Under the pieces are notes generated by a model, which was not told where the DNA came from, ran no database searches, and saw only the letters and a list, made by a program, of their open reading frames with translations. Below, in pieces: positions 1 through 64,000 of a DNA stretch of 64,000 nt. Made by a program: the position numbers and the translations under genes. Each line of letters opens with the position of its first letter. Position 1 is the stretch's first letter. Source of the DNA: Ascidiella aspersa (lineage: Eukaryota); assembly GCA_963924565.1 (NCBI GenBank), contig OZ004607.1, forward strand, positions 3,038,001 to 3,102,000. The letters are read 5' to 3'.

Positions 1-71
1 GCATCCGACCCGGTCGTCAAATAAGATACAGATCCTTGCATATTATAAAAAAAGATTGCCATTTGCCTTAC

Positions 72-3000
72 CCGTGTGTGCGTCATAGCTCTCCAGGTCC
101 GATGTGGGTGACGTATCAGTAATCATTGAAAGGGGGTCAGAGGGGTAAGGTGTGGGGTGCCACTCGCGCCCGTTGAATCGCCCGTTGGAATCCTCCTCTT
201 CCCCCTCGTCCAAATAGTTAAAATTCACACCGTTGCCGCCACTAGGTGGTGTAGCTTGGCAGAGAGCCACATCTGCTAAGGAACTGTGGTCAAAGGTCAC
301 GGTTTGAGTGGTTCCGGCCTCACGGGCGCACTCCACCGGCGACATCGACAAATCGTTGGCGCTTTCGCCAGCTTTCGGGGCACAAAACGCCGCCAAAGTG
401 CCGCCAGCGGCGTCGGCCATCTTGTTCTCCGACTTGTGCTGCTGTTCAGGCTCCGGAGCTGGTGCATGTGAATCGTGATCGGCGTTTGAGACCGAATACA
501 GCTCATCGTGATGTTCTCCGTGATGCAGGTCGAGAGCCTCGTCTTGATGATTCTCATGACGCTCGTCGTGGAATTTTTCATGAAGATTTTCGCGAAGATC
601 TTCGTGATGATCTTCATGATGATCTTCCTGATGATCTTCGTGATGTGCGTCGTGAGCTTCGTCATGATGTTGTTCGTGATGTTCATCTTCGCTTTCGTGA
701 GGAATAATTTCGTACGAATCGTGAAGGTTTTCGTTTTCACGAGGCGGCTCTTGGACGTGTTCGTGATCTTTCACATGATCTTCGCTCGACGTAATTACGT
801 CATCGATAATGACGTGTGCTTCGGGATCCGCTACAGCGAGATTTTTGACGTCATCACAAATAGCGGCCACGTCATCATCAACATCAGCTTCATCTTTGGG
901 TTGCTCACAAACATGAATATCTTCTTCATGAACCTCATCGGTCGAATCACGATGTGAATCGTGAAGTTGCTCGTGAAACTTTTCATCGACGTGATCATTA
1001 GACTTTTCAGGTTCATACAAATGATCTTGTGGTTCTCTGTTGGAAACCTCGTGAATGTCGTGAGACTCTTCATCCTGAAACTTTTCATCGTGCTGAGCTT
1101 CGTTGTCGTGATCGAGCTCACGGCTTACGTCCGGAAGAAGTTCACAATCGTGAAGTAGTCGCTGGTTTTCGTTGTGCAACCGATCGAACTCTGCTGTCTC
1201 CTCATCTGCTTTCATATGAGATCCTTCCTCTCTTTCGTCATGTTCATCCGATTTAGAATCATCTATTTTTGTGTGAATGCGTTCATTTATTTCGTTATCA
1301 GCAATCGCAAAATCTGATATCACATGAGCTTGTTCATTAGGTTCATGATTACCAAAGTTTTCAGCCGAATTTCGATCAAGAGATTTAATAATTTCGTGAT
1401 TAGCTATCTCCTCATCTGCTTTTATCCGATCCTGTTCATCTGGTTCGTGATAAGCGGCGTCGTCATCCACTTTCACGTGATCTTGTGCGTCTAGATCATG
1501 ATATGAGGCCTGCTCATTGGGTTTCACGTGAGACTGTTCAACTACTTCATGATATGAAGCGTCCTGATCATCTGGTTTCATGTCAGTCTGTTCATCTAGT
1601 TCGTAAGACGATTTCTCCACAAACTCAGGGCCTTCATCTTCGTGAACGACAGGATCTTTCACAACTTGTTCATCTTCACCATGAACCTGCTTGTCATCAG
1701 AGATTGACGTAACTTCACGATCGTGATCAACTGGTGACTCACGATGAACCGAAACAACTGGAACCGCTCCGTGATTCTCATTGTTTTCTTCAGGAGCAAC
1801 TTCACGTTTTTCTTCCTCGGCGTTCTCGTATTGAACGAATTCAAAATCCTTCTCAAAATCTTCGCTCGGCTGCGAAACCGGAATTTTAGTTGTTTGAATA
1901 TCTGACGCGATGTTGCTTTGTTCTTCGGGGGCGATTTCATCCTTAGCTTTGTCCGAAACCAGATTCGCGTCGGATGCAGCCTTCAGACTGGCTTCCTCTT
2001 CATATTGGCGGCCTCCTGCTATATTAAGATACTCAGCGTCGATGGCAGAGTCGAGGTCCGTGTCTTTGGCGGGGATTTGCGCTTCTTTTTCCCGCAGAAT
2101 CACGTCGCTTTCGTCATTGTTAACGCGCGCCACGCTCACCTCCACAAACTTGCCAATGTCCTGGCCTTCGGGCGACGGACGCTTGGAAAGCTCTTTTGTC
2201 TTCTCATGGATAACTTCATCGGTCTGCAGCTTGGCAAAGGCGGCCGTCAGGTCCTCTGGGGGAGTCGGAGGACCTGTCTTCTTCTTCTCGTCGTGTGCTG
2301 CTGCGGTAGTAGAGGCGACAGCAGCTGGTGTCTTCTTCTTTTTATCTTTGGCGGGCGATTTGCCTTTCAACGCAGCGGATTGGCCGACTGCGAGCTTCTT
2401 AGCTGGAGCTGCAGCCTTTGCAGACTTGCTACTGATGCTGCTTGCGCTTTTGGCAGTTGTACTGCTGCTGCTGGACTTTGCTGAGCTCTTTGCTTTTGCT
2501 TCTGGCACTTTGCTTGACTGCTTTGCGTGCACTCTGGCCTCGGCGCGAGCTAGCACCGGTCCGGTCTTAGCCTTAGCGCTTGTCGGTTTAGCTTTCCCAG
2601 CAGTAGCAGTAGAAGTAGTCGAAGCAGCGCCGGTCGTAGCAACCTTTTCAGGCTTTGGGCGCTTGTTAACCGGTTTTATAAAACCGCTTGCAGCTTCACG
2701 CTTAGCGTGCGTTGCGGCAGCGCTCGAATCTTTAGCTGCCTTTGCTTTCCCTGTGGCAGTTGGTCCTTTCTTTAAGCCAACGCTGCTTGTAGAACTTGGT
2801 TTTGCCGACGACTTGGCGGTCGTTTTCGATTGGGTGGCACTCGACAGTTTTGGGTGCGAACCTGCGGGTTTGGGGTGGGAATTGGCGGGTTTAGGGTGGG
2901 AATTGGCGGCGCCTGAAGGCTTGGGGTGGGAACTGGGCGCTGTAGTTGGCCTGTGGTGGGCCGAGGAGGTGGGTTTTCCGTTCATTGCGGCGTGTCTTGG

Positions 3001-6000
3001 CGGTTTTGTCGGCGAGTGGGCAGCTGGAAGTATAAAGGGTTAAGATTAGAGGTAGATATTGCTTGGCGTTAGTTAGCGAAACATTTCAGCTTGATTTTTT
3101 CACAAATATAAGGTACATCCAATATATACAGGATCGTAAAAATGCTGGAGGATGTTAGTTAAAAATTTGCATAATCGCTACAAAAGTTATATTTTGCCAA
3201 ATCACCGCGTATTATTTCGGGTCGGCACCGATACACCCTAGTATCGGACGAATACTGCCATCGGGTATCGGATACAATATTATCGGACTATCTAATACTG
3301 GTCATCATTCTAAAATTTAAAATTCATATTTTAACCTAATTTTGTTGTTCAAGTTCTCCGGACCAAGGTACATTGCACCGAGCTTTGTTTGACAAGTGAC
3401 AAGTGCAAAACAAAAACGTGATAACTTACCTTTTTCGGGCTTCTTCTTAGCGATAAGCGCAGCTGTGGGTGATGGCATCGACAGAAACCCGCAATCCGCC
3501 ATTTTCTCCAAACCTTGCAAGACTTTCGACTGAAAAATAAGAAAAAATTCAGTACAGGAGTGTCATAATTTCTTAATCTTTAAAATCTCGATGCAGCTGT
3601 GATTTATTTGAATACGGAATTAAATATTGCTATATATTCTTAAAATCTATTTGGATTAACCAACTCTTGCCAATTTTAACGTTGAATATTAGAGATCTGA
3701 ATAAACAACAGTATAACAAAATTATGCTTAAAATTACATCCTAAAACTGTCAAACCACTTCCACAATATTGTTAACTACTGGTCTAAGCTACAACACCAA
3801 CACCAACATCGCTATTTTAAAGATTTACGTGTTAGAAAGTTATTGTTTATGTTTCGAAGTAATATGCCTTACATCCTTATCTTGTGTTAGATTTTTGAAA
3901 ATGCATTAATCACAAACGCTAAATCATTTGTTTTAAAAAACATTTCAAGCGATTATTTGCTATGAAAATCGTTTTCCAGTCGTTCTTATTTCGGGTGTTA
4001 TAGCGATGGTAACCCTGCTTATGGTTGTCTACTGATTCTAGTGAGGAATACCGGATAGCAGGGGGCGTGTCTCACCTGAGGGGCGTTTCCCGGGAACAGC
4101 ACTCTGACGATTTTCTCGTTGGGCGAGGTAGGATACCAGACGATCAGGCAGCATATCGAGGCCAGGTCGCTCATAAGGGACTCTCCCTCCTCACCGGATT
4201 CCAGGGTTACCTGAGGACAAAAGTGGCCGGGGTTACTACAGGTCAAATAAAGAGTTAAGGAAAATAAACAACAGATATGCTACGCAGACATCAAAAATGA
4301 GTTAACTTGGTAATGAACGCTAACCAGGGTTTAGCCCAATAAGGTTGATTGCAGAATTATATATAGTAGGCGTACTAAAGTCTGCAAGATTCATAAATTA
4401 TTATTATCCTAGATTACTTTTCTTACGAACATTTGAATATAATAATACCAATTATACCGCCAACGTTCATCAATCTAGCGGTTTAGGGATGCTCATGCAT
4501 AAAATAGTTTTAAATTCTGTTAAAAAAAATAATAGCCGATATACCCTAAAAAATGCCAAACGTATAATCTGAAGCCCATTGAATTTATCATTCTAACTTT
4601 AATTCGAAATTAAATTATTTTATTTTTATTTTTTTTATTTGAAAAGGAAATTTCAAAATTTAAACTGAGGAGTACGCGTGGAATTTTAACGGTTTTCGTC
4701 CGAATATGGTGTAGGTTAGATGACTGATATAATATAAATCGGTCTAAAGTGCCCATTACTCTTATATTAATTGACATTGTCGTATAATACATGGCCACCT
4801 AACTGTAAGTAAATTAAATGAGAAAAACATTTCAAAAAACAATGCGGGAGTAAATGTCATTACATAATTGGTCTTGTAAACAAGTCATTTCTTTTTAAAG
4901 GTGTATGTGTGACTGTGTGTATAGGGTGTGTTAGATGAAGAATTTATATAATCTGTATAAGGCTACATTGTGTGTTAAATAGTAATGTCTAGCAGTTTAG
5001 TGGTCTTCAGTAAAACGGCAAAAATCAGACATAGTACGCATTTTAAATTAATTTGGCAACATAATTGTAAAGCTTATTTAATTGGCCTACATGTATTTAT
5101 CATAAAAAAACGCTGAACATGTTTTTAAGTTGCAGTAAAATTTTGGGTATGTCGTTTAGTTAATGAAAAAAAAGTACAAAGGTGAAGGCCGATCTACTGG
5201 TCGATATTCCTATTAGAGCTTAACAAGGCTCCTTAGTAAAAAGCCATGGTTAGATCGCAAGGTAAAAGCCTCATTTTTAGCATTTCGGGAGAAAAATTGG
5301 CTTTTTCGGGCGAAAAAAGCTTCTCAACCCCCTGAGATGGGATCTAAAATTGGGTGACCGTTTGAGTTGGTTTGGAAGTCGACCGTCGAACTTCTAAACA
5401 TTTGGTCATATTAACTTAGATTAGTTTTGAGCAAGGTTTCACCAAGTTTTGAGAAATATTCGGAATGCATACAAAGATTCATTAAATTTGCATTTATCAA
5501 TGTTATTGCCTTCATTGATTTTTGTAAACTTCAAACTCACAAAAAAGTTCAGTGAAAGACAATTAGGTTGTATAAACAGAATTGGGTAAGCTCAGTATTT
5601 TGGTTCATCAAAAAAGGTAAGAAACATTGGCTTAGGCCGACCACTGTTAGCGACGGACAGACTGTTTAAATTATGCTTGTTGTTACTGTTTTAAAAGTTT
5701 TACTTTATTTAAAAAATACAACATCTAGAAAATTAAAAAAAAAATATTGTTCAGTTAAGGAAGGGTAATTTTCTTCACCGACCAAAAAAACTTGTTTAAG
5801 TGTTTTTGTTTCAAATGTCAGAAAAAAGCGACTAACAATCAAAGGTGGTTTCAAGGCTCTTATTAACACTTAAGCAGTATTTGACCGCATAACTTAAAAC
5901 AATAACTTAGCACATTTCATATTTATCACTTTTTTGCTCATTCTACAACGTCCCGTTTTTGCCCTTCGAAGAAAAATAAAATAATAAAATAAATAAAAAT

Positions 6001-9000
6001 ATCTTTAACGAACGAATGTCACAATATAAAAGAAAACCAGAAAATTCGCCCGGTTTCGCCAGTAACGTGCAAAACCGTTGCATCCCCACTATTTATTTTT
6101 CGAAAAAAAAAAAACTAATAAAAATAAACAAATAAAAAAGAATGCCTTTACCGAAATGTCCTAATTTCAAGCAAAAAAGGTAGAAAATTTACCCCGGTTT
6201 TGCCAGTGACGTGCAAACTCTTGCTGTTGCATCCCCACTTTTCGCGAATAAAATCCAGCTCGCTACTGCCCTCCTCCGGGCTGATGACGTAGATGTCGAG
6301 CTTGCCGATGCCGACTTTGGAGAAAACAGTGAATGGTTCCATGGACTTCTTGCGAGTCAGAGGCAGGACTTCTAAGCCGAGGCCCTGGATGAATGTTTGT
6401 TCTTAAGTTAAGAAGAGACAAGCGATTAACAAAAAAAGATAGAAAAAGAGAAAAAAAATTATAGGGGAGGGGACATTATACTTAACCAAGAATTCGTTGT
6501 TTTTTTAATTTGCGGCATCATTTTTATGTAACATTCAATTTATTCTAGTAAGCGAAAAAAAATTCAGTACTAAAAAAATAATTAAATACTAAAAAATACA
6601 TTAATACGAAAAAAATAAATCCTGAACTTGCACGCCCAACAGTCCTGTCTAAAATGAAAGACGAATGAGCCAATAACATTTCTACCTTCGTAAGTCTGAG
6701 CGTGAAAATGCCTTTTGCCTGCATTTCTTACAAGGCACTAGAAGTTAAAGCAGTGGTTCTCAACGGGTGCCGCGGCGTCTTAGTGTGTCATTTATAAAGC
6801 TCAAGGGTGAGAAGTATTTGAAAAATCTGATAGTTTTAAGCTTTTTGAACTATTTTGCACGATTAGAGATCACTATCAAATGGCATTTTCCTACATGCTT
6901 TAAGTTGATTGTGTTGTTTTAGTTCAATTCAGTAAAATACTCAACGAAAATTCCAGTCAGGGTGCCGAAATTTATTTATTTTTTGTGAGGAGTGCCGTAA
7001 GAATAAAAGGTTGGGAATCACTGAGCTAAAGCGATTTGCAAACTGGAGAAATTAACGCCAGGGGGTGTGACGTAAAGACTATTTGTGTAAATAAATTTAA
7101 CTGTATAAGCGCAAACAATAAAAGTTTAAAAACAAGAGAAAAACACAGGATCAGACTTTTGTCAAAGGAATTGCGTATGCTGTCTGGTATTGTTGTTTTT
7201 GTTGTTGTAAGACTGAGCATTTCTACCTTGGTAAGTCTGAGCGTGTCTTCCACTATCTTTACAGTCTGGATGTCGAGCAGCTTAGCGACCTCTGGTGGCG
7301 CTCCTCCTGTTCCCTCCTCCTCTCCAGGGAAGACATCGGTTGACTTCTTGCGCGCCACCATCTCACCGAACTTTGTGGGAGCGTTCAAGCAAAACACGCC
7401 CAGGTCGGGTGAGATCAGACAAGAAGCCAGTTTCTGCGAGAAGAAAACGCGCTTGCGCTGGTTTTGCTTGTTCAGATAGGTCGAAGGTTCTTACAGTTTT
7501 TTTTTCTTGCGACGCTTTTGATGTTTTGTCGAACTTGTGACGCACCAAGTGACAAAAAAAACGCCGCATGAAATTAAATCCTATGATTTTAATAGTATTA
7601 AAATAAAAATAATGCCATTAACTAACGGAAAAATGCCTTTACCGACACGCAGCCAGTTTTTGCGAGAAAAAAACGACGTTAGAGAAAAAAACACGCTTGT
7701 CCAGATACGACAGAGTAAATTTCATCCTAATACCATAAAATAATTGACATTATCAAAAACTTATTTCTTTGTGTGACCGCGTACTTTTTCTACCAAAACA
7801 TTGGATATCGCTATCAGAACAATATGCTAGATATCGTATATCCCTACTCCCTAGCACTTAATGAGCGAAAACAGCTCCAGCTTAAAGGCGTATTACCTTA
7901 TACTCAGCGGTCGTGTTGTCCATGGGCAGCTTGAGCAGTTTTTCTTGCATCTTTCTCAGGAAAAGGCTGTTGAGTCCAGCAAGGCTGTCCGCACCGAGAT
8001 GTGTGGCGATAATACAGTCAAGTCGGTCAAGATGGCGAAGTAATCGCCAGAAGCCAGGGCTGGAGTCAAAAAAACTATATTGTTAAAAAAATAAATAATA
8101 AACATATTCTAGATCAACAAAAACTTAGTTTTAATACGAGGTATACCTACACCTATCATGTTTTAGATACTACTCATCAAATAGAAGATTCATAAAATTT
8201 ATGTCAAAGAGCCGGGGTTGCCCAATGCCCATGTCCGAACCAGGGCTGCCGAGTCGGTTAAAAATAACCAGAGTCCGAGTCCTATCAAATGTGGGATTTC
8301 GTCGATTCCTGACAGGAGTGTGGCTCAGACTCTACGGCCTTTATTTCACCAATGTACGTAACTAAATAGGTAGATATTTAGCAATCCATGCATTGGGGTT
8401 CATGTAAATCATTTATTTACAAAACGTGGGAGGAAAATATCCACCATATGCTATTCCGCATTTACAATTTACAGTTGGTGGCCATATCAGTTTCAAAATT
8501 TGGTACTGCGCATGCGCACGTCGGACTCGGGTAGTTTTACGTGGTCTTACTTGAGCCTCAAGTCCGACTCCGCAGCCCCTGGTCTGAACTATAAGCCTCA
8601 CATAATTAGTTTCTGAATTTTACCTGGAGAGCGACCCTCCGTTAATGAGGATGTTGAATCCATTCACAGTGAAGAAGGTTGAGTCTCCTGTGCCAGCGGG
8701 GAACACGTAAAGACAAGGTTTCCTGATCTTTAGAAACCCCTCCTGGGTCGGCGGCTCCAACAGCACGAACATGTTGTCCACCTGGACAGAAAATTGGTAT
8801 TTCCTATGCACATTTCAGTACATTTGTAGTAAATATTTATATTATGTGACAGTGCGAGTATTTACGAACATGTTGTCCATTGGGCAGATAAACTAGTTAA
8901 ACCTGCAAATTTCAGTTAATTTTGAGTAAATAATTATATTATGTATGTATTCACAAACATGTCGTCCCCAGACAGAAAAATCTGTTATTCTACATGCATA

Positions 9001-12000
9001 TTTTAGTAAACTGGGAAGTAAATAATTAGTATATGGAGGTGTTAACAATATGGATTTCGACAAGTTCAATCAGGGTAGGAAAAACTAGTTTATGTACTGT
9101 TTATGTTGATTTAATTTAATTTATTGTGAAATTTTAATAAATAAGGGTGCCGTAATCTGTTTATCTTTTCTTTTGGGTACTGTAAGCCAACTACGAATTA
9201 AAAATACTAGCGTAGGTGTAAAATGTAACAGGAACAACTTGCTATTGAGCTTCAACTCCATACAGTGAGTTTTCTATAATGTTGTAACTATATATGTTTT
9301 CAGTTCGACCAAGATTTTTTCGAACTTAGAAAAATATCAAATTGGCTGTACTAGTCTTTAATTTCTCCAGTTTTATTGATATGGAGAAACGCACAAAAAA
9401 CACAAGACAACGAAAAACCTAACAAACTTATTTTTGACATTATAACTATACATGCACATGCACATATATATGCACCCTTACAAAAAAACACAAACGGAAA
9501 TGTTTATTTTTTAACAATGATTAGGATGTTTGTGTGGTTTATTTGACGCAAAGGGGATAACAAAAGCAGATTGTAAAAGTTTTTTCTTCCTAATGAATAA
9601 TGGAAGCATTTTAGTTGTCCCTATAGCGGGCAGCTGTCAGACTGGCAACAGGTGAAAGATTGACGGGCGACTATCAAACTGAGCTTCAAAAGTCAAGTTA
9701 GATTACGATACTCTTACAAATTAGTATCTAACTGCTGTATTTAACATTCTTTCTAGTCGATGTTACAATTAGTCGTCGTATTACATCACAATGCCCCAAA
9801 AGTGGCGTGATGTTTACTGCGTTAAGGTGGGTCATTCTACGTAAGTGGCAGGGTAAACACGTGTGCTTTTGTGCGACTGAGAAACCAAGCTAAAAGCTAA
9901 ACTAATAGTTAACACTTCTAGGTATCTCGGATGAAAAAGGTCAAGGCATATTTCAACAAAGTGGGCACATTATTGTGTTCATGACAGACACCTAACGCTA
10001 ATAACACACTAATGTAAACTAATAGGTTTAGAAAAAGAATTAATGTAAACTAGTAGGTGTAGAAATTATCAGCCTTCCTATGGGAGCGAAAAATTGTAAC
10101 AAAAAATTAAAGATTTGCGTAAAATATTACCCCGGAAGATTTATTTTCCTAGGTTTATGTAAAAACGTCAACAAAATAATCAGGTTGCTTTATATGGACA
10201 GAATAAAGGAAATGTGTAAAATACTTTTAAAATGAGATTAAAAATAACGACAAGCCTGTATTGATTTGTTGCAAAGTGTAGCCACAGCGGGACAAAAAGG
10301 TTTCCAAAAATAGAAATCGGTCGGCGTTTTATTCCTATCTGTCAACGCCGTCTACTAAAACAGGTCAGCCGCCATTCGCAGCGGATTCGGGGTTTTCAGA
10401 TTCCATCATAGGCAAGGAATATTCATCAAAGATTGGCTCGACGGTTGGTGTTACACAGCAGAATGCAATCCCGAGGGATAGAGAATTTCCTAGGTCGGAG
10501 AAAAGAGAACAACAGCAGCAGCATCAGCAGCAGCAGCAGCACACTTGTGTCTGAAGTGACGAGGTTGTCCCTTGAGGGGTTTGCCTTAAAGCTTTTCCAA
10601 CAGAAGGCGTTGTGTGTATGAGCGCCTGGGCTCGAGATTGATTAACAACAATTCTACAGCAACCTGCTTCGGGTTGCCAGTTAGTATTTTTTTTAACGCC
10701 AATTTGAAAATTTAGGCTTTTTTGTTTAAAAATGTCATGATTGTTATGTTTAGATGAGATCAAACTAACACAGAAAGAGAAAAAAATTCCAAAAAAATGA
10801 CAAAAAGAGAAAAAATTAAGCAAATTTGCCACAAAAAGAGAAAGTCAATGTACAAGCATGACCATTTATTGCAATTTTGATTTATTTAAGAAAAAACATA
10901 GGCTTGGTAGACTTGTAGTAGATTTGGCTTTTTTATTTTTTCTATCTGGCAACCCTGAACCTGCTTATTTGCTGCGCCGCCAATACACGCCACTGTTGGG
11001 TGTCGCAAAGGGCTAGACGGGATTTTAAAGAACATCACTTCGCAATGGCAATCAATTAGAGCGCCTTGCTAGCGGCAGTAAATTGATTAGGAAAATGAAT
11101 TAACGGCCTGTTTTTGTGACCACGTGCTGCCTTTGGGAGGTCTCGGTGCGACAAGCAGTGCGATTTACTCCAAAGTAATGACTTCGATCCTTTTTGAAAG
11201 CTAAAAGGCGTCGGTGACTCTAAGGAAATCCCCAACTGATTTTAACTTGGTTGTGTTGCCGTTCGTTTAATCAGAATGTTGGAATTGATATAGTTTCTTG
11301 GATTTATATTTACAAGATACATACAGCATGCGTGTACACCATCCAGCCGTTCTGAAATCCCTTTTTAGGGGTATGGGGGGTATTACATTAGCTTTCTTGA
11401 AAATTCGAACTGTCAAACGAAAGTATATAAAAAGGTGTATTTTTTATAAAAATCCGAAACGTGCTTGTTAATTTTGTTTTTCATAGTGTTCCTTGTACGT
11501 ATGTATCTTACTTTTACAGTATTTAAATTCCTTTAAACAAATCTCCAATCCTGGATTTCCCCCCGATTTTTTAGTATTACTCGCTTGATATAGTTCAAAA
11601 ATGATGAAACAGGGCGTGGCCAGGGTTTTTTAAGGTTTGGTTTGGGTGACCGCTAAGTAGTTTTAAGAGACCGCAAGTGTTTCATTTAAATACCAAAAAG
11701 TTGCAAGTCCAAAATTTGGGAAACCGCTGGAGAAATTTGGGGAACCCGTTTCGGTTCCCCAAAACACCTTAAAAAAACACTGGGTGTGGCAATTAGGACT
11801 TAAAGATATAAAATATAGAAATGCAAAACCAAGTGAAACAGTTATCAAAAAGGCATTGGGCAGTGTTTGACAAACCTTCCCAAAACACAGATATTTATTT
11901 GCTTAAAACACAAGTTCTCGTTCATATTTAAATCATTTCCTTTATTGGCAAATTAGCCTTTCATCATCACCACTCCGTTTATTATCTAAAGGTGAAAAAA

Positions 12001-15000
12001 TACAAAAGGCGATATGAATGGATTCATCTGCAATTAAGGTCATTGCTATTTGTAAGATTTTCAAGCCGAGGGCCTAACACTCAGTAATGTCAATTTCCTT
12101 AACAACACAAGTTCGATTTCATATAAATCACTTCCTTTTCGGGTAAATTGATTTTTTATCATCACTGGTCCATAAAGTCGTGATATCAGTCGCAATTAAG
12201 AACGGCCATTGTGTTTTGTGTCAGTGACCGAATTGCTCATTCCTATTTGGAACATTCTCAAGCCGAGAGCCAAACACTCAGTCATGCATCAATAAATCAA
12301 TTTAATTTAATGAGGATCAGGTCGGCTTACTTGCGGCATAATGAATGACGTCACACTGTGCCTGCCCAAAACGCGTGACATCACATTTGATAGTCGTGAA
12401 AAAATAAGGTCGCAAGTGGAAAAGTAGATCGGGGATGGTTTAAAGAATTAGTAACAATTTTGTCACAGGTATCTAATTCACTTTGGAACGCAATACACGC
12501 ATATTTTAGTAATTTCAACAAAAATACTAAATATTTGATAAAATCACAAAGTTTAAAACAACGAAATAACGATTTTATCGATTATAATGGCTTCAGTGTT
12601 TTTTTGTAATTACTAAGTTTAGTTAATAACGTTTTTAAACAATCAGCTTATAAGCTGGAACAAAATCTTTTTAGAAAGATCTTGGTAAAAGAATAACACA
12701 TTTACCGATTGTCATTGCTAAAATACGTAAAGGAGAATAATAAGCAAAATATACCGTAAGTAGTACGCGTGTTTTTTTGTTTTTTTTTTTAAGTACAAAA
12801 TCGAAGGAGAATATTGCCATTTGAGCTTTATATAGCAATATTATAAAACCGTCGATGCTTATACACTATTGAATGCAGTGACGCTATTCCATCGCACCCT
12901 AACTGTTTTAAAATGCAGCTCGGCATGTGTATGACGTAATGCAAGCGCATTCATTATTTATACATACTCGAAGCACACGAGAAGCCACAGCTCTACCCGG
13001 ACATCAAATGTGTAACAAGCGCCCGACGCTATTTACCAAACTCGTTCTCCAATGTGAATAACAGTAGCCTAGCCTGTTTTCAGTAGAAAGTTTTTAACTA
13101 GTTTCAACAAAAATAATAAAGCCATTATATTCGTTAAGGCTTTTTTTGAAATTACTGAAAACAACGTGTTCAAAGCTTTTTAACTAGTTTTAGGGTTTTC
13201 CCTATACAAAAGTCAAAAGTTAACGCATTTAATAAATATTTTGAACCTAAAATTTATTATTGTCATTCCTAAAACATTAAAAGGGAAACCACAAGCAAAA
13301 ATGGTCGAAAGTGTTTGTTTTTTCATAAGTACCAACAAACACGCAACGCTGTTTAGCAAATTGATTCTTAAATGTGAATAACAGTCCCCTGTTTTCAGTG
13401 AAAACTTTTTAATCATTACAATTTTTGCTTTTGATACTCGTGTTTAGGTGTACCTGTTCACTTGTAACGTCTTCCAGATATTCTCCAAAATGCTCCAAGG
13501 TTTTTCCTACGCCAGCAGAGTGGCCATCACCAACTCCGTTGAGTGACAAGTTTTGGATATCTAAGAACAGAAACCAAAGTTTTTGTGGCCACCAGTATCA
13601 AATTAACATAACAATCTAAGAACAGAAATTCCAACTTAACTAGGATTAAAAAAACAAAACACACAAAATAATGGAAAAAGTTCAAATTATAATCAAAACA
13701 AGCTTTATTATTAGCATGTAAATAAATACAGTTACATTTTTCTGTTCTTTGCTTTAAGTAACAACCGAAAATTAAATATCATTGTCGGTTCAACCAATAC
13801 AAGCATCACTTCAATCAGTAAATGTAGTAATTAACTGAAATACACAAAAACAATATAAGGAGTCCCCTCAAAAATAACAGAAATGTAAAACTGGTAAAGT
13901 AGTATCAGGTATAACATTGAATCGTTATTGTTTCAAAGTATGAGTACCAGAAGCACTTCCCTTACCTGTCATTTTTGTGTCAAATGGATCGGAAACAACA
14001 AGGTCAAAAGATTCGCTATCGTTTAAGTCCTCTTCGAGTGTCCACTTTGAAGCAAAACACGAACTGATAGTCAGGTGAAGTTTGTCATTAGATTCAGAAA
14101 TAGAAGAAATCACTTTTGGATCTGTCATAAATAATTTAAGATATGTAAAAAATCAATTTCTATATGGGTCGCTAAGTAGAGGGGATACTCAGACCAATAA
14201 AATGTTAAAAACTGTCTTTATACAGCGGGAATAATAACATGAACGTAAAGTAAAGCAAGTATAACACAACTAATTGGTTAAATTACAGAACAATAGTGAT
14301 AACAGGAATAAGGCGCGAAGTAAATAGCAAATCAAGGCCATACAAAACAAGTGTTTAACAGCATAAATTTATCTAGCAGAAACAAAATATAAGCAATAGG
14401 TTCAATACAAGAATAATCTTTAAAAAAAAAAAGAAACTTAATCAATCACATAGTGGAAAAACTCATAATAAATTTTCATATATTAAAATAAGTATATACA
14501 ATTTTTTAGTCTATGACTAACTGCAATGATTCAGACCAAACAAAAATCTACATTGAGAGACTACTTTTTCCCTGTGCTGCCTCCAATCCACAACAGGATC
14601 AATGTGCTTGTCTGGAGTGCAGCTAAACAGTCACGTAGCTGTCCAGACTGCTTAGCACACAAACCTTACAGCCTGCAGGCAGCACACCATGCCTACACCA
14701 CACAGGAAAAAGGCTGTAATGCCGTAATGCATATTTTATAAGGCAGTGCCAGCTGACTCTCATCTGGGGACCCATTCGTAGCAGAAATCAATCGCATCTC
14801 TCGCAAAAATGGATTACCTTAAAACGCCGGCACCATTACGCTGCCTGGTCATATCAATGCGACATCTTTAAAACTCTCGACGGAGTGATTTTTAGTCGAT
14901 TGCATGCTACTGGACATATCATTATCGATGGAAATATCATCTTTTCAAAACATCTTTGAATGATTTAAGTTTTTGAGGAAAATAATGCCTCATCAAAGCA

Positions 15001-18000
15001 AACATTTACAAATGTATTGACCATTGTTAAAAAAAATTCAGTTGTCTATTTTTTGTGATCAAAAGACTTTGGAAACAGAGATCCAAAAGAAAGTTATGGT
15101 ATTTAAATGTTATGGTTTCAAATGTTTTTAAAACCAAGCCAACTGGTGTAAAAAATATAGATTTAAAACCAATGAGTGTAAAATACACAACAGCTTTATC
15201 GAAAAAGTGGCATAAACAGCAAAACATTTCTTATAAGGTTTTATTCCCATTGCAAAACTTTTAAAAGGTCTCCTAAGACCTTAATTGTTTCATAATTGTT
15301 TCAACTAAAACTACAACAGATAATTGATGAAATAATAATAATATTATTATTATTTTTGTTAATTTTGGGATCTAAGCCTGCTCCAACATTGCTAGTTGTT
15401 GATCTCTTCTCCATATCGTAAGATTCAATGAATCATTCGAATTAAGTATATTAGCAGAACTGATGATGCTTTTTGCGTAACTATAGTATTCTGCTTTTGT
15501 TGAATAAAGTTGTTTTAGATCTTTTTTACAACCTTTGTGGTTTTGCTTGAATCTACAACACATGAATGTTGAATAGCTCGCCATACTTAACAAACCTGTT
15601 AAAATATCCAGCAATGTTTTGGGAGAGAAAAGTCCGTCTTGCAGATACCAGTCTGCCCTGCCATCGATGGAATGTCCTCCATATACAATAAGTCTGTCTT
15701 TCGCAGGGGTCAACAGAATTCGAGCTATTTCATTTTTCACAATCAAAAAGGTGGGATTCACCAGAAGTGTGGCTGACACTTGAGAAGTGCTGTAATAGAC
15801 TTCAACGAAACCTTGAAAAGTGTGTAGAACTGTGTTAAATTTTTAATTCTCAGTCAAACTCACATGATATTAATGGTTGAGGGTTGTAGTAAAACGTAAT
15901 AAGAATATCAAAGCCCATACAGAAGTAGGTATCATCTTGAACATTTCAAATAACTCTTTATTCATTTTCAACATCAAAGTTTTTTTCAACATCAAAATGA
16001 TGCCAAAAATGAATAAAGAGTTATTCGAAACGTTCAAGATGATGCCTTCTTCTGTATGGGCTTTGATATTCTTATTACGTCACACATGATATTGTTTGAT
16101 AAATTATTACATAATTGAAAATATGAGTTTCACAGAAAACTAGCAGGCCTACTCATTGGTATGCTAAATAAAATTTAAACTAAATTGACAAAAAGATCCA
16201 TTAGGCAAATTATAATTTGTAGAGTTCTTAACAGCTCTATTATTTTGTTTTAATTGGAAACAAAGGTGAAAAACCTCTTTAAAGTTTCATAGATTTAATA
16301 GAAATCCAAAATGCAGATTTGCTATGTTTAGTTTACAAATAAAACGCTGAAAACAAATGTCAATTTAAAAAAAATACCTGGTTCATCCTCGCTTACACAA
16401 ACTTTTGCTTTTGAGGGAAATGAAGTGAACAGTTCGTTGACTACTTCGCTGCTGTTAATTCTATTGGACCAATTAGAAATACCTAAAATAAAAATGAAAC
16501 ACAATCAGCAATTAATATAAATTAAATTACAAGCCAATGATTCTTGTATAAAATAATAGTTTTAACTTTTGGAACGAAAAAAAAAATGTTGTGGATAGGG
16601 ATGTTCAAAGTAGAATCCCAAGGTATTCTAGAATAATAGGTTTCGAATCTAGAATAACGAATCCAGAATAGCGAATCCTAGTATATTTTTATTAAATTAT
16701 TTAACCTCGATTTTGTTTGGGGAAGGGATTAATCTTAATCTACCCTACAGGGCCCACAATCACAGCAATAAATCGCCCAAACAATTTTCTAACATGTGTA
16801 CATTATAATAAAAAAACTCTCTCATATGTTTAACATTCTTAACAACTGTCATCTGAAGCCGTTCTGTAAACTGGAATATGTCAACTGTCCAGGTTGTGTC
16901 CAAAACTTATATTTTTGCCAATAGTGAGCAAATGCAACACTGCACACAGAAGTCTTAAGCAATTCGGTCCTGTTTTTGAAAGCATTGTTAAGTCTTATTG
17001 CTTCTTTTTTGACTAACATGATCTGTTATGCAGTCAAATGATGTACTGCAAAGAATACAAAGTTATTATTGACATAACGAATTCTTGACAATTACGTTGT
17101 GCATAACTGCATAACTTCCCTGAATATTGGCCTAAAGTTGACCTTAAGTAACCCCATAGCGCATTTTGTGGACGGCCAGCACGTTTTGCAACGCTATGTT
17201 ACTTTTGCAACTTAACGCATTTAGGGAAATTGCGAACTCCACACCAGACATTACACGCTAGTCGCTCGCCCAATAACGCTTGATTGACACTTAATTATTA
17301 GACGAACGTTATCGCGAGACGCGGTAATTGGTCGCCCGAAAAAACGCTGACACTGCACTACGAGGTTACACTTAAAGCAAGCACTATGCATTGGTCGCCG
17401 CAGCGACAGGCCAAATTACCACACGCGTTTGTACAATTAGGCGCGACGGTCGGCGGTAAAACATTAAATTATATCGGTTCCAATTACCCGAAATAAATGG
17501 CAGAATTGGATTCGAATCTCATCTGGATTCGAATCCAAGGATTCGATATTCTACTTTGAACATCCCTAGTTGTGGAAATAACGCATTCATTTGTAGGATT
17601 GACTTGGCTAACTAAAGATTGGAAGTGAATAAACAGTAATCAATATAGTGTTGTTGTGAGGCATGGTTTCAATTATAAATGTTTATAGTTGCAATAATTT
17701 TTCCCTAAAGAAGATTACCTGTATAGTATAGTTGGCCCAAACTTTGGTACTATAATAATATTTTGTCATAAGAAAAATTTGAACAAACAGCAACTACCAT
17801 AATTAACCAAGTTACTTTACATGGGTTTTTATAAAAAGAATATCCAACAAAGTTGTTACCCCAATGATACAATTCTAGGCAAGTTATGCATACAAAAGTA
17901 CTCATATTAAACCCTTATAAAATATTTATATTTCAAGCCTGCTTTGTACCATATTGCTCATCATAGGGTGAACAAAATTAAAGGTAGATTCATTTCTGGC

Positions 18001-18503
18001 AAAAGATTAAATGCAAAAAACGTTTGGCCGAAATAAAAGGCCAAAAGTCGGTTTTATATGCCATAAATGCTATCGTGTATTGTAACACAGGGAAATTTTA
18101 GTCAACATAACATCACTGGCATGGTTTTGGGCAGCATTCCACATCAAAGTACTTTGGGGGAATGGCGCTGGAATGCAATGGTACCAAAGTATCACTTTCA
18201 TTGAGTAAAACATTGCTCTTGATTAATTGTATATAGTTGGAAGCAAACACAAATACAGGTAAATGTATTTATTGAAGAATGGCTAAAATTAACAATAACC
18301 TTAATCACCAGCATACACTCGAAATCACAACAACAAACATACACAAAATTTTTATATCTATGTTTGTTAGCTGGCAGTTACAAAATTATTAAATCACCTC
18401 TGGTAATGGTTTGTGAAATATGCTTGACAAACTCTGGATCATCCAATGCACCAACAATGACAAGAATCCTTAAAGACGGCGCCTTTGAAACTGCAGGCTC
18501 CAT
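72..18503 (-). CDS. MAP1: Microtubule-associated protein 1 family (MAP1A/1B/1S, Futsch-like), spliced, 3' end outside window
   Basis: Phase-compatible GT-AG exons: 18503-18398, 16482-16378, 15811-15596, 14121-13966, 13560-13454, 8781-8624, 8059-7897, 7433-7227, 6384-6193, 4210-4076, 3529-3430, 3023-72. The translation contains MAP1 heavy-chain motifs LLEPPTQEGFLKIRKPCLYVFPAGTGDSTFFTVNGFNILINGG, FWRLLRHLDRLDCIIATH, LISPDLGV, KVGIGKLDIYVISP and EKIVRVLFPGNAPQSKVLQGLEK. These are followed by a basic K/A/S/P region and an acidic His-rich region. A G|GTAAGG donor at 72/71 implies further exons, probably the light chain, left of the window. Confidence 0.9.
6751..7023. mobile_element. hAT (Charlie-like) MITE
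   Basis: TIRs cagtggttctcaac / gttgggaatcactg; 8-bp TSD ag(t/c)taaag. Confidence 0.75.
8241..8581. mobile_element. hAT MITE
   Basis: TIRs cagggctgccgagtcgg / ccgactccgcagcccctg; TSD gtc(c/t)gaac. Confidence 0.78.
10669..10957. mobile_element. hAT (Tip100-like) MITE
   Basis: TIRs tcgggttgccag / ctggcaaccctg; perfect TSD aacctgct (10661-10668, 10958-10965). Confidence 0.78.
11621..11782. mobile_element. hAT-type MITE (second copy at 26581-26736, inverted)
   Basis: TIRs cagggttttttaaggt / accttaaaaaaacactg; TSD gg(c/t)gtggc; near-identical copy elsewhere in the window. Confidence 0.8.
15872..16082. mobile_element. Palindromic Penelope-like insertion (family A)
   Basis: Inverted arms taataagaatatcaaagcccatacagaag...; 11-bp TSD cacatgatatt at 15861-15871 and 16083-16093. 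Confidence 0.75.
16596..17568. mobile_element. Non-autonomous hAT element (973 bp)
   Basis: Perfect 21-bp TIR tagggatgttcaaagtagaat, perfect TSD gttgtgga, and subterminal gaatc/gattc repeats. Confidence 0.88.
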
Positions 18504-21500
18504 TAGGCAGAATTCTGTGGAACTTTCTTATCAGTTACACTAAATGGTCGCGCGAAATTGTCTGCAGAAATATTGAACGCAGAATTTGAATAGGTTTATT
18601 GGTAAACGACTGAAAGTAAGGCATTACCACCAAAGCTTGCCACATGTTACCCTACTATTCCAACATTAAAAGTGACAGCGGCTTCCTAATAAACACGGCA
18701 TTTACGTAACAAGCATGCTATTACTACATTCACACGGCGACGTTCATTAGCTAATTCACATATTTTGGTTTACTGAAATAGTACAAGAGCAACATGTTGT
18801 CCTGTGTTGCCAGTATCGGTTAATCTACATTTCACAATGCTGAGAAGTGGCTCGGCGCCAATATGCGATGCGACAGAATGATAAACTCTCGAGCCAGACT
18901 TGTCAGACAAAATAAACCACTTGGAGTGAAGTAAGACGGGCGTGCTGTGATTTGAAGCTTTTTCGCTACGCGTGATTGCTCAAAACCTTGACCGCTTCTT
19001 TTTCATTTGGCGAGCGTTCAAACCTGAAAAAATATAAAAGCGTTTATACAGGCGTTTGGTAACTTCGGTTTAAAAATGCGAACATTTGGTGGCGTAGGAA
19101 AGTTTAAATGTATAGCCAACTGACCCATTTTCAAGTATTTAAGGATATGTGATGTGGCATTAATTAGAGCATAAATCCAAAATTTTAAGCAATATTACTT
19201 AATTTAACGGATGGAGACATATTATTTTTAAGTCAATAGCTTTTTAACTATTTTTAGATTAAACTTGTTTTGTTAATTTTTTACGGGGAATCCCCGATAT
19301 AAAAACATAAGTAACACATATTGTTACACGAAACTTGAGATAAAACATTTTTTGTCACATTTTAATCTTGTTTGCTCTTTCGAAAAACTTTTCACCCATT
19401 GAATATATCGTAGATTGCATTTCGCGATAATGAAGGTTAAAATTGGCCCAAAATTTTATAGTTGAGATATATGCATATTCATATGACGAACATCTTATAA
19501 AGGCAATTATTATTTAGCCACAAAATGGACGATCCTTAATAGTTAACTTCTAGCAATCAGCAAAGCAAAACTAGATCAAGGTGAACTGCAAGTTATTTCT
19601 TACAAATTTTAAAAGAAACTAATGGCTTTTGCTAACCTCATAACTATTTAAAGTACAGGGCGCTGGTTTAGAATCCTACCACATTGTTTTAAAGTTACTG
19701 AATATAGCAAACACATTAAAAACTGGGGAGAAACATTAAAAACTGGGAGAATAAATGCCGGACCCACCTCAACCTAAACGCTGACTGGCACCCTAAACCA
19801 AATAATGTGTGTGTTGATTTTATAATTTAGACGCTGTGGTAGGATCCCAGACTAACGTTAAATAAAGCAATAAAAATTAAAAAAGGAGGCCAAAAAAGTG
19901 TGCAAGACCAAATAGTCTTTGAAAACCCCTATGTTTTTCCAAACGTCTTTCACTGGTCGTTAATTTTATTTTATGTTTAGCTTAAGAACGTTAAATACAG
20001 CAATAAAAGGTAAAAAAGTGTACAAGACCAATATTCTTTGAAAACGCCAATGTTTTTCTAAACGTCTTGGTCAAAAATGGTTAATATCGCTGGTTGTTAA
20101 TTTCATTTATGGTTAGCTTAAGGTATGTGTTTAAAGAGTTTAATTGTAAAACCATTTTTTCAACTATTTGTTCTTGTTAAAATTAAAATTTTCCCCACCA
20201 GGCAACATGTCAATAGATAAAAATTAAGCATTGGTCTAGAATCCTACCACAACGTCTAAGCAATTATTACTTTGTTTAGGGTATGGGTTAGCATTTGGGT
20301 GAGGTTCAGTTAAGTGTTATTATATTTCTAACCTAATAAAAATGCATGACTCACTCAAAAATTTACAAATAAAAGCCATTTTTAGTGTCTATATTGTTCT
20401 ATTTTGGCATAGTATTTCCAGAAAAAAATATTTGGTGTGACTCTTTGGCGACCATAAAATAATTATGGAGTGCAGTCAGGCTTTTTCCTAATTTCAATTT
20501 TGACAATTAAACAGCCAGTATGGCAGAAAGCTGGCAACTTGGCGACTATGTCGGCCGAAGAATCAGATAGAAAACCGAAGAAACTGGTCCGAAAAAAAAA
20601 AAAATAATTTTTTTTTCTTTGAAAGATTGATTTGCAAAAAAATGTGTGCACGTTCTACACCTATTCAATCCAATATATTTTAAAATGCTGAATATGTAGA
20701 AACGTTATGCACTAAAATTGGCACGAAATAATTTTGTTGTGCCATTCTGAAAAAAGTTCGAAGCATGTTGTTTAGCAGAGGAAAGTCAGTGTTTGGCCTG
20801 TAGATTGTTGATTAGTTTTAAAAGTGCTAAATTTTGATAGAATTGTTGTGTATTTGCAGTTTTACTTGATTTGGCAAGTACTTCTTTATTGAGTTAAAAA
20901 AGCAATCATGATAGTCGCCATTCCTGTTAAATAGACAGGTATGACATTTACTTTGGCATATCAAGAATGTACCAGGCCATGCTGGTCCATCTAACTAAGG
21001 CCTAAACTATATTTTTGGCTGTTTTAGTTATATATGCAAAAAATGTTCGCGCTTCGCGCAAAATTCGGCCTCTTTTGCTATGGTTGTGTCTCTGAGGCAT
21101 ATATATTTAGCCAAAAGGTATTATGAATACTATGGCATGTTGCACTTCAACACTGTGGGGCTCTAATTTCGCCAAATAATTTGTATTAACTTGGATTATA
21201 ACACACCGTTTTTTTTTATTAAAAATTTCCCCCAGTTAAAAAAAAAAAAAATTTTTTTCTCCCAATTTGAAGAAGTTTTTTCTCGCTTTTCAATTTGATT
21301 TTGCATGTGTGCACATGAGTTTGCTCGAAAACAGCGTATCTATGTAATAGTACTGGGGTAAGAAAAGCAGACATGTTCACCCCCAGTTCCCCAGACTGTA
21401 CTTCAGCATACACCATATGTATTTCTTTATGTCACAAAAATATTGTGCGCCTTCAGCACAACTTTTTGCTAATTCATTTATTTCCTAATCCTGTTTATCG

Positions 21501-21722
21501 CCTAAATATGGAAAGGTTGATACATTCCTTTGACGAACACATCATTTAAGTTTTTGGGCACAACCAAAAAACCGAAGAATTTACGCCAACAATGCTTGTC
21601 AACAGAAGGCTGGCAAGATTCTGCCAGCCTGTAAACAGCAACTACCATGTGACTTTATCAGGGTTAATAATTAAATTTAGTGATTATTTTTCCAGGTAAC
21701 GAACTTAAAATAGCTTATTTTG

Positions 21723-22799
21723 ATGATCAGGTCCCTCATAATGGAAAGTATTAAAGGGAAAATCGATCTGCAAAAGAAAGATATTACAACGTTGAAAGTG
21801 GATGCGATTGTAAATGCAGCAAACGAAACACTTTTGGGCGGAGGAGGTGTCGATGGAGCGATTCACCGAGCTGCGGGTCGCCAACTTCTCGAAGAATGTC
21901 GGAAATTAAATGGATGTCAAACTGGAAAGGCAAAAATTACACGTGGGTACAACTTACCTGCAAAGTTTGTCATTCACACCGTCGGCCCATTCGGTGAACA
22001 TCCCAAACTGTTGGAAAGCTGTTACAAAAACAGTCTGGATCTTCTCAAAGAGAAAAATCTTCGAACAATTGCGTTTCCTTGCATTTCAACCGGCATATAT
22101 CATTATCCAAACCAAAATGCTGCCGAAGTCGCCTTTGAAACTGTGTATAACTGGATTAAAGACAACCCAGGCTCAATTGAAAGGGTAACTTTTTGTCTTT
22201 TTCTTGATGATGATGAAAAAATTTATAAACAATTGCTCAAGAAATATTTCCCAGAAAATGATGGTAGTTCAGTGGATGGTGAGGGTTACCGAAAACGCAA
22301 TCAAGAAAAGGTTAAATCTGACAAAACAAAACAGGATAAAAAAGGTGAAAAGTCTGGCAAAAGTTTACTTGACTGTGTACCATTTTTGGGATCAAAGAAA
22401 GAGAAAAATCCAAAAGGTAAAGAAACTGCCCCAGAGTCACATCCTGGTAAAGCTACACAATCTAACAAATCTGTGCATACAGCTGTTAATAAAGATTCCC
22501 ATCACCAAGCTAAAATTCCTGTGGTACATGACAAAGAGGCTGATATGGAAAACACCAAATTGAAAGGTGAAAATGTTAAGGGCAATTCTAAAGAGCAAAG
22601 AATGCCAGATCGCGGCGAAGAAGAAATGGAGGACACAAGCAACCAACAGAAGCGTGTAAAAGATGATGCAAGAGCTGGAGATGGAAAGCCAACTGATGAG
22701 CTTCAGAAACCTACAGAATTGAATGACAATTCGCCCGAATCGGATAAAAATGATTTAGGGTCTGACACTAAAGAAAAACTTGAAAGCATTGATGTATAA
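21723..22799 (+). CDS. MACROD: MacroD-type macrodomain protein (ADP-ribose glycohydrolase / O-acetyl-ADP-ribose deacetylase, MACROD1/2 family), single coding exon
   Basis: Motifs [37 protein letters not shown] and [11 protein letters not shown], then a charged low-complexity tail. Start is ATG 21723 or 21741. Acceptor ttttccag ends at 21695, and AATAAA occurs near 23274 and 23297. Confidence 0.93.
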
Positions 22800-23349
22800 G
22801 CTTGTCCAATTTTGCATTTCTTCTCCAGACAATTTTTTGATTCTAAATGTTTTCAAATGATATTATATATTTAATGCAAAATACCTTGTAATTCTTCCAT
22901 TACATTACGAATGAGTTTCACTTCATGTTTCGACAGATTGTTTTTTTTAGTGTATAAACCATTTTAGTTCCTACTGTATTTTTTATTTGATGTGTTGTGT
23001 TGTGCTGTTGATTGTAGTAAACTATTTTCGAGTTGCATGCATAAAAACTAACCTATAAATATATTTTAAAAAACATTTTTCCCTATTGTGTGAATTATTT
23101 TTTGGGGTAAAATTGAAAGTCTTGCCAATGCACCTGTTCAATATATATTAAGGTGTGGTACATTTTGTTACTATGGAATTGTTGTGTCATTGTTTTTTGA
23201 GTGTCAAAAGCAATTTGAAATTCAACTTAAAAATTAGTATTTTTTTTCATTTTGCTGTACTCACTACAACTTTAATAAAGTTTCTAATTGTGTTTGAATA
23301 AATGCTTGCTAACGTTTCTCGAGGAGGCCTAGACTTTATTTTTAGAGGA

Positions 23350-23625
23350 ATTGTGGCAAGTATTGGCGCCATGCTTGTTTCTCGACTCGCTCCTCTCTGA
23401 AACTATGTAGCTCATTTGGTAGAGCGACGGTCCCGGCTTGACCGGAGGTCGTGAGTTCGAACCTCACTATAGGATAGTTAATTTTCTAGCCTGACCTGCT
23501 TGCATCATTGATCGACAAATTCAGTGCGTCTGCGATGGCTTTAGGTGTACTAATTATACGTAAGCCGTAATGGTTGGTCAAAAAGCTGCTTCAGAAGTGC
23601 TAGATCACAGCTGTTAACACACATT
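23350..23625 (+). mobile_element. tRNA-derived SINE-like element
   Basis: A box TAGCTCATTTGG, B box GTTCGAACC and a cloverleaf-like head at 23401-23474. Second copy is inverted at 23786-23987, and a 3'-tail-only copy lies at about 31695-31760. Confidence 0.75.
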
Positions 23626-23785
23626 AGAGCAGGGGTGGGCAATTATTTTTAACCGCGGGCCGCACAAGAAACTTGAAATGTTTTGGCGGGCGGGTAAAAA
23701 ATAGGATCTAAAACATACGCAATGTGACGTCATACTCTGACGATATAAAACAAATTAGCTAACGAACTTGTTATTACGTCTGAAG

Positions 23786-23987
23786 TTAGTACACCGAAAG
23801 CCATTGCAGACTCACCGAATCTGTCGATCATTGATGCAAGCAGGGCAGGCTGGAAAATCAACTATCCTATAGTGAGGTTCGAACTCACGACCTCCGGTCA
23901 AGCCGGAACCGTCGCTCTACCAACTGAGCTATGCAAGCTCAGAAGGGAACGAGTCGAGAAACAACCATACGCCAATGCTTGCTCAAT
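23786..23987 (-). mobile_element. tRNA-derived SINE-like element, inverted partner copy
   Basis: The reverse complement aligns with 23350-23552, including tagctcagttggtagagcg...gttcgaacctcac. Confidence 0.75.
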
Positions 23988-26580
23988 CTGTTAGTACAAG
24001 CAACCTCATTGCGTTTAAAGTTGTGCGAAAATGTGCAATTTAAATCAAATTTAAAGAAGCCACAAGACGTCGCTCGAAGCACGAAAAATGCTCCTAAATT
24101 TCTATTAAAATGTAAAGTTTAATTTAGATTTAGAGGGGTTCGCGAAGCATTGATTACTTTCGACCGAAGCGCAAAAAATATATAGGCCTAAATAATACGT
24201 TAAAGTAATTAAACTTTCGTTGGAGAGAGTGTAATAGGGCAGAGGACGCTATTTGTATAAAATGATGCCAAAAAATCGCGTGGACATACGAGAAAGATAG
24301 AAGAGTTTCGCGCGAAGCACGAAATAAATTTTCATTTTAGTATTTAAGGCTAAAAATCAAATTTCGTAGGGTCATGCCTAGATTCGGCCCTAAAACGAGT
24401 GTTTACGATGCAGCCCAACATATAGAAACTGGCCTTGGATTTTACTTATTTATAATTTTTTTGAAAAATAGTACTTGTAGTTGGTATATTAGTTCAGTTT
24501 TGCTTTTATTTTGCATTTTCTTCTTAAAATTTTTGAATTACAGATATATTGGATCTTCCACAATATTGTATAATGCATAAGAAACCTAACGATCCGGCCT
24601 TGATATAATGTCTGGAATCTTACAAATACCACCAGGAAGAAATTGCGAAAATACGTAGAACAACTCATTAGAAGTGCGAGAGAGACCACACGTCTTCGAT
24701 TATTCTGTGAAAGAGCATTAATTGTCGTATCGAAAATGGCACAAAACGTAAAAAGTTTGTCAGCCTTTATTTCACATTTTGGTCACGCCTGAATTCACCG
24801 CCGAAGCAGTAATGGTTCCGGTCCGCTGCTTACGTATGTTTGCTAGCCCAATCATCAGACACGGCGTATTAAATATTTCGAGTGATTGAAGTTTTACGAA
24901 AGCCATTTAAAGTTAGAATATCCAAGGATATTCCTGTTGTTTCGCGTTAAAGCTACAATATGTTTTTCAAGGTTTGGCTTTTGTAACTGCTAAGAAATCG
25001 TAAGATAGCCTACCTGTATTTTATCCACTAACTGCTAATTTTCTGCTGTAGTTACAGACGTAGACTATATTTTAGTAGAAATTTAAGACACTATTTAAAA
25101 AGTGTTTATAGGTGTACAATCTAGAAATCTTCAAACGTATATCAATGCCACTAAAGTCTGTTAAATCGAAGTAACGCAATCGTTTGGGGTTCATTACTAT
25201 TTCAGATGACTTTGAAACAACGTTTTTTATCCACAAAGCAAATTAACAAAGAGTAACTTGAATCGCACGCTAAACTAAACGCAACCAAAAGGTTAAAAAA
25301 TGGCCAGTTAACAAAAGATCAATTATCAGAATACTAAACCTAATGTTTACCTTTAGATTTCAGGTCATAAAAATCTCTAGATCTTTTTAAAGGTGTTTAG
25401 ATCTTTTTTTAAAAAAAGTTTTTTGTTTTTTTTCATTCGATTTTAAAAATAGAATTTTTAACAATGTTGGAACTACAGTACATGTAGCTTGTATTTAAAA
25501 CAGCCAAAAATAATATTATATCCCAATTTATTATAGTACGCATAAATTAACCTTAAGTATTTACCGTTTATAAAGCAAACTTGGAAATTATATTTTTAAA
25601 CCCTTTTTTGTTTATGTTTGGATAGATGCATCGTTGAAATGACTCAAATCATGCACTTTACTTAAGTGTAATTAAGTCATTTTTTTAACAACTTGACTTG
25701 ACTTAGTCGTTTCAGTAAAATTAGCTTGACTTAATTCTTTTGGCCAAATGACTAGACTAGGATTTAATTCATTTCAAAATGTTTTTGATTATACAACACT
25801 GGATTTAGTTATTAACTTGTAGTCTAAAATGAACAAAAATGAATAAAGCATCACTAAATGGAGATAACACACAACATAAATGGTGATAGGAAATAGTTTA
25901 ACACGGGGACGGCTTGGATATATACAGCGGTGCGGCGGGAATACGTTGCAGAAGACAGTCGATCTTAGTCAAAATACCCGAGTCATCGAGCTAATATAAA
26001 CCGCCTTAACATCCGCTAAAGACTGGAAGGCTTGTTTCGCTTTCTTCGATGCGCTGGTAAGATTGATTCGCTAGTTATGATCTGACTCACCCCAACACTG
26101 CCACGTAAAGTTGAAGGGACGCAAAGCGTGATAAACACAATGTTGTTATGTAGGTTAGTTAGTTGCGCATCAGCCTGTCTATACGTGATTTCGTTGTTGC
26201 GTTTTGTAGTGGTTCCTATGCTTTTGCCTAGAGAGTTTCCATGTGTGCCGCGGAACTTTTGTAATTTTTGAAAATAAACCTTTCCTAGTCGTTATGCGCG
26301 ATTTATACGATTTGACCGAATGGTCGTTTTTGCAGAGTTCTAGATACGAAAGAATACAGTTTGTTTAAGCTCAATATAAATGCATTGTCAGAAGCATAAA
26401 GTCATAAGAAAATGCGATATACTTTTGCTCAGTACTTGGGGCGACGGGAAAACGATTGAGAGACACTGCTTTTATATACAGTATTATAAAGCACAAAGTG
26501 ATTAAGTGTTTAGCTATATTCCGCAACAATGTCACCTGATAATCAGAATAGAACAAGGTGCTATAACATGTATACAAGGC

Positions 26581-26736
26581 CAGTGTTTTTTTAAAGATGT
26601 TTTGGGGGACCGAAACAAATTTCTCCAGGGCTTTCCCAAATTTTGGACTTGCAACATTTTGGTATTTAAATGAAACACTTGCGGTCTCTTAAAACTACTT
26701 AGCGGTCACCTAAACCAAACCTTAAAAAAAACCCTG
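26581..26736. mobile_element. hAT-type MITE, same family as 11621-11782
   Basis: Reverse-complement match to 11621-11782; degenerate TSD tacaaggc/aacaaggt. Confidence 0.75.
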
Positions 26737-27832
26737 AACAAGGTAATCTGCTATAGTCAGCTCATAGGACATGTGTCTATTTTTAAGTTCCTTGACAATG
26801 TCACCTAATAGTATTGTCACATAGTTAATCATGTTTTCCTGGAACTTGATTTTGGTTGAAATCCACATTTAACATTTGAAGGCCCGGATAAACACTTTAA
26901 TATTCCCGTTAGCGAAGCAGAAATCAACGGACAGAAACATATTGTCAACGATTTGGAAGTTAGTAAAGGTACACGCTTTTGTTAGATTTTAAAGGCGTTC
27001 GTTTAAATAATTTGCTAAAAATAGATACAAGAAATAGAATGATGTTTAAAGCGTATTCATGAAAGTATTTTTACAATTCGCAACTGTCACTTTTCATTTT
27101 GGTTTCGCTAAAATCGAATATTTTTCTTCAACGATATTTTACTATAGGCCTACAGGCTACTCCGAAAACCTGTTCATAGTTGTTTGAAAACATTTTCCGA
27201 AATAACTGTCAAATGTCGTTTAAAGAAATTTTTACAGTGAACATGTTGCTTTTTCTTTTGGTTTTGCTAATGGAATATTTTCTTCCGTGACATATTTTAT
27301 TCTAATTTTAACTAATTTATAAGAGCTAAAGTTCAAACGAGAGTAAAGACTTTGTTAATGTTCAAGCTATTTCGTTCGAACCCGGTTAACTGTTTTATTA
27401 TTTCCGGTTTAGTCACGCGGTTAAGCTAACACCTCTTCCCAAACTAATTAAGTCTTAACAACTTTAAACGTTAAACAATAATTAATTTTTTTAAGCGGAT
27501 TCCTGATCAATTGCAAGATTTGCAAATTATTCAAATGAATCAAGCTATTCGGTTGTAATCTACATAAATCGTGATTTCGGCGCATCGGTACAACCGTTGC
27601 ATTGCTCTGATTAGAAAACAATTCTTAAAGCGTTTTTGACTTTTCCCGAGGGATTAGGGGATTTACAGAATATTACTTTTAAACAGGAAATGATTTTACG
27701 CTACTGCAGTGTTGATCAACCGATTATTGTACCTGTTTGTTACTTCCCTATATGCTTACCTTACGCATCTGTAACAAACTTATTCAATTATCTATATAAA
27801 TTTAAAGGTACTGCAAAAACAAATCCCAACTA

Positions 27833-27997
27833 ATAAGAATATCAAAGCCCATACAGAAGTAGGTATCATTTTGGACGTTTGGAATAACTCTTTATTCATT
27901 TTCAACATTATTCGAAACGTCCAAAATGCAACCTACTTATGTATGGGCTTTGATATTCTTATTACGTCTTACTACAACCTCCAGTCAATATGCTCCG
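27833..27997. mobile_element. Palindromic Penelope-like insertion (family A)
   Basis: Same arms plus tail cgtcttactacaacctcc. TSD aaatcc(c/t)aacta at 27821-27832 and 27998-28009. Confidence 0.75.
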
Positions 27998-28511
27998 AAA
28001 TCCTAACTACATTTTGATGTTGTAACAACTGCAACTAGGCAAAAATAAAAGTTATACCGACTTAAGTCACAATTAATATAATTTCAACCTTTGTCCCAAT
28101 CGTCGCCACTCGCGACCCAAATGCGTCGCTGTTTTATTTTGTTGGGTCGCCGACCGCAGTAATTTTATATAGTTAGATTTATTCAGATTGGTTTTGAGCA
28201 AGATTTCTCCAGTGCTTCAAGAAAAAGCACTGCGAAGACGTGGACCATAGAAACTAAATTATAATAAATTTATAACAAAGGGTCCAATGAAGAAAATCGC
28301 TCTTATCCTTTTTTGTTTCGTTTTCGGGCCACCGCCAAAAATGCACGTTAATTGAAGGTTTTTAAATTTGTTATGAAGTACAAGATTGACGCATATTAAA
28401 CTTAACCAGGGTTTGGCGCTAATTGTAATTTTCTTGCACAGATTTCCCGACTCAGTTTTAAACGCCATGACACATAACCAATAATAAGGTTGAACTTAAA
28501 GCGCATTGACC

Positions 28512-31500
28512 ATGGATCAGAATGACAACTACGACGATAAAAGGACGACAACCAACAGCACAAAGGACGACCACGTCAACTCAAACGGTGGTCTCACAAA
28601 TCCAGGCCAACAAATCTCAAAAGACGAGCCGATCGAAATGGTCACTTTCACCATAGAGAGCGAATCAAAAGCCAAAAAATTGAGTCAAAGCGACGAAAAA
28701 AGCATCCTTCCAGGGGATTTAACGCCCCAGGGGTATGATGCCGACTACGACGTCACTATAGAGAACCCTAGCTACGAGCTCACCCACTTGGTTGACCCCG
28801 AAGTGGGGTCAAATAGCGGCACGGGGTCCGAGGGTGGCCCCAATGAAACACAGACCGATCAGGTCCCAATGTCGTTTCACATTGGAGGGAAGGTCGATCA
28901 ATATGGGTATTCCTCTCTCCAGCGAGGGATTTTAAACAGGACGCTGAAAGATGAAAAAGGGACTGAAGGTGGAAATGTTCAATATCGAACATCCGTCACT
29001 TCGAGAAGTAAGTTTTTTATATTTGTTATAGTTGCGTATAGAATATTGCCGCCTTAAACAAAACCTTTGCAGCTTTCTTTTAATTTAGCCTCGTTTTGAA
29101 TCAATTTTTGTTTGAAAGCGCCGTCTGGCAAAAGCAAAACTTTGAAGTATTTTGAAGCATAATGAGTTGTAGGTTGTAATTTGGCGTAGTAAGACTATCA
29201 CAGCTCATATAGTAGGCTAAGTTACTTTTTTAAAGTTTTGAATATCCCCTTATTTGTTTTTCAACGAGGTGATTAAAGGGATATTCAAAAACGTTTACAA
29301 CTCCACTTACTTCTGTACGGGCTTTGGTTTTCTTACTACGTCTTAGAAATATATTGCTGTTTTTTGCAGGTTGAGATAACACAGCAAAATCCTGCAGCAC
29401 TGTAGTGACATATATACGAAAAGCCCCTTTGTTATTTTACATTCAACCCTAGTTAGATTAAGGCAAATGCAGTTCATAAACTTCCAAAACCTCGAGTTAA
29501 TTGTCCTTCATCTTTTGTCCACAGCATCCGGGAAGCGTCTCAGGAGGAAAGCAAGAAAGTCTTCTTCTTCTTCTTCTGCTTCCATTTCTACGTCTTCCGA
29601 ATCCTACACAGAGACCGTGACGCTCCAGGAAGTTGCACCTGAACAAAGAGGTTTGACGCGTAAATATAACTTTTGCTGATTCAGGGTTTCTGAAACAATG
29701 AGCCGCGGTACGCCATAACGACTCACCAGATTGTCAGGATAAAAAGTAAAGCAGGCTGCTTAGAATTGCCGATGTAATGTCGGTGTAATTGCAGACATTC
29801 GTTTAAATGTTTTTTTTTAATTAGACATGCTGATAAAAGACATAGTGGTTCGGCAGATTGGTAAGTTAAAAAGCAAGGCAGCCTGTATAGAATTGACGAC
29901 CTAATCGGGTGTAACTGCAGACATTTTTAAATGTTATTTGCTTTATAGTAGACATCTTGATTTCCAGTAAAAGCCAAAGTAGCTTAAGAGATCGGCAAGT
30001 TAAAAGTGAGGCAAGCTGCTAAAAATTGTCGCTATAATGTCGGTGTAATTACAGACATTCGTTTAAATGTTATTTGTTTCACAGTAGACATTTTAATTCC
30101 GCTAAAAGCCATATAGTGACTCAGGAGATTCACAAGTGTTATATTTGGAAGTTAAAAAGGAAATATTTGGAAGTTAAAAAGCAAGACAGGCTGCCTAGAA
30201 TTGAAGACTAAATGCGGTTGTGATGGCATACATTCGTTTAAAAGTTATTTGTTTTACAGCTGACATTTTGATTCCGGTAAATTTGTAGAAAAACGTTGTT
30301 TAAAGCAACATATAGTTTTGCAGAAAAAGTGTCTAACGTTCATCGACGTTCGGTTTAGACGGCAAAAATGTTCACTTTGTTACTTTGTTACGGTACAAAT
30401 TTGCCAGCGCATTTTTGATGTGTTCTTTTTTTAAGATATTGGAAAGTTTGTTTGTGTTAAGGTATGGAAACACCCGAAAATATATTTTTGTCTTTTCAAT
30501 GCAAATGACTAAACTTTTTTCGTTTGGACTAACTTTGGTCTGTTTGTTACTATTTCGCTGCCTTAGGAGAATCGACTTGGCTTACAGGCGCTAGGCATGC
30601 TATACTATATAAAATACAATTTATTTTCAATTAGACTATACAAACTTTGTGACGAAAAACTTAAAAATCATCATGGCCTTTCACAAAATTTCTGAATCCG
30701 ACTCTGGTTTCATATGCGATTGCAATACACAAGGTAAAATAAAACTAATGTGTCCCCGACTTAAGCTACTAGGTTAAAGTTAGTTATTTAATGACTCTGT
30801 GAAACTGTCAAGTGCAATTTGTATGCTGAGGTTTATAAATTTATAAACAATGTTCTACATTTGGTAATTTCTAATATCAACTTCATCATAAAATTTTCTT
30901 TTTTGTTGACGTTTTGTCATTTTTTTAAATTGAAGAAAGATTTACCCTTATAGGTAATCGCAACGTCGGCGCTGAAAACATATTTGTCCGAAGAACTCCT
31001 TTATAAATATACAATGCCTGGCAGCAACAGTATATTTATCTCGCAGATATGTGTAATTCGTCTAATACAGCAACCTTTTATTCCAGGTGTGACTTTCAAG
31101 GAAACGGTCGAGTATAGTTACGAGCCGGCTCCGGAGCTTTTTTCGATGGATTCCCTTTCCCGGGTCGTCAGTCCTAAAGTGATGAAGAGGATTCGAAGCA
31201 GCATCTCGAAGGTCTACCCCGAAAGACGTGAGAATTTTTTCGAAATAAATAAATGACCGCTCATCACATATACTGTAATACCATCATGTAAACCAGGGGT
31301 GGGCAACCTTTTGCTAGTCGCGGGCAAAAAACAACCCAAAAAGTTCTCTGCCGGCCGTAATAAACTTCAACTGGCCATTACTTGTTCAGATATAACGAGA
31401 TAAATAAACGTCGATTGTTAATAGTTCAACCCCAGGGCAGACTTTATGCTGGTAAAAAATCGCATTTACCGAGTTAGAATAGCCAAAAAATATGAGAAAG

Positions 31501-34500
31501 TAAAAAATTACGAGAAGTAGCCACGTACCCATTTCGTAAAGGATGTGGCGGGCCGGATTATATTCCTTGGTTTGGCCAGCGGGGCGTAGGTCGCCCACCC
31601 CTGATGTAAACAGTACTTTGAATGCACACTATTCATTGCATAAATGAATATATAAACTGTTGCTTCAAGGCATAGTATAGACTTTCGGAGTAGGATACGT
31701 AAGCCGTAAACGTTGGTCAAAAAGTAGTTTCAGAATGGCTAGATCACAGTTGTTAAACAGACATATGTGTGTGTATGTTTCTTGAAGGAATCTATATCCA
31801 TATTTTTTGACGCATTACTTTTATTCACGATTTCAGTGTCGGGCAGCCTCGAGCTTGCCCAAGTCATTGTTCCCGATCCTTCTGTGAAGTGGGAAGAAAA
31901 GCAGAAGAGGAAACTGCAAAGAAGAATCAGGGGAAGCCAGATCAAGTCGGGCTGGAGAGTGAAGAAGGCACTCGCGTGTCTGGAGCCGTAAGTAGGCTAC
32001 ATCTAAGTTTGGCGATTATAAAATAGCTTGGCACAGTGTTGTAAACAAGTCATTATGAAACGACTTAAGTCTCAGTCAATCTATTTGTGAAAAAACTTAA
32101 GTCCCAGTCAAGCTATTTGTGAAAAAACTTAAGTCCCGGTCAAGCTAGTTGTGAAAAAATTAAGTCCCAGTCAAGTATTTAAAAAAATAATACGTCACGT
32201 CCAAGTCCGAGTTATCAGTTGTCCAAATAAAGTCCCAGTCAAGTTTATTAGATAAATCAAATCACTAATATCATAATAAAACGACAAACCTTTGAACTAG
32301 TTACCTCGTCCGATTATGAGCAATAACTTAACTAAAGCACATATTTATAACCCAAGTCATTTGACTCAATTTCGGACAAATGGCTCGGGCTGGAATGAAA
32401 TATTTTCATTAAGAAATTTTTCATAAAATGGGGTTATTTATCCAATTTTTTGCGTATCAAACAATTTACTTGCTTTTTGTGGTATTTTTGTTATATTTTG
32501 TCGAATTATTGCTTATAATTTGACATGCTGACCAATGTTATTAGTCAACGTTTAATTTTTTATAAAGGACTGCAGCCTTGAGATGTCCTTATAATGACGT
32601 GACTGGGACTTAACTTGGCAACTGATTACTTTGCACTGGGACTTTTGATTTGTTAAAACTTAAAACTTCCTGACTTGATCTTAAGGTATTTTACAAATTA
32701 CTTGGCGGGGATGTGAGAAATTTAAAAATTGTTTGTTTGCCACACTGCAATGTGCCGTATCATACCGTTTAAGAATCATTGCTTTAAATCAGGGGTTCTT
32801 AAACTGGCGTCCATGGACCCCTTGAGGGTCCGTGATCTAGTTTTGAGGGGTCCATCAAGGCCTTTGAAATATTAGTGTATATTTAAGAAGTGATCATTTT
32901 TTTAAATAAAACATTTTGATAAAAAATAAAACGGTTTTGCACTGAATCATATATAGACTCCATTTCACTTTCACATTTTTGGACCGAAATCAGCAGATTT
33001 ATAAAGTCTATTTGAATTGTTACGTCAATTTATTACGTCATTTTTAATTAAAAAATTTAGGGGTCGGCGGTAAAAAAAGTTTAAGAACCCCTGCTCTAAA
33101 TAGACAATACCTGGACTTTTAGTCCACAGACCATCAACACTTACTACATGGAACTGGTCGAGCAGGGAAACGCCAAGGACCTGGGGAGTTTGTTACGCAT
33201 GAGTAAAGCCAACCCTAGACTACTGCTGAACGTGAACTACACTGACGAACAGGAACGATCGGCACTTTGGGTCGCCATTAAGAACAGAGACGCTGTAGTT
33301 TGTGAAGTTCTTATGAAGCACAAAGTAAGTATGGAGTATAATGGTTAGAGGTTGGAGTAAGACGTAGTAAGAATATCAAAGCCCATAAAGAAGTAGGTAT
33401 CATTTTGAACGTTTCCAATATGTTGAAAATGAATAAAAAGTTATTCGAACGTTCAAAATGATACCTTCTTTCGTATGGACTTTAATATTCTTATTACAAA
33501 GTAAGTACTTTTTTGATGTTGCTTGCTCTTCCACAAAAATAACACTGAAAATTGCAATCAATTGTTGTTAGTATTTTTTACGAAGTTAAACAAAATTATA
33601 ATTAGGTTAAATTGAAAATACGTAGTTTAGGCGGAACAACAAAATAATGAGGGATCAGAGCCGTTCTTGGTCTTAGAATTAGTGTGAAGCATATATTTTA
33701 CAGCTCGGAGCAGAGATCTGGTTATTTTAGATAACAAGATTAAGTCTCAATTCCGTAACTGAATTACTTCCACATAATTTGCTACTGGATTGGAGGCAAA
33801 CCGTGGTCAAATCGGTGTGGGGTAATTTCATGTTGTAGCTTTTTATTTATTTTCAAAAAGCAGTGTTTAGATTTTTTTGTCTAGCAGTTATGGATTTGAG
33901 CAAGTGTGCCATTCCGCAGTGGTATCGTTTGGAGATGGTGTCAACATAGCGTTAGTGTATTTTTAATGGTTTCATTGCGTTGTCGCGTCATTTCGATCCT
34001 AGGTTATTTTTCTTTACCTTGTGTCATTTCGCCGGAATTATATTTAGCAAATGTTTCGTTTCGTCCTGGAATCATTTTCCTTTGCTGTACTTTAGATCCG
34101 GGTTGCGGACTGCGTCTTCCACGCCATCCAGTCCAACTTCATCGCTGGAATCGAGGTGATTCTAGCGCACGACAACTGTCTGGCCACGAAGATCAAGGGA
34201 GAGAACTATTACTTCCCCGTGGGCATCACACCCATGATGTTCGCCGCCTCCTGCAATAACTACGCGGCGCTTAGGCTCTTCTATCAGCACGGACATCAGC
34301 TACCGGTAAGCTTAAGACAGTGCGTGTAAAATAATGGTGAAACGCGCCATTTCTTCTTAAATGTCTCTAAAAAACTATAGGATTTTAGTTGGATATTGAT
34401 GTGCTACATCGATACAAATCTGTCTCTATTTGTATTCTCACACGGATTGCATTTTCAATAAAAATGAAGTTTAAAATAAGGTTACGACAATTCACTTATA

Positions 34501-37500
34501 GGGGTGTCCTATGACTTAACCTGCCACAAAATATGGATAGAAACAAAGCAAGAGTTTAAATATGTTTGTTAGTAGTATGTTAGTAGTAGTATGTAACACC
34601 AAGCATTATGACGTATATAGCTTTGTGACGTCATCTGTAAAACAATTTTAACTTTCGGGTTAGAAAAATCTACTTTCACCTCACGTTAGGAAGCAGCAGC
34701 TTCCCAAAACACAGTTGAGCATATATATGCGCTGCTTTAGGTTATTGGATCAAACTCAGAATTTCTACTTAAAAGTGGGAGTGAAATTTAAAAACTACTC
34801 AACTATATAGCCGAAGTTAAGCAAAAAGGTGTTTTGTTTACATGTAGTCAAGCTGTTCTTATAATGCGCATAAATCGAAATCCACCGGTACGACCAGGAC
34901 CGGTTTAAGGGTATTGTAGGCCTAAGGCTGTTTACTAGAGAAGGGCCTATTTGTGCAAACCAAGCTACAAAAAGCAATAAAAAATACATACTTGACAAAT
35001 TGAAATCGTAAGGGCCGACTTTTTCAAGGGCCTAAGGCTATAGCCTTATACTAATGGTTATTCCGACACTTGGTATGACGCTTTGAGTTTATTGGGCGGG
35101 CGGGTTATGCTTTCATTACAGTTTCGTTACATGAAGTCATTTTGTCAATACTTTGCGGGAATTTTCTTTGAGTAACGTGGACTATGACGTACTACTTCAG
35201 AAACTCTGAGTGGCGAATTGACAGCAAAACTTTTGCCGGTCACAAAAATTTTGGCCATCACTTGACACTGTCAACGGTTTTCTGTCCCATCGATTTCGAC
35301 ATTATTGTTACTTGAGCATCAATATGGATACCAACAATCAAAATTTACGTTGGATAAAACATGAAAACACTTGATCTTACGAAACTAACTAGCGTTTTTG
35401 GGTTGGTATTTTATCAAAAAACTGGATGTTGTAGATAGACCAAGAATAAATGTTAAAGCCTGTACAGACTTGAGCATCAATTGAATAAAAAAAACTAATG
35501 AAAATCCTGTTTTATCAGACGTTTTTAGAACTGACAATCGGGGTAAAGGGTCGGCCTTGGGGTCCTTTGGGGTTATTGCGCATACTTTCACGCTTGTTCA
35601 TTACTGCGACAGACCTTGATGCTTACAAGACAAGTTAAATCTGAGTGAAAATAACAAATTGAAATTATGTCAAGAGGAAATCATACATACGCAGATCTCA
35701 TATAAATATAAAACAACAGCTTGGAATATAGCTTGATAATGAATTGCAAAGCCAAAACGGTCTTATATATACAAGCTCGTATCGAAACGTCCTATTCAGA
35801 ATGACGTCGATTAACTTGAACTTTTTGGCTTTGCAATTCATTATCAAGGTACATGTGTTTAGAATATCTTTATTTGCAACGCAAAGACTACACCTGGCCT
35901 TACTTTTGTTGTTAATTGAAGCATTGCGATAGTACATGGGTGACCCACATTTAACCTGTTTTATGCGGCTCTTACGTTTGGGTTGAATTTGAGTTTTAAG
36001 GGTGTCTGATGTCAATTATCGTGTGCTTAATTTATTTCACCGCGAAACGTGTTAACTTTCCATCATATCGAAGCCAAGTTTGGGAAATCTTATGAGCATA
36101 AAGACGCTTTGCGTTTCACGACAGTTTGCAAACATGTGACTTGATTTTTGCCTAAATATTAATGGTACGTTTCGGAATATCAAATATAATAAATCGTATA
36201 TGTCTACAGCGGCAGAGTCTACCAAAGCTAATAGTTTAGGTCAGACACTATTAAATATGTTTCGCCGCCAATGCAATGTCAATTATCTTCTTTAAATAAC
36301 GTGTCATTATTTTTGAACATCTATAAATTTTATCTGACCTGAATTACCAGCTTTGCTAAACCACCATTTTATTACTGATCAGGAGTTTAGGTCGACGTTT
36401 ATCTTGCAGTGGTTATGGCGTTTATTTAAAAAATCCTGTAATTCAAAAGAAAGACCTTGGTGTTCAAAATATATTATATCCAGCTGAGCATTGGTATATG
36501 TGTATTGTGTAAGTGATGAAAAAACACGGTTATATTCATTTCTTCCTATGTATAACTTGCGGCTCTTCGCGGTAAACCAAGTAAGAAATATGTCTCTTGA
36601 TTTTTGACTGGTTGGCTACCTCTGTCATAGCAAGTCATCTATACGCTCATACATTTAACGCAAAAACAGGACATGCACACGCGGGTGTAGACTTTAAGGT
36701 TCCGCTTTGTTTTGGCTGGAAAGTTCCAACTAGCAAAAGGCTCAGATAACGAAGTGACTTGCGACTTCCTGCTTTTTATAGAATAAACAACTTCGCTTCT
36801 TTAAAAGGAGTTATGAAACTCACGACGTAGAGTTAATACTGTACACTCAGCAAAATCGTGGCCGAATTACCGGCCGGGATATTCCCAACGTTTTATCTGA
36901 TTTTCTCACTGCAATGACTGATGGGGTTTGGTTTTTTGTAAACGTGGTGATATATGTTTAACTTTGCTATGTTTAACTTGGATTTTTGTTCAAATACGAC
37001 TCGGGCGACATATTGAACAACACAAATTTTATATTTAATAAACCTAAAAAATTGCAGGCAACTAACAAAAGTAAATAAAGCTTACTACTAGTTTCCTATT
37101 AATTACGTCACCTATATAACTTTAAAAAGTTCCAACAAATTGATGTCATAATGAAAATTTAATTTTTCTATATAGGAGAGATACGATTCACAACTATGAG
37201 TAACAGATACGTGTGGTTGGTTGATAGTTTTTGACTTTAGTGTCAAGGCAGATACCAATTAAATGATACCAAATGGAAAACGTATGAATGTTAGTTGAAA
37301 TTACTCCGCTTTAGCTTTCTGTTTAAACAAATATGTTACGTGTAAGTTCTTACAGGTAATACGTTAAAACAGACTATATGTCGTAACCTAAAAGTTGTTT
37401 TATTTTAGGCTATTCTAACAGAAATAACGTCTTTGATACGAATCAACTATTCCCCTTGCTAATAAATGAACTTTTCCCTAAATAGGCTTAAGTCACCCAG

Positions 37501-40500
37501 TTTGAAGTTTTGTAAAATTTTGGGTTTGATAAAAGTTGGAAATCACCTGTGTAAAACAAGTAACTGTTGGGGAACGTTCACCGATTTAACTTAACTAAAG
37601 AGTACAGGCCACAACGAGCAGGCTTCGGTTAAAAGTACATACAAGGGCAGTGATATAAAAGCCCCATCTGCAGTGATATAAATGCCCCTGAAAATGGATT
37701 AATGTCTTGTTCATTGGAGATGAAAACTGGTTCAGTTTGTGAGTTTACTTGCAAGGATGGTTATTCACTAGAAGGCCACCCTACTTTACAAAGTAGTGGG
37801 GGAAAAACATGGACAAATGATGTACCTACATGCAAAAGTTAGTGTGTTTTGAATTTTACAAAGTAGATTTGATAACTTTTACATTAATGTTGCCAATATA
37901 AAGTTATTGTTTTAAAAGTGGGGGTAATTTAGTTATATCGGCGGTAAGTTCAAACAGCATTTAAAGTTATGTAGAGCGGGCGAAATTGGGGTAGCCTTAA
38001 AAAAATTCGGAACAACTTGTGTAAAACATGTAACTGTTGAGCTTAAATAAAACATAAAGCGTTTATGAAGCGTACGCTGATTCAACCTAACTTTTAAATG
38101 CAACGGGCAGTCTCTTAAGTAAGAAGTACAGTGGTATGACTTAAATAAAGCATATATGTGTTAAACTAGAAATAAGTATTCAGTCGTAAGTTAAAAATAT
38201 AGAGTACAACAAATAAAGGCATGTAAAGTTTACAAGGGCGAGCGTACAAGACAAAAAAGCATATACACGTCACGTGATCAATTGCTCTTTTCAGAAACCC
38301 GTTGAGTGGGCGGATGGGATTCGACTGGCCTGGGAATCAGCCAATGAGCGTCGGTTAATTTGCAGCGCGCGAAGCAGCCCTGCTTACATTACATTTTGGT
38401 CAGAGGTAAGGAGGCATACTTTGTTATCACTTGGTGCATGCGTTATTATTTAGCTACTAGTATTTAAGTGTAAAAATTGGGACTTCAATATTGGCAAAAT
38501 GTTGTATTATTTTTCTGTAGGTTTAAAGCTAAGTATACAGATACAGTGGTCTGTCGTAAAGTGCACTAAAACTATTGATCTCTCTAAAATATGTAGCGTT
38601 ATTGGCAGACGTTAATTGTAAAAATATTTTCCCTGACAAATTTTGAATTAAAAAGCCTAATTTTTCTTTTTCACGTTATGCGGAGCTGTATCATAGGCGT
38701 AGCCAGGGGGGGTGCTGAGGGGCCATGTTATTTGTCTTCGTTACGGCAGTTAATACAGCGACAAAAGCTAAACAAAAACTTTTTGGAAAAAAAAATTTTC
38801 GGCTGGCTACGCCACTGGGCTGCATGTATGACAGACGTATTGGCTGTTTAAAAATAAAACAAATAATTTATATTTTATTAGGATTTAAGAAAAACTGGCT
38901 TAAGCTTAATATAATATTACGTTTTTTTTACACAAGTAAATGATTTAATTTTCCTAATTGGGACTGCTAAAAAGATAATAACTAAACAACTGTTGAAACA
39001 CATTGGTCCACATATAGACTCGAAAAAGGCTAGCTGCGTAAAACACAACCGTTTTGCAAAAAAATCATACATTTTTCGAAAAGGCCTTTGTGTGGCACGA
39101 GTTTAGTTTGTTGAGTTGCCCTCTACACCTTCCCATTCTAATAATAAATTTGGAACTTTCTTCTCAATTGATACTCTGTGATGGGATCATAAATGTGTTT
39201 ATTCTCTTAGTTTTCATGTCAATAGTGTAAATATTTTGTCAATAGTACAACAATTATTCGACTCTGTAGTGAAAAACATAGCACTTGAATAGAAATATCA
39301 ACAATCGAAGACGAGCCAATTTTTTATTATTGGCCAGCTTTTGATGCAACGGTTGGTTTGCTTAGATGCCGCGAGAGGTCTACAAAATTCAAATTTGTTG
39401 GATAAAGCTTCTGTTTTTACCGTGCCTTCCACAGAAACTTCCAAGTTGCGAGAAATCTGGATAAATAAGTAAAATATTGATCGATTGGTCGGTCGTTTGT
39501 CACACATCTAAAAAGCCTATAATGCTTACTTTAATTATTATACCTTTGCAGGTGTACAGCAAGAACCCAATGCAATTCTGCATTAGTCAGATTCGCGCTA
39601 TTAAAGAGAACGCATTGCTGGAACAGGAATACAGCGATTTTTACCAGAGGCTCAAGAACCAGATTGAAAACTACATGTGCTCACTTCTAGATCAGGTGAA
39701 ATAAAACTCATAACGGTTTGTTAAGCATACCGACCATAACCGAAAATATAAGGTGAAAACTGTGTTCGAATTCAACACAAATTCGAAACTTTAAAACAGT
39801 AGTTCCCCGCCATTTTTAGTCCTAATAAATCTTTATTTGTCATTCCGAAAACAATGCATTTTGTTGAAGACACGACATTTCGAAGAAATATAGCCCTGTA
39901 TGTACAGGTAGCCTAATGCTGTGCATGAAATTAAAGTGTTAATAACACTTCTATTGTAATAATTGGTTCTGTATGTAGTCCTGATGATAATAAACTACCT
40001 TGGAAAAATTGATTTGTGTGATTTTATAAAATAAAAAAGGCCTTTTTACGAAAAAATACGACAAAATAATATTTCACATCGTATCTGTTTGTGATGAAAA
40101 ATAAAGGTTTTAACCAAAATGCACGAAAACAGATTAGACTACCTTAACAGTCAATTGAGTGCTCGGCATCAATGTGCTAAAACACTGGTATTATAATAAT
40201 AGATATTCCATTTCTATCCATTCTTCATGATAATAATGTATAATTAAAATAGCACACTTTTTCGCCTTAAAAGAACGCAAAATGGCCCTTTCTTTAAACA
40301 AAAGTTGGAACACCATGTAACCTATTTTTATTAGTGCGTATAAATGAGCAATTCCATTTTATATCAAGATACGGTCGTCCGAAGAACTGGCTCAGCTTTT
40401 TCAATACGACTTCCAGACTTTCGCCACGGACCGCCAGGCCCTTCAGGCGTTCGCTGACGGCTCCACGACCAGGGATAAGGTCGGGGTGAGACTGGAACTT

Positions 40501-43500
40501 CTGGATCGGGCGAGCACCGAGCGCCTCATGAAGTTTGTCACGCACCCCAACTCACAGGTAATAATTACAGTGCTTCTTAAACTTTTTTAGTTTTGTTCAC
40601 CTAGCATCTATCTTCAGATTTCATTCACCCTTGTCTCATGATATGAAAAAAACTATCTCGTCTATTTATAACAGCACAAATTGACTTAAATTTTTTCGCA
40701 AGCTATCATCCATTTCTGACGGTTCACCCTTACTCACCCCTTTTGGTTGGTTCACTCCTGCAAATATTTTATTCACCCTTGAGTGAACCATTACCCTGAT
40801 TAGGAAACACTGGGTTAGATCACGAGTTCGGTTAAGTTTTACCTTCGGTTAAATTGAGTTATTTCGTTTATGACAGGGTTGTCCAACACGCGGCACGCGT
40901 GCTAAATGTGGCACTCGACCTTAAAAAATGGCACAAAAGCCCCCAAAATACTAAATTTGTTATTCAGCCAGTTGTGAACAAATGCCAAATTTGTTAAGCT
41001 TTTTGCCAAAACTACTAAATGTGTTATACAGCTAATTACCAGTATAAAACAGTCGCGGCAATCACGACCACCAACAATTACTTCTAAAATTATTACATTA
41101 TTATACTGTACATGAAGCTATAGCATTCACATAATTATATAACTTGGTGTGAAAAAGCAAAAGTCAGCTCACCGACAGTCACTTAGATGCAGTAGGCCTA
41201 ATGAGCATTTCTACTATACAGCTTAAGGACAATCTATCTTCAAAGTTTGGCTGAAAACAAACGTTCGCAAAGATGCAGTTTGGTTAATGAACGGTTGCTT
41301 TATTAAATAAACAAATGTTTTTCATGTGTGAATAAACGATTTTACTGTTTCTAAAAAAGCGCTTTTAATATTAAAACGATCAAGTTACGAAACTTTGGCA
41401 CGGGAAGAAGTTTTAAGATCAAAACTGGCAAGTTTGTGTTGGACACCCCTGGTTATGATTACGGCGCAGTGGTGTGAACACGTATTTTCGAAGTGACTTG
41501 AGCTTCAGTCAAGTAATTTTCAATACAACAATTCCACTAGAATCCATGAGTTATAATTCCATGCTACGGTGTTTCATTTGTTTCCAAAACCTTGATTAAA
41601 TACTATCACATTATAACAATGTTAAACCGATAGAACTATTTTGTAATTGCAAAGTGTGCAGTACAAATTGGAATGCACCGTTTCGAGTTTGATAATTTGA
41701 TCTTTGATTGTTTTTTTTTGTATTGAAAACTCATGCCAGGTCCCAGTCCCAGTCTTTAACAGAGCAATTTAAATTTCAAGTCAGGTCATTGGCTTAAAAA
41801 GTAAATACTGTAGAATCGGGTATCGGCTCCGATCCGATATTATCGGACATCCGTATTTATGAGTCATTTTCGAAATTTGTTTGCTTAGGAAAATAAATAA
41901 TTTAAAGCAAGCGTTCACGTAGTTTAATACACCTGGGCGTTTATATTTGCAGCTTTCTTTGACCTACCTGAGATACAGATACGTGCCTTTCCTGCGCCGA
42001 GGCGGGGTCGTTAAACGGGTTTTCATGCAAATGATTCTTGGACTTCTTTTTCCCTTCTTTTCGCTGTGTTATTTGATCGCGCCGAGTTCAAAGCTGGGAA
42101 GTAAGTGTTTATTTAAGTGTGCTAAAATAAGACTTTTTAGAATGCCTCAAGTCTGGGCCAAGTTATTTTGGACAAATTAAGTAAAAGTCAAAAAACACCG
42201 TTGTAGGCTACATGTCAAAGTTGAAAAAATGCGAAAACTTTACTTAATTTTTTATTTACCGAAATGATTTTAGTCCTAGTCAAGTCATTGTTCAAGGACT
42301 GGAGTCAAGTCAACTGATTTTAAACCATTGACTTAAGTGAACTTTAGTTAAGTCAAGTTAGTTACTTAAGGCATTATACCACTGGTTAACTAATCACAAC
42401 CTTGTTAAATTGCTATTAACTCAATGGCTGGAGGTGTTAGATTGGCGAGCAACAGATATCTCAGTCCATATAGTAGTTGGTATATAGGATTTTGTGAAAT
42501 GGTCACAAAATGCTACTTATATCTGTATGGGCCTTTGTTAGACTTAGTTTATTAGACTTTGTTAACTTTGTTTGCTTCTCGTGGACCACGGTAGACAAGA
42601 AAATTAAAAAAAGACGGCATAAAATAAAAATATATACTTAATAAACCTGTGGATTTCGGGTCTAGAAGTGTGAAAGTGCAATGGAGTGTAAATAAATTCA
42701 GTACAAACCCCTTTTTATTTTTAATTGAACTTTTTACTTTGATATAATGATTAATTATACACTACTATTCCAACAGACTTTCATGTACCCCCCAAAATTA
42801 GTTCACGGACGCCCAAAACTAGATCACGGACCCCCAAAACTAGTTCACAGACTCTTCAAATTAGTTCACAGACCCCCAAAACCAGTTCACAGACCCCTAA
42901 AACTAGTTCACAGACCCCCTAAAACTAGATCACGGACCCCCAAAACTAGTTCACAGACCCCCAAAACCAGTTCACAGACGCCCAAAACCAGTTCACAGAC
43001 GCCCAAAACCAGTTCACAGACCCCTAAAACCAGTTCACAGACCCCCAAAACTAGTTCACAGACCCCCAAATCTAGTTCACGGACCCCCCTAAAACTAGTT
43101 GACGGATCACCTAAAACTAGTTCACAGACCCCCTAGAACTAGTTCATTGACGCCCCTAAAACCAGTTCACAGACCCCTAAAACTAGTTCACAGACCCCCT
43201 AAAACTAGATCACGGACCCCCAAAACTAGTTCACAGACCCCCAAAACCAGTTCACAGACGCCCAAAACCAGTTCACAGACGCCCAAAACCAGTTCACAGA
43301 CCCCTAAAACCAGTTCACAGACCCCCAAAACTAGTTCACAGACCCCCAAATCTAGTTCACGGACCCCCCTAAAACTAGTTGACGGATCACCTAAAACTAG
43401 TTCACAGACCCCCTAGAACTAGTTCATTGACGCCCCTAAAACTAGTTCACAGACCCCCAAGGTGACCTCAGTTCAAAAATCCCTAGTCCAAAGTAAAAAA

Positions 43501-46500
43501 GGTCGACTTTGTTTTTTCAGGCTTGCTGACTCTACCCATCATCTCTTTTGGTTGTCACATGGTTTCCGAAATCACTTTTATCGTTTGTATTTTTGCCAAC
43601 GTCGTCAGCAAGTCTATGAAACGGGACTACCTCGGTAAGTGACACTCATTCTGTAGATTTAATCAGTAAAAATGTACTTAATGAGATTTTTGCTGACATT
43701 TTAGTAAATACTCAACGAAAATCCCAGTCGGGGTGCCGCAAAGCGTAAGCCATACAACGTACGTTAAGAATTACTGTCCTAAGCATTTAAAACTTGGTGC
43801 TCTACATGTATATGTGTCTGCAGTGCACCAAGCACGTGCTTATTTTGTCTAATTGTTAATCCAGCCCTGCCTATTAACCATGCTTATCTAAATAAAACCA
43901 TTCTAGTATTTTATCAGTATCGGAATAACATATGACGTTTTGGAAATTTTAAGTATACCTATCGACCATTCTTATACCGTAACCAGTGTTTCTCAATGGG
44001 TCGCTTCTTGAAATTAAGCGGACCGTTAAGTTAGTTTGGCCGCAAAAGGCAGTAGTATGTGGTTTGATAATAAGATTGATCCAGACGAATTCACGCCAAT
44101 TTCTAATGTTTGATGAAAAAAGTTGAGTGAAGAAATTTAGTGGTTTAGAAACACCGCAGTAAATAACTGCATATTTTAGGATCTCCACCGACTCCCTTGG
44201 AGTACATGTTGCTGCTTTGGATACTGGGAAAGCTCTTTCAGGAATTCCAGGAATGTTTTAACCGCGGATTTAAGAAGTACTTTTCCGACGCATGGAATTG
44301 GAACGACATTGCTCAGCTAACCTTTTTCACTGTTGCAATTATTTTCAGGTGGGAGTTTCAAGTTCAGGTTGAACTGAGGGTATTTTCGCAATGCGCATGA
44401 ATCTTTTCCGTATTTTTATTAAACGAATCTTTTCCGTATTTTATTAAATTCAGGTGTTAAACTGCTATAAAACGAAAAAGTATAACTAACTTAACTGATG
44501 GGAGCTGGACTCGAAAACCAATTGTCCGGTTGTTATCATCAGTACAGTAAAAAGTCAGTCGATGCCTAAACCTTCAGGGTATAGTCGATTTGTAGATTTG
44601 CCCTGTCATAAATATGAAACTCGCGCATACTTACAACTTTTGACGTTTTAGTAAATTACGGTGTTTGACATTTTAATAAATAAATTATTGTCTAAATAAA
44701 ACCTACCGCGAATGTGATTTCCTGACCCTATCTACTGTGGAAGCAGCGTTTGATGTAAACAACGCAACAATTAAGGCTTTTTAAATGTAATCAGTTAAAA
44801 AAGTTTTTGTAATGCGGCTTTTTCGTTGTGAGTAACTTTTCTCTAACGTAAAAGTTTAACAAAGTTTGCAACGTCGCATTTTAAAGAATCTTCTTGGCGT
44901 AGTTGTACTGCGGTAGTTTTAACCAAAACTATAGAAAAAAATAATAAATCGCTTTTTAATAAAAAAAAAATAATCACTTTCTTCTCTTTCATCTTGCGAA
45001 ATAATCGGCTTCATCCAGTATGGTCATAATAATCTGACATCTCAGCAAAACTATTAAAAAAAATATTACAATTACTTGTTGGTATCAAGCAGAGGAGCTC
45101 TTTTTGATGCGCGTTCTTGCCTTATACCTCGCAGAGTAATCGACTACGCCCAGTATGGGAGATCTCCAAAGATGACTCCAAGGCCGAAGTGGACTCGCTA
45201 CGAACCTCGTCTCATGTCCGAAGTCTTCCTCGCCTGGGCTTACGTCTTCTGCTTCCTGCGAATTCTGGGAATGGGCCGGGCCGACCGCACCCTCGGGCCC
45301 CTGCAGGTCTCCCTGGCCAGGATGATGACCAACATCATGCATTTTCTTCTCATCTTCGCTCTTGTCATCTTCTCATTCGGACTCGGACTCAGCGAGCTTT
45401 ACTGGTTTTACGGGACGGTTCCAGGAAAGCAGCTTCCCTGTCGAACAACAGGATCATTGTTCAACCAAACCTATATGAACCAGACCTTTATAAACGCGAC
45501 TGCCAACCTTACAACATCAACACCATCGAACACTTGCAAGCAAATAGACGTTGGATTCTCAACCATCTCACAGTCGCTTTTATCTCTTTTCTGGGCTATT
45601 TTCGGCCAGGTTGATCTTACCAAGTTGTCTCTTCTCGGTCAGCAGCCGGTTACCGAAGCGAGCGGACGAGTTCTGCTGGCCGCTTACCACATTTCCGCCA
45701 TCCTTGTGCTGATCAACATGTTGATCGCCATGATGGCAAAGACCTACGAAGACACGAGTCAGAACGAGGAAAACGAATGGAAGTTCCACCGCACTGCCAT
45801 GTGGATTCGCTTTATCCGACGCGAAGTGGTTCGGCCCCCGCCCATGAATCTTATCCCGAACCCGTACCGCGCCGCCGAGACCTTCAGCGCAATTAAAAAG
45901 TGAGTTTTTTTATCTTTATTCTGCTTCGTGCTATTAAAAATGAACGACGACAGGCTGTTGCGTTCCTGTAATTGAAAATGAATAAAGAGCTATTCCAAAC
46001 GTTCAAAATGCTTACTTCTTTATAGGTTTTGATGTGATTATTGCGTTTTACTACAGCCTTCAAATTATACCCCAAAGTGTTAAAATTAGTGTTAAATCGG
46101 TGCTTCAAAAAAAGTCATATAACTCTGATTATTACAGCGACAGGCTGCTGCCTCCTGCTATTGAGAATGAATAAAGAGTTATTCCAAAAGTTCAAAATGA
46201 TACCTACTTCTGTGTGGGTATTAAAATTCTTACTGAGTGTCAAACTGTTATCGCGGCTTCAAAAAACGTCGTATAACTCTCGTTGTTATTGACGAGAGGC
46301 TGCTGCCTCTTGCTATTGAAATTTAGTAAATAGCTATTCCAAACGTTCAAAATAATACCTACCTGTTTTTCGGTTTTAAAATTCTTACCAAGTGTCAAAA
46401 TTGTTATTTCATCGTGGCTTTAACTCCCTTTGTTCATGACGACAGGCTGTTGCGTTTCTGTAATTGAAAATGAATAAAGAGTTATTCCAAACGTTCAAAA

Positions 46501-48224
46501 ATGCTACCTACTTCTTTATGGGCTTTGTTATTGCGTTTTACTACAACCTTCAAATTATGCCCCAAAGTGTTAAAATTATTGTTAAATCGCGACTTCATAA
46601 AACGTCGTAAAACGGCTCTAAATCTTGACGACAGGCTACTGCGCTCCTGTTGCTGCAATTTGTTCGAAACGGTCAAACTGATACCTACTTCTGAATGGGT
46701 TTTAAAATTCTTAACAAGTGTAAAAATTGCTATTTAATCGCCGCTTTAACACCCTTTGTGTCCTAAGACGGGCTGCTGCGTTCCTGTAATTGAAAATGAA
46801 TAAAGAGTTATTCCAAACGTTCAAAATGCTTACTTCTGTATAGGTTTTGATGTGATTATTGCGTTTTACTACAAACTTCAAAATATGCACAAAGTGTTAA
46901 ACTTGATGCCTACTTCTGTATGTTTAATGGTGAAAATAACGGCCCAAATAGACATAAAAAGCGACATGCTTTATCACTGATGTTGGCATGAGCATTTGCC
47001 GAAACGTTTGAACAATAAAGCATGTCGCTTTTTATGTCTATTTGGGCCGTTATTTTCACCATTAAACTTATGAACAGATCCGTATATAGTGTTCCAAAGT
47101 ACTTCTATATGGGTTTTAAAATTCTTACCAAGTGTCAAAAAAGCTATTTGATCGCGGCTTCAACTCCCTTTTACTGATGACAGGCTGTTGCCTCGTGAAA
47201 CTCCCTTTGTTCATGACGAAAGGCTGCTACGCTCCTGTTTTTGAAAATAAATAAAGAGCTACTCCAAACGTTCTAAATGATACCTACTTCTGTGTGGGTT
47301 TTAAAATTCTTACTAAGTGTTAAAGTTATTGTTAAATCGCGACTTAAAAAATCGTTGTAAAACTCCTATTGTTCTGGACGACAGACATTTATATGAAATT
47401 CAATTTATTCAAAATGTTCAAAATGCAAAAATGTTCAAACCTACTTCTTTGTGGGTTTTAAATTTTTTACTAAGTGTCAATTAAGATTGTTATTTAACAG
47501 CGGCTTCAAAAAACGTCGTATAACTCTTATTGTCATACGACGTTACTGACGACAGGCTGCTGTTGCCTCCTGCTATTGTAAAAGAATAAAGAGCTATCCC
47601 AAACGTTCGAACTGATACCTATGCGTTTAAAAATTCTTACTAAGTGCCAGAACTGTTATTTCATCGCGGCTTTAACATCATTTGTTCTTTGACTACAGGC
47701 TTTTGCGCTCCTGTTATTGAAAATGAATAAAGGGCTACTCCAAACGTTCAAAATGATACCTACTTCTGTGTGGGTTTTAAAATTATTACTGTGTCAAGAT
47801 TGCTATTTAATCGCGATAGTTATTTAATTTAAACCCTTTGTTCTTTGACTACAGGCTTCTGCGCTCCTGCTGCTGCAAGACTCCGATAGAAGAGCAGGAG
47901 CAGCCCAAGGATCAGATGGAAGTTCCCGGTCTCCTTCACAGTCGCTCCTTTGACAATCTGAGCCAAAAGTTCTCCCGAAACCTCTCGCGGAAGCCCACCA
48001 GGAGCAACACGCAGGGAACCTCTTTCCGGCGCCCGGCCAGCTTCCAGCGGGCTTGCCGTGACGTCATAAGTTCGGACCTACGTAAGCAGCGCGCCAAGCG
48101 CGTCATGATGAAGCTGGTGAGGCGATACAAGTACCGCGTCTTCTACAACAGGAACGTGGACTGTAATGTTGCGGGTGGTTCGGATGAGCGGACCACCAGC
48201 TGGCAAACAACATGCAATTTCTGA
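28512..48224 (+). CDS. TRPC: Canonical transient receptor potential (TRPC-family) cation channel, about 1111 aa, 14 coding exons
   Basis: Phase-compatible exons: 28512-29007, 29525-29650, 31087-31227, 31837-31987, 33123-33324, 34096-34305, 38295-38405, 39552-39695, 40369-40557, 41953-42100, 43521-43634, 44180-44348, 45135-45899, 47855-48224. Features include ankyrin repeats (SALWVAIKN, GITPMMFAASCNNY), KFVTHPNSQ, LGPLQVSLARM, pore SLFWAIFG, S6 LINMLIAMM, TRP box EWKFHR, PPPMNLIP and C-terminal VMMKLVRRY. Confidence 0.92.
29735..30280 (+). repeat. Degenerate tandem repeat of about 130-180 bp, 4 copies, in TRPC intron 2
   Basis: Recurrent aagttaaaaagcaag..ggctgc..agaattg..ggtgtaattgcagacattcgtttaaatgttatttg. 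Confidence 0.8.
31294..31603. mobile_element. hAT (Charlie-like) MITE
   Basis: TIRs caggggtgggcaacc / ggtcgcccacccctg; perfect TSD atgtaaac. Confidence 0.85.
32790..33093. mobile_element. hAT (Charlie-like) MITE
   Basis: TIRs caggggttcttaaact / agtttaagaacccctg; TSD ct(t/c)taaat. Confidence 0.85.
33332..33495. mobile_element. Palindromic Penelope-like insertion (family A) at the TRPC exon 5 donor
   Basis: The 12-bp TSD acaaagtaagta (33320-33331, 33496-33507) duplicates the splice donor. Confidence 0.78.
35732..35848. mobile_element. Palindromic insertion (family C, decayed hammerhead)
   Basis: Perfect 26-bp inverted arms cttgataatgaattgcaaagccaaaa. The interior atacaagctcgtatcgaaacgtc and the downstream sequence match the 52962-53043 element. 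Confidence 0.6.
36516..37837 (+). pseudogene. Decayed multi-exon gene fragment ending in a Sushi/CCP domain exon, nested in TRPC intron 6
   Basis: 37663-37837 translates PICSDINAPENGLMSCSLEMKTGSVCEFTCKDGYSLEGHPTLQSSGGKTWTNDVPTCK, a CCP pattern with the penultimate Cys replaced by Ser (AGT), followed by phase-1 donor A|GTTAGT. Upstream AG..GT-bounded blocks 36782-36925 (open, phase 0-0) and 37176-37281 (phase 0-1, two stops) chain in compatible phases. 36516-36580 may be a frameshifted leader exon. Confidence 0.65.
38692..38817. mobile_element. Short hAT-type MITE
   Basis: TIRs cataggcgtagccag / ctggctacgccactg; degenerate 8-bp TSD agctgtat/ggctgcat. Confidence 0.65.
40874..41451. mobile_element. 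hAT (Charlie-like) MITE
   Basis: TIRs cagggttgtccaacac / gtgttggacacccctg; near-matching flanks gtttatga/ggttatga. Confidence 0.72.
42786..43460 (+). repeat. 21-bp minisatellite (about 32 units) with a 280-bp higher-order duplication
   Basis: Unit aaaac(t/c)agttcacagacccc(c/t). The variant pattern from about 42880-43160 repeats at about 43160-43440. Confidence 0.95.
45940..47854 (+). repeat. Degenerate tandem array (about 11 units, roughly 140-190 bp) of splice-acceptor copy + family A hammerhead-like segment in the last TRPC intron
   Basis: Recurrent gacgacag|gctg(c/t)tgc..cctg followed by ttgaaaatgaataaagag(c/t)tattccaaacgttcaaaatgatacctacttctg. Acceptor copies end near 45953, 46143, 46298, 46445, 46634, 46771, 47183, 47222, 47384, 47555 and 47698; the real acceptor ends at 47854. 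Confidence 0.85.
46923..47099 (+). mobile_element. Palindromic Penelope-like non-autonomous insertion (family B) with hammerhead-like loop
   Basis: Perfect 53-bp inverted arms (46922-46974 / 47015-47067) around CUGAUGU...GAAACGUU, plus a unique 3' tail. 12-bp TSD tacttct(g/a)tatg at 46911-46922 and 47100-47111. Confidence 0.8.
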
Positions 48225-49246
48225 GGCGAACGTTTTCGAATAGCAACACCATTGCCAATAGCATTTTTTCTTCTATAACAAATGGATGGAGCAGGTTTTT
48301 CCAAAATGTTTTTAAAGTAAAGCATTTTGGCTAGAAAATAGTAAAGTTTAAAATAAAAACATTGGTGAAAAGCCTAATTTAGCTAAAAGGGCACTAATAT
48401 TCGAGGTGAAACCCTAAAAATCGGTTCTTATATTTCGAGCGACTTCATGTAATTTTAAACGGCGTGCAAATGTCCCTACGGTGGCAATTAAATAAGTATA
48501 GGCGGTTCACCCATCTGTGTGCATATTTGTTTTCTGTGTTCTTATTTAGACAAGATGGGCCGTGTTTTAAAAAAAAAAAATTCGGGCTAAAAAAAAAAAG
48601 TCTTGTTTGCCTTTGGTTCAAGGTTTTTGTTGTTTATTCGTTTTATTGCTTTTCACTGTACGTTCATTCTGTTTTGATTGACCGCCTAATTTAAGACGTC
48701 ATTGTGAACTTAATTGCTCCCATTAAACCTATTGTTATGGCTTACTGCTGTTGTTTGTACTAATAACTAAGAATGTCCAATACGCTGTTTTATTTCCATA
48801 CAGATACCCGATATTTTTCGGTAAAAGTATATACTCACCGCAACCATAACAAAATAACGTCATTAAAATAGCCAAATAAGAAAAAATTGATCAAATCGTA
48901 AAGTGCCATGCTTTCCATAATAATTGGCCGAAACTTCCTTTTGCACATAGGATGTCGACTTTCGTAATGCTTTATCAGAAAATTACAGTTTTTAGGTCGG
49001 TAATTTCACGTTCTATCGCAAGACTAAAAAACATCCGAGGCTGAAATTCCTATATTAATTTACTATCCGATCGGCACCGATATTAATCGAGTATCGGCCA
49101 AGTAACGATAATATTTCTCGGCTTCGGGTATCCACTCTTATCATATTATTCCAGACATCCTAAATTTTAGCCATGTCGCTTTTTTTAGGCCAAATGAATT
49201 GCCAACTTGTTTTTAACATATTTTCTTAAAAGCGACATGCTTGATA

Positions 49247-49284
49247 TCACTGATGATGGCATGAGCATTTGCCGAAACGTTTGA
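49247..49284 (+). ncRNA. Minimal type I hammerhead ribozyme motif (family B)
   Basis: UCA CUGAUGA U GGCA-UGAGCAUU-UGCC GAAA CG UU UGA, followed by AATAAA. Intact core at 49250-49256 and GAAA at 49274-49277. Lies within an inverted repeat spanning about 49228-49304. Confidence 0.75.
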
Positions 49285-49723
49285 GCAATAAAGCATGTCG
49301 CTTTTTACGTCTATTTTGGCCTTTATTTTCACCATTTTTTTTTTATTTCTCATAAAAACCATAAAAAAAAACATCTATAGCTTCTGCCAGCAGCAAAAAA
49401 ATTGCGTTTGTGGACCTTGCCTTTGTTTATTCGTAATTGCGCTACCTGAACAAGGGAATGTATATTTATGAAATAAAATCGTACAATACAAGTATTTTGC
49501 GTTGCCTCAGTTGCAGTAAAACCAGTGGTCATCAAACTACGTCACGCGGATAATTATTCTAGCCCACGGCATATTTGCCTAATAAAAATAAAATGCAAAT
49601 AGCTATTATAAACGGGAATATTTGTCAGATGTAAATAAGTAAAATTTGGTGAACTTTTAAAGTTTTGATGAAGTATTAACAATATTTTACCTATTATTGC
49701 ACTACGAGCGTTTGGTGTCATTC

Positions 49724-49765
49724 ACCCTGAAGAATACGATTTGAATAGGTTGCCGAAACGTTGGT
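49724..49765 (+). ncRNA. Partly decayed hammerhead motif (family E)
   Basis: ACC CUGAAGA ... GAAA CG UU GGU. Core and stem I are intact, but the closing pairs of stem II are mismatched. Confidence 0.55.
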
Positions 49766-52700
49766 TTACAATTACCAGAGGAGCTGTTTTTTGTTTAATA
49801 TTACTATGCCTGGTAGCAAAATTTTGTCTAATTTTTTACTTTATCTTATGTTTCGATAGGTTCTTGTATCATCATGTGTTAATGTGACCAAAATATATCC
49901 AAACCTCGCCAATGACAGGTGGAACGCAATTCTAATTTTTACTATGTATTTTGACAAGTTATTGGTAATGTTTAATTAGTTGAATGATGTCGAAGCAAAT
50001 AGAGTCAGACACAAAATTTTGTATCCTGCCAGCGCTCGCGATTGTTGGTAGATCCAGTGTCCGGATCTTTATTAAAAACGTCTTACTCCTAATTTTGTTT
50101 TTCCAACCGACTATATCACAAACGAGTAAACGCGAGTACATTCAAATTACAATTAGATGGTGAGCTAAATGTATAAGCAAAAAAATAATAGCATTTGAAT
50201 AACTGGGTTAACTTAACGTTTTAATAATTCGTGGAAATATGATACCCTTAAGGTGAAGGCAACCAACGAGTTGTACACTACCTTTAAAAGTGTTTAAACT
50301 AGTAGGTTATTTTTACATAACTGTTTTAAACATTAGGTATTTAATGTATAGTGTAGCAGTGTGACTGTTCTTAATTTCTATTTAACCGCTAACTATGCCT
50401 ATAGATTTCGCACACAAGTGCTTCATCCGGTCAAGTAATGTTCTTTTAACAGCGTCGATTGTTCCGTAGTTCGTAAATAAGGCAAACGAAGCTATCAAAC
50501 AAAATTAGAAGTAGCGTGTATTCAAGTGCCCGCACCATGCTTCTGTAAATGCCTGAAGCCCAACATGTAGCACGACCACTCGAACAGGTTGCTTTTCAAA
50601 ATTACAAAAAAGTCCGCACACTTATTAATCGTAGAAAGAATGCAGTTTGTAAAACGATTTACATTGCTTTACGAAGGGGGATTTAGTTGGGCATAAAGTC
50701 ATGGCTCCTCAAAAACTATATTTCCTGCAACTTTTATTATGTAAATACAAAAACTTGCGATATTTCATTATTTTTTTATACATTTCTTTTTGTATTAGGA
50801 AAATCTCTTAGGTCGTAAGACTTCTTGCTTATTATAGTATATTACGCCGTTTGAACTCAAAAACGCCAGCACACAGTTAAAAGAAATGGGCGAAAAAACG
50901 TATGAAAAGAACCGCCAAAAAGACACAAAGCAATAATAAAACCAAGGCTCGGAAGCAGGGTTATTAAATTGGTGTGTAACTTGGTTTAACGCATGCCAGG
51001 GTGCTTGGCGCTCTAGCCTTTGTCCAGCCAGTATTCCCACCCAACGGGGAGCCTTTTAACAAGTCGGTGTGAAGCGTTTGTAGTCGACTCTGGCGCCCAA
51101 GAGTCGATCAATAAGAACCGCTACTGCGGTTATTACCAAACTGTGTGCCGCAGGAGACTAGTGTGCCTCGAGAGATTGTCAAGTGTGCCGCGAAACTTTT
51201 TGTAATTTTGGAAATTAAGTTAATTTTATTACCAATAGGCACACACGCAAGAATTTAAGACTTTAATACGCTATATCTATTGCAAATTAATAATATTGAG
51301 ACATTTATATATAGTTTGTCGCGTGATAAGTGCAATTGTAAAATTACTCTATTGTTGTTCTGGTAAAACCGCGAAAAAAGTTAAAGATTTTTTTAGTGTA
51401 CAGGAACCTAAAAAAGTTTAAATAAGTCGCTAGTTAGCCTTGGATAACGCTCGTCCTTGGTGGTCAAACAAGGCAGCAGTTGCCTCTTTGCTTGCTTGTT
51501 GCGCTGCAAAACAGTGAGGTTTTTAAGTGTTTAAATTCGGTTTAAAAACAAGCTCTTGAAATGCAAGGTTTATGCAAATTGATGTTTTTAGGGGGTAGTT
51601 TGGACTGCGAAATGACGTATGTAACGTCTAAATAAACTATCAGACAGTTTTTGTGCTTGTTTACTATAAAACAGGGCAGGTACATCGACATAAATTGTTG
51701 TAAAAATAGGTTGGTCGTTTGCCCTTAAAAAGGAGTATGTAGAGTTAGGGCCTGAAAGGGATTGTATATTGCGTAAATAAACTGTTAGTTGATTTTTTCA
51801 GGTCAGCTGTACAATAATGGCGTCACATCGACCTAAATATTTATCAGTTGCTTCTCTTACACAAAAACGAACAAATCAAATTTCGGTTGGTTGCAAAGCG
51901 TGTGAGCGCATACATCGGTCGGTAAAGCGCAAAGCGTCCCATAGTAATATTAGTTTGTTCCATCACAGAAGGCTGCAGAGCGTCAGTGAAGTAACCAAAC
52001 TTTATGACGTAACCCAATGACCATAAGACATTTGACCGTGTCTACAAAACAGTGGTTTAGTTTGTTCTTGTTTGTGTTTTGTAACACGATGCTTCTGCTT
52101 TGGTTTGAGTTATTATTTTTATAATTAAGGCTCAATATGAAACCACGTATAGGCCAACCGTAAAGCGATAGATACTGGAAAATGTTATCTAACGCAGTGT
52201 TTATCAACATATGGGTCGCGTGCTAAAATGGCGTCGCTGTTTGATTTTATTGGGCCGCCGATTGCGTCAGTTTTATAACGTTTGACTCACTGGCATTGCT
52301 TCTAAGCAAAATTTCTACAAAATTTTAGAAAATCGTGAAAAAGCAGTACGAAGGCGTGGACCATATTGATTTAAACTAAATTGCTTAACGTTCTTTTCTT
52401 ATTTTTGTTTTGTCAACTTTAATATTACAAACAATTCAGGGTAAATAGTTGTATTTTTTGTCAGAGAAAAGGAACCGCAAGTTGATTTTTGTATTGCTAA
52501 ATGCAGAACAGCTAGGTTTCACTGCCTTGAATACGTTTTTATATTAGCCTAGATTAGAGCTGTAAAATGGGACATTAAAAACATAAAATTTGTTCTTTTT
52601 AATGTTCGTGTTCTTGGGAAGGCTGTTAAGCAACAATATGACAACAATGTAATTTTCCTGCTTCTGTGCAAAGATGTAGCGCTGAAATTTTTATCAGCTA

Positions 52701-52997
52701 AAGCTGTTGTCACTCTGTTTTGAAATGGCGCTATGGCGAACAACACTGGTTCTTAAGCATGTAAATAAGCTCTTACAATCGCACTACGCTTAAAAATTAA
52801 TATATGTTTTCGCTGTCAATGTTGACACCAAACCTCTACTTATTTCGCATAACAAAATGATTCAAATCTGATCGCCTTGTCAAACAGCAAATTGTAGTGA
52901 TAAACTGTGTGTAGGTACACTAATCGCGGACCGTAACTTAGCTTTAAGGATCTGTAAAATATCAAAGCCAAAAAGGTCGAGTAGATCGACAGAATCT

Positions 52998-53043
52998 TGA
53001 TTAAGACGTTTCGATAAGAACTTGTATCATCTTCAGTTAGTCA
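52998..53043 (-). ncRNA. Minimal type I hammerhead ribozyme motif (family C)
   Basis: Minus strand reads UGACUAA CUGAAGA U GAUA-CAAGUUCU-UAUC GAAA CG UC UUAAUCA. Canonical GUC cleavage triplet and stem I with 6 of 7 pairs. Confidence 0.8.
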
Positions 53044-53577
53044 CACTATCTGTAAAATAGCTTAAACAATAACTGAATACGATAGAAGTACGTATCGAAA
53101 CAACTTTATCAAGAAAATATAAATTTACTCGACAATTTGCAAGCTCAACCGTATATGTTGTGGACAAAATATTTATCTTTCTTGAAATGCGTATTCTTTG
53201 GTTGAAATAGGATCTTTATCGGTTTTATGCTTGTGCTTTGGCGTGTAGCCTGCAGCCCTTCTTCAAAAGTTGTTTACCAAGCAAATGTAATTCACTCCCG
53301 CCGATTTTCGGCTTTTCGCGTTTTGCACCTAAACCCGCGAGGATGTATCAGCCAGATTTTGATTTAATGGAAACCGCTTGTAGTTGAATTTTTTAGTCTG
53401 ACAAGCATAGGCTATGCTAAAACGTATCAAAATTAGCACGGGAATATTTACCATTCACATCCTAATGAGAAAAAATTGTGATTGACTGAATTGATTGTGA
53501 ATGATTAAATGCAATTCTAGTTCAAATTTTTGTTTACTTTCTTGTTATCGAGAATTCAGTAATTCTAGTTCTAATCT

Positions 53578-53779
53578 TCGGGCTTAATGGTTGGAGGTTG
53601 TAGTAAGACGTAGCCTAATAAGAATATCAAAGCTCATACAGAAGTAGGTATCATTTTGAACGTTTTGAGTAACTCTTTATTCATTTTCGACGTAGTCAAT
53701 TAGCCATTGAAAATGAATAAAGAGTTATTCGAAACGTTTAAAATGATACCTACTTCTGTATGGGTTTTGAAATTCTTAT
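53578..53779. mobile_element. Palindromic Penelope-like insertion (family A) with intact UUGAAAA-type hammerhead core
   Basis: Perfect 12-bp TSD tagttctaatct (53566-53577, 53780-53791). 53707-53738 reads UUGAAAA U GAAUAA-AGAG-UUAUUC GAAA CG UU. Confidence 0.78.
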
Positions 53780-54154
53780 TAGTTCTAATCTAATTTGGGC
53801 AACGTCCAAGTCTGATATCAGCTTACGCCAAATTGCAGCAATTAATTTTGGCGGTCAAACCTCGACAGGTTTGTCGTGGCGGATTAAAAAGGAGTGACAC
53901 TTGAAAATGGGTTGAGCCAAACCATCACTTGTCCTACTCGTAGGCTAAACACACTTGGCGTAATTACAAACATTTGAAGTTTTTCAGAACTGGTTAGCTC
54001 ATAAGAACTGGTTAGCTCATAAGGCGTATCTTTATGGAATCCAAAACCATTGGCAGCAGGTTTCTGCTTGTTGATCACTGTTCCGCTGCGCGTATATAAA
54101 CATTAAAAACTCAACGAGTACTAATCTGAGTAAAACCAGGTTAAGATATTTTTA

Positions 54155-54196
54155 AAGTAATACGTATTTCGCCTATACTGACATCTTCAGTTACCT
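54155..54196 (-). ncRNA. Minimal type I hammerhead ribozyme motif (family D)
   Basis: Minus strand reads AGGUAA CUGAAGA U GUC-AGUAUA-GGC GAAA UACG UA UUACUU. Stem I has 6 bp including one G-U. Confidence 0.7.
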
Positions 54197-55144
54197 AATT
54201 ACATGTGAATTAATCATGGTCTTACTCGAGTTTTTAAACTTCGAGATTATTGTTAGTTAGCCTATATAGTTAGCGCCAGTATGATGTTAGATAAGAAAGA
54301 TAACAGATAAGGTGCATTTTAGTCAAACCTTTTGAAATGCCCAGTGTAATGGGATTGGTTGCAAAAACAGTTGACCTATGTGCGAAACGTCAGTTTAGAC
54401 CAGTGTTTCAGCGCCTATATGGAACGCGACCCAAAATTTGGTCGCTGTTTAGTTCGGTTGGGTCGCCCCACTGTAAAAGTTCACAGGTTTATATTTATAG
54501 AGATTGGTTCTGAGCAAAATTGCTCCGAAATTTGAGAAAGTTGCCTAACAATGCGTAGAAGTCATGGTTCATTTCAGTTGAATTGGAACTTATGTAGGAC
54601 AATGTCGTATGTTTAGCTCACTTACGAAAGGATTAGCGAAGATAATTCGCTGTTGTAATTACGCTTAGTATTTGAGGTGCCGCATAAGTCGTTGAGAAAC
54701 AGTGGGGTAGATGGTTTGTTTTGCGGTAATAAATGTGTTTATTTGTGAGTTATGAGATCCAGTTTTTACCAGAATCAAAAAATGTTTGGATGCTGCTAAC
54801 TTTATGGTAACACAATTAGACTTAAAAAATTACAAATTGTTATTTGCAAACACGTATTATAATAGATGCACGAAACGAAACTATTTTGTTAATTTTTTAC
54901 AGCCATAAATTCATTCATAGCCGCTAAATATTTCTTGTGTAGCCGAGCATTTATAGATTTTTTCTAAATAATTTGCAAAGCATGCGAAAGAACATAGCAC
55001 CAGGGCCAAGGAGTACAAATATGCGGCCCATAATGTGTTTCAAAACTACGAAAAAATATACAATGGGTCTTACTGCCTTCACTGTTATTGCAATTATATA
55101 GGTATGTAGGATTGCTATCTGTTTGCTAACACTACAAGTAGAAG

Positions 55145-58100
55145 ATGAAGTTCTTACTGCTGTCGTGTGTTATTGCAACTGTTATCGTGTGTACTTGCTC
55201 CGAAAGTAAGTATTTAACAAATTTCCAGGAATCAGTTTCTTTGTTGTAGGTTTGTTTCGTGATAATTTGTGATTTGTCGTGAGTTCTATGCGTGTCGTGA
55301 ATATTCCATGATTGCATTTGGTTAATTGTTCATTACCCCATTACTATGTGCCAATTTTTTCATGCTAGTTAGGTGATTGTTTCGTGAATGCTTCATGTTA
55401 TTCGTGATTGGTGATATTCATTACATAAGACTGTTCATTCCCCTACAACTAAACGCAATAGACGATGTTGCTTCGCGTTAAAGTCAGTACCATGCACCAG
55501 TCATGGAAACGTGATTTTTTGTGGCTCCTGTAATATTCCAAGTCCCACGGCTTGCACCTTACATTGGGTTGGGAAGATTATAAAAGTAAAGCATTCCGGG
55601 CTTGTGCCAGCATTTTGTTCCCAACTATCATTTTGTACGAACAAAAAAACTATACATCAGCTTTAATCGGCCGGAAAAAGGAACAATTTAAGATTTGGCA
55701 GTCCACATGTTGCTTATCGAGGAGTGTGGACGGCTGGCAAATATGTGGCCCAAATATTAAGATTTTTTAATTACTTAGAGGCGTGGTTTCCAAACTGCGG
55801 TCCGTCGAGTTTAAGGTTCCCGCTATTTCAAATAAAAAAACAACTAAGGTATATAATGAATATTAACCATCAATCTTTCCCAAATAACTTTAATGTATCA
55901 ATCATTGAACACTTGCTTTTAGCGAGTATAGTTTGTAAAAGTACTGGTTCAAAAGTAAGACTATATTTATTGTATCATGACTACATTTTAATTTAGATAT
56001 TAAAAATTGATATTTAAGAAATAACTCTGTTTAGAAGAAAATTGAATAACTTAGTTTAGAAGAAAAGTTACTTCATGGACAAACGAAAATAAAAATATAA
56101 TTTTCCGATTTCTTTTTGTTTTTTTCCATGATTTTTTTTTCGAAATATGTGTTAAAAATCCTAAAATCTACGTTAAAAGTTCCCAAATCTATTTACTGCC
56201 CTAATATTTCGTCGCATCCTTTCGTTTTTTCCAGGAAAGTGTTACGTGAACCGCAGATCGTTCGTTGAGGGCGAGAAGTTCAGGTATGTTTCGCAGCGCA
56301 CCGGCTGCAAGTACAACTGCACCTGTCTCTTCGTAGGACGTCGTGCTTACGGCAACTGCACTCACAAGTAGGATGGGCTACACCTTTCGCGATAAGCACT
56401 GCTTTAAGTGGATTGACCTATACTCGCGCGCACCTGGCTACTATTTTGGGAAGTGTTTAGGCTTTAGTTTTTGTTATCGTTTAGTGCCTTAAGGCCGACG
56501 CCGAGATAGTTTTGAAATTAAATCAATAAAAAATATTACGAAATTCTAAGTCGAAAATCGGCTGGTTAGTGTTTTACGATAAAATATTTTATTAAAATAA
56601 TCAATTCTTTTATAATAATAAGCGCAAAGTTTTTTCACAAATTTAATAAAAGGTGTTTTAAAAGCTAGCAAATTCAAAACGCTACTGAAAAAGCCAAACG
56701 TTATTCAAGAATTCGTCGAAAAAACTTTGTAAAAGTTATCGGAGTTAACCTGGAATTTAACAGCTTATCTATATTTCGGTATATAAAAATTGCACACTGA
56801 TTTACAGTATTTTTTACTAGTAAACTATTGGCACTTTGGGTGTACTTTACTAAAATCTCCTGGCATATTAGGAATTGGTTGTACATGTAGCAGCCGGCTG
56901 GGAAAAACAGTTCGACTCTAACTCACAATCTATGTCTATAACATATCATTGATCACAGAATTTTGCTGCGATGTTGTTCGTGATTTTAAATAGTTTTTTC
57001 GCAGTGACCTGATTAACCCACTTGTTTTACGAGCAGATGTAGGGGGCTTACTTACCCCCCTGGATGCATGCCTGTCTACAACCCGTGTGGGTGTGCATTC
57101 AACTATACGTGCATCGACGGCGAGAAGTGTCAAGACCCTGTGGTGAGTAAACATTTTTCAGGGCTATTTTTTTAGGGGAGGGGCCTAAACCGAATTAATA
57201 TGACGTCAGAAAGTTTGGTCCACAATTTGTGCACTACATATTGCTTAGTGCAGTGATTGTTGAACTTAATTCTTTACTCAATCTCTTTTAAATCGCCAAC
57301 CTAATCTTCATTCTAAAATTTCTTAATTAACAAATCCATTGTAAATTAACTGTTATACAAATAAACACAGTAACATAATACCCACATTAAAGTTAGATTT
57401 ACACTTAACTTACCAAAGAAATAAATTACAGTTGTACATTTTCTTAGCTTGGTGTAATATAATTGTTTGAGGATTAATTTTGCAAGCCGGAATGTTGTGA
57501 AGGGCATTGACCTAAAAACACCTAAAATGTTTGCCAAAAGTTGAAAAAAGTACACTGGGTGCATCTTGCTATATTTTGTTAGCGAATGTGTAATCTCCGA
57601 CGCAATTGCCATTTTGGAAAGAAGTTTTTAGGTCTGATGCTGAAACAAAATCCAAAGCGGAAAAAATGGCTGTCGTTCTAAAATTGTTTTTTTAACAGAC
57701 GAAAAATCTCTACGCGGTTGGCGAAAAATGGACGAACTCGACTTGCTCTTGTAACTGCCTGGGAAATCAAAAGGGGGCTTATCGATGTGATTGTGGTGAG
57801 ATCTAATGCGATAACTGCAAAACTTTATTGGAACTATATGCTATTAATATCATATCTTTGTAATGGTAGCTGTAAGCAAGGTGGTTTTAAAGATAACCCT
57901 CTAATACGATAACTGCAAAACTATATAGGAACTATATCTCTGTATCTATATCTGTTTGTTTTGGGTTGGTGCCTCCTCACAGGTTGCTGTTTCTAATGTT
58001 CATGGTCTATAAGAGTATATTCCTGACTTTGCTCTCTCAACCGAAGTCAGCTCATATTCGCATAATGCATATAGTCTCTCTTCGACTATAATGCATGCCC

Positions 58101-60287
58101 ATTGCCCAAGTTCGGTTTAAGTTATACGCATTGCAGCATACACCAGAGACGCAAAACGTAATGCAAAAAGCATTCTAGGCCGTATTGTTAAAATTCCCGA
58201 TCATGGTCATTCTTACCACTTCTAGTAATTCCACATCGTTGCAATGCTTTTCGAGCCAAGATTTATTTGTCAATATTTTTGTGACCTGGAACTAAAAAGC
58301 ACATTAAAACTAACGCAAAAATTCTGTCTCGGTTGCAGATGATAAGAAAGCGGCTGCTAAGTTGGCACTGGAACAACCTTGCGTAACAGACAACGTCACT
58401 ACATGCTACAGCTGCCCGACAGGTAAGGGATAGTTCGCTAGTAATTCATCATTGTCTTACATTTTCCAAATTTAATCATCTGTTCTTAAAGATTTCTCAG
58501 CTATACTCTGCCCCGTTGAAGGCTAGCAGTTAACTCACTCTGTCCTTCAATTCTAGAAGAATCCTTTATTTAGAATCCTAATTCAAAGTTATGTTTATTT
58601 TGACGTCAACTAAAAAACGTTTTTTTCACAGTATACAGCGCTTGGCAAAAACAAGTAGTAGAAGGTATGGGGTGAATTTCCTATATATTTTCCGCATGGG
58701 GGCGCCGTAACGCCTTTCATTCGCTTCAAAGTGACTCTTTTGGGTCAAGTCTGGCGGCGCATGTAAAAAACAATCAAAGAAAATAGTAACGAACTATAGT
58801 TATGAAGAAAATGTGTCTAATATAATCTTGGAGTTTAATTTACTCTTATGAACCCAATGTTAATTTCATAATGCATGCCTGGCGTGATGGTGTCAATAAG
58901 GCTAAGTATGCGTTTATCTAAAATACAACATAAACAAAATGCTTTTAAAAACGAAAAAAAATAATACTGTTTCTTGCATATTGGCAAAATTTAAAAAAGA
59001 TGAAATTACCTTTTACAACGTCATACTTCATAACCTTTACAACGTTATACTTCATAACCTTTACAACGTTATACTTCATAACCTTTACAACGTTATACTT
59101 CATAACCTTTACAACGTTATACTTTATAACCTGACGACTGACGTCAAAATCAATCTTGAAAACATTTTTTGTTCTCGAGCGAACTCGTGGGAAAATGCAG
59201 CTAGAATCGAGTCTAATCGAGAATCGCAAAAACGCATTTACTTGGTTTAAAATGGCAAATCGCTTTAATTTTGAAACGTGTCGCATTAGGCACACATATC
59301 AGATATCGCAAATTGCTAGAAATAACGGCATTTATGGTTTAATTTGACCTTTTGGACATCTGATCTTTTCGTACTCTGTCCCTGCTCTTTATAGCAAATA
59401 GTTATGATTTGGGCTATGCTAATACAATAGGTTCCATCCTTATTTCGTATACTATGTCATGCTATATACCAGGCCACTTTACGTTATTCAATAATGGTAG
59501 ACTACATTATTTTATATTAGCGTCTATAACTGACATAAACTTTTTCATTTACACAACATCGCAAAAATCGGATCCCTAGATAAAATCCAAACAAAAACAA
59601 CCACTTATTCGGTTTGACCCATCGTTAAATTCTCTTTCCAGCAACGCATCCACTCAGGGGAAACCCCAATTGTGCGAAGCGGGCCAAATGCGAACAGTGG
59701 CCTTTCTCCCACCGGCGGAAGGGAGTCTTGGTTCCGATGACCTGCACCTGCTACGGGCCGAGGGGATTCACTCAGTGCGTGTCCCGAAAGAAGCAGAAAA
59801 GGTTGGCGTTTGTTCATATTTGTCGTCGCTAGTTTACGGTCTATGAAGGCCTTTTGACTTTATTATTTGATAATGGATAAATGGATCTCACAGCCATAAT
59901 GGTCGATTTACTCAACTTTTGATTATCAAACTGCATTACAGATCAGTGTTGCGTAGTGTACCTAAGGAATAGTTTTTTGTTTAATGAACAGCATCTAATA
60001 AAAGTTTTTGCGTGATGTAAAGTACAAAGATGCAACTGAAATTTTAGTTTAAATAAATTCAAGAAAATTACGGATTAACCTGGTAAAAAATACATTTTTT
60101 TACCGCTTAATCCGTAATTTCCCGGTACGGCGTACCAGGGAAAGTTTTTTTTCTGGAATACTTTCACCACTTTATGCATATTTACAGGTCCCTGTTAAGA
60201 AATATCGATCGTTTGCAAGGAATGGATCTCCGTTGGTCGACTTCGGAAAACACCTTAGATCCTCAAGTCAAGTCTCGAATCGTGTGA
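55145..60287 (+). CDS. Small secreted cysteine-rich protein (about 246 aa): signal peptide + VWC-like module + fibronectin type I-like modules; 7 exons
   Basis: Phase-compatible exons 55145-55205, 56235-56367, 57037-57142, 57699-57795, 58339-58422, 59642-59801 and 60188-60287 (741 nt in total). Signal peptide: MKFLLLSCVIATVIVCTCSE. VWC-like: CYVNRRSFVEGEKF...CKYNCTC...CTHKC...PPGC...CGC...YTC. FN1-like: CQDPVTKNLYAVGEKW...CNCLGNQKGAYRCD and W...MTCTCYGPRGFTQC. AATAAA near 60425. The last exon is the least certain. Confidence 0.8.
59006..59131 (+). repeat. 24-bp tandem repeat, about 5 copies
   Basis: Unit taacctttacaacgttatacttca. Confidence 0.95.
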
Positions 60288-62097
60288 TGGCAAACGTTTG
60301 TGCGAGAGAACTTCTTGTTAAAAGTTGTTGCTGGATGATTGATTGGTGGCGAAGAACGGAATTTGAATTCGTGCTAGCGCGAATCGAATTGTTAGGTTTA
60401 AAAAGTTGATTGTTCCGCCTTCAAAATAAAAACAAAATATTTTTTTCGTCGCGGCAAGAGGCCTTTCACTTCAAAATTAAAACAATGAAAATTAAAGGTG
60501 AAAAATGTGAATAAAACATATTAGGGACAGACTATAGGTGCGCATCCGTGATTTTTCACGGGGAAATTGCTACCAATATTTTAAGAAATCACGTAACAAG
60601 TTACATCATAACGTACCGTCATAATTCAACGATCTTAATAAGGATGCTAATCCAAAACCATATGCGATAATGGAATTATAGAGTAAAGTTAGAAGGAAAT
60701 TTTGAAGGCACACAAAAATAAAAAGTTGGCACGAAACACAAAAAATTAGACATTGTGTTTATGGTTTTGAAGAGTTTTTTTATTTATGGATTCATAATAA
60801 ATACATGATTTTTTGAGGGGGCACGGTCTTGTTGTCCCCTGTTTTAGGCGTTAAAAGTTTGCCGACTGAAATTAAACTTATAGCAACTGCCCATACGTGG
60901 CGGTTTGCAAAAGACTCAAGCCTAAAACCATTTGTCAAACAGGAGGCTTTTCGGCGCTGCTCTAAAATCCTGCAACATTTTCCTCGTGGGGGTTTATATT
61001 GCTAACAATATTTGGGATAGGGTGTGAGTTAGCGTTTGGTTCGGGTTGGTGAAATAGAATACAGTAAATTTTAAACGCAATAAATTTTATTCTTGTTAAC
61101 TTTTAGCAAAGTTTAAATAGGACGGAGCTATATGCGAGAATTATTCTATTTTTTAACGGCGATTCCAATACTGAGCGTAAGTTTAACATCAACTCTTTGA
61201 CGGCAAAATTGTCTTTAACTTAAATTTTTGAAATACGACCTAAGGCATTAGTATAAATAAGTTCGAATTTAGTTAATCTTAGCGATGTCTCGTATTGCTT
61301 TTTAAAGAAATCTTTCTCTGATCAAATCTCAATAAATCTAAACAAATAAAAAGACTTCAACCGGCGACTCAACCGAACCAACAGCCACAGTTGTGGGTGG
61401 CGAACCATGGGTGGAGAAACATTGGTGTGCGCGATTAAATCCCCGCGGTTATCAAAAGCTCAACTTTCGGGTTGGTGAAGTATTATTACATTTAATCCCG
61501 CGTATTTATTTCCTTCTTGCACAACCCTGCATACATAACAGCACAAAACGTTGCTAGCATATGACACAAGAGAAAATATACATCCTCGAAATTTAAAATT
61601 TGGAAATATAATTAAAGCACAAAAAGAATTGAGCCTCGTATAAACTTTTACAAAACAGAACGTCGGCATACAGACAGCGCTAGAATTTATTACCGCAATA
61701 GAAGAAAAAAAGAAGGCTGCTTTGTATAAAAACAAAGTAAAAGCACATTAAAACGTAAAACTTGCGAACCAATCGAAGGCAAAAAACCGTCGTCAAAGTC
61801 TAAAAAAATCTTGCAAAATGTCAACATTTCGTAACAAGCAGCAGTTAGTTAATTTTTTTGCTATTGAAAAGGACCTAATGGTGTTAAACTTATACAATCC
61901 ATCACCAATACAGATATATGTATAAAAAAGTCAAGTTAGGAAAAGTTGTTCACATTTTACAAATCTTGATAAAAATAAAACATAACGGTCAACAAAATTA
62001 TCAGCGACGCGAGAAAAAAAACCGCAACAGTAGTATAAACAATAAAACTCAAAGTTTAAAAAACAGAGTAAAATCAGGATCAGACATTTTTTTACAA

Positions 62098-62137
62098 AGG
62101 AATATATATTTCGCCTATACTGGCATCGTCAGTTCCT
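62098..62137 (-). ncRNA. Minimal type I hammerhead ribozyme motif (family D)
   Basis: Minus strand reads AGGAA CUGACGA U GCC-AGUAUA-GGC GAAA UAUA UA UUCCU. Stem I has 5 bp and stem III is palindromic (AUAUAU). Confidence 0.75.
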
Positions 62138-62839
62138 ATAAGTAAAATAAAACAATAACCTGCTGACAATGGTTTTGGATTTCCATAAAGATAAGCCCAT
62201 CTACAGCAGTATAGATAAACGACTTGAAAAAAGAATCTAAAACAGTGTTTTTTAACATTTTTTCGCAGCCCCAAATACTAAACTATTATAGGCATAACAG
62301 TGAAGCTCTGGCGACCAAATTTTTTTCACTGAACTTTTTGTAAGCCTATAGCAGGCGTCACAAAACGTCGTTGGCCGAGGTAAATTTTTAATTGTTTTGA
62401 GTTTACTTGATTTCTATTAAACGAAACAAATATAAACAAAAATAACCATTGTCGTGTGGTTTTAAGTTTTGTAAAAAAAATTAGTTTGGTGTTGCATCTG
62501 ACAAAATATTCTGTTACCGTAATTAAATACTTTAAACTTAGAAGGAAATTGGCGCGAGCCGGAATAAGTAAATCGGCGGGCCATAGTTTGGTTACCCCTA
62601 CTGGCCTTAAGTGAACAAACACAAAAAATAAGATAACAGCACACATATGTGGGTGTTTCATTTATAAAAAGCAAAAAAATAATACAACAGGCAAATAAGT
62701 CGAAACTTGATCAAAGACACGTCATGGTGTTGCTCACGCAATTTTATCTCAATAAATTCAACCAAGTAAATTACAGCAGAGCAAAACAAACAGCCACCCA
62801 ATGTTGGGCCGCGACGCATGGTTGAGAAACACATAAGCC

Positions 62840-63512
62840 TTAAAAAAATGCGGCTGCGCAAAGACGCTGCATTTCTCCTGTCTTCCGTTTATGGTCACGC
62901 TTCTCTTCTTCGCCGTCAAAGTCCCCAGCCTGCTCAAATACCGACATGGCTTTACGGAAAGACTGATGGGCGTCCTGCACCTGGCTGAGGTGAAGGTAGG
63001 CTGAGCCCAGGTTGTGGTAGAAGGTGCCGTAAATCTTCATCTTTAGCACTGCGTCCTCTCCGTAAACTCCCCGCATAAACTGGATACCCTCCTTCAAGGT
63101 CTCAATGCGCCCGTTAAAATCGCCTGCTGACAGCTGGATGGTTTCAAGCGCGTGGAAGGACATGTTCTGGAGCATTCTGAAGGCGTGCACCACCATGTCT
63201 TTGGTCTCCTGTACCGCTATAACAACCTTGTGCATCCTTTTACAAGGCGGCACCACATAGCGGCGTACAAACTGCTTGGACTTGCCTGACTGCTCAACTA
63301 GTTGGCCGGCCGATTCTCGCAGCACAACCATACATTTAAGCGTGTAGGCCGCTGACAGCTGAGTAAGGACCGCGTGGTCGCTTAGTTCCTCAGCTACCAG
63401 GCAGAGCATGGCGGCGGCCAGGTGGTCTTGGCGCTCACCGAACTTTTCGGCGATGATCAGGATCTCCTTCGAGTTGCTGGTAAAGTCGCTACGGATGAGA
63501 TCCACCAACGAT
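62840..63512 (-). CDS. Terminal exon of an uncharacterised helical protein with a C-terminal TPR-like repeat; 5' end unresolved
   Basis: GC-rich coding-like block beginning after a T-rich acceptor (tttttttttcactccag ending 63513). TPR-like segment YGTFYHNLGSAYLHLSQVQDAHQSFRKAMSVFE; TAA at 62842-62840. The ORF-track extension to 63787 runs through AT-rich tandem-repeat intron sequence. Confidence 0.7.
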
Positions 63513-63534
63513 CTGGAGTGAAAAAAAAAAGATG

Positions 63535-63820
63535 TAGAGGAAAATAGCAAAATATCGGTCTTTACAAAAGCATTTAAGTGTGGTTGATTTCCGGTAAAAA
63601 GGTACTTAAATTCGCTTTGAAATGGTTGTTTTATTTGAAAAACGTTTATTATTATAGAGAAAAATAGTAAAATGTTAGTCTTTACGAAAGCATTAAAGGG
63701 TGTATTCCGGTAAAAAAAGGTATTTAAATTCGCTTCAAAATCTTTGTTTTTTTGAAAAAAGTTTATTATTTTAGAGAAAAATAGCAAAATGTTGGCCTTT
63801 AAGAAGGCGCTTAAAGGTGA
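63535..63820. repeat. Tandem repeat of about 120 bp, about 2.4 copies
   Basis: Recurrent tagagaaaaatagcaaaatgtt..tctttac..aagcattaaag. Confidence 0.8.
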
Positions 63821-64000
63821 AAGGAATGTGTAAAATAAGAAGATATTTCCTCACCCTTACGCATAAATGACGAAAATGCCTTCTTTAAACCCTCCCGTCT
63901 TGTTCAAAGTCAGTCATTTATAAGTGTTAGTCATTTGAAAGAGAAATGTCGCAGCCTAGAGAATACTTGCGTTTAAAGGCCCGCGAATTTTACTATTTTA

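Follow-up and report, generated by a model that had tools for sequence, protein, structure and literature searches.

Seven candidate exons in a 64,000-nucleotide stretch of the Ascidiella aspersa genome (contig OZ004607.1, positions 3,038,001 to 3,102,000; hereafter, the window) raise the question of whether one small protein joins a VWC-type module to FN1 modules of the fibronectin finger type, and how these modules relate to each other. The exons, all on the + strand, join in frame to give 741 nt encoding 246 aa and a stop codon; the six introns all start with GT and end with CAG, with phases 1, 2, 0, 1, 1, and 2. The features (window positions) are as follows.

55145..55205, + strand: exon 1, carrying the ATG and coding for the predicted signal peptide (aa 1–20), ending in phase 1
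56235..56367, + strand: exon 2, coding for the first half of module 1 (aa 21–64) with C23, C45, C49, C51, and C62
57037..57142, + strand: exon 3, coding for the second half of module 1 with C66, C75, C82, C84, and C90, plus C96
57699..57795, + strand: exon 4, body of module 2 with Y105, W111, core C118/C120/C130, extra C116 and C132, and sequon N113
58339..58422, + strand: exon 5, linker with C147, C155, and C158, these Cys being conserved in Ciona
59642..59801, + strand: exon 6, module 3 with C171, C177, C195, C197, and C206, then a basic stretch leading to a dibasic site
60188..60287, + strand: exon 7, tail (aa 214–246) without Cys and little conserved, with the stop codon
60425..60430, + strand: candidate polyadenylation signal AATAAA, read from the sequence; another lies at 60510–60515

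The seven-exon gene is confirmed, and its model is not a product of chance, because the protein aligns colinearly with the C. savignyi orthologue H2Z8E9 (P0048) over residues 4–223 (235 bits; E-value, 3.7e-72, against 78 sequences). The C. intestinalis orthologue is F6TWX3/XP_026692032 (LOC100176823), with the database name ‘fibronectin-like’; the names of the Ciona proteins are automatic only. Both orthologues are full-length, with the same length and module order as in the Ascidiella gene. Identity to the two proteins is 39–63% in exons 2–6 (58–61% in exon 3; ~50–60% over the Cys-rich exons) and 10–21% in exons 1 and 7, exon 7 being the least supported exon. Three of the 27 Cys lie inside the N-terminal hydrophobic stretch and are not kept in Ciona, and the remaining 24 mature Cys are kept, 24/24, in both Ciona proteins. 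Three sequons (N48, N61, and N113) and the dibasic site K/R-R-S after module 3 are likewise common to all three species. The hydrophobic N-terminus is shared by both Ciona proteins, and is likely a signal peptide, as judged from the sequence and from a helix predicted at residues 3–20 of the orthologue.

In the genomic runs X1 and X2, all 12 indels listed (of 16) are outside the exons. Among the 30 substitutions listed for 55145–57968, three fall within exons, of which two are silent and the third lies in the signal stretch; with about four expected, this is no depletion. The portion of RNA run X3 that was scanned (~6% of the run, without a positive control) gave eight partial reads, none on the exons and none with spliced joints.

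Word-based homologue searches returned nothing with exon 6 (one candidate) or exon 2 (no candidate), unlike the profile search, which recovered the orthologue. Orthologues from Styela, Clavelina, amphioxus, and vertebrates were absent among the 78 profile hits and 77 candidates, which is weak evidence of absence, and a metagenome scan gave 276 pattern matches with none confirmed. A literature search found neither a description of the module architecture nor a paper describing the modules of the Ciona orthologues. The seven phase-compatible exons and ~246 aa proposed in the initial annotation are thus borne out by the frame, the GT–AG introns, and the Ciona orthologues; the motifs it quoted are present in the sequence, and the extra Cys it noted beside the FN1-like units are upheld. 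Its description of the gene as hidden does not hold, as the orthologues are already in UniProt and RefSeq as ‘fibronectin-like’, with Pfam fn1 precomputed.

Judged by sequence, module 2 is a true FN1 module with two extra Cys. On a vertebrate FN1 profile, it scores 37–39 bits (38.3 for the whole module of this gene), compared with 12–63 for held-out lamprey fibronectin modules, 21–26 for the fibronectin-type modules of this genome, and at most 27.9 for held-out halves of the molluscan VWC subtype nearest to it, in agreement with the FN1 call of the initial annotation. With Pfam fn1 (PF00039; gathering cut-off, 27 bits), the whole orthologues score 38.3 and 34.4 bits over three stretches each, the best on module 2. 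Exon 4 alone, without the first Cys of the module, scores 20.1 bits and matches human fibronectin (2ec3) with an E-value of 1.4e-4. C96, C118, C120, C130, Y105, and W111 align to fibronectin F1 (PF00039; 1fbr, 3ejh, and 2ec3) as the four-Cys core with C-x-C and the Tyr and Trp, and module 2 has these residues in common with the tPA and factor XII fingers as well. All eight PDB sequence matches of the orthologue are to fibronectin, led by the F1 pairs 4–5 and 8–9, and the C90-x5-C96 spacing equals that of the F1-to-F1 linker of fibronectin.

An FN1 module has only four Cys, with disulfides 1–3 and 2–4, and is typically, though not strictly by definition, encoded by one phase 1–1 exon. Module 2 carries six Cys rather than four, C116 and C132 being extra, and its C–D loop is about five residues shorter than that of fibronectin F1. 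It also begins in exon 3, where C96 serves as its first Cys, so that a phase-0 intron lies within the module and there is no single phase 1–1 exon. At other FN1-like loci, candidate phase 1–1 exons were seen for three modules. The strands predicted for module 2 are compatible with a two- plus three-stranded β-fold (low-confidence model), and this predicted model superposes, with low Z-scores, on the tPA finger (Z-score, 4.5; root-mean-squared deviation (rmsd), 2.6 Å over 44 residues) and factor XII (Z-score, 4.2; rmsd, 1.7 Å over 39 residues).

Module 1 is neither a standard nor a CCN-type VWC module; its first half scores nearer to FN1 and is predicted to have an FN1-like fold. Its ten Cys (C23–C90; spacings 21, 3, 1, 10, 3, 8, 6, 1, and 5) include the VWC core C-x3-C-x-C, a frame common to CCN3, collagen IIA, and molluscan VWC-repeat proteins (P0070, P0074, and P0075). 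The terminal VWC Cys-Cys pair is missing, and all three species have C-G-C-x5-C in place of the C-C-x-C of VWC domains, together with a longer FN1-like hairpin. Pfam VWC (PF00093) gave no match at E-values up to 1 (C. savignyi) or 10 (C. intestinalis), the locus is absent from the 69 VWC matches of the genome, and module 1 scores −4 bits on a profile built from 19 VWC domains of the same genome. It is, however, alignable end to end to the molluscan VWC-subtype profile (20.1 bits for C. intestinalis, 14.3 for C. savignyi, and 9.2 for this gene); exon 3 alone matches the second half of this subtype weakly (6–9 bits). Exon 2 scores 17.8 bits with Pfam fn1, below the cut-off of 27, and its model (pLDDT, 92) superposes on fibronectin 3ejh with a Z-score of 6.5 (rmsd, 1.2 Å over 41 residues). 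For module 1, comparison with the two-subdomain VWC fold gave a Z-score of 3.8 for CCN3 (5nb8; rmsd, 5.5 Å over 64 residues) and 3.5 for collagen IIA (5nir; rmsd, 6.5 Å over 66 residues), the match to CCN3 being weaker than that to FN1. Exon 2, with its predicted FN1 shape, also has an extra VWC-type Cys ahead of C-x-C, and carries sequons N48 and N61. CCN proteins consist of IGFBP, VWC, TSP1, and cystine-knot modules in this order, and Pfam found none of the companions IGFBP, TSP1, and cystine knot in the Ciona orthologues. The initial assignment as a CCN-like VWC therefore stands for the ten-Cys spacing and fails on the absent Pfam match, the missing Cys-Cys pair, and the FN1-nearer first half. 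The FN2 and FN3 arrays of fibronectin are likewise absent, the Pfam scan of the Ciona orthologues finding fn1 only, and the Ascidiella protein has no protease domain.

The best structural match was fibronectin 8–9FnI, deposited with a collagen peptide (Z-score, 7.1; rmsd, 1.0 Å over 43 residues), where Z-scores below 8 can reflect a shared arrangement and the alignments of both models contained FN1-like or VWC rows. The model of the whole orthologue was poor (pLDDT, 59; pTM, 0.31), with residues 136–174, including the exon 5 linker, under 50. With the 43-residue model, Foldseek found nothing at E-values up to 0.001, its top four rows being FN1. The best Atlas values were an uninformative 0.80 for exon 2 and 0.87 for P0048, the latter with a structure TM below 0.3. 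A scorpion-toxin row in the PDB search (E-value, 0.32) was dismissed as chance.

Module 3 appears from its sequence to be a weak half-FN1, a degenerate FN1-like hairpin. Against the profile of vertebrate FN1 modules, only its second half aligns, with a score of ~14 bits that 0–1 of 200 shuffles reach, which upholds the weak FN1 end seen initially; exon 6 has no Pfam match. Exon 5 aligns to molluscan VWC ends, though not above shuffles, and the linker may be what remains of the second half of a VWC module. The tail of module 2 was also considered as a VWC relic and rejected as not significant (Cys-fixed shuffles reached the real score in 192, 115, and 12 of 200). Cleavage at the dibasic site probably removes the exon 7 tail.

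Because the protein lacks a catalytic domain, an RGD, and any transmembrane segment past the signal stretch, binding is the sole role supported by its anatomy. We tentatively suggest, as a reading just short of probable, that it is a conserved, likely secreted, glycosylated, dibasic-trimmed Cys-rich protein acting as a matrix adaptor. Following secretion, proprotein-convertase cleavage would leave approximately residues 21–214, in which twelve disulfides may form, including a third cross-strand bond, C116–C132, in module 2. The fibronectin-finger-like modules would grip extended strands of matrix proteins, presumably by β-strand addition as in the complexes of fibronectin F1 with collagen or bacterial peptides. 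Fibronectin binding uses directly adjacent F1 pairs, whereas the FN1-like units here are set apart by Cys-rich inserts of 27–40 residues; this separation counts against an adaptor that binds by fibronectin-type pairs. Ascidiella has 37 K+R against 16 D+E, compared with 27/18 and 24/21 in Ciona, so heparin binding is unsupported as a family trait.

A soluble BMP/TGF-β modulator, in which module 1 binds the growth factor as a VWC domain and the FN1-like modules only anchor, appears unlikely. The ten Cys of module 1 and its end-to-end fit to the molluscan profile are in its favour, as are, as a lead only, the VWC2L/VWC clusters among the Atlas feature neighbours (0.84–0.85); BMP/TGF-β binding is the function most commonly ascribed to VWC (PMC3533774). 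The failure of module 1 in all three VWC searches (Pfam, the genome matches, and the own-genome profile) and its weaker fit to CCN3 argue against such a modulator. It is less probable that the protein serves humoral defence or recognition, binding microbes in blood or mucus like arthropod single-VWC proteins, which in insects are reported to act as cytokines or pattern receptors (PMC13115929). Such a role would suit a small, Cys-rich protein that is basic in Ascidiella, a charge not conserved in Ciona. ‘FN-like’ F6TWX3 is listed in a Ciona immunity study (PMC10433773), but the primers given there (XM_002120240.4) fit no frame of the orthologue CDS (best, 4 of 8 residues); a UTR location is possible, yet the qPCR data are probably those of another gene and were rejected as evidence. 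Least probable is a Cys-cross-linked structural component of the tunic or a larval adhesive. The searches found the protein in ascidians only, and it is rich in Cys with a tail that is likely cleaved; however, the mature Cys are even in number (24) and conserved throughout, in keeping with intramolecular pairing, and exons 2, 3, and 6 have no matches elsewhere in the genome, which argues against an expanded structural family. That search was a loose first pass, which distant paralogues could escape.

In this protein, the modules grade from the VWC type to the fibronectin finger type, with possible relevance to the origin of FN1. A VWC–FN1 link has been put forward on structural grounds alone (PMC3533774, with reference to O'Leary et al.), and PMC3002383 and PMC5006582 describe FN1 as deuterostome-specific. 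A VWC-spaced module beside FN1 in one natural protein offers a concrete object for testing this link, in a genus for which CRISPR tools exist; its significance is limited by the prior presence of the gene in databases and by the presumptive nature of its function. It is conceivable, if rather doubtful, that the steps from VWC to FN1 are preserved here: module 1 as a ten-Cys VWC with an FN1-shaped first half, module 2 as an FN1 with a decaying VWC second half (9/10 Cys positions), module 3 as a free half, and the freed module then used in undescribed secreted tunicate proteins containing FN1 only. Remodelling within tunicates alone accounts for the data equally well.

The initial annotation described FN1 as best known from fibronectin, tPA, factor XII, and HGF activator; in tunicates, its occurrence beyond fibronectin and clotting proteases is not rare. 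Apart from fibronectin, the Ascidiella genome has at least four further FN1-like genes, and relatives of these occur in Styela, Clavelina, and Ciona. Such modules in several small tunicate proteins bear on the origin of the fingers of fibronectin. Styela LOC120339055, Clavelina LOC143450647, and C. savignyi H2Y7W8 are likewise small, with a hydrophobic N-terminus and FN1-like modules; most of these modules have four Cys, about five are arranged in tandem, and the VWC-type second half of module 1 is lacking. Counterparts of the FN1-only proteins are located on contigs C4 and C1 of the Ascidiella genome. The F6TWX3-type gene is a candidate for the Ciona ‘Fibronectin-related’ gene already in print (Fn-related, KH.C2.667; bioRxiv 10.1101/641233), but several other tunicate FN1-only genes match the description equally. 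A chromosome test for KH.C2.667 was uninformative, as two Ciona chromosome-2 markers split between contigs C6 (FAM167) and C3 (FGF9/20-like, placed after checking three of ~7 FGF loci). At a further locus, on C9, FN3-looking frames are followed by FN1 modules, as read by eye.

The seven exons of the gene at window positions 55145–60287 on the forward strand join in frame to give 741 nt encoding 246 residues with 27 Cys, and all six introns have GT...CAG ends. A profile of 12 fibronectin type I (FN1)-like modules (three from this gene and nine from other loci in the Ascidiella aspersa genome) was run against 1.84 billion proteins and recovered 78 of them with E of 0.001 or less. Only one of the 78, C. 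savignyi H2Z8E9 (P0048), matched the whole model (E, 3.7e-72; runner-up, 1.5e-12). A search with H2Z8E9 added one further orthologue, C. intestinalis F6TWX3 (XP_026692032, 'fibronectin-like'), making two among 77 candidates, H2Z8E9 itself included. All 24 mature Cys are kept across the orthologues, the three N-terminal Cys are not, and all three species share three sequons (N48, N61, and N113) along with a K/R-R-S site following module 3. Because the orthologue matches the whole model with conserved Cys, the exon chain is confirmed independently of RNA, excepting exon 1 (predicted signal stretch) and exon 7 (Cys-free tail), which show 10–21% identity to the orthologues. The gene structure proposed in the initial annotation is thus confirmed by the in-frame joining, the intron ends, and the full-length orthologue, and the interpretation attached to it is supported in part. 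The protein is not hidden, being already in databases under the automatic name 'fibronectin-like', and is apparently undescribed in papers; no paper on the architecture was found in a search that reached few subscription journals.

In two runs of genomic reads, all 12 of the indels listed (12 of 16) lie outside the exons. Two of the three exonic substitutions listed are silent and the third falls within the signal stretch, with no depletion of exonic substitutions against expectation. No exon reads were seen in ~6% of the RNA run X3, which had no control. In the available text of PMC10433773, F6TWX3 is entered as 'FN-like' with primers for XM_002120240.4, and the corresponding row of Table 1 pairs UniProt F6TWX3 with RefSeq XP_002120276. 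The primers given there have no match in the F6TWX3 coding sequence, and the two accessions probably stand for different genes.

The protein contains three Cys-rich modules. Pfam fn1 matched exons 2 and 4 below its cut-off of 27 bits (17.8 and 20.1 bits, respectively), and the other five of the seven exons had no Pfam match. Exon 4 matched human fibronectin F1 in the PDB with E 1.4e-4. Module 2 (C96–C132) scored 37–39 bits on a vertebrate FN1 profile built from 38 modules; on the same profile, held-out lamprey fibronectin modules score 12–63 bits, the fibronectin-type modules of the genome 21–26 bits, and held-out molluscan VWC (growth-factor-binding module) halves at most 27.9 bits. Judged against these held-out fibronectin modules and molluscan halves, module 2 is by sequence an FN1 module, as initially called. 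That it might be an ordinary VWC half had been named in advance, and was ruled out by its 13–24 bits on VWC profiles (22–24 on the molluscan VWC half and 13–21 on generic VWC). The last hairpin carries the C118–C130 pair, and the extra C116 and C132 flank this pair at a distance of two residues on either side, positions at which an additional C116–C132 bond across the strands would fit. Alternatively, alignments suggest that C132, C147, C155, and C158 may be remains of a VWC second half, a reading unsupported by the shuffle test.

Module 1 (C23–C90), initially assigned as VWC, bears out that assignment in its ten Cys and VWC-type core, but ends in C-G-C-x5-C. Pfam gave no VWC match for it (both orthologues), and it is not among the 69 VWC matches of the genome; a profile built from 19 of these gives it –4 bits. 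It aligns end to end with a 36-member profile of molluscan VWC repeats at 9–20 bits, but these repeats had been recovered by the FN1-like profile search, which selects for the VWCs closest to FN1. The first half of module 1 scored 21–24 bits on the vertebrate FN1 profile, 30–32 on tunicate FN1-like modules, 18–26 on the molluscan VWC half (held-out members, at least 51), and 12–13 on generic VWC. The second half has a weak resemblance to VWC, with a score that 2, 3, and 19 of 200 shuffles attain. Modelled alone (pLDDT, 92) and within the orthologue, the first half has fibronectin F1 as its best structural match (Z-score, 6.5 alone and 7.1 within the orthologue; rmsd, 1.0–1.2 Å), with lower scores against the CCN3 VWC (3.1 and 3.8, respectively). 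We therefore read module 1 as FN1-like in its first half within an overall VWC frame.

Module 3 (C171–C206), taken initially as the end of an FN1 module, is a weak and partial FN1 at about 14 bits, a score reached by 0–1 of 200 shuffles, and was modelled at pLDDT 50–60. The Cys-free tail follows a dibasic site, at which it is likely removed.

Since it lacks a catalytic domain, a membrane anchor, and an RGD motif, the protein is most likely a secreted binder. We tentatively favor a matrix adaptor, which would bind by FN1-type strand addition. Modulation of BMP/TGF-β ranks second and seems unlikely, a defence protein is still less probable, and a tunic component, fourth in rank, is improbable. 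According to the accessible part of PMC3533774, the first VWC subdomain resembles FN1 and a relationship is possible; that this one protein preserves a VWC-to-FN1 series is doubtful.

The accessible portions of PMC5006582 and PMC3002383 confine FN1 to deuterostomes and give Ciona fibronectin six FN1, and that of PMC6337849 places FN1 in proteases. A Pfam fn1 scan of the genome gave matches at 11 places. Reading by eye gave the following gene models on contigs C1, C4, C8, and C9, which do not have complete 5' ends:

C4:18149000-18165000 (L015, L016), near 18.15-18.165 Mb: two inverted gene copies, each with about five FN1-like exons (tandem modules)
C1:26099000-26102200 (L018, L019), near 26.10 Mb: three FN1-like exons (tandem modules)
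C8:11600700-11606800 (L022, L023), near 11.60 Mb: FN1-like exons, five in tandem, at a locus distinct from that on C9
C9: fibronectin-type locus with FN1-like modules

The C4 modules match, in order, those of Clavelina LOC143450647, Styela LOC120339055, and C. savignyi H2Y7W8, and together these constitute a conserved FN1-only family, for which no paper was found. The first FN1-like exon on C1 resembles the first module of this family. The C8 locus is, like the seven-exon gene, a candidate for 'Fn-related' (KH.C2.667), placed in notochord and ddN neurons in the available text of bioRxiv 10.1101/641233. In a chromosomal test of that identity, FAM167 and the FGF9/20-like gene, both markers of Ciona chromosome 2, fell on C6 and C3, respectively (three of about seven FGF loci covered), and so did not single out a contig. 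Styela clava LOC120336684 (P0021), once named NELL2-like, has FN1-like repeats, four EGF domains, and then two more FN1-like repeats, and a further small family (P0019, P0038, P0041, and P0054) combines an acidic tail with four or five FN1-like modules. Four-Cys repeats of the annelid Capitella teleta (P0069) reach 15.3 bits on Pfam fn1 (E, 0.022), and a molluscan VWC subtype (P0070, P0074, and P0075) has a median of 15.6 bits on vertebrate FN1 versus 6.6 for generic VWC. Given such protostome sequence matches, FN1-like modules may occur beyond deuterostomes.

The neighbors in the window (macrodomain, ion channel, MAP1B-like, and TPR) suggest no functional link to the seven-exon gene. Features of the window are as follows:

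46-3039, reverse strand: low-complexity frame of 998 codons
15375-15842, reverse strand: MAP1B-like N-terminal exon (E, 1.5e-12)
21714-22796, forward strand: macrodomain gene in one long frame (Pfam Macro; E, 1.3e-44)
45058-48221, forward strand: ion channel exons, likely TRP-type (Ion_trans; E, 1.1e-12)
59010-59135, intron 5: a 24-base unit repeated about five times in tandem, read from the sequence

The MAP1B-like exon and the 998-codon frame possibly belong to one gene spanning 46-15842 on the reverse strand.
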